Assembly: GCA_965219535.1 (NCBI GenBank) | Contig: CBDCNV010000002.1 | Coordinates: 1,560,001 to 1,592,000, forward strand | Direction of reading: 5' to 3' | Length of the DNA: 32,000 bases | Source: Opitutales bacterium | GTDB lineage: Bacteria > Verrucomicrobiota > Verrucomicrobiia > Opitutales > PNEW01 | Part shown: piece after piece, positions 1-32,000 of the stretch | Layout of the letters: every line of letters starts with the position of its first letter | Position numbering within the stretch: the first letter of the stretch is position 1 | Program-made: the position numbers and the translations under genes | The notes under the pieces: generated by a model | Told to the model about the DNA's origin: nothing | The model's input: only the letters and a program-made list of their open reading frames with translations | Databases searched by the model: none

Positions 1-236
1 CCCTCCATAAGCATCCGCATGAACAGGCGGGTATGCTGTTAAAAGGGAGAATGGAACTGACGATTGGCGATGAATCAAATTTATGTGAAGCTGGGGAGAT
101 GTTCATTATCCCGGCCAATACACCGCACACCGCAAAACCAGTGGATGGACCAGCTGTCGTCCTGGACGTTTTCAGCCCGGTGCGTGAAGATTATGCCGCG
201 CTCTTCAATAAGTATGTCCGTGAAGAACCGGTTTAG
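1..236 (+). CDS. cupin domain protein, 5' end cut by the window edge
   Basis: Frame 3 is open from nt 3 (LHKHPHEQAGMLLKG...). This gives a cupin motif-1-like H-x-H-x3-E followed by 'GEMFIIPANTPH'. Stop TAG at 234-236. Confidence 0.7.
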   Translation, partial: LHKHPHEQAGMLLKGRMELTIGDESNLCEAGEMFIIPANTPHTAKPVDGPAVVLDVFSPVREDYAALFNKYVREEPV

Positions 237-251
237 TTTTATAGATTTAAT

Positions 252-290
252 AATGGAGGGACGCACTCCGTTGCGTCCGCAAAATAATTA
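252..290. repeat. REP-like palindromic unit, short-loop form
   Basis: AATGGAGGGACGCAC-tccgt-TGCGTCCGCAaAATAATTA. The 7-bp stem GGACGCA/TGCGTCC lies at 259-278. The same flanks recur, inverted, around 1270-1350 with a much longer loop. Confidence 0.75.
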
Positions 291-330
291 AAAATTGTTA
301 TCCAGTCTATTTTCTTACCTAACGGCCACG

Positions 331-394
331 ATCAGCCGTCGTCCCGTCCCGCGGTCGGGCAGGACTATGGCCGACAGGCTACACTTGGCCCTCC
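331..394. repeat. GC-rich repeat segment with core CTATGGCCGACAGGC
   Basis: ATCAGCCG...CTATGGCCGACAGGC (core at 365-379). It is alignable with 1291-1345 (core at 1313-1327) and with a degenerate copy at 5731-5745. Confidence 0.7.
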
Positions 395-413
395 AACAAT
401 TAATTATATCAAG

Positions 414-1046
414 GTGAATTGTCCACTCTGTCATACAAGCGGTGGTATAGATTATTATGAAGATGCTAAGCGCAAATACAGGCAGTGTGAAATCTGTGAC
501 CTGGTCTACGTACCTAAAGAATATTATTTATCGAGGGATAAGGAAAAGGCGGTCTATGATCAGCATCAGAACTCTCCGGACGATTCCGAATACCGACAGT
601 TTTTAAGTCGCCTTTTCAATCCCCTAGTGGACCGGATTAAACCCAAAAGCAGGGGTCTTGATTTTGGGTCGGGACCGGGGCCGACCCTATCCGTGATGTT
701 TGAAGAAGCTGATCATGAAATGGCAATTTATGATTCGTTTTACTCGAGGGATGAAACTGTGTGGGATGTGAATTATGATTTTATAACGGTCACTGAAGTG
801 GTGGAACACCTGCATCACCCGGGAAAAGTACTGGATCGATTGTGGTCTTGTTTAGGACCTGGAGGGTTGTTTGGGGTGATGACGAAATTAGTGATTAACC
901 GGGAGGCATTTGCGGACTGGCATTATAAATTGGATCCGACGCACGTTAGTTTTTTTTCAGTGAATACATTTACCTGGCTGGGAAAACATTGGCATACCAA
1001 AGCAGAGTTTGTTGATAGTGATGTAATCCTGCTAAGGAAAAATTGA
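414..1046 (+). CDS. class I SAM-dependent methyltransferase with an N-terminal zinc-ribbon-like CxxC pair
   Basis: GTG start. 'CPLC...CEIC' is followed by SAM motif I 'GLDFGSGPG' and by 'VTEVVEHL'. Confidence 0.75.
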   Translation: MNCPLCHTSGGIDYYEDAKRKYRQCEICDLVYVPKEYYLSRDKEKAVYDQHQNSPDDSEYRQFLSRLFNPLVDRIKPKSRGLDFGSGPGPTLSVMFEEADHEMAIYDSFYSRDETVWDVNYDFITVTEVVEHLHHPGKVLDRLWSCLGPGGLFGVMTKLVINREAFADWHYKLDPTHVSFFSVNTFTWLGKHWHTKAEFVDSDVILLRKN

Positions 1047-1173
1047 TTGGGATAGGAAGTACTATTGGTGGCAAAATTTATAAAACAATAATAATTAAAA
1101 CAGTGGATACAACGGAATGCGTCCCACCATTTTTCATTCACCATTACATTTAAAATGATTGTACCATTATGCA

Positions 1174-1206
1174 GACGAAGACGAAGACGAGGACAAAGAC
1201 GAAGAG
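1174..1206. repeat. imperfect GACGAA hexanucleotide tandem repeat
   Basis: GACGAAGACGAAGACGAGGACAAAGACGAAGAG. A second shorter run, GACGAAGACGAAGAG ... GACGAAGA, lies at 1389-1420. Both are in the AT-rich spacer. Confidence 0.8.
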
Positions 1207-1269
1207 ATATTTAACAGGCTACGCTCCGTTGTGGCCATAAGGCAAAATGAATTTTTAGCAGTGAAAAGT

Positions 1270-1350
1270 AATAATTATTACTGCGGACGCAATCAGCCGA
1301 CGCCCCCCTGGGCTATGGCCGACAGGCATCCGTGCGTCCCTCCATTTTTC
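1270..1350. repeat. REP-like palindromic unit, long-loop form, inverted relative to 252-290
   Basis: The reverse complement reads AATGGAGGGACGCAC-[41 nt containing the CTATGGCCGACAGGC core]-TGCGTCCGCAgtAATAATTA. Stem arms lie at 1285-1291 and 1333-1339. A half copy, ATGCGTCCCaCCATTTTTC, lies at 1117-1135. Confidence 0.75.
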
Positions 1351-1470
1351 TGTCACTATTAATCAATAGTTGAAAGCACCCTATCTTGGACGAAGACGAA
1401 GAGGCAGGTGCTGACGAAGATTTAGTTGCACATTACTCAGTTTTAATAATATAAATTTGTTAAAATTATA

Positions 1471-2304
1471 ATGAAATTATCCCCCGAGGAAATTAACTTT
1501 TTTAAAGAAGAAGGTTATCTCATCAAACGAAAGGTCATGGATGAAGCTCTCATGGCTAAAGCTCGGGATAGATTGTGGGACAACAAGCCGGTTGAATTGG
1601 ATCGCAATAAGCCCGAGACCTGGGTGGGGCCGATTAAAGCGTATAAGGGAAAGATTGATGTCAAGAGTGATAAAAGTAAAGATTCCATTGGCAAGGGTAA
1701 TGACGGTAAAAATTTTAGTTGGCAGTTTCGCAGTATTGGTGACGAAGATTGGATAGTACGAATGCTGGCGACAGATCCCTCGATTTGGGATATGGCTGAA
1801 CAGGTTTTAGGGGTGGGAAAAGTTCAAATCCCTGACCAGATACGGGGTATTTATTGCACCCTCCCAGAAGGAGATATTCCTCTTCAACCCCACAGATGCC
1901 ATACGGATGCGCACGCGTTCCATCTTGGGGTAGTCGGTTACATCGATGATGTGCAACCCAATGGCGGCGGATTTATAATCTGGCCCAAAAGCCACCGGAC
2001 TTTCTATTACGCTTATCAGACTCAACACGGAAACGATCAGGCCGTTCAATACGATGAGTGTATCGAGAAATTCAACCAGCTGCCCTATGTCGAATGCCAT
2101 GGTGAGGCAGGTGACATTGTTTTTTGGCATCATCGATTGGCGCATACCGCCGGACATAACCGTTCGCAGGTGATTCGAAAAGCAGTGCTGTATGATTTTC
2201 GGAAAGTAGACCTCGAAGAAAAAACGAAGGAACCACCGTGCGAGGATATGTGGAGGGACTGGCCTGGGGTTCAGCAGAGCGATACAGTTAGCAAAGTGAT
2301 TTGA
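1471..2304 (+). CDS. phytanoyl-CoA dioxygenase (PhyH) family Fe(II)/2OG dioxygenase
   Basis: N-terminal 'FFKEEGYLI'. H-x-D appears in 'HRCHTDAH', followed by 'WPKSH' and a distal His block 'WHHRLAHTAGHN'. Confidence 0.8.
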   Translation: MKLSPEEINFFKEEGYLIKRKVMDEALMAKARDRLWDNKPVELDRNKPETWVGPIKAYKGKIDVKSDKSKDSIGKGNDGKNFSWQFRSIGDEDWIVRMLATDPSIWDMAEQVLGVGKVQIPDQIRGIYCTLPEGDIPLQPHRCHTDAHAFHLGVVGYIDDVQPNGGGFIIWPKSHRTFYYAYQTQHGNDQAVQYDECIEKFNQLPYVECHGEAGDIVFWHHRLAHTAGHNRSQVIRKAVLYDFRKVDLEEKTKEPPCEDMWRDWPGVQQSDTVSKVI

Positions 2305-2363
2305 ATCTTCAATTGGTCAATAGAGGATTCAAGGTAGCACAAATTACCGTGCCAATAAATAGT

Positions 2364-3848
2364 ATGCAGAGTAATAGACTTCGTATAAATCTTCTTCTAA
2401 GTTGTGTGCTAGCACTGGGGGTGGGTTGTGTGCCCGAATCGATCGACCAAGGGGTCCGTCTCAATGATGTCCACTCGCGGTTGAATCCGACAACGGTTGC
2501 CCAGTATTACGAACCCCAATCTGCAAGGGAGATTGCCGCGATCGTTAAGCGTGCGAAACGATTGGGTAACGCGGTAAGCATAAGTGGCGGTCGTCACGCT
2601 ATGGGTGGACAGCAGTTTGGCGTAGGAACAACCCATATTAATTTATCGCAATTTAATGAGGTGCTGTCTCTGGATGAAAAACGAGGACTCATCACGGTCG
2701 AGTCTGGCATGCAATGGCCGGTATTAATGCAATGGCTATTAACGGAGCAAGAAGGTCGCGAAAAGCAGTGGGGGATTCGTCAAAAGCAAACCGGAGCTGA
2801 TGGTTTATCAATTGGCGGTGCGCTATCTGCGAATGCTCATGGTAGAGGCCTCACCTTAAAGCCGATGATTGGCGATGTCGAATCTTTCAATCTCGTCGAT
2901 GCCGACGGAAAAGTGCGAGAATGCAGTCGTGACAAAAATCGCGAGCTTTTCAGTCTGGCGATAGGGGGGTATGGATTATTTGGCGTTATTACAGAAGTGA
3001 CACTTCGATTGTCTCCGCGCCAGGCGCTGGTTCGCGATGTAGAGATGATCACCGTAGACGAGGTGCCGGAAAAAGTAGAGGAGCGCATACGCGAGGGATA
3101 TATTTATGGTGACTACCAGTTTATGACTGATGAGGCATCACCCGATTTTCTGAGTCGCGGTGTGTTTTCGTTTTACAAGCCAACGAATAAAGTTGTTCCC
3201 GACAGGCAGTCCCAAAATAAACTGAGTAAGGAAAACTGGATTCAGCTTTACCAAGTGGCGCACGTAAACAAATCAAAAGCATTTGATCTTTACAGCCAAT
3301 TTTATTTAACCACCGATGGTCAGATCTATTGGAGCGACACTCACCAGCTCAGTACCTATCTGCAAGGGTATGATGGGGTGATCGATCTAATGCTCAAATC
3401 ACGCGCACCCGGTAGCTTGATGATTTGTGAGTACTACGTCCCACGGTCAAGACTCCCCGATTTTTTCAAACGAATGGGAGCAGCACTTATCGAGACGAAA
3501 GCAAATTTGATTTATGGGACCGTTCGTTACATTGAGGAGGACAATGAATCCTACCTCGCATGGGCCAAGCAGTCATACGCCTGCACGGTCATCAATCTCA
3601 GGGTAGTGCATGACGAAAAAGGAATTGAAGAAGCAAAAAAGCAATTCCGAACGATCACCGATATTGCACTAGATATGGATGGCAGTTACTTTCTGACTTA
3701 TCACCGATGGGCGACCAAGGATCAGGTCTTGAAAGCCTATCCACAGTTCCCTCAGTTCATCCAAAAAAAGCTTCAATTCGATCCGGAGGAACGCTTTCAA
3801 AGCGAGTGGTACCGTCATTATCGAGCGATGTTTGAGGGGAGTGAATGA
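2364..3848 (+). CDS. FAD-linked oxidase (PCMH/FAD_binding_4 type), probably exported or a lipoprotein
   Basis: 'VSISGGRHAMGGQQFG' and 'GGYGLFGVITEVTLRL' are FAD-oxidase blocks. ATG 2364 yields the signal-like peptide MQSNRLRINLLLSCVLALGVGC. The track start TTG 2301 overlaps the upstream stop and remains an alternative. Confidence 0.75.
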   Translation: MQSNRLRINLLLSCVLALGVGCVPESIDQGVRLNDVHSRLNPTTVAQYYEPQSAREIAAIVKRAKRLGNAVSISGGRHAMGGQQFGVGTTHINLSQFNEVLSLDEKRGLITVESGMQWPVLMQWLLTEQEGREKQWGIRQKQTGADGLSIGGALSANAHGRGLTLKPMIGDVESFNLVDADGKVRECSRDKNRELFSLAIGGYGLFGVITEVTLRLSPRQALVRDVEMITVDEVPEKVEERIREGYIYGDYQFMTDEASPDFLSRGVFSFYKPTNKVVPDRQSQNKLSKENWIQLYQVAHVNKSKAFDLYSQFYLTTDGQIYWSDTHQLSTYLQGYDGVIDLMLKSRAPGSLMICEYYVPRSRLPDFFKRMGAALIETKANLIYGTVRYIEEDNESYLAWAKQSYACTVINLRVVHDEKGIEEAKKQFRTITDIALDMDGSYFLTYHRWATKDQVLKAYPQFPQFIQKKLQFDPEERFQSEWYRHYRAMFEGSE

Positions 3849-4753
3849 AAGGCGGGCGACCAAGCGAGACCGCGCTTCTGATCGCAAAAAGCACAGTGAC
3901 AACGGCCGCGAATTCCAGAATTGGGACATTTGTTACAACTGAAGCGGCCGAGACCTGTGAGTGGTTTTTGAGAGATCACCTCTTGTTTGGAAGACTGCGC
4001 TTGGGATTATTCAGGAGCGCCTGGTACCAGGCTTACCAGAGGGCACTCGAGTCGCAAATCATTCCCGGGATTCAACTCCACTACGCATTGCGAAAGCTGC
4101 AGTTGGAGCGATTTGCACAAATATCGCTAGAGCGCAACGCCCGACAGGTAATTGTCCTGGGCGCTGGATTTGATACCTTGTGCCTGCGGCTCACGGACCA
4201 GTATAGGCAGGTTACTTTTATTGAGATTGACCATCCCAATACGCAAATGCTGAAGGTGCAGAGTTTAAGCGAACGTGGAAAGCAACCGGACAATCTACAT
4301 TTTATTTCAAACGATTTTATGGAGATAGATTTATCAGCTGTCCTTCAAGACAGTGATAGTATCGATAAAAAAGCTCCAACACTTATTATTGCCGAGGGAC
4401 TTTTGATGTATCTCAACGAGCAAGTCGTAGGAAAGCTTCTTAATACGATGAGGGATACGTTTCAAAGTGGTTGTTTCGTCGCATTCACCTTTATGGTACC
4501 CGATGATTCTGGAAAGATTCGATTTCATAACTCGAGCCGACTCGTTGATTGGTGGCTGCAATTCAAGAATGAACCATTCACCTGGGGGATGAAGGTAAAG
4601 GATGTGAATAAATTTCTTTCCTCCTGTGGTTTTACCTTAATTGAAATCGTCGATGATGACGTATTGAGGAAAACATATTTAGACCCCAATGGGGTAGGAC
4701 AAGCTACACTAGCTGTCGGCGAGTACCTCGGATTTGCTGAAGTAGGGATATGA
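3845..4753 (+). CDS. SAM-dependent O-methyltransferase (leucine carboxyl MT / TIGR00027-like)
   Basis: 'VIVLGAGFDTLCLRL', 'EIDHPNT' and 'IIAEGLLMYL'. The start ATG overlaps the upstream stop (ATGA). Confidence 0.75.
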   Translation: MKGGRPSETALLIAKSTVTTAANSRIGTFVTTEAAETCEWFLRDHLLFGRLRLGLFRSAWYQAYQRALESQIIPGIQLHYALRKLQLERFAQISLERNARQVIVLGAGFDTLCLRLTDQYRQVTFIEIDHPNTQMLKVQSLSERGKQPDNLHFISNDFMEIDLSAVLQDSDSIDKKAPTLIIAEGLLMYLNEQVVGKLLNTMRDTFQSGCFVAFTFMVPDDSGKIRFHNSSRLVDWWLQFKNEPFTWGMKVKDVNKFLSSCGFTLIEIVDDDVLRKTYLDPNGVGQATLAVGEYLGFAEVGI

Positions 4754-5424
4754 ATATTACTGAACCGGCCACTTTTGCCACGGACTTGCTTATCAGCGGA
4801 TTTTCCTGTTTTTTTCTGCTGCAACTCATACGTAAATATCGAGACGCGCATTCACTCTCCGTTTTATTTTGGGCTTTGGGATTTTGTTCTTTAACCATAA
4901 GTGCATTAATGGGTGCGATCTTTCACGGCAGTGGTTACTGGTTTGAGCAGTCACTCCGCGATGCCATCTGGATGGTGACGCTCGTTACGATGATCGCAAT
5001 GAGTGCCTTTCTTCTGAGTGCAGTCGCTTTTAATGCTCTGGAGGGAAGGTATAAGACGGCGGCATTGTCGTTGATTATTGTGAAAGCGGTGGTTGTATTA
5101 ATCTGGATGCTGAACGATACCCGATTCGTTGTTGCGATCTGTGATTATGGTGCTTCGATGGCATGTATCGCGGTTATGGCAATACTCAGACTTCGTGGAA
5201 GCTGGAAGAAACCCGGCCGGTGGATACTCAGCGCGATTGCTTTGTCAATCGTGGGTAGTGTCATCCAGATAATGAAGTTGGCACCGCACCCGCACTTTAA
5301 TCACAACGATGTTTTTCACCTCATACAACTCGCAGGTAATTGGCTTTTTTATCGAGCGGCCCTGGTTTCCACCGACCGAAGTGGTAAAGTGAATGAGGAA
5401 TTAGAAATGATGAATGAGAAATGA
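4750..5424 (+). CDS. seven-TM integral membrane protein of unknown function
   Basis: Seven hydrophobic segments by eye. The His-rich stretch 'HPHFNHNDVFH' precedes the last segment. ATGA overlap with the upstream gene. Confidence 0.6.
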   Translation: MNITEPATFATDLLISGFSCFFLLQLIRKYRDAHSLSVLFWALGFCSLTISALMGAIFHGSGYWFEQSLRDAIWMVTLVTMIAMSAFLLSAVAFNALEGRYKTAALSLIIVKAVVVLIWMLNDTRFVVAICDYGASMACIAVMAILRLRGSWKKPGRWILSAIALSIVGSVIQIMKLAPHPHFNHNDVFHLIQLAGNWLFYRAALVSTDRSGKVNEELEMMNEK

Positions 5425-5711
5425 TAAGTGAAAAACGGGGTGAGGATTCTGACGTAATCTTCCTTACTTTTCTTCGAAAAAAACATTCTGTGAGAGTGAA
5501 TGGGTTTTGTCTCAAAACTGAAATGTGTATAAGCGTATTTTCGATGATGGAGTAATAAGTAAAACACTAGGATGATTATGATTCCTCTTTTGTCATTGCG
5601 AAGGAGGCATAGCCGACTGCGGCAATCTAGGGGGCTGTCAATACGTATCCGAATTCCCCTGGAATGGAAGATGTCGCGTTTCACGCTCGGTAGCCACTGT
5701 TGACAAGCAAC

Positions 5712-5750
5712 CTCCCCCCGTCGCGCGAGGCTATGGAGGACAGGCGCGAT
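5712..5750. repeat. degenerate third copy of the CTATGG..GACAGGC repeat core
   Basis: CCTCCCCCCGTCGCGCGAGGCTATGGAGGACAGGCGCG, compared with CGACGCCCCCCTGGGCTATGGCCGACAGGC at 1298-1327. Confidence 0.5.
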
Positions 5751-5846
5751 GACAAATGTAAACAATCGAAAGTCGGTAATGGAGTGGGATTGACCTTTTT
5801 TTGGCTTCCCCCGATCTATAAATTTACTAAGAGTAAATATCGTTAT

Positions 5847-6620
5847 ATGAAATTTTCAGGAAAAATGGAACAGGCATTGGCTGACCTCGGCGTCACGTCG
5901 GATCTTTTGATGGAGGATGAAAGGAAATTTCTCGATGAGCAGGGTTATTTAATTATTCACGACGTACTTTCACCCGATCAGATCCAAGCATTTACTGTAC
6001 GACTTGATGAGTTGGCGAAACTGGAAGGAGAAGATGCAGGGAAGGAAGTCCATCAGGAAGAAGGGACTGACAGGTTGAGTAACCTTATCGATAAAGACCC
6101 CATGTTCGAAGTCTGTATTACTCATCCAAAGGTGCTTGCCGGCATCGCGCATGTCTTGCAAAAAGATTTTAAACTTTCGTCGTTAAACAGTCGCGCCTCA
6201 TTGCCGGGATCGGGACATCAACGATTTCATACTGATTACAGTAAACCGGTAAAGCCTGGCGAATACGTTGTCTGTAATTCTATCTGGTTAATCGATGATT
6301 TTAATAAGACTAATGGCGCGACAAGGGTAGTTCCCGGCAGTCACCGGAAAGAAAAATTACCACAGGACGAGATGGACGATATTCATGCCTCGCATCCTGA
6401 CGAAATACAATTACTTGCACCTGCGGGAACGGTTGTCGTTTTTAACTCTCATCTCTGGCATGGAGGTACTAAGAATGAGAGTAGGGCACGGAGACACGCC
6501 ATGCACTCCTACTTTTGCCACCGTGAATATGAGCAGCAGCTCAATCAACACGAGTACCTGAGACCGGAAACTGTAAACCGACTTTCAGTTGCAACCCGTT
6601 GGATACTCGATGTAGGTTGA
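5847..6620 (+). CDS. PhyH family Fe(II)/2OG dioxygenase
   Basis: 'FLDEQGYLIIHDVL', H-x-D in 'RFHTDYS', 'VVPGSH' and a distal 'HLWHGGTKN'. The start is ATG 5847 or ATG 5865. The TTG 5700 start in the track runs through a repeat-bearing spacer and is unlikely. Confidence 0.75.
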   Translation: MKFSGKMEQALADLGVTSDLLMEDERKFLDEQGYLIIHDVLSPDQIQAFTVRLDELAKLEGEDAGKEVHQEEGTDRLSNLIDKDPMFEVCITHPKVLAGIAHVLQKDFKLSSLNSRASLPGSGHQRFHTDYSKPVKPGEYVVCNSIWLIDDFNKTNGATRVVPGSHRKEKLPQDEMDDIHASHPDEIQLLAPAGTVVVFNSHLWHGGTKNESRARRHAMHSYFCHREYEQQLNQHEYLRPETVNRLSVATRWILDVG

Positions 6621-6633
6621 AGGCTTTCAACTC

Positions 6634-8879
6634 TCATGGCGCTTGTGCGCCTTGCTTCACTTTATCGATTAGTTCGAAATTGAGAGCCGTGGTCTGCATC
6701 CGCCGCAAAGAGAACTTTTGAATTTTACCATGACCGTAAGACAGGGCTTGATTATCATCTGTAACTGGAAAGCCCATCGAAGCATAGCGTTTACACTCCT
6801 CGGCATTCAGGCGAATGGCCTTTTGTACCGCTTCCCGGGTTAACAATCGCTGACGTTCGTGGCGTGAAAAACCCGGCCAAGTTGCACCAAAATTTTCGTC
6901 GTATGGTCCCCAGCGCCCTAAGAGAATACCGGTACCATCACGCGGTTCCACCCAGAGTACGGTTTGTTCAAAGACAGCCTGGAAAGCGGCTGTTATGTAG
7001 ACACTATGTTCAGGTGTAACGAGGTGAAAAGGAAGCCACTGAGCGACAATGGCACCCTCTTTTAGACGCGTTGCCATGACCTCGTAAAATTCCTGCGCAT
7101 AAAGAGCATTTGATCCTGCAAAGTTTGGGGGCATGGGTTCCAAGGTGATAATATCATAGCTGCTATTCGTTCGTCTCAACCAGGCTCTTCCATCCATTGT
7201 GATACTCTGGACACGTGGATCGTCGAGCACACCGTGGTTCGAGGTAAAGTGTTTTGCCATCGCAAAGACAGCGGGATTGATGTCGACGATATCGAGCTGT
7301 TCCGGCTCTTCATCTCTCACCGCATGGGCGGTTCTACCGGTACCGAAACAAATAACAAGAGCCTCTTTAGGATCGGGATGCATGAGCATAGGGAGCCGCC
7401 CCATCCAATCCATATAATCGGTATAATCCGTTTCACCGGTTGTTGTGAAACCATCAATAAGTAAAATGCGCCCCTGTTCTGTATCCACAGTCGCCGAGGT
7501 GACATCGGCTCCTTCGTGAATCTCAATAATCTGATGGGGTTTGTTGCGCACCGCGCGCCCTTGCGCTCGGTAACGGCCAACGCCGGAATCAAAAGCAATC
7601 GCTACAAAGAGCGAAGCTCCCCCAAGAAAGAGACCGACAAAACGTTTTCGTCCTTGCATTAACCCGAAGGCAAATAAGAGCAACAAGATAGCAGTAAACC
7701 AGGCAGTACGGCTCGAACCTATGGTCGGTAACAAAAGCCAGGCCGCAAATATGGATCCAGTAATAGCGCCCAAAGTGTTCAGACCATAATACAATGCCCA
7801 CTGCTTTGGCGTTTCTGACAAGTCGAGAATCCAAGGAAGCGTTACTCCAATGACTAAAATAGGCGGGCCCATAACGCCGAGGGAAAGTCCTAACCAGCCC
7901 GCGGTCCGCACCCAATAATTTCCTGGAAAACGAGCGAACAAATCGAAACGTTCAATAAGCGGTGTAGCCATTAAGATAAGACAACCCGCGAGGAATAAAA
8001 TCCAACTCAGAGCCACCCCCAGTTTACGCAATCGGTTGGCTAGAGCGGCACCTAGAGCTAAACTGACAAGCACGGCAAACAAGACCAAGGCAAAGACTTC
8101 GGTGGTGCTTGAAAAGGCGGCTCGAATAGAGCGAAACCAAATGACTTCGAGGGTAAAGGTAACAAAGCCGGTAAGAAACACCGCGACACAAGCGGAACGA
8201 GGCGACAGCTCTAAATGATCCATAACATGTCGGTCAACCTTTGCTGGTATTTCAACTTTTGGCTTTCGTATCCAAGCAGCGATGACGATTGCAAATAGGG
8301 CGACGGAGAAATTGATCATGCTGATCACCGTTGTCGTGAAAATAACTCCCCAATTTGGAAAGAAAACAAATGCCAACAAATACACGCCCAAAGCGGCTCC
8401 GGCCGTGTTGATCGCGTAAAGCCGCGCCAGTGACAGATTAAAGTTGCGAGCCAAGAGCCCAATAACCGGAATGGTCGCGCCCATGGCCATCGCCGGAAGG
8501 CTCAAGAGAAGAGACACGCCAATAATATTAAAGAGAGAGGCCAATGCTGGAAATTGCCGATAAACTTCACCATCAAGATAGGATAAGAGCGTGAATCCCG
8601 GTTTTAACAACAACCGGACACACCAATGATCCCTTCGAGAAGCGCATAGAGCCGCAGTGGAACAACGGTATTTTGCCGACTCAGCAACGATCCCATTAAG
8701 AACGAGCCAACAGTCATGCCCCCCATCGTTGTCGCAAGGGTGATCGCCGTCCCTTCCGCTGACACGCCAAAGGTCAGCGATGCATAATGCTGCCATAACA
8801 ACTCCCACGACAAAGCCGCAATCCCGGCACAAAATACAAGTATGGCCAGCCCAACACCTTTTGACTTTAAGACATTCAC
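6634..8879 (-). pseudogene. fused polytopic-membrane / spermidine-synthase-like protein, split by a 1-nt frameshift near 8613
   Basis: The 91-aa ORF (8604-8879) ends ...YALLEGIIGVSGCC*. The 732-aa frame continues LLLKPGFTLLSYL... one base out of frame. The C-terminal part carries a spermidine-synthase-like block 'LVICFGTGRTA...DIVDINP...DIITLEP'. Confidence 0.7.
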
Positions 8880-9018
8880 TTTAATCTGGAAAATGTTAAC
8901 TGACTAACCGCTGCTGCTCGGTGAAAACCCGTTTTAGGTAAAATTAGCTAAGCTCATCTTTTTAATTGCCGTCATTTTATTCGTCTTAAAGAATGTAACT
9001 AAATAAACAGGAACATAA

Positions 9019-9798
9019 TTGGAAGATTATACGCAATATAAAGAGAGCTACGATCGCGATGGATTTGTCTTAATACGAAACTTTCTATCGGCGGATGAAT
9101 GCGAGCCGTTGTTCGCAGCCCTCGATCGCTATATCCGCGAGGTGGTACCTTTAATTCCAGACGAGTCCGCTTTCTACCAGGACAAGTCACGACCCGAGAC
9201 GCTGAAGCAGATGCACCATCTAGCAAAATATGAACCGTACTTCGAGGAGTATAGTCGCCACCAAAAATGGAATGTCCTGGCCAGAACCTTGATCGGCGAG
9301 GAAGCTCACTCAGCAGGTCCCGAGTGGTTTAACAAGCCGCCGAAAACAGACCATCCCACACCGCCTCACCAGGACAACTTTTATTTTAAGCTCAGCCCTC
9401 CTAATGCTGCCTCGGTCTGGATGGCTATCGATCCGGTCGACGAGGAAAACGGATGTTTACGCTACAATCCCGGTTCTCACCTGCGAGGTATTCGTCCGCA
9501 CGCACTGACATCCGTCCTTGGATTTTCGCAGGGCATTACCGATTACGAATCTAAAGATGAAGCGATGGAAGTGATGGTGGAAATGCAACCGGGTGATGCC
9601 GTTGTCCATCACGGAGATGTCATCCATCGCGCCGAACCGAACAAATCAACTACCCGACATCGTCGAGCTTTTGCTATGATATACTATGGCGTGAGTTGTA
9701 AAGTTGACGAGGAGGCAAAGCAGATACTTGATGAAAACTTAAAAAACCAGCATCGTGAGATGGGACTTGATACCGAAACATCTGTGATTAACAGTTGA
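9019..9798 (+). CDS. PhyH family dioxygenase, tandem paralog 1
   Basis: TTG start. 'DGFVLIRNFL', H-x-D in 'PPHQDNFYF', 'NPGSH' and distal 'VVHHGDVIHRAEPN'. Confidence 0.8.
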   Translation: MEDYTQYKESYDRDGFVLIRNFLSADECEPLFAALDRYIREVVPLIPDESAFYQDKSRPETLKQMHHLAKYEPYFEEYSRHQKWNVLARTLIGEEAHSAGPEWFNKPPKTDHPTPPHQDNFYFKLSPPNAASVWMAIDPVDEENGCLRYNPGSHLRGIRPHALTSVLGFSQGITDYESKDEAMEVMVEMQPGDAVVHHGDVIHRAEPNKSTTRHRRAFAMIYYGVSCKVDEEAKQILDENLKNQHREMGLDTETSVINS

Positions 9799-9819
9799 TA
9801 AAATCAAACAGGACTGAAA

Positions 9820-10602
9820 ATGGACGACTATACGCAATATAAAGAGAACTACGATCACAATGGATTTGTCGTAGTACGGAATTTTCTATCACCGGATGAA
9901 TACGAGCCATTGTTTTCGGTCCTCGAACGCTTCATCCGCGAGGTGGTACCTTCAATCCCAGACGAGGCCGCATTCTACCAGGACAAGTCACGACCTGAGA
10001 CGCTGAAGCAGATGCAGCACATGGCAAAATTTGAACCGTATTTCGAGGAGTATAGTCGACACCCAAAATGGAATGCACTGGCCAGTACCTTGATCGGCGA
10101 GGAAGCTCACACGACAGGCCCCGAGTGGTTTAACAAGCCGCCACAAACAGATCATCCCACACCCCCTCACCAGGATAACTTTTATTTTAAGCTCAACCCT
10201 CCAAATGTTGCTTCGGTCTGGATGGCAATCGATCCGGTCGACGAGGAGAATGGCTGTTTACACTACATTCCCGGCTCTCACCTGCGGGGTATTCGGCCGC
10301 ATGCACTGACAACCGTCCTTGGTTTTTCGCAGGGCATCACCGATTACAGCCCCAAAGATGAGGAGATGGAAGTGATGGTAGAAATGCAACCGGGTGATGC
10401 CGTTGTCCATCACGCAGAAATCATCCATCGCGCCGACCCGAACCAAACAGCAAGCCGACACCGTCGCGCTTTAGCCATGGTATACAACGGCGTGAGTTGT
10501 AAAGTCGACGAAGAGGCAAAGCAGTTACATATAGAAGAATTTAAAAACCAGCACCGTGAGATGGGACTTGATACGAAGACACCTGAAGCGAAAGTGAATT
10601 AA
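9820..10602 (+). CDS. PhyH family dioxygenase, tandem paralog 2
   Basis: ATG start. Colinear with paralog 1, with roughly four fifths of residues identical by eye. Same H-Q-D and distal His motifs. Confidence 0.8.
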   Translation: MDDYTQYKENYDHNGFVVVRNFLSPDEYEPLFSVLERFIREVVPSIPDEAAFYQDKSRPETLKQMQHMAKFEPYFEEYSRHPKWNALASTLIGEEAHTTGPEWFNKPPQTDHPTPPHQDNFYFKLNPPNVASVWMAIDPVDEENGCLHYIPGSHLRGIRPHALTTVLGFSQGITDYSPKDEEMEVMVEMQPGDAVVHHAEIIHRADPNQTASRHRRALAMVYNGVSCKVDEEAKQLHIEEFKNQHREMGLDTKTPEAKVN

Positions 10603-10609
10603 AGGATTA

Positions 10610-13186
10610 ATGGTCAAAAGGTCAAAAGGTCAAAAGGTCAAAAAGTCAAAAAGAGAAACATGGCCTGTCCTCACTGAATATGATCAAGAGCACTTAACGC
10701 GAATTGCCTTACCCCTGGGTGGTATCGGCACAGGAACTATTTCACTGGGGGGCCGTGGTGATCTGCGTGACTGGGAAATTGTCAACCGACCGGCGAAAGG
10801 GTACGTACCGAAAGAAACTTTTTTTGCAATCTACGTTGAAGGTGGCGGACATAGTCCGGTTGTTCGCGCTTTAGAAAGCGTTCTCGAGCCACACGAGTTA
10901 GAGGGCTTTGGTGGTTGTCTGACACCTAACCACCACTACCCGCGATTTCGAGCCGCATTGTTTCAGGCGGCGTATCCACTTGGGCGCGTGCAACTTTCCG
11001 ACCCCGAGGTCCCTGTCGATGTCGCGATTGAAGGATTCAATCCCTTTGTCGGTGCCGATGATTATGTCAGCGGTATTCCGACTGCGATTCTTCGCTTTGT
11101 AATCTCAAACAAAACCAATAGTCCCCTTAAAGTCTCCGTCTGTGGTAATATTAATAACTTTATTGGCCGGGATGGTGGCGAGGGTGCCCCCTCTAAGAAC
11201 TTCAACGAATTTAGAAAGTCGGAAGAAGTCCAGGGACTCCACATGTCTAGTAAAGGAGTTAATGAGAGTGCGGAAGGCTTCGGCACCATGGCATTGACGA
11301 CGACCGCGACAACGGGTGTGAGCCACCGCACCAACTGGGGCAATCGACCTAAAGGGCAGGACTCACGTCTAGGCTTCTGGGATGATTTCAGTGCTGATGG
11401 AACTTTAACGGAACAAACGGGAGGTAAATCGGATGACCCCACTGCATCTCTTTGCGTTAAGACGGAGGTTGGGCCGCACGGGAACGAGGACATTAGCTTT
11501 CTTATCACCTGGCATTTTCCTAATCGAATGACTTGGAGCCCAAGAGTGGATGCAGCCTCCGATACCAGCGAAGGAATTCAGTGCTGTGACACCGCTCACG
11601 ATAGGATCGGGAACTATTATACCACCCAGTACAAAGATGCCTGGGATGTAGCTCAAAAAACAGCCGCATCTTTAGATGATCTTGAAGCGAGGACGGTCGA
11701 ATTTGTGAGAACGTTCTGCGAAAGTGATCTTCCCCGGGTTGTGAAAGAAGCTGCCCTTTTTAATCTCAGTACCCTGCGCACGCAGACCTGTTTCCGCACT
11801 GATGATGGAATGTTTTACGGTTGGGAGGGCTGCCGTGACGATGAGGGTTGTTGCATAGGATCGTGCACCCACGTGTGGAATTATGAACAGGGAACGGCGT
11901 ATTTTTTTGGGGCGCTGGCATTCAAAATGCGCGAGGTCGAGTATCTCCATGCAACGGACGATCGAGGACTCATGTCATTCCGTGTTAATCTTCCTCTCGG
12001 AAATGCTCTCGATTGGGGGTATGCGGCTGCCGATGGCCAGATGGGCTGTATGATGAAACTCTATCGTGACTGGCAGCTATCGGGTGATGATGAGTCGCTG
12101 AGAAAGATGTGGCCTATGGCGCGTAAATCGCTGGAGTTCTGCTGGATTCCTGGAGGATGGGACGCGGACAAAGACGGTGTAATGGAAGGCTGTCAGCACA
12201 ATACGATGGACGTAGAGTATTACGGCCCTAATCCACAGATGGGGATTTGGTACCTCGGTGCCCTCAGGGCAGCTGAAGAGATGGCGAAGTATCTTGGAGA
12301 TGACTCATTCGCATCAATATGTTCCGATCTTTTCAATAGGGGAAGAGCGTGGCTCGACAATAACCTGTTCAATGGTGAGTACTATGAACACGAAATTCGT
12401 TCTCCGAAGGCGGGAGACACGATCGCCGAGGGTCTGCAGCATGTGACAACAATTTCTCCCGATGAAGAGCCTAAATATCAATTGGGGGCTGGTTGCCTTG
12501 TGGATCAGCTTGTCGGGCAATTATTAGCCCATGTTTGTGACTTGGGTTACCTGGTGGAGGAAAAAAATGTCAAGACAACCTTAAACAGTATATTAAATTA
12601 CAATTTCAAAGAAAACTTTTATGACCACTTCAACCCAAACCGTAGTTATGTTTTAAACGACGAGAGTGCCCTGTTAATGGCATCCTTTCCAAGAGGTCGC
12701 AGACCGGTAATTCCTTTTCCCTATTTCGGTGAGGTCATGACTGGCTTTGAGTATACCGCTGCCATCGGCATGCTCTATGAAGGAAAAATCGAAGAGGGGC
12801 TGAAATGCATACAGGCAATACGCGACCGCTATGATGGAAGAAAGAGAAATCCGTTCGATGAGGCTGAATGCGGTCATCACTATGCCCGGGCTATGGCTGC
12901 ATGGGCGGCGGTCCTCGCCCTGACAGGATTCCATTATTCGGGAGTAGAAAAATCGATGACCTTTACCGCGAAAGACGGAGTCCATTTCTGGTCTAACGGG
13001 TACGCCTGGGGAACCTGTGAACAGAGGTATGAAAATGGCGGTGTCGATGTTGGACTCACGGTTAAGCATGGAGACTTAAGCTTGAGCCGCTTTACACTGA
13101 AAGAATACGGTGAGGTTACATTTGACACGCCGCAAAAAATCCATGCAAAGGAAAGTGTCTCTTGGCTTATAGAAAAGACGAGGTAA
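10610..13186 (+). CDS. GH116-family glycoside hydrolase (GBA2 / bacterial DUF608 type)
   Basis: N-terminal domain signature 'ALPLGGIGTGTISLGGRGDLRDWEIVNRP'. Catalytic-domain block 'WEGCRDDEGCCIGSCTHVWNYEQ'. AAGGA lies upstream of the ATG. Confidence 0.8.
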   Translation: MVKRSKGQKVKKSKRETWPVLTEYDQEHLTRIALPLGGIGTGTISLGGRGDLRDWEIVNRPAKGYVPKETFFAIYVEGGGHSPVVRALESVLEPHELEGFGGCLTPNHHYPRFRAALFQAAYPLGRVQLSDPEVPVDVAIEGFNPFVGADDYVSGIPTAILRFVISNKTNSPLKVSVCGNINNFIGRDGGEGAPSKNFNEFRKSEEVQGLHMSSKGVNESAEGFGTMALTTTATTGVSHRTNWGNRPKGQDSRLGFWDDFSADGTLTEQTGGKSDDPTASLCVKTEVGPHGNEDISFLITWHFPNRMTWSPRVDAASDTSEGIQCCDTAHDRIGNYYTTQYKDAWDVAQKTAASLDDLEARTVEFVRTFCESDLPRVVKEAALFNLSTLRTQTCFRTDDGMFYGWEGCRDDEGCCIGSCTHVWNYEQGTAYFFGALAFKMREVEYLHATDDRGLMSFRVNLPLGNALDWGYAAADGQMGCMMKLYRDWQLSGDDESLRKMWPMARKSLEFCWIPGGWDADKDGVMEGCQHNTMDVEYYGPNPQMGIWYLGALRAAEEMAKYLGDDSFASICSDLFNRGRAWLDNNLFNGEYYEHEIRSPKAGDTIAEGLQHVTTISPDEEPKYQLGAGCLVDQLVGQLLAHVCDLGYLVEEKNVKTTLNSILNYNFKENFYDHFNPNRSYVLNDESALLMASFPRGRRPVIPFPYFGEVMTGFEYTAAIGMLYEGKIEEGLKCIQAIRDRYDGRKRNPFDEAECGHHYARAMAAWAAVLALTGFHYSGVEKSMTFTAKDGVHFWSNGYAWGTCEQRYENGGVDVGLTVKHGDLSLSRFTLKEYGEVTFDTPQKIHAKESVSWLIEKTR
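10613..10652 (+). repeat. five tandem copies of the octamer GTCAAAAG/A inside codons 2-15 of the GH116 gene
   Basis: 3 x GTCAAAAG followed by 2 x GTCAAAAA, starting directly after the ATG. Confidence 0.95.
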
Positions 13187-13208
13187 ATGAGGTAAGCACA
13201 AAGCTATA

Positions 13209-14084
13209 ATGAAAAGCATAACTACCGAAAAGCGTGAGCAATTAAATAAAGACGGATATTATGTGTTCGAAAATATCATCGAACCAAAGTTTTTGGATCA
13301 GTTAAGAGAGCTTACTGATAATATCCTAGCCAAGCAGGACAAATCCCATTTCGAGGAGCAAATATCGACCGGCAGTATGGTCATGATCGATTGGGAAATG
13401 GCCTACGAACACAATGTCATGGCTGAATTCATCTCCCATCCGAGGATGCTCGCAGCGATGGCTGAACTTGGTTTCAATGAACCTAAATTCGGTCATGGAC
13501 GCATAATCAGCAAACCGCCTCACAGCCCCCAGCTTTACTGGCATGAAGATGGTCGATTCTGGGATGATCCGGTGAGTTACACCACACAGCCCATACAGTG
13601 TTTTCTAATGGTCTACCTGACCGACACGACACCACAGAACGGTTGTTTAAGAGTGATTCCCGGTTCGCATTTGAAACGCCACCCGTTGCATGATCAGGTC
13701 TCCCCAAAATCTACTGTAGAGCTACGTACTTATAGCAATCCAGAAGACAAAGCCTTCCAGCGTGTAATGGGAGAGATCGATGTGCCGATGAAGGCTGGTG
13801 ACCTGGTGATGGGATACGGTACCCTGTTTCACGCCGCACATGGCAATCAGAGCAATCAGCACCGGACGGTGCTCACGATGTGGTATTATCCAGACTTCGT
13901 CAATTTACCTGAGAACTCACAGGCCACAGTTGCCCATGTAGAATCCACGGGGGCCTTAAATCAAGATGTCGCGGGATCATCGCACGAAAAGGCGCGGACT
14001 TTGATGGAACCTCTGAGGATCAACTATGCAGGAGATGCTGAACTCATCCCGATACAGTGGGTTCCGGGAGCGGCTCTTAAGTAG
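13209..14084 (+). CDS. PhyH family dioxygenase
   Basis: 'KDGYYVFENII', H-x-D in 'YWHEDGRFW', 'VIPGSH' and distal 'LFHAAHGNQSN'. Confidence 0.8.
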   Translation: MKSITTEKREQLNKDGYYVFENIIEPKFLDQLRELTDNILAKQDKSHFEEQISTGSMVMIDWEMAYEHNVMAEFISHPRMLAAMAELGFNEPKFGHGRIISKPPHSPQLYWHEDGRFWDDPVSYTTQPIQCFLMVYLTDTTPQNGCLRVIPGSHLKRHPLHDQVSPKSTVELRTYSNPEDKAFQRVMGEIDVPMKAGDLVMGYGTLFHAAHGNQSNQHRTVLTMWYYPDFVNLPENSQATVAHVESTGALNQDVAGSSHEKARTLMEPLRINYAGDAELIPIQWVPGAALK

Positions 14085-14129
14085 GTAAGAACCATAAGTT
14101 TTGATTACAGATTGGCTTCTATTGACCTC

Positions 14130-14948
14130 ATGGTTTCAGATCTCGACATTTATCTCTTTGATCTTCGCGGTTACCTCGTTCTGGAGAGAGCTATTGAACC
14201 AGATCATGTGAAGGAATTGAACGCGATTCTCGATGAGATGCCGCATCTCAAACCTGATGAATGGCACGGTTACATTCATGGAGGTGTTCTCGATATCCCG
14301 ACAGTGGGGACCACCCTGTATCAGATCTATGAAGCAGGTGAACCTTTCGAACGACTCATCGACAGTCCTTCCTGGATAGAACATGTGAAGACCTTTGTTG
14401 GCGGTCAGAATTCTTTCGACTCTCAACACGGGCCACTATTTATTGACGAAAATTTCGTCATCATACGGGGACCGGGCGAAGCGGCAGGTCTGCATGGCAG
14501 TTGCATTCCCTGGTCCAAGCGAACGCAGTTTCATGTCCAAAACCAGGAATTCAACTGCGGGATGATTAACATCATCATGGCCCTTTCCGATATTGGCCCC
14601 GATAATGGTCCGACGATGGTGATACCAGGCAGCCACAAATCAAATTTCCGCAATCCGGATTTTGAACCGGAAAAGATTAAAGCCAGGAATAAAGCTGCGG
14701 ATAGCGCCACTGGTGCGATTGAAGTTCATCTGAAAGCCGGTGACGCACTTCTATTCGTCGATTGTCTCAACCACGGGGCTAAGCGTATGATTTCCGGTGA
14801 ACGTCGCACCGTTATTTATCGTTACGGACCTTCCTGGGGATTTTTTCGAGACAGTTACCGACCTTCAAAGGAGCTTCTCACTCGGCTTACTCCCGAACGG
14901 AGAAAAATTGTCTGGCCGCATGGTAAGATTGAGAATAGCCCGTATTGA
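14130..14948 (+). CDS. PhyH-like protein with H-G-S in place of H-x-D
   Basis: 'FDLRGYLVLERAI', 'AAGLHGSC' (His codon at 14493-14495), 'MVIPGSHKSNF' and distal 'CLNHGAKR'. ATG 14130 is preferred over TTG 14112 by alignment with the paralog at 26567. Confidence 0.7.
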   Translation: MVSDLDIYLFDLRGYLVLERAIEPDHVKELNAILDEMPHLKPDEWHGYIHGGVLDIPTVGTTLYQIYEAGEPFERLIDSPSWIEHVKTFVGGQNSFDSQHGPLFIDENFVIIRGPGEAAGLHGSCIPWSKRTQFHVQNQEFNCGMINIIMALSDIGPDNGPTMVIPGSHKSNFRNPDFEPEKIKARNKAADSATGAIEVHLKAGDALLFVDCLNHGAKRMISGERRTVIYRYGPSWGFFRDSYRPSKELLTRLTPERRKIVWPHGKIENSPY

Positions 14949-15064
14949 ATATTGTCATAAATCAATCTACAACTGGAATTTATTAAGTTTTGCGTTTTTT
15001 TCTAAACCGGTGGACTATCCTTTGACGCTGATCATGCGTTGCATTTTTTTTAATAATTAAATTT

Positions 15065-15799
15065 GGGTCATGCCTAGAACAGAGGGTATCTTAAGCACAT
15101 ATTAAGGATGTTACGATGGAGGTTTTGATGACGATGGTTAAAGCGATATTCAGTTTCTTTGAGGTGCAGTTGGAAGGTCCTACGAGAAAGACCTTTGAAC
15201 TTAGCCAATCGAAGTTTAGCAAAAGCCCAAAAAGATTCAATCCCGTTAATGTGGGAGTGTCCCTGGGCAAACTCGTTGTCGTTGTGATTGACACGGTAAT
15301 GCTTCTTATAGCCCAGATCCACGAGGCCGTTGTAAGCACGCCACCCGTCAGAATAAAGCACACTGTCAAAAGTAACTCTCCCTTGGATCACCGCATGCAG
15401 AGCGGCTCTGGAGACGTTGCGTACAACCTGGGTATAGACTTTCCCATTACGCTTGAGCAACCCGAAGACGGGCACTTTCTTGAATGCACCCCGACCTCTT
15501 TGCCCTGGAATTCTTTTGCCTCCAAAGTAGGACTCATCCATTTCCACCGACCCCCTAAAAGGCGAGGCCTGCGCACATTGCTGCAACAAACGCTCCCGCA
15601 ACAAGCGCAAATAACGGTTGACCGTGTTACGATTCAATCCTGTCAATTGGGTTATCTTCAACGCTTCCATATCCAAGCTAAAACACTTTACTAACTGCCG
15701 AAATTTGGCCTCAGAAATTTTTGAACGATGTACATACTTATTTCTCATTTGTCTAGAATAGCTTACACATCTGATATGTGTCTATTCTAGGCATGACCC
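15065..15799 (-). mobile_element. IS1595-family (IS1016-like) insertion sequence, 735 bp
   Basis: Terminal inverted repeats GGGTCATGCCTAGAA(C/T)AGA, with the first 15 bp perfect. Flanked by the 8-bp direct repeat TTAAATTT (15057-15064 and 15800-15807). Confidence 0.9.
15074..15748 (-). CDS. IS1595/ISXO2-like DDE transposase
   Basis: 'VEMDESYFGGKR', 'SDGWRAYN' and 'HINGIESFW' motifs. The stop codon lies inside the left inverted repeat. Confidence 0.85.
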   Translation of the reverse strand: MRNKYVHRSKISEAKFRQLVKCFSLDMEALKITQLTGLNRNTVNRYLRLLRERLLQQCAQASPFRGSVEMDESYFGGKRIPGQRGRGAFKKVPVFGLLKRNGKVYTQVVRNVSRAALHAVIQGRVTFDSVLYSDGWRAYNGLVDLGYKKHYRVNHNDNEFAQGHSHINGIESFWAFAKLRLAKFKGLSRRTFQLHLKETEYRFNHRHQNLHRNILNMCLRYPLF

Positions 15800-15826
15800 T
15801 TAAATTTTAATGAAGAAGTAAGTATC

Positions 15827-16408
15827 ATGAGCTTTACATTAGAGATAGGTGAATCTGCACTGAATTTTAAATTACCGGCCACTGATGGGAATACATATCA
15901 GTTATCGGATTATAGTGATGCGAAAGTAATAGTAATCTTTTTTACCTGTAACCATTGTCCGTTCGTTACGGGATCCGATGAAGTAACACGAGAGACGGCG
16001 ACAAAGTTTATCGATCAAGGAGTTAAATTTGTCGGGATAAGCTCTAACAGTATAACAACCTACCCGGAAGATGATTTTGATCACATGGTTTCAAGAATGA
16101 ATGAGCACCAATTCCCTTGGACGTACCTGTTTGATGAGTCACAAGACGTCGCCAGGGCGTATGGTGCATTAAGGACCCCTCACTTCTACGTGTTTGATGG
16201 GGATAGAAAATTAATTTATACCGGTAGGGCAGTAGACAATCCGAAAGACACGGATAAGATGACCGTGAATGATCTCGACAATGCATTGTCGGAACATTTA
16301 TCCGGTCAGGCGATTAGTAATCCTGTTACCAATCCCATTGGATGTAACGTCAAATGGACGGGTAAAGATGCCCACTGGATGCCAGCTGAAGCCTGTGATC
16401 TAGTATGA
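15827..16408 (+). CDS. thioredoxin-fold / peroxiredoxin-like protein
   Basis: '[14 protein letters not shown]' (CxxC) in an AhpC/TSA-like context. Confidence 0.7.
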
Positions 16409-16409
16409 A

Positions 16410-16435
16410 ATTACCAGCTTGAGATAGCTGGTAAT
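16410..16435 (+). terminator. perfect 10-bp hairpin directly after the stop codon (no U-tract)
   Basis: ATTACCAGCT-tgagat-AGCTGGTAAT. Confidence 0.4.
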
Positions 16436-16475
16436 CATCCATCTGACCGGGACAATCGTAATATTGACATAAGCT

Positions 16476-17570
16476 ATGGATATTAAATGCGGAATCGTTG
16501 GTTTACCTAATGTTGGTAAATCAACTTTGTTTAATGCCCTGACTAAAGTAGGGATTGGTGCCGAAAATTATCCGTTTTGTACGATAGACCCTAATGTTGG
16601 GGTTGTTCCTGTTCCGGAACCACGTTTGCAAAAGATAGTCGATATTGTAAAACCCGAGCAAAGCATTCCGGCCCACATGGAATTTGTCGATATCGCAGGC
16701 CTAGTAGCAGGGGCTTCAAAAGGAGAGGGTCTTGGCAACCAGTTTCTATCACATATCCGTGAAACACATGCCATAGTCCAGATAGTGCGATGTTTTGAAA
16801 ATGAAAATATTGTCCATGTAACGGGTAAGATAGATCCTTTGTCAGACATTGATGTCATCAATACAGAACTTTGTCTGGCAGACCAGGAATCATTGGATCG
16901 CGCTTCTTTAAAATTAAATAAATTGAAGAAGGCGATAAATAATAAGGAAGCGCTTAAGAAACTGGAATTAATCGAACGAATTTCTGAAGTAGTTAATGCG
17001 GGTAAACCGGTTCGTAGCATGGAACTGAACCCTGAAGAAAGTGAGAGGATAAGGGATCTGCATCTATTAACTGATAAACCTGCCCTTTATATTGCCAACG
17101 TCGATGAGCAGGGCCTGTCTGGTAATAGTTGGATTGAAAAAATAACTGAACTGGCAGAAGAGGAAGAGACGATTGTTATCCCTGTATGTGCGGCTATTGA
17201 AGAAGAAATTGCTCTATTGGAAGAGAGTGACAAAAAAGAATTTCTAGCAGATCTTGGATTAGAGGAACCGGGATTAATCCGGATAATTCGCGCCAGTTAC
17301 CAATTATTGGGCTTACAAACATTTTTTACTGCGGCTCCGAATGAAGCCCGTGCATGGACGATCCAAAAAGGTGATACCGCACCGAAAGCTGCCGGTACCG
17401 TTCATACGGATTTTGAAAAGGGATTCATTCGTGCCGAAGTTATCGCCTTTGATGATTTTATTGCCTGTAACGGTGAACAGGGGGCGAAGGATGCCGGTAA
17501 GTGGCGATTGGAAGGGAAAGACTATCTTCCACATGATGGTGATGTGATACTTTTCCGATTTAACGTTTGA
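16476..17570 (+). CDS. ychF: ribosome-binding ATPase YchF
   Basis: 'GIVGLPNVGKSTLFNALT' and 'DIAGLV'. The C-terminal block 'AWTIQKGDTAPKAAGTVHTDFEKGFIRAEV' is characteristic of YchF/OLA1. Confidence 0.9.
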   Translation: MDIKCGIVGLPNVGKSTLFNALTKVGIGAENYPFCTIDPNVGVVPVPEPRLQKIVDIVKPEQSIPAHMEFVDIAGLVAGASKGEGLGNQFLSHIRETHAIVQIVRCFENENIVHVTGKIDPLSDIDVINTELCLADQESLDRASLKLNKLKKAINNKEALKKLELIERISEVVNAGKPVRSMELNPEESERIRDLHLLTDKPALYIANVDEQGLSGNSWIEKITELAEEEETIVIPVCAAIEEEIALLEESDKKEFLADLGLEEPGLIRIIRASYQLLGLQTFFTAAPNEARAWTIQKGDTAPKAAGTVHTDFEKGFIRAEVIAFDDFIACNGEQGAKDAGKWRLEGKDYLPHDGDVILFRFNV

Positions 17571-17732
17571 ATAAAAGCGCACTTATTTTCACAAGTAGTG
17601 CCTTGTGTGCTGGCTACAAAAGAGCTGAGATTTCCAAATGGGAAAATAACTTGCCTACCCATTCATCCCATGAATTATAACCATTCTTCAAAATAAATTT
17701 CCAATATATCTTATTATAATCTCTATCCTGAT

Positions 17733-18662
17733 ATGAAAAAATCCTATGAAGCGCTCGAGTCTCTCAACCTGCCATCAGCGGACCTTTTAGTCGAGTCGAG
17801 TGTTAGTTTTAAGGACGGTGGCCAATACCGTATAGAAATACCAAGTACCGAAGGTCCTGAAGCTTTCAAAATCGTCCTCGAAGAAGCCGATAAGCTGAAT
17901 TGTCCAGTCCACCGGATCAGTCAGGGAAGCGGCATCCAGATGCTGAGCGACGACCAGATCGCCGAGATGTCACGCATAGGTGCAGACCGCAATATAGAGG
18001 TCTGCCTCTTTACCACACCAAGAGCAAATTTCGATATAGGTGGTTTCTGGAGTGCGCCTGTCGGCCCCATGATTCAATGGCAAGTCCGAGGAGCGGACCA
18101 GTTGCGCTACTCAATGGATGATATATTTCGGGCCTGCGTTTTGGGTATACGCAGTGTATTAATTGCCGATGTTGGGTTGATTCATATGGTGAAACAGTTG
18201 CGCGACACGGAAAAACTGCCGAGCGATTTAATAATAAAATCTTCCGCGGTATTGGTCCCGGCTAATCCGGCCTATGCCCGGCTCCTTGAAGATATCGGAT
18301 CAGACACAATAAACGTTTCCACCGATTTAACGACCAGTCAGCTGAGTGCAATCAGGCAAGCGATCACGGTTCCCCTGGATATTTATATCGAAGCACCCGA
18401 CGGATTGGGTGGATTTGTCCGCCACTTCGAAACCCCAGAGATGATTCAGTTTGCCGCCCCTATCTATGTAAAGCTTGGGTTGCGCAACTCAACTGATATT
18501 TATCCTTATGGCGAGCAATTGAAAGTCGTGGCACATAATTTGAGTCGTGAGCGCGTGCGACGCAGCAAATTAGTATACGACCTCATTCAGCGAGAAATTC
18601 CTCAGGCCAAGATGTCTGAAGTGGGTGTCAATCACGAGGACCTTGGAGTTCCCGTTCTTTAG
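17733..18662 (+). CDS. hypothetical protein (309 aa), family not recognised
   Basis: Long ORF with an ATG start and coding-like composition. It lies directly upstream of the aldehyde dehydrogenase gene on the same strand. Confidence 0.5.
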   Translation: MKKSYEALESLNLPSADLLVESSVSFKDGGQYRIEIPSTEGPEAFKIVLEEADKLNCPVHRISQGSGIQMLSDDQIAEMSRIGADRNIEVCLFTTPRANFDIGGFWSAPVGPMIQWQVRGADQLRYSMDDIFRACVLGIRSVLIADVGLIHMVKQLRDTEKLPSDLIIKSSAVLVPANPAYARLLEDIGSDTINVSTDLTTSQLSAIRQAITVPLDIYIEAPDGLGGFVRHFETPEMIQFAAPIYVKLGLRNSTDIYPYGEQLKVVAHNLSRERVRRSKLVYDLIQREIPQAKMSEVGVNHEDLGVPVL

Positions 18663-18702
18663 TTAATTTAACGACTCATCTCTAACTCAAGCAAACGCAT
18701 TA

Positions 18703-20171
18703 GTGAAAATGGAAATCAAAGGGGTATCTATCATAGGTTTTAACGATGGAGCGGAAAGCGGCCAATCGGTAAGAGCGGTCAATCCATCAACTGGACAGGA
18801 AATCGAACCGCCATTTATCCAAGCCACAACGGAAGAGATCGATCAGACGGCGGAACTTGCGCATAAGGCATTTCTCGAATACAGCCAATTAAGCGGCGTC
18901 GACAGGGCACGATTTCTAAATGAAATCGCAACGCAAATTGAAACCATTGGAGATACAATTACCCCAAGGGCGATGGAAGAGTCCGGTTTGCCTGAGGTTC
19001 GCATTAAAGGTGAAATTGGCAGAACTACAGGGCAGTTGCGTTTATTCGCCTCCATTATTGAGGAAGGATCCTGGCTCAATGCTCGCATAGACACGGCCTT
19101 ACCCGATCGGCAACCGCTCCCTAAACCTGACGTTCGAGCGATGCAACGTCCCCTTGGTCCGGTCGTTGTCTTTGCCGCGAGCAATTTTCCCCTGGCCTTT
19201 TCCACCGCGGGTGGTGATACCGCATCGGCTTTGGCCGCTGGTTGTTCAGTCATTGTCAAAGCGCATTCCTCGCACCCGGGAACCGCGGAACTGGTAGGTA
19301 GGGCAGTGAGAGAAGCCGCCACTGTGACGGGTATGCCCGATGGCGTATTCAATGTGATGTTTGGCAGCGGTCGCTCTGTAGGATCAGCTCTTGTCAGCCA
19401 TCCGCGGGTCAAGGCTGTCGGATTTACAGGTTCGACCGCCGGCGGTACCGCACTGATGAAGCTGGCATCTAAACGGGCCGAGCCCATTCCTGTCTACGCT
19501 GAAATGGGTAGCGTAAACCCGGTTTTCATACTTTCGGGAGCTCTTGCCGAGCAGTCCGATTCGATCGCCAGTGGTCTCCACGCATCGGCTACGATGGGGG
19601 TAGGGCAGTTCTGCACAAATCCCGGCGTAGTCATGGTGCAGCAAGGTGAGCAAGGCGAGACTTTCAAAGAAAGTTTCACAAAGTTGATGAGGGAACACGC
19701 CGATGAAGTCATGCTCAATCATTCAATCCAAAAGGCTTATTGCGAAGGTGTGTCTTCACGTGAGAGCAATAACAATGTGGAAGTTTTAGTTTCATCCGAT
19801 ACCGACAGTGAGTCCGGACCCAGTCTCGGGTCCCCAGCAGTATTTCAAGCGACCACTGAACAATTCCTCAAAGACTCAAGCTTGAGCCACGAAATTTTCG
19901 GACCGGGGACGACCCTGATACGTTACAATTCAAAGGAGGATCTACTGAAGATTGCCGAAAACCTGACGGGCCAACTCACCGCCACGGTGCATGGATCGGA
20001 GGCGGATTTAAATGAGCACACCGATTTAATTGCTATTTTGGAACGTAAGGTAGGGCGCATTTTATTTAATGGATTTCCCACCGGTGTTGATGTTTGTCCC
20101 TCCATGGTTCATGGCGGACCGTTTCCCGCTACCTCGGATGGGCGCAGTACTTCCGTAGGTACTTTTGCGAT
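18703..20171 (+). pseudogene. aldehyde dehydrogenase (2,5-dioxovalerate / alpha-ketoglutaric semialdehyde dehydrogenase-like), 5' part, interrupted by an IS
   Basis: 'NPSTGQEI', 'FAASNFPLAFS', 'EMGSVNP' and catalytic-Cys block 'GQFCTNPG'. The frame runs into the IS, which adds only G-I-I-stop (track end 20184). The start is GTG 18703 or ATG 18709. Confidence 0.8.
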
Positions 20172-20310
20172 GGGAATTATATAGTTAAGTCCTTTTTCTT
20201 TTTTCGTTTCGATCTGGCTCGCTTTTTAAGTCGATTATTTTGAGCCTCATTTTTGGGTTTTGGTCTATAACTAAGAACTTTTTTTGTAATCGCTTCCAAT
20301 ATTTGAGATT

Positions 20311-21237
20311 TCATTTCGTCAACTCCTCATAGGTTAGTCTCCGACCAATGCACGCTTGAATGAAACTATCCAGTCGGGCGAGTGTGTGGCGCGTGCAGTT
20401 TCCTTCATTTAGTCTGAAAGAAAATTCGTTTACGTAACGTGCCAAATGCTTTGGGCTTGCGTGATGGTAGACACCATGTAGACCCCGCTTTAGAACTGAA
20501 AATACGCTTTCAATGCTGTTTGTGGTCACGTCTCCCCTAGAATATTCACCTTCTCCATGATTTACCGTTTCGTGCTGGAAAAATAATCCGTCAACTGGGA
20601 TGTATGATTTCGCTTCATCGCTGTGGATTTTTGACCCCACCTCAATATTCTTGTGGACATGTTTTAATATTGTATTTGAGTCCACGCTTTTTACTGGGGT
20701 TGCAATGGTTTTCCCGTTCCGCTCTCGCATTCCGAGAACTGGAGTCTTCCCAATTGAGCCACGGCCTAAGTTGACTTTTTTCTGCTCATGTTTGTTCCCT
20801 TCTTTCCCTCCGATGTAGGTTTCATCGATTTCAACGATCCCTCGGAGTTTTGGAAGATCTTTCCCGCATGCTTCTCTGAGTCGCTGGAGAATAAACCAAG
20901 CTGTTTTTTGGGTGACACTGATTTCTTTAGAAAGTTGCAGCGAACTAATTCCTTTACGAGCAGTAACCAGCAGATACATTGAATATATCCATTTTCTCAA
21001 AGGAACGTGTGAGCGTTCGAAAATCGTGCCCGTTCTAACGGTGAAATCTTCTTTGCAATTGTTACAACGGAAATAGCCAACCCTTTTCCTTTTTGTGATG
21101 TTAGTTTGCTTGTCGCAAACCGGACATTGAATATCATAAGGCCACCGGCGAGACTCCAAAAAGAGTCTCGCGGTGTTTTCGTCTGGAAACATTTCGAGTA
21201 ACTGAAACGTGCTGATCGTTAGGTTATCTTGTGCCAT
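20311..21237 (-). CDS. IS1595-family transposase (N-terminal zinc ribbon plus ISXO2-like DDE domain)
   Basis: 'CPVCDKQ...FRCNNCKEDF', 'VEIDETYIGGKEGNKH', 'HSDEAKSY' and 'TNSIESVFS'. Confidence 0.88.
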   Translation of the reverse strand: MAQDNLTISTFQLLEMFPDENTARLFLESRRWPYDIQCPVCDKQTNITKRKRVGYFRCNNCKEDFTVRTGTIFERSHVPLRKWIYSMYLLVTARKGISSLQLSKEISVTQKTAWFILQRLREACGKDLPKLRGIVEIDETYIGGKEGNKHEQKKVNLGRGSIGKTPVLGMRERNGKTIATPVKSVDSNTILKHVHKNIEVGSKIHSDEAKSYIPVDGLFFQHETVNHGEGEYSRGDVTTNSIESVFSVLKRGLHGVYHHASPKHLARYVNEFSFRLNEGNCTRHTLARLDSFIQACIGRRLTYEELTK

Positions 21238-21253
21238 ATGATTTCAATTATAT

Positions 21254-21442
21254 TTAAGAGTTTTGATCTGAAGGAAGTGGATACCCGTATGGGTCTATTG
21301 ACCAAATCACTCCCTCTTTGGGTGTGGGGTTAGGAATGTCGCTTTTCATCCTCTCTTCCAATGTTCGGGATACTAGTTTTTGAAGTTGTCCAGAGTGAGT
21401 TGAAATTGAGATTGCTCCGTTTGAGAGTATAGTGGTTTTCAT
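21254..21442 (-). CDS. small passenger ORF (62 aa) inside the IS
   Basis: Its start overlaps the upstream ORF stop (ATGA at 21439-21442), and it ends 16 nt before the transposase ATG. No family recognised. Confidence 0.35.
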   Translation of the reverse strand: MKTTILSNGAISISTHSGQLQKLVSRTLEERMKSDIPNPTPKEGVIWSIDPYGYPLPSDQNS

Positions 21443-21624
21443 TTTATTTCTGTTGCGGTTAGAATTTGAATTGCTTGTTCAAGTTTTCCTGAGGTATGAA
21501 TTTTTTCACCGTATAAATCTTCCAAATATCCGATTTTTGCAAGTCTTTGAGAAGGTGCAGTATAGCGTGCTAAATTTGGGTTTGATTTTGTTGAGATTCT
21601 ATAGATTTTTTGTTCTTTTTTCAT
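21439..21624 (-). CDS. small passenger ORF (61 aa) inside the IS
   Basis: First gene of a co-directional 61aa-62aa-transposase array. It is preceded by an AT-rich region of about 150 nt that ends at the right inverted repeat. Confidence 0.35.
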   Translation of the reverse strand: MKKEQKIYRISTKSNPNLARYTAPSQRLAKIGYLEDLYGEKIHTSGKLEQAIQILTATEIK

Positions 21625-21794
21625 TGTTAAATTAAATCTAATATATTTAAATCCCTCACAATGTCAAGGGATTTAAGTATATATTTTAATATTTCTTACA
21701 TTTTTATATAGTTTATTATCATACACTTACAGAATACATGTAAAATAAGTGAAATAATTCTTAATATTTTCGGGGACTTAACTATATAATTCCC

Positions 21795-21926
21795 TTTGCG
21801 ATAGACAGATTTACCCGACTCGTGGCCTATCAAAATTGTCCTCAATCCTTGCTGCCCGATGAACTGAAAGATAGCAATCCACTGAAAATTTCACGGATGA
21901 TCAACGGTCAACGGACTGAAGACTGA
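21795..21926 (+). pseudogene. displaced 3' end of the aldehyde dehydrogenase gene
   Basis: Removing the IS and one TSD copy restores ...VGTFAIDRFTRLVAYQNCPQSLLPDELKDSNPLKISRMINGQRTED*, with stop at 21924-21926. This matches the usual C-terminus of this ALDH subfamily as I recall it. Confidence 0.8.
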
Positions 21927-21962
21927 GTAGACCACTCCCCAGTGCAATGGTGATGCGCAACG

Positions 21963-23627
21963 TCAATCACCCTTTGTGAACCTATTGAGGACATTCCGTG
22001 TAATGGTCTCTGTGTAGTAGTCCTTAAATTTCAGTCCCGCAACCCATTCACAACTCCCGGCGTGAAACACCGTACCCTTGCCACGGGTGAAGGTGACGAT
22101 CATGCCGTTCCCCCGCGCGCCAGCCTTCCCGGTTTCTTCCGTTATCTCTCCCTGGCGGATCCGACCGATCCTTTCCGAGTCATCACCGTAGTACAAGTTG
22201 GTACCCCTGTGGCCGTGGTCGGCTTCCTTATTGGAAGCCAAAGCCATGGCGAGAATCTCTGTTGTTTCCGGTGCGCCGTCCTTGAAGGTCGGAAACGGCT
22301 CACCGTCGCGGAAGGTGTAATCGAGCCCGTCAACCTCATACCCAAAGATGCGCGCGTTCGCACCGAAATCGTCACCGTAGTAGAGGTCAGTGCCTGTAAA
22401 AGCCCAATGTTCCGGCCGGTAGACCGTGAAACCCCCAGTGCCGCGGGGGACATTGACTCCTACGTGGTCGTATATCCCATAGGTTGAATTGAGCCCGAAA
22501 GTCTCGGCCCCTGGCCAGCCAACCTGGGGATCCTCCCAGAGACTGGTTAAACGGCGTTTCCTGTCCGTCTTCAAGATAGGATCTTTTTTTCCGGCCAATT
22601 CCTTGTAGCAGACCTGCGTGCGGCCCTCGTCTTCCAGTCTGATTTGCCAGGCGAAGTTGCCGGCAAAACGTGCGACATGGCCACCCCTCTCCACGTAGCG
22701 GTCGATAGCCTCGCGCATTTCCCAGGACCAGTACTCATCATGGCCCACGAGGACGACGCACTTGTAGTTATCGAGCAGGTCTGGACTGTAGTGCAGATCC
22801 AACTGGGTGGCAAAATCCATAGGGAAGCCGTTTTGCTCCGCCCATGTGACGAAGGGCCGTTCGTAAGTGGCCCAGCCGCAATTGGAGAACCACTTGCTGT
22901 AACCCCGTGTGTGGGCAAAATCGATCACGGGGTAGACTGGGATCGAATTGGGAACGATGGGGAAATGATGAGGCTTGCGGGGCGAACCCTCAGGCGACCA
23001 GATGATGCCGCGAGCAAAGGGTCGATGGATCGAAAGCCTCGGTGCGAAGGTGAAATCATCGGGCAAGTTATACCCCATATAGTGATTGATGCCACCCCAG
23101 TCGTTATAGGCTGTCCAGGTGCAGATGGCCGATATGAACAGGATCTCTGCGTTCCTGCCGGGCTGGGTTGGACGGACAAAAAAACCATGCTCCTGCTCAC
23201 GCCGTTCACCCACCTCATTGGTCACACGGGAAATGATCATATAGAAGCCCGAGGGCAAGTCACGGGGTAGTCGCCAGCTGTAACTGACCGGCCAACCACA
23301 TCCATTCTCATAAAAATCCGCTGGCAGCGGATTGATTTTGCCCGGCAACTTGTCGACTTTATGGACGGTCTTGGGTGCGCAACCGTCTTGAATAATCTCG
23401 ATGGAAAATTCTTTCGCCGTAGTGCTGGTATGAAAGTGAATTTCTTCACCGGGGAGATAGGAGATCTTGTCTGTGTAGCACCAGACTTCGAGATAGTCGG
23501 GATCTTCCAATGGAGCTTCGTAAAACTCCGCTTTGGTTGCATCGAATCCCTGACCACGGGGGATGAACATGGCTCCCTTCGAGGTGAAAAAGCCGCGACC
23601 GATTTTCGGTATCGTATTCTTCGTCAT
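21963..23627 (-). CDS. N,N-dimethylformamidase beta-subunit-like (DUF6605-type) protein
   Basis: 'ILFISAICTWTAYNDWGGINHY' resembles the family signature. ATG 23627 (MTKNTIPK) is chosen because 23628-23702 belongs to the conserved non-coding module shared with two other loci. Confidence 0.5.
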   Translation of the reverse strand: MTKNTIPKIGRGFFTSKGAMFIPRGQGFDATKAEFYEAPLEDPDYLEVWCYTDKISYLPGEEIHFHTSTTAKEFSIEIIQDGCAPKTVHKVDKLPGKINPLPADFYENGCGWPVSYSWRLPRDLPSGFYMIISRVTNEVGERREQEHGFFVRPTQPGRNAEILFISAICTWTAYNDWGGINHYMGYNLPDDFTFAPRLSIHRPFARGIIWSPEGSPRKPHHFPIVPNSIPVYPVIDFAHTRGYSKWFSNCGWATYERPFVTWAEQNGFPMDFATQLDLHYSPDLLDNYKCVVLVGHDEYWSWEMREAIDRYVERGGHVARFAGNFAWQIRLEDEGRTQVCYKELAGKKDPILKTDRKRRLTSLWEDPQVGWPGAETFGLNSTYGIYDHVGVNVPRGTGGFTVYRPEHWAFTGTDLYYGDDFGANARIFGYEVDGLDYTFRDGEPFPTFKDGAPETTEILAMALASNKEADHGHRGTNLYYGDDSERIGRIRQGEITEETGKAGARGNGMIVTFTRGKGTVFHAGSCEWVAGLKFKDYYTETITRNVLNRFTKGD

Positions 23628-23646
23628 CTCGAAATCGCCCGAGTAT

Positions 23647-23794
23647 TCAGATAAGAAATCGCCTTTGCGCCGGTACAGACACGCTCTCTTAGAGGCCGGC
23701 ATGAACCAGCGGTTTCATGGTGATTCATTGTGAGACCATCCTTAAACTGCCCCGAAAATGCGAGAACAATGTAAGATCACCCTTCGCGCGATCG
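23647..23794. promoter_or_regulatory. conserved intergenic module, copy A (full length; function unknown)
   Basis: Left arm TTCAGATAAGAAATCGC..GCCGGTACAGACACGC. Core GGTTTCATGGTGATTCATTGTGAGACCAT. Right arm GCGAGAACAATGTAAGAT..CCTTCGCGCG. It lies between divergent genes. Confidence 0.6.
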
Positions 23795-23993
23795 TCATTG
23801 GCCTCCGATTGTAAAGGAGGAGCCCGCCGAATACGACGCCTGTCCCCCCGGCTTTCCTGAACCCCTGCTTGTCTCGGCTGACCTGTCTCGGCGAAGTCGA
23901 CAGACGTATCAGGAAGCGTCGCGAAGACGGGCCGCAAGGAACTCTTTTTCACTTGCGAGCTGAGACCCGAACCAATGTGTTGTCTTCTATCTC

Positions 23994-25190
23994 ATGCGAG
24001 ATTCGCTTCTAAACTTGATGCTCTCAGTCACGGCCTCGGTCGCGATGGTTCTCCACACGGCTATCGGGGAAACCGCTGCCCCCGACAATCCGGACGCAAT
24101 CGCCAACGAGACCGACACAGCGGCTGTTGAAAAATCAACCACTTACGACCGCATCTGGCGCGTTGGAACACTCTACAAGAACGAAGACAACCCGGTCATG
24201 CAAAAGTTTGTCCTGACCGGACGAGCTCAAGCGGATGCAGCGTTCTTCGATGGCGGTCAGGGAGATTATAACCGGCTCGACTGGCGCCGATTCCGTTTTG
24301 GCTTCAAGTCCTCCCTGTTTCAGAATTTTGTCCTGCACTTTGAAGGTGACTTCAACTTGAATAATCTTGATTCGGATCAGACCGAGGATGTTTATACGAG
24401 ATTCACCGACTTCAACCTAGGCTGGTCTCAAAGCGATGCCTTTATGTTGAAGATTGGCAAGCAATCCACTCCTTTTACCCTCGACGGCGCCACCTCTTCC
24501 AAAAAACTAATCACGCTCGAGCGAAGCACGGTCGCGACGAATCTCTGGTTTCCCACTGAATACTTCACTGGTGTATCGGCACTCGGCAAGATTGGCAACT
24601 GGAAGTACCACACGGGGATTTTTTCCTCAAGCGGTGATGATGAGTTCAGTCGCTTCGACAGTGGCTACTTTGGTCTCGTGTCTCTCGAATATAACTTCAG
24701 CGATTCCACAGGTCTCGACACCTCCCTCGTCCGCATCGATTACGTTTATAACGATCCAGATTTCAGTGGTGACGTCGGAACTCGCGAACTCAGGCAAGTG
24801 GTCTCGTTGACAACCAAGTTCGAGAACGGACGCTACGGAATCTGGTCGGACATCTCATTCGGTGACGGTATCGGGAACCAGAGCGATCTCATGGGCTTCC
24901 AAGTAATGCCTTACTACGAAATCACGGACAAGTGGCAGCTGGTATTTCGGTATTCGCTGGTCACCAGTTCGGCGGATAACGGGGTCCGGCTCAACCGTTA
25001 CGAAAGCCGGATCGAGCTCGGTCGCAGCGACGAAGCTCACGAGTACTTTCTCGGCCTCAATTGGTATCTTAATGGGCACAAGCTGAAGTGGCAGAATGGC
25101 GTTGAGTACACGCACTCCTCCGATTCAGCGCGGGACGGTGGAGCCTACAACGGCTGGGGCTTTACCTCGGGAATCCGCCTTAGTTGGTGA
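23994..25190 (+). CDS. outer-membrane porin (phosphate-selective porin O/P-like)
   Basis: N-terminal signal-like segment and an alternating beta-strand pattern. 'YFLGLNWYLNGHKLKWQNGVEY' and an aromatic C-terminus '...GIRLSW'. Confidence 0.65.
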   Translation: MRDSLLNLMLSVTASVAMVLHTAIGETAAPDNPDAIANETDTAAVEKSTTYDRIWRVGTLYKNEDNPVMQKFVLTGRAQADAAFFDGGQGDYNRLDWRRFRFGFKSSLFQNFVLHFEGDFNLNNLDSDQTEDVYTRFTDFNLGWSQSDAFMLKIGKQSTPFTLDGATSSKKLITLERSTVATNLWFPTEYFTGVSALGKIGNWKYHTGIFSSSGDDEFSRFDSGYFGLVSLEYNFSDSTGLDTSLVRIDYVYNDPDFSGDVGTRELRQVVSLTTKFENGRYGIWSDISFGDGIGNQSDLMGFQVMPYYEITDKWQLVFRYSLVTSSADNGVRLNRYESRIELGRSDEAHEYFLGLNWYLNGHKLKWQNGVEYTHSSDSARDGGAYNGWGFTSGIRLSW

Positions 25191-26271
25191 CCTGGAACTG
25201 CATCAGAGCATCAAAATCGAAATCGATACCGTGGCCGGGCCGGTCAGGCGCTACAGCGTAGCCCTGGTCAATTTCAAAAGTATGTGTCATGAAACGCTCA
25301 AGACCGAAGCCATGTATTTCCACGTAGGCAGCATTAGGCGAAGCGGCTAAAAGATGAATATGCAACTGATGAGCGCCATGAGAAATCAACGGTAAGTTGT
25401 GGGCTTCCGCAAGGCGGGCCACTTTCATGAAGGAAGTAATACCGCCGCAGGTGGTCAGATCTGGCTCCGGGAAATCTACGCATCCTCGATTGATAAGCTC
25501 CCTGAATTCCGCCAGGGTATGCAAGTTCTCACCAGCTGCCAATGGGACCGGACTTTTTTGCCGAAGGTGCGTGTAGCCGTCAAAGTCATCTGGTTTAAGC
25601 GGTTCTTCGAGCCATATCAGATCAAATTCCGCAAGCCTTTGCGTTGCCCGGGTTGCCTGATCAATACTCCAAGCTTCATTTGCATCAGTCATCAATTCGA
25701 TGTCATCACCAATATGTTTCCGCATCTCCGCTACTCGCGTCAGGTCCTCGGCCAATGTAGGCTTGCCAAGACGCATCTTAACCGAACGGTGTCCCTCATC
25801 GATGCTTCTGCTTGCACCTTCCAACAGTTCCTTAACGGGCAAATTCAGGTCGATATTCCCAGCGTAAACCTTCACACGGGGATTGAACCCACCGAGTAGT
25901 TGCCACAATGGTTGCCCCAAAGCCCGGCCCTTTAAGTCCCACAAGGCGGTATCTACCGCAGCGATGGCAAAACTGACCGGTGCGCCGCGACCGGCATAAT
26001 GGTGCCGGTGCCACATACTGTGCCAGAGAAATTCTATGTTGCGTGAATCCTGTTTCATGAGCTTGTCGCGAAAGACCTTATCTATGATTATTGCAATGGC
26101 CGGGCCCTGACCTTCAAGCATGACTGAATAGCCAACACCAGTGGCTACGTTTTGGGTGTTTATACGGACCATCACCATATCAAAAGCGTGCATAACGCCC
26201 GCCGCCGCCGCTTCCATGGCAACGGGAAGTGGAATGCGAAATGTATCGACCGTCAGTCTTTCAATGAGCAT
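25180..26271 (-). CDS. enolase-superfamily enzyme (mandelate racemase/muconate lactonizing family; likely acid-sugar dehydratase)
   Basis: Metal-ligand blocks 'MTDANEAW', 'WLEEPL' and 'AAGENL', plus 'KMRLGKP'. AGGAGGGG lies 3 nt upstream of ATG 26271. The longer track start falls in the conserved module. Confidence 0.8.
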   Translation of the reverse strand: MLIERLTVDTFRIPLPVAMEAAAAGVMHAFDMVMVRINTQNVATGVGYSVMLEGQGPAIAIIIDKVFRDKLMKQDSRNIEFLWHSMWHRHHYAGRGAPVSFAIAAVDTALWDLKGRALGQPLWQLLGGFNPRVKVYAGNIDLNLPVKELLEGASRSIDEGHRSVKMRLGKPTLAEDLTRVAEMRKHIGDDIELMTDANEAWSIDQATRATQRLAEFDLIWLEEPLKPDDFDGYTHLRQKSPVPLAAGENLHTLAEFRELINRGCVDFPEPDLTTCGGITSFMKVARLAEAHNLPLISHGAHQLHIHLLAASPNAAYVEIHGFGLERFMTHTFEIDQGYAVAPDRPGHGIDFDFDALMQFQVTN

Positions 26272-26300
26272 TTTCCCCTCCTCTGTCCTTTGTTTTCTCA

Positions 26301-26454
26301 GTTCAGAAATCGCTTTAAGTCCGGTATAGATACGCACCGGTTGAAGCCGTCCTGAAACATAGGTTTGAGGTGATTTTTTGCGAGACCATGCTCCAACTGC
26401 GCCGAGAAAGCGAGAACAATGTAAGGTTTACCATCGCGCAGTCGGGGATTGCGC
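26301..26454. promoter_or_regulatory. conserved intergenic module, copy B (full length)
   Basis: GTTCAGAAATCGC..TCCGGTATAGATACGC ... GGTTTGAGGTGATTTTTTGCGAGACCATG ... GCGAGAACAATGTAAGGTTTACCATCGCGCAGTCGGGG. It lies between divergent genes. Confidence 0.6.
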
Positions 26455-26566
26455 GTCTCATCTGCAACAGCCCCGTCCCATGGCTAAGTTTTAACCGATC
26501 GCGTAGATCTTGACTCGTCTGAGGGGGGAATTCAGATTGGCTCGTCATGGAGCGAACACCGAATCG

Positions 26567-27328
26567 ATGATCAGTCCGGAAGAGAAGTTCAGGTTCGATT
26601 TGCAAGGTTATCTGGTGGTCAAGAACGCCCTCGCGCCCGAAGAGGTGGCGGAAATGAACCGGATTGCCGACGAGATGTATACGGAAGATTACGACGAGAA
26701 GAGAATGCGTTCCCGTCAGCACGTATCGCAGTGGGGGCCATCCTTTCAATCGCTTATCGACCATCCCTCAGCCTTACCCTATCTGGTGGAATTCCTTGGA
26801 CCGAAATTCCGTATCGATCATGATTATAACATTTTTATGATTAAAGGAAGCGCGCACGGGCGCATTCACGGGGGACCCGCGCTGGAGACCGGGATCGAGG
26901 AGGACCACTGGTACCGTTGCCACAAGGGAGTGATCCGCAATGGACTGACGGTTTTTACTTATTGCCTTACACCAGCGGGTCCAGGAGATGGGGGTTTTAT
27001 TTGTGTTCCAGGATCTCACAAGAGCAATTTCGTGATGGATATCCCGGAAGAGGTGAAGTTGCAGGAAAGCAATGCCGATTACGTTGTCCAGCCGACGGCG
27101 GAGGCTGGTGACCTGATAATATTTACAGAGGCTCTCGTTCATGGCACTCGTGCTTGGACGTCAGATCACGAGCGACGTGCCCTGCTCTATAAATACAGTC
27201 CAGGGCACTCTTCATATAGCCAGACTTACTATTGTCTGGAGGATTACCCGAACGCGACAGAACAGCAGTTGCGGATCATGGCAGCTCCGTCCGTCGGTAG
27301 CCGCCCCAATAGTATCCAGTCTAAGTAA
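26567..27328 (+). CDS. PhyH-like protein with H-G-G in place of H-x-D
   Basis: 'FDLQGYLVVKNAL', 'GRIHGGPALE' (His codon at 26867-26869), 'ICVPGSHKSNF' and distal 'EALVHGTRAW'. ATG 26567 is preferred over TTG 26510. Confidence 0.7.
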   Translation: MISPEEKFRFDLQGYLVVKNALAPEEVAEMNRIADEMYTEDYDEKRMRSRQHVSQWGPSFQSLIDHPSALPYLVEFLGPKFRIDHDYNIFMIKGSAHGRIHGGPALETGIEEDHWYRCHKGVIRNGLTVFTYCLTPAGPGDGGFICVPGSHKSNFVMDIPEEVKLQESNADYVVQPTAEAGDLIIFTEALVHGTRAWTSDHERRALLYKYSPGHSSYSQTYYCLEDYPNATEQQLRIMAAPSVGSRPNSIQSK

Positions 27329-27375
27329 CCGGCGAGTCATCCATGCACCACGGATTAAATCCACAACAGTTTCAG

Positions 27376-27471
27376 CAGTTCCATGGTGATACATTGTAAG
27401 ACCATGCCCGAACCGCACCGAGACGGCGAGAACAATGTAAGATTTACCTTCGCGCGGTCGGGGTTACTGCG
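27376..27471. promoter_or_regulatory. conserved intergenic module, copy C (core plus right arm only)
   Basis: CAGTTCCATGGTGATACATTGTAAGACCATGCCCGAACCGCACCGAGACGGCGAGAACAATGTAAGATTTACCTTCGCGCGGTCGGGG. It ends directly at ATG 27472. Confidence 0.6.
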
Positions 27472-29142
27472 ATGAAGGGACAACGCTTGGTCTTGTGTTT
27501 ACTGGGAGCCACCTTCATCGCGGCCTGCTGTGCGGACGCCAGCGCCCAGACGATTGCTCAAGAAATCGCGGCTGACAAAACGCGCGTGGGTCGCGTTGTC
27601 CACGCCTGGGATGGGTGCTCGATGTGGTCGTCTATCCTGAATGTTGATTACTACGGTCCCCCGAATCGGGAAGTCCCTGCACCCGCAGCTGAATTCAGCA
27701 AAAGGATTCTCGAGGAATTGGTTGATGAAGAGGCGGCTGCCCACGTTGACGCCATTGCCTACTGTCTATTTACCGCGTTCTGTAGCGAACTGCCCGCGTC
27801 CAAGTTAACCGACATATTTCCCTGGCGCCCGCCCGGGATGGACGAGGTGGGAATGGACCCCTTGAAGGTCTTGATCGACCGCTGCCACCATCACGGCATG
27901 AAGTTTATCGCCGACATTCGAATGAACGACCGGCATGGGGACCGGCAGGGAATCGCGAAAGAACACCCCGAATGGATCATTCTCGGATCGGCCAACGATT
28001 ACGCGCTGGACGAGGTCCGTGACGCGATGCTGGCCTTCACCAAGGAGGTGCTCGACGGCTATGAGGTGGACGGTATCGAGTACGATTACATGCGCTGGTG
28101 CCACATGTTCAAGCCGGGCGAGGGAAAACAGAACGCCCATTTGCTGACTGAATTTACCCGCAAAACTCGCCAGTTGCTGGACGAGGCGGCCAAGCGGCGA
28201 GGGATTGACCGATTGGAGTTTGGTGTGCGGGTGCCCCAAAGCATCGCGGAATGCGATTATTTGGGCTTTGACGTGGCCACGTGGATCAAGGAGGGCCTGG
28301 TCGATTTCGTGGTACCGTCCGACTTTATGCACTCGGACACGAACATGAGGACCGAAGACTTTGTGAAGCTGGCCGAGGGAACAAGCTGCAAGATTTATCC
28401 CGCCATTCACAACCGTATCTCCATGGACGGGCCAAATGAGCATTATCGACTCATGAGTCTGGCGAACATGCGGGCCGCGGCGCAGAATTTCTATGGCTTC
28501 GGTGCCGATGGCGTCTCTCCCTATAACTACCAGTTTGCCTTCGAGAGACGAGCCGTGGCGCACCGTTCATCGGCCTATGCCGCCTACAAATGGCCGGCGG
28601 CGTTGGGCTGGCTGCGGGAGCTGCGCTATCCAGACCAGGTTAGCCAGCGGGACCGCCACTACCTGTTCTATGCGGTCTGGAAGAAGCCCAGTAACCATAA
28701 ATCGCCGAGCGGTTTTTTCCATGATGACAACATCTATCTGGACCGTGCCGAGCCGGTCCTCGAGGGGAGTCGGCGTTTTCGTATGGCGGAGGATTTCAGC
28801 AATCCGAACTTACGAACGACGATGCAATTCAAGGCGGTTGGCATGGCCAAGAATGAGAAGCTGGAAATACTGATTAACGGCAAGCAGGTCCCCATCGACT
28901 ACATCACGCGCGTGCAGGACAAAAACGGGCAGAACCTGTATGAGGGCGATCCGCTGCCTCCGTTCTACTTGTACCTCGTCGACATGAACTGGGAGACGAC
29001 GGGCCGCGACCAACCCCTCGTCTTCGGCGACAACAAACTCACGGTCCTCCTCGTCCCGACCGATGCCAAGGAGGACGGCCAGGTGAGCATCGAGGAGCTG
29101 GAGTGCTACGTGTACGTGCGAAAGCCGAAACGGCCACAATGA
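27472..29142 (+). CDS. secreted protein, TIM-barrel glycoside-hydrolase-like (family not resolved)
   Basis: Signal peptide MKGQRLVLCLLGATFIAACCADASAQ. The blocks 'GMKFIADIRMNDRHG', 'HPEWII' and 'VDGIEYDYMRW' resemble uncharacterised GH-like barrels. Confidence 0.4.
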   Translation: MKGQRLVLCLLGATFIAACCADASAQTIAQEIAADKTRVGRVVHAWDGCSMWSSILNVDYYGPPNREVPAPAAEFSKRILEELVDEEAAAHVDAIAYCLFTAFCSELPASKLTDIFPWRPPGMDEVGMDPLKVLIDRCHHHGMKFIADIRMNDRHGDRQGIAKEHPEWIILGSANDYALDEVRDAMLAFTKEVLDGYEVDGIEYDYMRWCHMFKPGEGKQNAHLLTEFTRKTRQLLDEAAKRRGIDRLEFGVRVPQSIAECDYLGFDVATWIKEGLVDFVVPSDFMHSDTNMRTEDFVKLAEGTSCKIYPAIHNRISMDGPNEHYRLMSLANMRAAAQNFYGFGADGVSPYNYQFAFERRAVAHRSSAYAAYKWPAALGWLRELRYPDQVSQRDRHYLFYAVWKKPSNHKSPSGFFHDDNIYLDRAEPVLEGSRRFRMAEDFSNPNLRTTMQFKAVGMAKNEKLEILINGKQVPIDYITRVQDKNGQNLYEGDPLPPFYLYLVDMNWETTGRDQPLVFGDNKLTVLLVPTDAKEDGQVSIEELECYVYVRKPKRPQ

Positions 29143-29251
29143 ATTAAAACCTATCCTAAATCCCCCTCCCCGTCTGCGAAGTGAGTTGGTTTCGACTGGG
29201 TGATGTGAAGGAATAGAAAGTTCGCCGACGACCGGAGAGCCTTGTTACGAA

Positions 29252-30703
29252 TCAAAACCCGATCAGCTTCCGAGCCAGCCCAAAACCGCTCGTCACCGCA
29301 AAGATGATGAGAATGACCGATGATATCGCCGACCCGATCAATATCGGGGCGCGGGTACGATAGACAGCGGGGAGCTTGAAGTTCAAATAGAGGGCGACGA
29401 CCATGATGAGAGCGATGGAAAAATTAACGGAGAGAAAACCGACGATCTGAATGAGCGTATTGAAAGGTATATTCGACCATACAAGCACCATGGTGACGAG
29501 AAAGATATAGAGGCAGATGGCGCGCTTGACTCCGCGAAAGGACCACCTGCGCTGAGGCCAAATGGCTTCAAGGAACTCATTGGACACACGAGCGTAGATT
29601 TCGGGCAGCGCCTGCAGCGATCCCCACAGCGCCGCGATGATGCATACGTAATAGATCCAAACGAGCGTCGGATGTATGGCGGCCCACACGTGCGCTTGAT
29701 TCGTCAATAAACTCCAGCCCTCGAACCGGCTCTGAAGCGGCATCAGAACCACTGCCCCGGACAGCATGAATGCCGCCGTCACGATAAACAGGACGAGCGC
29801 TCCCATGCTGACATCCCAATGGAGCGGTGAGCATAGCCGCCGCAGGCGGTCGACTGACTCGGGATCTTCGGGAAGATAGTCGATACGCTCTCTCGTCAGA
29901 GCGTGGCTACGAATAGCGTCGATGTCCTTGTGGCTGTTGAGGCCCCACTTGTGCATACCGACCCAGTGGGCGTAGACGACGTACGCCATCACCGAGCCAC
30001 CGACGTATCCGAATGTTGTCGCCATCGTCAGCATGCGGTGCTTGACGGCGTCATCCGGGGCCCACGGGGGAAACTCAGGAATATAGCCGAAGCTGAACGT
30101 GCCGACGAGTGCTTGGAAGAAATCGGGCCGGACCATGAGGGTTCCGATGATTGTGCCGCTCACCAGAATTCCACAGATCAAAAGCTGTTGCTTTTCCACC
30201 TTCTCGTAGGAGAGGCTGATACCGAGTCCCAGCGCGAGCGCGATGAAAAAGGTGGAGATGAGATTCTCCCACACGGGTTCCGAAAACGTGTCGGGGAATG
30301 GCAGGACGTGGTGAAACAGATCCCCGCACGGTTTCGCAATTGCCACCCATCCCATGGGCGCGGCAATAATTTCCATCAATAGAATGAGGATAAGCACCCA
30401 ACCTCGCGGTCCCGGGAATTTCACTATCCGGTTTCCGATAAACTCGCCGCTGACCGCGGTGTAGCGGCCGATCAAGTAGAGAACGAAGATTCCCTTGACG
30501 AGGCAACTGAGCAATACGAGCCACAGCAGATCATAACCTGCCCAGGCACCGGCTCGAACGACGACGATTGTCTCACCCGCACCGATTGCCACGGAGGCAA
30601 CGATGGCCGCCGGACCGAACACGCCTAGCAAGCCGACGAGCTTCTTCCACGACCACGGTTCAGAGAAGACCCCCTCGAGTTGGGGGATGTCGAACTTCTT
30701 CAT
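29252..30703 (-). CDS. NRAMP-related polytopic transporter
   Basis: About 11-12 hydrophobic segments. 'FGPAAIVASVAIGAGETIVVVRAGAWAGYDLLWLVLL' resembles the NRAMP TM1-TM2 region, but no DPGN motif is present. Confidence 0.6.
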   Translation of the reverse strand: MKKFDIPQLEGVFSEPWSWKKLVGLLGVFGPAAIVASVAIGAGETIVVVRAGAWAGYDLLWLVLLSCLVKGIFVLYLIGRYTAVSGEFIGNRIVKFPGPRGWVLILILLMEIIAAPMGWVAIAKPCGDLFHHVLPFPDTFSEPVWENLISTFFIALALGLGISLSYEKVEKQQLLICGILVSGTIIGTLMVRPDFFQALVGTFSFGYIPEFPPWAPDDAVKHRMLTMATTFGYVGGSVMAYVVYAHWVGMHKWGLNSHKDIDAIRSHALTRERIDYLPEDPESVDRLRRLCSPLHWDVSMGALVLFIVTAAFMLSGAVVLMPLQSRFEGWSLLTNQAHVWAAIHPTLVWIYYVCIIAALWGSLQALPEIYARVSNEFLEAIWPQRRWSFRGVKRAICLYIFLVTMVLVWSNIPFNTLIQIVGFLSVNFSIALIMVVALYLNFKLPAVYRTRAPILIGSAISSVILIIFAVTSGFGLARKLIGF

Positions 30704-30738
30704 GGTAGCAATAATAACACCGTGCCAGTTATTCAGAT

Positions 30739-30860
30739 TTCAGATAAGAAATAGCTTTTCAGCCGGCACAGACACGCGCCCGATGAGGCAGACATGAAGC
30801 AGCGGTTTCATGGTGATTCATTGCGAGACCATGCCCGAACTGCCCTGAGAAGGCAAGATT
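30739..30860. promoter_or_regulatory. conserved intergenic module, copy D (left arm plus core; right arm truncated)
   Basis: TTCAGATAAGAAATAGC..GCCGGCACAGACACGC ... GGTTTCATGGTGATTCATTGCGAGACCATGCCCGAACTGCCCTGAGAAGGC. The GAGAACAATGT block is missing, and homology stops at AAGATTT. Confidence 0.6.
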
Positions 30861-30976
30861 TCGCTCTTGTCTAACACACCGGCGATACAGAGCCAGCCGC
30901 GGGTGTCGAAGATGTATTTTTGCTCGTGGGTCAGTTCGACTACGGGTAATCCATCCGCGTCGATGAGTTCGGACAT
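30818..30976 (-). pseudogene. 5' fragment of a PhyH-like gene, running into module copy D
   Basis: MSELIDADGLPVVELTHEQKYIFDTRGWLCIAGVLDKSEI matches the N-termini of the 14130 and 26567 proteins (FDL(R/Q)GYLV...). The next 12 codons and the stop are module sequence. Confidence 0.6.
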
Positions 30977-31019
30977 TTTGGATTTCTCGATTGTGGGATG
31001 GTCTGATAGTCAGCGGTGA

Positions 31020-32000
31020 TTAATGTTCGTGTGAATGCCCGTGATCGTGCAGAGGCGTATGTTCGTGGAAGACGCCTTGCTTGTGCATGCGCTGGTGCAG
31101 GCGGTTGTGAGCCGCTTCAAGGGTGGCGCGTAATTGCTTGTAGCGTAGGGCTTCGGGCCGGGGGGCCAGGGTGTCGACGTAGGCGATGGCGCCTTCGATC
31201 TGTTCCAGCACGGTCATGGCGTCTTGTTTGGAGAACAGCGGTTTGTCTTCGACGACGACCTGGACGGCGCTGGTGTGGGCGGCGATTTCGCCGTGCTCGC
31301 CCTTATACGAGCCACGCACACGCAGGGCCACCCAGATGGACGAATCGATCTTGACCTGGGCGCTGCCTTCGGCTTCCAGCGCCTTGTCAAAATTGGTCTG
31401 CTCGACGGCCAATCCGCCGACGATGATTTCCACCTGATCGATGGGTACGCCGACCGATTCGACCTTCCAGGAAACGGCGACGTGGCCGCCGGATCCGGGC
31501 AGGTCGATGCGGCTGCCCGGCGCCTGACCTTCCACTTCAATAGATGCCAGCGGGCCGACGGTGACAAAGGTGTTGCCGGCTTTCACCGCGTCCATCCAGT
31601 TGTCGTAAGTGAGCTCGTGGCCGTTGAGGTTGGCGTAGGTGCGCACGCCGCCCAGTTGAGCGCTCGCCGCCATTTTATCGGAGCCGCCGCAGATCGGCAC
31701 GTGGTAGCCCAGATTCAAGTAGCGGTACCAGTCGGCCAGGCCGTAGGGGTTGAGCTGGTTGTCGAGCGGGTTGAAGGTCATCATTTCGACGGCGTGGACC
31801 AGGCCCAGAATGATATCGGCGGCGCGTTCGCACTGGGGGTTGGGGGCGTGTGGCATGACCACTAGACCGTTCTGCCTGATGCACTGTTCGGCCCATTCGG
31901 CCATGGTCAGTTCCTGCGGGTCGCCTACGGCCGATTCGGAGGGGCCGCCGGTGCACAACGGGTGGATCATGGCGCCGGAATAGCCCAATAGGGAAATGTG
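31020..32000 (-). CDS. CehA/McbA-like (PHP-type) metallohydrolase, N-terminus beyond the window
   Basis: The frame is open to nt 32000. 'AVKAGNTFVTVGPL' and the following beta-rich C-terminal domain are typical of the family. It has a His-rich tail HEHTPLHDHGHSHEH. Confidence 0.55.
   Translation of the reverse strand, partial: HISLLGYSGAMIHPLCTGGPSESAVGDPQELTMAEWAEQCIRQNGLVVMPHAPNPQCERAADIILGLVHAVEMMTFNPLDNQLNPYGLADWYRYLNLGYHVPICGGSDKMAASAQLGGVRTYANLNGHELTYDNWMDAVKAGNTFVTVGPLASIEVEGQAPGSRIDLPGSGGHVAVSWKVESVGVPIDQVEIIVGGLAVEQTNFDKALEAEGSAQVKIDSSIWVALRVRGSYKGEHGEIAAHTSAVQVVVEDKPLFSKQDAMTVLEQIEGAIAYVDTLAPRPEALRYKQLRATLEAAHNRLHQRMHKQGVFHEHTPLHDHGHSHEH

Follow-up and report, generated by a model that had tools for sequence, protein, structure and literature searches.

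The locus examined here raises the question of whether a GH116 glycoside hydrolase and the PhyH-family oxygenases encoded beside it act on a shared substrate or only share a stretch of chromosome. Within the window (the whole 32-kb stretch of DNA that we analyzed), the ORF coordinates confirm the layout given in the original prediction, with five plus-strand genes at 9019–14948 in the order A1-A2-GH116-B-C and gaps of 21, 7, 22 and 45 nt between them (Table 1). Pfam likewise assigned the families that had been expected, four PhyH genes (PF05721) and one GH116 gene, all well over gathering scores. The four PhyH genes had also been described as distinct; there are indeed four, but they represent three types, because A1 and A2, with 80% protein identity and 87% DNA identity over 767 nt, are to judge by this similarity recent tandem duplicates.

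Table 1. Features of the GH116–PhyH array and of the region directly upstream, by position in the window.
Feature	Position	Strand	Details
PhyH paralog U2	5847..6620	+	257 aa from ATG 5847; Pfam PhyH E 6.5e-27
Fused membrane/spermidine-synthase-like gene	6634..8832	-	NCBIfam MFS_SpdSyn 75 bits, cut-off 40
PhyH paralog A1	9019..9798	+	259 aa, TTG start; Pfam PhyH PF05721 E 3.5e-39
PhyH paralog A2	9820..10602	+	260 aa; Pfam PhyH PF05721 E 2.3e-37
GH116 glycoside hydrolase	10610..13186	+	858 aa; Pfam N-terminal + catalytic domains
PhyH paralog B	13209..14084	+	291 aa; Pfam PhyH PF05721 E 6.2e-26
PhyH paralog C	14130..14948	+	272 aa; Pfam PhyH PF05721 E 3.7e-20
Terminator-like hairpin then T-run	15023..15049	+	Consensus scan + sequence; 75 nt past C stop

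The array is probably co-transcribed, as suggested by its operon-like layout: the genes share one strand with gaps of 7–45 nt and have ribosome-binding sites of AGGA type, and a consensus scan of the array gave no convincing promoter or terminator inside it. For PhyH-C, which has an alternative TTG start at 14112, the 45-nt gap corresponds to the ATG start, and this start yields the 272-aa length called for its orthologs in loci L001 and L133. The hairpin downstream of C possibly marks the end of the transcription unit, but it is weak evidence because the scan as a whole yielded no more sites than shuffled sequence. No array protein has a signal peptide as judged from the sequences, and the array unit contains no transporter, regulator or sugar-catabolic gene.

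The GH116 protein combines an N-terminal beta-sandwich domain (Glyco_hydr_116N, PF12215, E 7e-57) with an (alpha/alpha)6 catalytic domain (PF04685, E 5e-36), both exceeding their gathering thresholds. Its best PDB match, over the full length, is ExoMA2 (8IC6, E 5.7e-134), the MIAR_33170 product of Microbacterium arabinogalactanolyticum and a GH116 subfamily 4 exo-beta-D-arabinofuranosidase (PDB 8IC6/8IC7; PMC10509167). In contrast, TxGH116/GBA2-type entries match the N-terminal domain only (about 2e-18 to 3e-11), with no significant match between subfamily 1 structures and the catalytic domain. The retaining pair, nucleophile E406 and acid/base D534, aligns with Glu431 and Asp557 of ExoMA2, and H421 and R458 are the equivalents of its His446 and Arg483, which recognize O2 of Araf at the positions where beta-glucosidases carry Asp452 and His507 (PMC10509167). 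All four residues are invariant among 241 GH116 family members, H421 and R458 being invariant in both of the GH116 clades examined. By its closest characterized relative, the enzyme is thus of the subfamily 4 (ExoMA2) type and not the GBA2/beta-glucosidase type, and it would be a retaining exo-glycosidase, most likely taking off a terminal beta-linked furanose of D-arabinofuranose type rather than glucose. A D-arabinan utilization locus of the Microbacterium/Dysgonomonas type was considered and rejected on the absence of GH172 and GH183/DUF4185; neither GH172 nor GH183 occurs in the window or among 131 neighbor proteins of 33 orthologous GH116 loci. Elsewhere, GH116 family members are widely encoded beside keto-sugar enzymes and the permeases of ABC sugar transporters, a setting that speaks for catabolism.

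The window contains seven PhyH genes, which fall into five or more divergent types and all score 45–136 bits against a Pfam cut-off of 22; those outside the five-gene array are at 1471–2304, 5847–6620 (U2) and 26510–27328. The mechanical ORF of U2 begins at TTG 5700, and we took ATG 5847 as its start. Its metal triad is canonical (H-T-D...H; U1 also has HTD), and its closest PDB entries are OkaE and KanJ (both ~2e-7). A1 and A2 likewise have a canonical triad, H-Q-D...H, together with a 2OG-binding Arg in RHRRA. The motifs of A2 read PTPPHQD and IIHRA, and its best solved relatives include EvdO2 (4XAB, 1.4e-18), human PhyH (2A1X, 3e-16), SnoK (4e-14) and SnoN (1e-10), the ligand residues aligning between A2 and the best of these. 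PhyH-B has the triad H-E-D...H (YWHEDG, LFHAAHGN) and belongs to a very conserved family (60–67% identity across phyla) for which 799 relatives were collected; H112, D114, H208 and R219 are invariant in 25 aligned sequences, and an AF2 model (pLDDT 85.5) found generic PhyH-fold neighbors only.

PhyH-C departs from this pattern. The H-x-S that had been noticed in the last PhyH is real, forming the motif LHGS (H122, S124) in all clade orthologs, and the metal site reads H122-G-S124 ... D211-x3-H215, plus R225/R226. Fe/2OG halogenases of the SyrB2/WelO5 type lack the carboxylate ligand (H-x-A/G) and do not replace it, leaving a halide site. We rejected this identity for PhyH-C, because it and its family have, like HygX, a conserved Asp or Glu at the fourth position ahead of the distal His; the score for the NCBIfam chlorinating-enzyme model is only 18 bits against a cut-off of 226. 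PhyH-C instead matches HygX (4XC9/4XCB) at 8e-9 by sequence, its D-x3-H aligning with the E-x3-H of the HygX metal motif H-x-G ... E-x3-H, a relocated carboxylate (PMC13374393). An AF2 model (pLDDT 83.3) gave HygX chains for all of the top 15 Foldseek matches in the PDB (E down to 7e-17, TM 0.65–0.74). Across the family, the consensus reads H-x-G-G...[DE]-x3-H-G, with Gly in 45 and Ser in 3 of 51 members at the triad position, and Asp in 29 and Glu in 15 four residues before the His; relative to the HygX motif, PhyH-C shows conservative changes, from Gly to Ser and from Glu to Asp. In HygX, Lys137 fills the vacated ligand position and is proposed to tune reactivity; in a HMMER alignment it falls opposite Asn in PhyH-C. 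On its sequence, then, PhyH-C is not defective but has a HygX-type relocated carboxylate. The concern that some paralogs might be inactive does not apply, because all of them keep their metal and 2OG ligands (His/acid/His + Arg, with C in HygX form), and U2, A, B and C are all predicted to be competent Fe(II)/2-oxoglutarate oxygenases.

Conservation of the GH116–PhyH adjacency in relatives, the check proposed with the original prediction, was borne out in one marine Opitutales clade but in 0/79 other genomes. Within the clade the adjacency occurs in L001, L002, L005, L086, L087, L133–135 and L139, whose GH116 proteins are 71–93% identical. The core PhyH(U2)-PhyH(A)-GH116-PhyH(B) is invariant down to 71% GH116 identity: at every locus of the clade GH116 is immediately preceded by PhyH-A and immediately followed by PhyH-B, and in L133 and L139 a U2 ortholog comes just before PhyH-A. 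Around this core, genes turn over, with C missing from L139 and displaced in L001 and L002 (8 kb away in L002), an extra PhyH in L001, and the upstream FADox-LCM-DUF6962 operon absent from L139, where the core persists. The window itself has the duplication of A and a gene insertion, the minus-strand MFS_SpdSyn-type gene that parts U2 from the array. This gene is absent between U2 and A in L133, L139 and L002, and judging by spacing L005, the closest genome, has it; it was inserted between U2 and A1 in this lineage specifically and lies outside the module proposed below. Relatives also carry many PhyH genes over short distances: L001 has 6 within 22.6 kb and L002 has 8 within 22.5 kb. Since an 18-kb neighborhood is syntenic across the clade, YchF and redoxin included, conservation within the clade may be simple vertical inheritance.

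Outside the clade, GH116 orthologs of 55–62% identity were examined in 79 species-representative genomes, and none has an orthologous PhyH gene as neighbor, nor does a GH116 that is 67% identical. About 0.94 Mb of flanks around GH116 orthologs contains only 3 PhyH genes, all unrelated, which is probably about the level that scattered PhyH genes would give. An independent occurrence is found on an unrelated marine contig, L100, where a GH116 of only 37% identity is immediately followed by a PhyH-B ortholog of 61% identity; relatives of this GH116 lack PhyH neighbors. At ~14 further PhyH-B loci with long flanks there is no GH116 and the neighbors are heterogeneous, the commonest being another PhyH (8/119 neighbor proteins), while some PhyH-B orthologs adjoin GH5, GH109, Gfo/Idh/MocA, GMC oxidoreductase or xylose-isomerase-like TIM barrel genes. 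The arrangement is real and kept within one marine Opitutales clade; elsewhere, L100 excepted, these genes lack it.

We favor, at a probability of roughly 0.45, a clade-specific, co-transcribed cytoplasmic catabolic module of uncultured marine Opitutales for a furanoside-type glycoside. An imported small glycoside or oligosaccharide would be broken down in the cytoplasm; the oxygenases U2, A and B, joined by C in most members, would oxidize the sugar or the aglycone within that substrate class, either ahead of glycosidic cleavage or following it. None of the observations favors in particular the originally suggested removal of methyl, alkyl or sulfate substituents. The sequences show the order and families of the genes, their catalytic residues, metal sites that are intact and a U2-A-GH116-B core conserved in the clade, and from these we infer co-transcription, a shared substrate, sugar specificity and catabolic direction. 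Speaking for it are the operon-like layout, a core that stays constant amid changing surroundings, the L100 adjacency, the ExoMA2 match with four residues kept, the lack of signal peptides, the intact PhyH ligands, and the carbohydrate enzymes sometimes found beside PhyH-B, as well as the sulfo-ASDO precedent discussed below. In addition, sugar-directed oxygenases (EvdO2, SnoK/SnoN and HygX) are the nearest solved structures to A and C, with KanJ among the best for U2; this likeness is weak (E 1e-8 to 1e-18), and the PDB sample of the PhyH family is biased toward natural-product enzymes. Counting against the module are the loss of linkage outside the clade, the L100 GH116 relatives and ~14 PhyH-B loci without the partner, possible vertical inheritance, the generic fold neighbors of PhyH-B, and a unit without transporter, regulator or sugar-catabolic gene.

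A strong rival, which could well be right, is that the region is a PhyH paralog hot-spot whose PhyH genes are gained, duplicated and lost, each oxidizing a different small molecule of dissolved organic matter, with GH116 a passenger that acts on another substrate and perhaps shares a promoter. The abundance and divergence of PhyH genes here and in L001 and L002, the recent A1/A2 duplication, and the differing PhyH content of relatives all fit this picture, as do the predominance of PhyH among PhyH-B neighbors elsewhere, the separate occurrence of GH116 and PhyH-B orthologs in nearly all other lineages, and a clade synteny that takes in housekeeping genes too. With seven PhyH genes in 32 kb, adjacency to any one gene is cheap. 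What such a hot-spot accounts for less readily is an invariant U2-A-GH116-B core between flanks that turn over, the very short gaps around GH116 (7 and 22 nt), and the independent adjacency of GH116 to PhyH-B in L100.

It is improbable that the locus is a biosynthetic or tailoring unit in which oxygenases, methyltransferases and an FAD oxidase modify a glycosylated metabolite or envelope glycan and GH116 trims or transglycosylates. In favor of such a unit, A and C have the orthosomycin oxygenases EvdO2 and HygX as their nearest solved relatives, the region upstream of the array encodes two methyltransferases (Methyltransf_23 and LCM/TIGR00027) as well as an FAD oxidase of aldonolactone-oxidase/DprE1-like type, and ExoMA2 transglycosylates in vitro (PMC10509167). 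However, the window holds no glycosyltransferase, sugar-nucleotide pathway, PKS/NRPS or exporter, L139 keeps the core without the upstream operon, HygX Lys137 is replaced by Asn in PhyH-C, and the family context of GH116 is commonly one of sugar permeases and keto-sugar enzymes. Least likely of all, and hardly tenable for an ExoMA2-like GH116, is a glycolipid version of the original suggestion, a GBA2-like glucosylceramidase with PhyH enzymes hydroxylating a branched or alkyl lipid as in phytanoyl-CoA alpha-oxidation: GBA2 does belong to GH116, the PhyH family takes its name from phytanoyl-CoA hydroxylase, and human PhyH is the second-best PDB match of A2, but the GBA2/TxGH116 matches (~1e-18 to 1e-11, against 6e-134 for ExoMA2) stop at the N-terminal domain, Arg and His occupy the beta-glucosidase His507 and Asp452 positions, and the unit has no acyl-CoA ligase, 2-hydroxyacyl-CoA lyase or lipid-handling gene.

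The catabolic module that we prefer could go further and represent a new route, in which PhyH-type oxygenases act directly on carbohydrate together with a furanosidase-type GH116, although we consider this stronger claim doubtful. Its target would be a marine glycoside of an unusual kind, such as a furanoside of D-arabinofuranose type or one modified in another way. To our knowledge, sugar-directed members of the PhyH family are so far known only from antibiotic biosynthesis (EvdO2, HygX, SnoK/N and KanJ), and U2-A-GH116-B(-C) would, if this were true, be the first case in which such enzymes, and a HygX-type metal site, serve catabolism, in marine organic matter turnover.

Comparison with known systems places each part of the locus. 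Like ExoMA2, the GH116 has a two-domain architecture, a Glu as nucleophile and an Asp as acid/base, and the His and Arg that recognize O2, and both should be intracellular exo-enzymes because neither has a signal peptide. The two are roughly 40% identical (local alignment); unlike ExoMA2, the window protein is a member of a distinct and highly conserved clade (~60% identity across Planctomycetota, Chloroflexota, Latescibacterota and others) and lies outside a D-arabinan locus, its arabinofuranosidase activity being predicted. HygX, the hygromycin B orthoester synthase (4XC9/4XCA/4XCB), is the closest solved structure to PhyH-C in sequence and in fold, and in both a small residue takes the place of the canonical acid while an acidic one lies four positions ahead of the distal His. 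PhyH-C differs in Ser for Gly, Asp for Glu, Asn opposite Lys137, an identity of ~20%, and the lack of an aminoglycoside biosynthetic context. EvdO2, SnoK, SnoN and KanJ are PhyH-like oxygenases that act on antibiotic sugar moieties and have the canonical HxD...H triad seen in A2 and U2; their similarity to these is weak, human PhyH and PHYHD1 scoring about equally, and they are biosynthetic enzymes of actinomycete gene clusters, nothing of that kind being present in the window. A catabolic cluster that couples a glycosidase to an Fe/2OG dioxygenase has a precedent in the sulfo-ASDO pathway for sulfoquinovose, which combines the Fe/2OG dioxygenase SqoD and the reductase SquF, in some clusters with the sulfoquinovosidase YihQ (PMC10507154). 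SqoD is a TauD-family enzyme (PF02668) and not a PhyH, YihQ is not a GH116, and a single oxygenase is involved; the 32-kb window has no SquF homolog, YihQ-type sulfoquinovosidase or sulfonate transporter. The likeness lies in the overall plan: sulfo-ASDO is encoded by a marine-bacterial catabolic cluster whose glycosidase and Fe(II)/2OG dioxygenase share a sugar substrate (PMC10507154).

All five plus-strand genes of the array were borne out by open reading frame (ORF) calls and Pfam searches, with the order, coordinates and families of the original prediction. The genes are spaced by 21, 7, 22 and 45 nt, with ribosome-binding sequences of the AGGA type in front of A1, A2 and GH116, and Pfam PF05721 (PhyH, Fe(II)/2-oxoglutarate oxygenases) matches four array genes with E-values from 3.5e-39 to 3.7e-20. 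For C, a TTG start at 14112 is also possible, and translation from the ATG at 14130 yields 272 aa, the length called for C orthologs. Because A1 and A2 share 80% protein and 87% DNA identity, they represent a recent tandem duplicate, so that the four oxygenases predicted to be distinct are four genes of three types. The window as a whole carries seven PhyH genes in its 32 kb. A promoter and terminator scan found no more sites than in shuffled sequence, which is neutral on the operon question, and neither Rfam nor tRNA searches matched anything across the window, with no riboswitch hinting at a ligand. None of the five array proteins has an NCBIfam equivalog (all matches far below cut-offs), and the window GH116, P0003, P0005 and P0127 had no exact-sequence match on record.

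Features of the window, with the basis of each call or a remark
Feature	Position	Strand	Basis or remark
Four-gene unit	1471-5424	+	Overlapping stops/starts: U1, FAD-linked oxidase, LCM/TIGR00027 SAM methyltransferase, membrane protein DUF6962
PhyH U1	1471-2304	+	Pfam; outside the original prediction
PhyH U2	5847-6620	+	Pfam; outside the original prediction
Membrane/spermidine-synthase-like protein	6634-8832	-	732 aa, fused; NCBIfam MFS_SpdSyn; between U2 and A1
PhyH A1	9019-9798	+	ORF, Pfam PhyH
PhyH A2	9820-10602	+	ORF, Pfam PhyH
GH116	10610-13186	+	ORF, both GH116 Pfam domains
PhyH B	13209-14084	+	ORF, Pfam PhyH
PhyH C	14130-14948	+	ORF, Pfam PhyH
IS1595-family transposase	15074-15748	-	224 aa, probably truncated
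IS1595-family transposase	20311-21237	-	308 aa
Seventh PhyH	26510-27328	+	Pfam; outside the original prediction; HygX type, IHGG...E-x3-H
GHL10-like protein	27472-29142	+	556 aa; weak Pfam GHL10 (glycosyl hydrolase-like 10) match, 29 bits, cut-off 27.9

The window GH116 aligned over its full length with ExoMA2 of Microbacterium arabinogalactanolyticum (8IC6/8IC7, E = 5.7e-134), by far its closest solved structure, whereas TxGH116 and GBA2-type entries matched the N-terminal domain only (1e-11 to 1e-18); the beta-glucosidase/GBA2 identity first suggested for it thus gives way to an ExoMA2-like one. GH116 subfamily 4 was founded on ExoMA2, a retaining exo-beta-D-arabinofuranosidase inactive on pNP-beta-glucoside, with Glu431 as nucleophile and Asp557 as acid/base, and its Arg483 and His446 recognise arabinofuranose O2 where beta-glucosidases carry His507 and Asp452 (PMC10509167). 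In a HMMER alignment, Glu431, Asp557, Arg483 and His446 correspond to window residues E406, D534, R458 and H421, whose equivalents are invariant across 241 homologs of two clades, and the sequence begins without a signal peptide. Given the ExoMA2 match, these four residues and the absent signal peptide, the protein is most plausibly a GH116 of furanosidase type that works in the cytoplasm; by sequence it belongs to GH116 and to its subfamily 4, with a predicted activity. Annotating ExoMA2-type GH116 genes as glucosylceramidases is unwarranted, whether or not coupling to the oxygenases holds.

The GH116 family is large (7394 matches) and strikingly well conserved, with about 60% identity over Planctomycetota, Chloroflexota, Latescibacterota, Acidobacteriota and others, and profiling the neighbourhoods of the orthologs revealed no conserved partner that names a pathway. 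A D-arabinan utilisation locus was rejected because GH172 and GH183 are absent, both from the window and from the 131 neighbour proteins of 33 orthologous GH116 loci. A fused 3-keto-disaccharide hydrolase (DUF1080)/ThuA protein lies upstream of Planctomycetota orthologs at 5 of the 33 loci (including L011, 5085-6659), and ABC sugar-transporter permeases lie upstream of Chloroflexota orthologs (6 of the 131 neighbour proteins).

Among the oxygenases, A1 and A2 carry HQD...H plus Arg, and the solved structures closest to them are EvdO2 (1.4e-18), human PhyH (3e-16) and SnoK/SnoN. B carries HED...H, with ligands invariant in a family that retains 60-67% identity across Chloroflexota, Latescibacterota, Poribacteria, Caldilineaceae and Opitutales; a fold search with its AF2 model (pLDDT 85.5) retrieved generic PhyH-fold neighbours only (TM ~0.55) and no substrate hint. 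The H-x-S noticed earlier in C is real, and its serine is kept in all clade orthologs. The hygromycin B orthoester synthase HygX has an H-x-G...E-x3-H site with a relocated acidic ligand (PMC13374393), and D211-x3-H215 of C aligns opposite the HygX E-x3-H. Fifty-one full-length or near-full-length relatives of C gave the consensus H-x-G-G...F-x-[DE]-x3-H-G...RR, with Gly at the triad position in 45 and Ser in 3, and the top 15 structural matches of the C AF2 model (pLDDT 83.3) were all HygX (TM 0.65-0.74). Motif and fold agree with HygX, although HygX Lys137 is not kept in C. The H-x-S is, on these alignments, no defect and a putative relocated-carboxylate site. A halogenase reading of C was rejected because the conserved D-x3-H means that a carboxylate is present. 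Since the whole family has the HygX-type relocated carboxylate, H-x-G/S PhyH proteins are not automatically inactive or halogenases, independent of coupling. All PhyH paralogs look catalytically competent from their motifs, so inactive paralogs, named at the outset as grounds for refutation, do not come into play.

We found that PhyH genes flank GH116 on both sides at every locus of one marine Opitutales clade, at GH116 identities of 93, 92, 84, 76 and 71% (L005, L001, L087, L002, L133-135, L086 and L139). The closest genome is the Opitutales (Verrucomicrobiota) MAG OY829953.1 (GH116 93% identical), and marine metagenomes supplied the related contigs. Most informative is L139, with the order U1, U2, A, GH116, B, redoxin, YchF, where C and the FAD-oxidase/methyltransferase/DUF6962 operon are missing and U2-A-GH116-B is intact. 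Elsewhere, C lies 8 kb away (L002) or behind an inserted extra PhyH (L001), and in the window and L005 the minus-strand membrane/spermidine-synthase gene is inserted between U2 and A, and A is duplicated. Because the core is intact in L139 while C and the neighbours shift elsewhere, the invariant unit is U2-A-GH116-B, not the five genes predicted. The inserted gene was identified in L005 by spacing and does not occur in L133, L139 or L002.

Outside this clade the adjacency expected in relatives is absent: no PhyH lies within 8 kb of a 67% identical GH116, and none of 79 further species-representative genomes has an orthologous PhyH. Any PhyH at all lies within 8 kb in three of the 79 (L031, L040 and L061), mutually unrelated (~23% identity); three genes per ~0.94 Mb of flanking DNA is about the level assumed for scattered genes, and too rare for a call of enrichment. 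In L061 (Chloroflexi MAG MKTJ01000061.1), the unrelated PhyH (7098-7925, plus strand, sharing ~25% identity with the window paralogs) precedes the GH116 ortholog (7962-10511) by 37 nt on the same strand; in L031 and L040 unrelated PhyH genes lie 1-2 kb downstream of GH116.

Anchoring on PhyH B recovered 48 metagenome loci, 3 of them from the same clade. One Tara Oceans contig, L100, carries a GH116 only 37% identical to that of the window and, 33 nt downstream of it, a B ortholog (61% identical), which makes a genuinely independent adjacency; three relatives of the L100 GH116 (61-62% identical) have no PhyH nearby, and GH116 is missing from about 14 other B loci with long flanks. B has heterogeneous neighbours, most often another PhyH (8/119), followed by ABC transporter parts, Gfo/Idh/MocA, GH109, GH5, GMC oxidoreductase and xylose-isomerase-like TIM barrels; they have a carbohydrate flavour and no fixed partner, and none is conserved in a way that names a pathway. 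Around the B ortholog of a marine contig (L104, 6054-12713) lie a GMC oxidoreductase, a PhyH-A ortholog, an SDR, a xylose-isomerase-like TIM barrel protein and a Gfo/Idh/MocA oxidoreductase, a set reminiscent of keto-glycoside/C-glycoside cleavage systems.

Several other features surround the array. The four-gene unit containing U1 is kept in L002 and L133; its oxidase has L-galactono-1,4-lactone dehydrogenases as best PDB matches and a weak full-length NCBIfam match to DprE1. Tying this DprE1-like oxidase to D-arabinose is unsupported, given that it matches aldonolactone dehydrogenases best and that L139 lacks the operon. The two IS1595 genes bracket a block of redoxin, YchF, a 309-aa protein and aldehyde dehydrogenase, and no IS occurs here in L133 or L139. 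The aldehyde dehydrogenase is shorter in the window (493 aa) than in L002 and L133 (528 aa), so IS insertion may have truncated the gene at its 3' end. G+C steps at ~22000 from 0.42-0.50 (0.38 at 21-22 kb) to 0.51-0.62; to the right lie DMFA2_C, a phosphate-selective-type porin, an Nramp-like transporter and an enolase-superfamily sugar-acid dehydratase (L-talarate/galactarate dehydratase model, 249 bits), together with a second PhyH plus glycosidase-like pairing (26510-29142), in which 143 nt separate the two genes. A pentose route of the Weimberg type, using the aldehyde dehydrogenase and sugar-acid dehydratase encoded nearby, was rejected because the family matches are too unspecific.

The evidence points to a real, clade-specific and very probably co-transcribed unit, a glycosidase with accessory oxygenases limited to one uncultured marine lineage. 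To that extent the original interpretation is partly supported; its GBA2/glycolipid view and linkage outside the clade are not. We give a probability of roughly 45% that GH116 and the PhyH enzymes share one pathway, as suggested by a core that stays stable while its surroundings change, the very short gaps, the recurrence in L100, and the sugar-moiety oxygenases (EvdO2, SnoK/N, HygX, KanJ) among the solved structures closest to A, C and U2. Counting against it are the lack of co-occurrence outside the clade, clade-wide synteny that also spans housekeeping genes, and the PhyH turnover and duplication evident at this spot; a PhyH hot-spot carrying GH116 as a passenger is a tenable, if tentative, alternative. 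A biosynthetic or tailoring unit is improbable, coming without glycosyltransferases and sugar-nucleotide genes. The glycolipid version first suggested is highly implausible, being at odds with the subfamily-4 character of GH116.

Around the residues and folds observed, we infer a substrate, step order and coupling for the shared pathway as follows. A small glycoside or oligosaccharide would be imported into the cytoplasm, where GH116 would cut a terminal beta-furanose by retaining double displacement via E406 and D534; the Fe/2OG enzymes would attack unactivated carbons in the sugar or aglycone, by hydroxylation or another oxidation, which would open the products to central metabolism. That the PhyH chemistry is sugar-directed and catabolic seems unlikely at present.

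Should the coupling hold, two large, highly conserved enzyme groups found in marine and soil bacteria would gain their first physiological role, the GH116 clade (~60% identity in many phyla, nearest characterised relative a beta-D-arabinofuranosidase) and the PhyH-B family (60-67% identity across phyla), and sugar catabolism would be shown to involve PhyH-type oxygenases. The clade genomes carry multiplied PhyH genes in this region; papers on other marine bacteria interpret PhyH genes as phytol degradation, and literature searches on PhyH expansions in marine bacteria or Opitutales turned up generic "phytol alpha-oxidation" or "antibiotic" readings only. In the literature searched, no GH116-PhyH unit is described. 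The nearest published pathway logic is the sulfo-ASDO sulfoquinovose route, in which some clusters pair the TauD-family dioxygenase SqoD with the sulfoquinovosidase YihQ (PMC10507154), whereas the window unit has another oxygenase family, another glycosidase and several oxygenases.

Follow-up and report, generated by a model that had tools for sequence, protein, structure and literature searches.

A non-coding stretch of about 150 bases is duplicated 5′ of five unrelated genes in a single sugar-acid-type island of an uncultured marine Opitutales bacterium. The 32,000-nt piece of contig that was analysed (the window) holds four copies of this module, labelled A to D, and a fifth copy, E, lies just beyond it. 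At least four transcription units are directly preceded by the module; they encode a DMFA2_C-like protein, an MR_MLE dehydratase-like protein, an Nramp-like transporter and an aldo-keto reductase (AKR). A half copy (C) is found 5′ of a fifth gene, which is GHL10-like, and all of these genes fall in one ∼13-kb catabolic island. On balance, and with modest confidence, we interpret the module as young, lineage-restricted duplicated upstream regulatory DNA of the reused or "putative mobile promoter" type that was copied together with recruited genes. Read in this way, it would be a neat but rather unremarkable example of a reused promoter.

Copies of the Module

The module consists of a right arm, a core (GGCAGTT..GCATGGTCTCGCAATGAATCACCATGAAAC) and a left arm (TCAG...), the order in which they are met on the minus strand of the full-length copy A. 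Copies A (23642–23798, minus strand; nhmmer E = 1e-51) and B (26293–26449, minus strand; nhmmer E = 1e-45) are full length, the latter in the divergent MR_MLE/PhyH intergenic region. Copy C (27382–27465, minus strand) has the core and right arm only, and copy D (30735–30859, minus strand; nhmmer E = 7e-41) has the left arm and core, with the right arm replaced. A repeat search of the window recovered the copies as families D2, D3 and D4, and three degenerate patterns derived from the common core, right arm and left arm gave 4, 3 and 3 matches, at copy sites only, against 0.00 expected from 100 shuffles. The four same-orientation copies and the distribution of arms given in a preliminary description of this DNA were recovered, but its count of four was incomplete, as copy E occupies L009 4603–4740, equivalent to window positions ∼35964–36101, ∼4 kb farther along the source contig than the window reaches. 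Aligned paralogous copies are 67–86% identical, close to the 75–85% first judged by eye, and several pairs are at least 80% identical over more than 100 nt (repeat family D4 and alignments). Copy B is the most diverged, as had been described. Copy C had been started at 27376; true homology begins at 27382 (CATGG), and positions 27372–27381 have their homologs in L018, a related contig in which the site is uninterrupted.

Orthologs of copy A (L001 840–992) and copy D (L002 2249–2373, with the same truncation as in the window) were found in an Opitutales MAG. Further orthologs of copy B lie at L006 2–136 and L018 9817–9962, and those of copy D at L005 8678–8828 and L018 7177–7322 are full length and adjoin tRNA-His.

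Position Relative to Genes

The left arm ends 19 nt (copy A), 26 nt (copy B) and 36 nt (copy D) from the ATG of a minus-strand gene, in line with the ∼20–35 nt originally noted. Copy A precedes the DMFA2_C-like gene (21963–23627, minus strand, ATG 23627; Pfam PF20254, E = 1.6e-71). Copy B precedes an acid-sugar dehydratase-like enolase-superfamily gene (25180–26271, minus strand, ATG 26271; Pfam MR_MLE_N and MR_MLE_C) whose best NCBIfam match, L-talarate/galactarate dehydratase, falls below that model's cutoff. Copy D precedes the Nramp-family transporter gene (29252–30703, minus strand, ATG 30703; Pfam PF01566, NCBIfam Nramp_1). Copy E is only 12 nt from the ATG of the AKR gene and directly follows the stop codon of the upstream gene. 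Every copy bearing a left arm is thus 12–36 nt upstream of a start codon and oriented toward that gene, an arrangement found in the window genome (A, B, D and E), the Opitutales MAG (A, D and E) and the L005/L006/L018 lineage (B and D). The right arm of copy C lies directly 5′ of the GHL10-like secreted protein gene (27472–29142, plus strand; Pfam GHL10, 29 bits), its extension stopping 6 nt before ATG 27472, where the copy had been said to abut the gene. Pfam assignments (DMFA2_C, Porin_O_P, MR_MLE, PhyH, a weak GHL10 and Nramp) agree with the earlier statement that the flanking families are unrelated.

The module had been proposed to be a bidirectional promoter or operator. Start-codon position, orientation and retention in three lineages make a promoter or operator the best-supported reading, but bidirectionality is not general. 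Copy B lies between divergent genes and copy C on the 5′ side of a plus-strand gene, whereas copy D neighbours a tRNA gene in L018 and L005 and a gene fragment in the window, and copy E adjoins a co-directional gene. The fragment beside copy D (30860–30976, minus strand) reads into the truncated right side of the copy and resembles PhyH N termini (blastp against a 9-protein set, 31% identity over 26 residues, E = 0.001). It marks a rearrangement junction that the window has in common with the MAG (L002).

The Module Is Non-coding

In-frame N-terminal extensions of the downstream genes into the module carry stop codons in orthologs. A 579-residue public call of the DMFA2_C-like gene, with its start inside the module, was rejected as an over-extension given a stop codon in the extension of the MAG ortholog; the upstream in-frame extension of the MR_MLE gene was likewise rejected as coding, with stop codons in L018. 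Open frames with ATG starts do occur in several copies, and a short leader peptide or small protein could be encoded as MVIHCETMPELPRE... on the plus strand or MNHHETAVSGR... on the minus strand, where the stop of the copy A upstream frame overlaps the DMFA2_C start (ATGA). This explanation is extremely improbable because the frames are disrupted: that on the plus strand is cut short by stop codons in D of the window and A of the MAG and has lost its ATG in B, whereas that on the minus strand is missing from B, has a frameshift in E and ends prematurely in D of both the window and L005. Variable sites of the module also lack 3-nt periodicity (23/16/24).

Distribution and Rearrangement

The exact core pattern was found in 1 of 185,579 species genomes, the Opitutales MAG, which appears to be conspecific with or closely related to the window source (96.5–98.5% nucleotide identity in two common genes). 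Both exact matches in the MAG are at the orthologous DMFA2_C and AKR positions. In metagenomes only two true contigs matched, and the module is absent upstream of Nramp orthologs at 77–88% identity. This distribution points to a young family restricted to a narrow clade.

The segment comprising copy C and the GHL10-like gene (27382–29214) is absent from L018, which has 25 nt in its place (alignments of both junctions against L018 8740–8980). Its left breakpoint is the first base of the core (CATGG), beside the microhomology CAG(C/T)(G/A)GTT(T/C). L018 also lacks copy A and the DMFA2_C-like gene. Copy C most resembles copy B (84.5% identity to that of L018), and the likeness takes in 14 nt of the B right flank. 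Copy C derives from a B-like copy, and copy E from a D-like copy. A new copy would form where illegitimate, microhomology-mediated recombination, and not transposition, fuses a gene to a copy that is already present, and copies within one genome may occasionally exchange sequence.

A mobile or recombinogenic element had been offered as the alternative to a regulatory role, and part of it stands: copies have clearly moved by recombination along with genes. A non-autonomous element with a habit of insertion close to gene starts (a MITE, or Correia- or ERIC-like) is, however, very improbable. It would account for a repeated ∼150-nt intergenic unit with IS1595 and IS481 transposases nearby, for the differences in copies between lineages (L018 showed no A, C or E) and for an 8-bp inverted repeat flanking copy D in L018 and L005. 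Nevertheless, the copies have no terminal inverted repeats in common, scores being at shuffle level. An empty site is available for comparison at one place (L018), and no target-site duplication is seen there; the junction is a microhomology with 25 nt replaced, and the inserted unit holds a whole gene. The copies are few: of the 49 kb of source contig that were surveyed, 13 kb hold all five and the remaining ∼36 kb none. Their positions are stable between lineages ∼20% apart at synonymous sites. No true match was found in plasmids, phages or viral contigs.

Rate of Change

Between the window and L018, copy B is 91.1% identical, about equal to the adjoining non-repeated upstream DNA (90.7%); 4-fold sites of the MR_MLE gene are 83% identical (window against L006, of the same lineage as L018). 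Conservation of copy B is consistent with that of ordinary regulatory DNA. Orthologous copies of A differ by 7.4% against 1.6% at DMFA2_C 4-fold sites, and those of D by 11.6% against 7.1%, or 19.8% against 21.1% when the window is compared with L005. Orthologous copies thus change about as fast as synonymous sites, or faster, and selection on the whole module is therefore weak. Copy D lacks the right arm in the window and the MAG and copy C lacks the left arm, so that no single part is demonstrably required.

The copies could be neutral remnants, left over from the segmental rearrangements through which the island was built, kept only through youth and with no regulatory role of their own. 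The near-neutral or faster evolution of the A and D pairs fits such remnants, as do the absence of the family from close Nramp orthologs and the coincidence of several copy ends with rearrangement breakpoints (C left; A right, window against MAG; truncated D and E right). Clustering of invariant columns into motif islands is not significant (p = 0.08–0.27). We regard this explanation as unlikely, since all four left-arm copies have a start codon no more than 36 nt away, share one orientation and are retained in three lineages, and since copy B is more conserved than 4-fold sites. Moreover, the intergenic regions are compact and the module is essentially the sole upstream DNA, so whatever drives the downstream genes must lie in it.

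Structured RNA

A structured leader RNA had been put forward as another form of the regulatory role. Such a 5′ leader, riboswitch-like or protein-binding, would be transcribed from the window minus strand and control the downstream genes in cis. Both inverted repeats first described are present, for example in copy A as CATGGT (23716–23721) with ACCATC (23735–23740) and CATTGT (23726–23731) with ACAATG (23766–23771). A leader would also suit the position directly 5′ of transporter and catabolic genes, the typical leader size of ∼150 nt and a few G-U-compatible changes on the gene strand, and a young family has had little time for covariation. However, Rfam gave no match at gathering thresholds, nor at E ≤ 10 within the copies. 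Single-sequence folds of both strands had z-scores of −1.4 to +1.2, with predicted structures that vary from copy to copy. RNAalifold covariation terms were penalties (+1.84 sense, +2.17 antisense), with consensus energies no better than column-shuffled controls (z = +0.2, −0.6, +0.5 and +0.07). In the two helices that had been named, compensatory changes occur in 0 of 12 pairs and each departure breaks a pair. Intact genes keep copies without a right arm (D), and close orthologs lack the module. A leader RNA is improbable.

Candidate Regulatory Motifs

For duplicated upstream regulatory DNA, the reading that we favour, the module would act at the DNA level and provide a promoter, sites bound by a regulator that the genes have in common, or both. 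Genes newly brought into the island would in this way be expressed together. Promoter or operator activity, and co-regulation of the module-served genes as one regulon, are inferred.

A 16-bp near-palindrome, TGAAxC-N4-GTTTCA (23702–23717 in copy A), lies at the boundary of core and left arm; matches to the pattern fall inside copies A, B and D and at one unrelated site only. It may be an operator, or it may contain the −35-like GAAAC of a possible minus-strand ECF-type promoter. As a suggestion only, an ECF-sigma-like promoter could be read on the gene strand as (T)GAAAC-N18-TC(A/T)A(A/C). No sigma-70-type promoter was detected in any copy by consensus scan or by PWM scores against shuffles, and a search of ∼49 kb revealed no regulator gene.

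Comparison with Known Systems

Like Correia, ERIC and REPIN sequences, the module is an intergenic repeat of ∼100–150 nt; such repeats can sit just 5′ of genes and influence expression. Those families, however, have terminal inverted repeats or palindromic hairpins and target-site duplications (TA for Correia), neither of which was seen for the module, and they are dispersed in tens to hundreds of copies in either orientation, as opposed to five in one island. Riboswitches and other cis-acting leader RNAs in Rfam share its size and placement, but the module is without their conserved structure, covariation, Rfam match and phylogenetic breadth.

ECF-sigma promoters of small regulons have an "AAC" −35 and a "TC" −10 element, as in the E. 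coli RpoE promoter GGAACTT-N16-TCAAA. By pattern matching, most module copies carry (T)GAAAC, 18 nt and TC(A/T)A(A/C) on the gene strand, with the T and C of the second box invariant, and the presence of several such promoters in a single island would agree with a sigma factor of their own. However, the AAC is lost in copy A of the MAG (GAATT), the most conserved block of the module (the core) is upstream of the putative −35, and the 49 kb examined yielded neither an ECF sigma gene nor an anti-sigma gene.

The closest likeness is to reused upstream regions or putative mobile promoters, for which sequence criteria have been published (Matus-Garcia, Nijveen & van Passel 2012, as summarised in PMC3575422). 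In that summary these are sequences at least 80% identical over at least 50 nt, located at −150 to −50 of non-homologous genes in one genome, with no known IS or Rfam match and a mode of movement that is not known. The module family fits this description: similar non-coding DNA lies 5′ of non-homologous genes, again with no IS or Rfam match, and promoter activity is putative here as for most of the published examples. Relative to that summary, the module copies are somewhat more diverged (67–86%), and there are five in one 13-kb island where the published cases are a dispersed pair. A further difference is that comparative contigs make the arrival of at least one module copy visible, together with its gene, at a microhomology breakpoint.

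A repeated module lies upstream of unrelated genes

Four copies of a non-coding module of about 100-150 nt, comprising a right arm, a core (GGCATGGTCTCGCAATGAATCACCATGAAACCGCTGTTTCA) and a left arm, had been recognized in the window by eye. All four were recovered by repeat search, degenerate patterns and an HMM. The repeat search returned family D2 (four copies, 88 nt), family D3 (three left arms, 69 nt) and family D4 (copy A versus copy D, 120 nt at 82%). When degenerate patterns were written for each part, that of the core gave four matches and those of the right and left arms three each, at these sites only, against an expectation of 0.00 from shuffles. The HMM built from the copies located them at 23642-23798 (A), 26293-26449 (B), approximately 27372-27465 (C) and 30735-30859 (D), with no further match anywhere in the window. 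The left arm ends 19 nt (A), 26 nt (B) or 36 nt (D) before a start codon and copy C abuts ATG 27472; the copies occupy positions of about -15 to -190 relative to start codons. On reading the sequence, the arm composition, orientation, start-codon distances and two inverted repeats of the preliminary description all proved correct, and Pfam assignments (DMFA2_C, Porin_O_P, MR_MLE, PhyH, a weak GHL10 and Nramp) bore out its view that the flanking families are unrelated.

The source contig (ENA ERZ25067264:ctg827606, 106 kb; one mismatch relative to the window in 12,749 overlapping bases) contains a fifth copy, E, in the opposite orientation about 4 kb past the window end (4603-4740 of the surveyed contig stretch, L009). 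The left arm of E stops 12 nt short of the start codon of an aldo-keto reductase gene, and its right arm adjoins the stop codon of a GFO_IDH_MocA gene that runs in the same direction. Downstream of the module lie the DMFA2_C, MR_MLE, Nramp and Aldo_ket_red genes; copy C has the GHL10-like gene on its other side. In every lineage seen, the left arm is directed at the start codon of the neighbouring gene. All five copies are clustered within 13 kb of the source contig, and no copy was found in the other ~36 kb surveyed. Identity between paralogous copies is 82-86% for D versus E and 76-84% for C versus B.

Public gene calls run the DMFA2_C (579 aa) and MR_MLE (385 aa) genes into the module (17002-18741 and 14367-15524 of L009, corresponding to 21963-23702 and 25180-26337 of the window). 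These N-terminal extensions were rejected because the orthologous sequences in the related Opitutales metagenome-assembled genome (MAG) OY829953.1 and in L018, a contig of a related lineage, have stop codons in those frames. The real starts are thus ATG 23627 (DMFA2_C-like) and ATG 26271 (MR_MLE). Small open reading frames on either strand were also rejected, as several copies show an interrupted frame, a frameshift or a missing start codon. The variable sites of the module have no 3-nt periodicity. The module is not coding.

The module family is confined to a narrow clade

Among 185,579 species, with one genome each, an exact 20-base core pattern matched only MAG OY829953.1. This 4.49-Mb assembly has two exact core matches, upstream of the DMFA2_C and aldo-keto reductase orthologues, and a third, slightly mutated copy upstream of Nramp. 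A 19-base pattern scanned against 241 million metagenome records matched two true contigs, L005 (Nramp) and L006 (MR_MLE); the other four of the six matches were due to chance. In L018, which is of the same lineage as L005 and L006, a D copy separates tRNA-His from Nramp and a B copy separates PhyH from MR_MLE. A plasmid, phage or viral-contig origin was rejected on finding no true match in those collections; all viral pattern matches were due to chance, and at least one of the chance matches lies within coding sequence. Nramp orthologues at 88, 83, 82 and 77% amino acid identity lack the module upstream, showing that the family is confined to a narrow clade. Two such module-less Nramp orthologues share another upstream motif, CATG(GT)GCTATTTTGG (L010 9850-10000 and L013 9899-10000). 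This motif, which resembles an extended -10 element (TGcTATTTT), may represent the ancestral promoter of Nramp in this group.

Orthologous copies of the module diverge at about the synonymous rate. Between the window and L005, copy D is 80.2% identical (core 87.9%, left arm 71.9%) and the adjacent gene is 78.9% identical at 4-fold sites. The corresponding element and 4-fold values are 88.4% and 92.9% for D in the window and the MAG, 92.6% and 98.4% for A in the window and the MAG, and 92% and 83% for B in the window and L006. In the MR_MLE/PhyH intergenic region the module and the non-repeated remainder are equally conserved (91.1% versus 90.7%). Invariant columns number 59 of 122, and their clustering into motif islands was not significant in a permutation test. 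The near-synonymous divergence, the lack of significant clustering among invariant columns and the parity with the remainder indicate that the module behaves like upstream DNA of an ordinary kind, the core being under mild constraint at most.

Distances between paralogues of 14-33% are consistent with duplications that took place near the time when the sampled lineages split, or somewhat earlier. Within the MAG, copies D (L002 2249-2373) and E (L002 7475-7621) are 86-92% identical to each other and 86-90% identical to their window orthologues. This greater mutual likeness hints at gene conversion between copies.

Copies appear to spread together with genes

The L018 island is simpler than that of the window, with the order tRNA-His, D, Nramp, PhyH, B, MR_MLE, porin, aldehyde dehydrogenase, and without C plus the GHL10-like gene or A plus DMFA2_C. 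A junction alignment showed that window segment 27382-29214, containing copy C and the GHL10-like gene, stands in place of 25 nt in L018. The left breakpoint of this segment is the first base of the core (CATGG) and adjoins a short stretch in which the empty site (GCAGTAGTTC) resembles the module (CAGCGGTTT). Copy C is closest to B, including 14 nt of the right flank of B, and copy E is closest to D. Other copy edges also lie at rearrangement points. Specifically, the right end of A is a rearrangement point between the window and the MAG, in both of which the truncated right arm of D runs into a fused PhyH-like N-terminal fragment, and the right arm of E is trimmed at a stop codon. The A plus DMFA2_C segment adjoins an IS1595 element that truncates an aldehyde dehydrogenase gene. 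These junctions and edges suggest that the copies move by illegitimate recombination together with genes, and not autonomously.

The preliminary description had offered a non-autonomous mobile element as an alternative, and as a MITE this found no support. Terminal inverted alignments scored 7-10, against 6.5-6.9 for shuffles, and differed in each copy; the repeat search found no inverted pair at the module ends. At the sole empty-site comparison (window versus L018) there is no target-site duplication, the 1.8-kb insertion consisting of half a module plus a gene and replacing 25 nt, with microhomology. The copies are few (about five) and clustered, and their positions are stable between lineages ~20% apart at 4-fold sites. 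Dispersed copies without positional or orientation bias, as expected of MITE/Correia/ERIC-like elements, were not found across the ~49 kb surveyed or in the MAG searched with the exact core. A novel reading, milder than that of a new leader-RNA class, is that the module would be an actively propagating "regulatory cassette", with the core as a preferred recombination site that recruits genes into a regulon.

An integron attC-like cassette site was also rejected: the annotated genes include no integrase, R''/R' core sites are lacking, and the module is 5' and not 3' of genes. In L018 (7092-7348) and L005 (8599-8854) the D copy starts 2-3 nt past the 3' end of tRNA-His(GTG) and is flanked on its two sides by an 8-bp inverted repeat, CAGCTATT ... 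AATAGCTG, which was not seen at other copies and has a chance of ~0.2 by shuffling. In the MAG (L001 2675-3848), DMFA2_C, copy A and porin are arranged as in the window, with no open reading frame of at least 100 aa at the MR_MLE/copy B place beyond porin; island content thus varies even between genomes 95-98% identical.

The module has no detectable RNA structure

A structured leader RNA, also proposed from the sequence alone, was not supported by Rfam, folding, RNAalifold, column shuffles or pair counts. Rfam 15 gave no matches at gathering thresholds and nothing meaningful inside the copies at E≤10, where the sole overlap was an sR12 snoRNA match (E=8.8, 30714-30764) partly over the left arm of D. 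Ten single-sequence folds (five copies, both strands) had z-scores between -1.38 and +1.24, and the structures disagreed. The RNAalifold consensus of eight copies was -15.1 kcal/mol on the gene strand (minus for A, B and D) and -13.5 kcal/mol on the other strand. The covariation terms were penalties on both strands (+1.84 and +2.17), and consensus energies were unremarkable against column-shuffle controls (z +0.21, -0.57, +0.49 and +0.07). None of the 12 pairs in the helices expected from the CATGGT/ACCATG hairpin and the CATTGT/ACAATG pairing has a compensatory change; all departures disrupt pairing, and shuffles yield values at least as good as those observed. In the CATGGT/ACCATG hairpin the 5' half (ATGGTCTC) is invariant and the 3' half is freely mutated, which fits a DNA motif better than a helix.

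A riboswitch or cis-regulatory RNA is not supported by covarying structure, by a known RNA family or by conservation at orthologous loci. We consider it improbable that the module is transcribed as a 5' leader able to sense a metabolite or to bind a dedicated RNA-binding regulator, and so represents a young, lineage-specific riboswitch-like class. On that reading the family (~11 sequences, five paralogue lineages) would be too recent and small for covariation, and hence structure, to be detected.

The position of the module points to a possible promoter or operator

The remaining part of the earlier interpretation, a shared promoter/operator, is plausible by position, which is the strongest functional argument for the module. 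Copy E fills the space between the preceding stop codon and 12 nt before the ATG. As the module makes up nearly all upstream DNA in these compact intergenic regions, it would be expected to carry promoter and/or regulator sites of the adjacent genes.

No consistent σ70 promoter was found by consensus scan or by position weight matrix scan against shuffles. A weak recurrent TTGAGG-N17-TTTCAT on the plus strand does not outscore shuffles, and copy C lacks it. A σ54 promoter was rejected by eye: the GG-to-GC spacing in the core (TGGTGATTCATTGC) is shorter by one base than in the TGGCAC-N5-TTGC consensus, and the GC is unconserved, with TTGT in A and C. Candidate DNA-level features are an invariant block, ATGGTCTC.CAA..AATC, a direct repeat CAT(T/G)G(T)TCTCGC with copies ~31 bp apart, and a 16-bp near-palindrome, TGAAACCG/CTGTTTCA. 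Promoters of the ECF-σ type have a -35 AAC box and a -10 TC box at fixed spacing, with a cognate ECF σ gene. On the gene strand most copies have an ECF-σ-like pattern, (T)GAAAC-N18-TC(A/T)A(A/C), in which T and C are invariant; the A copy of the MAG has lost the AAC. An ECF-σ-type promoter within the module is only a suggestion from this pattern. No regulator or ECF σ gene lies within the 49 kb surveyed. Searches with TGAAAC-N4-GTTTCA and the core motif found no extra operator copies outside the module.

Genomic surroundings and gene content

An IS1595-family insertion sequence occupies window positions 20162-21804, with 31-nt terminal inverted repeats that are 87% complementary and a minus-strand transposase gene (20311-21237, 308 aa, Zn_ribbon_IS1595/DDE_Tnp_IS1595). 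The insertion shortens the aldehyde dehydrogenase gene (18703-20184) to 493 aa, versus 528-550 aa in L018 and L006. A second, shorter IS1595-type transposase frame (15074-15748, 224 aa, DDE_Tnp_IS1595 only) is probably a degraded copy. The G+C content rises from ~0.42-0.50 left of the IS element to ~0.51-0.62 in the repeat-bearing island, with a step near 21900 that may reflect a horizontal origin of the island. In L018 and L005 the island starts directly after a tRNA-His gene.

PhyH-family dioxygenase genes are unusually dense in window 1471-14948 (at 1471, 5700, 9019, 9820, 13209 and 14112). There is a further gene at 26567, a fragment at 30860-30976, and two more genes upstream of the window on the same contig. 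The tandem pair at 9019-9798 and 9820-10602 is 86% identical in DNA over 300 nt (repeat D1, 801-nt period). Window positions 1084-1427, lying between genes 414-1046 and 1471-2304, contain several short direct repeats with a period of 180-215 nt, together with runs of acidic-codon repeats of the GACGAAGAC type.

The gene content of the island suggests oxidative sugar or sugar-acid catabolism. The set comprises an acid-sugar dehydratase-like MR_MLE protein, an aldo-keto reductase, a GFO/IDH oxidoreductase, an Nramp-like transporter and PhyH dioxygenases, and the island aldehyde dehydrogenase resembles 2,5-dioxovalerate/α-ketoglutaric semialdehyde dehydrogenase. No island protein match reaches an equivalog cutoff. 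The module flags a putatively co-regulated set of acid-sugar dehydratase-like, aldo-keto reductase, Nramp-like, DMFase-like and PhyH-family genes.

If the module is a shared promoter/operator, the island would show a regulon in the act of growing in an uncultured marine lineage that degrades polysaccharides. The recruited DMFA2_C-like, GHL10-like and aldo-keto reductase genes would join an existing circuit via ~100-150 bp of copied upstream DNA, and this copying would stand in for the evolution of new binding sites. The related contigs provide before and after states and one exact breakpoint, evidence that cases of promoter reuse seldom offer.

Comparison with known systems

The module lacks the defining features of MITE, Correia and ERIC elements and of riboswitch-like RNAs that were tested, and it opens no new mechanism class. 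"Putative mobile promoters" are defined by at least 80% identity over at least 50 nt upstream of non-homologous genes (PMC3575422). The present family has such identity and length, as in A versus D (120 nt at 82%). The adjacent coding sequences are non-homologous, as the definition demands, which argues against a gene duplicated along with its promoter. We therefore file the module family under this known kind, its promoter activity being putative. The module is a lineage-specific, well-documented case of upstream-region reuse.
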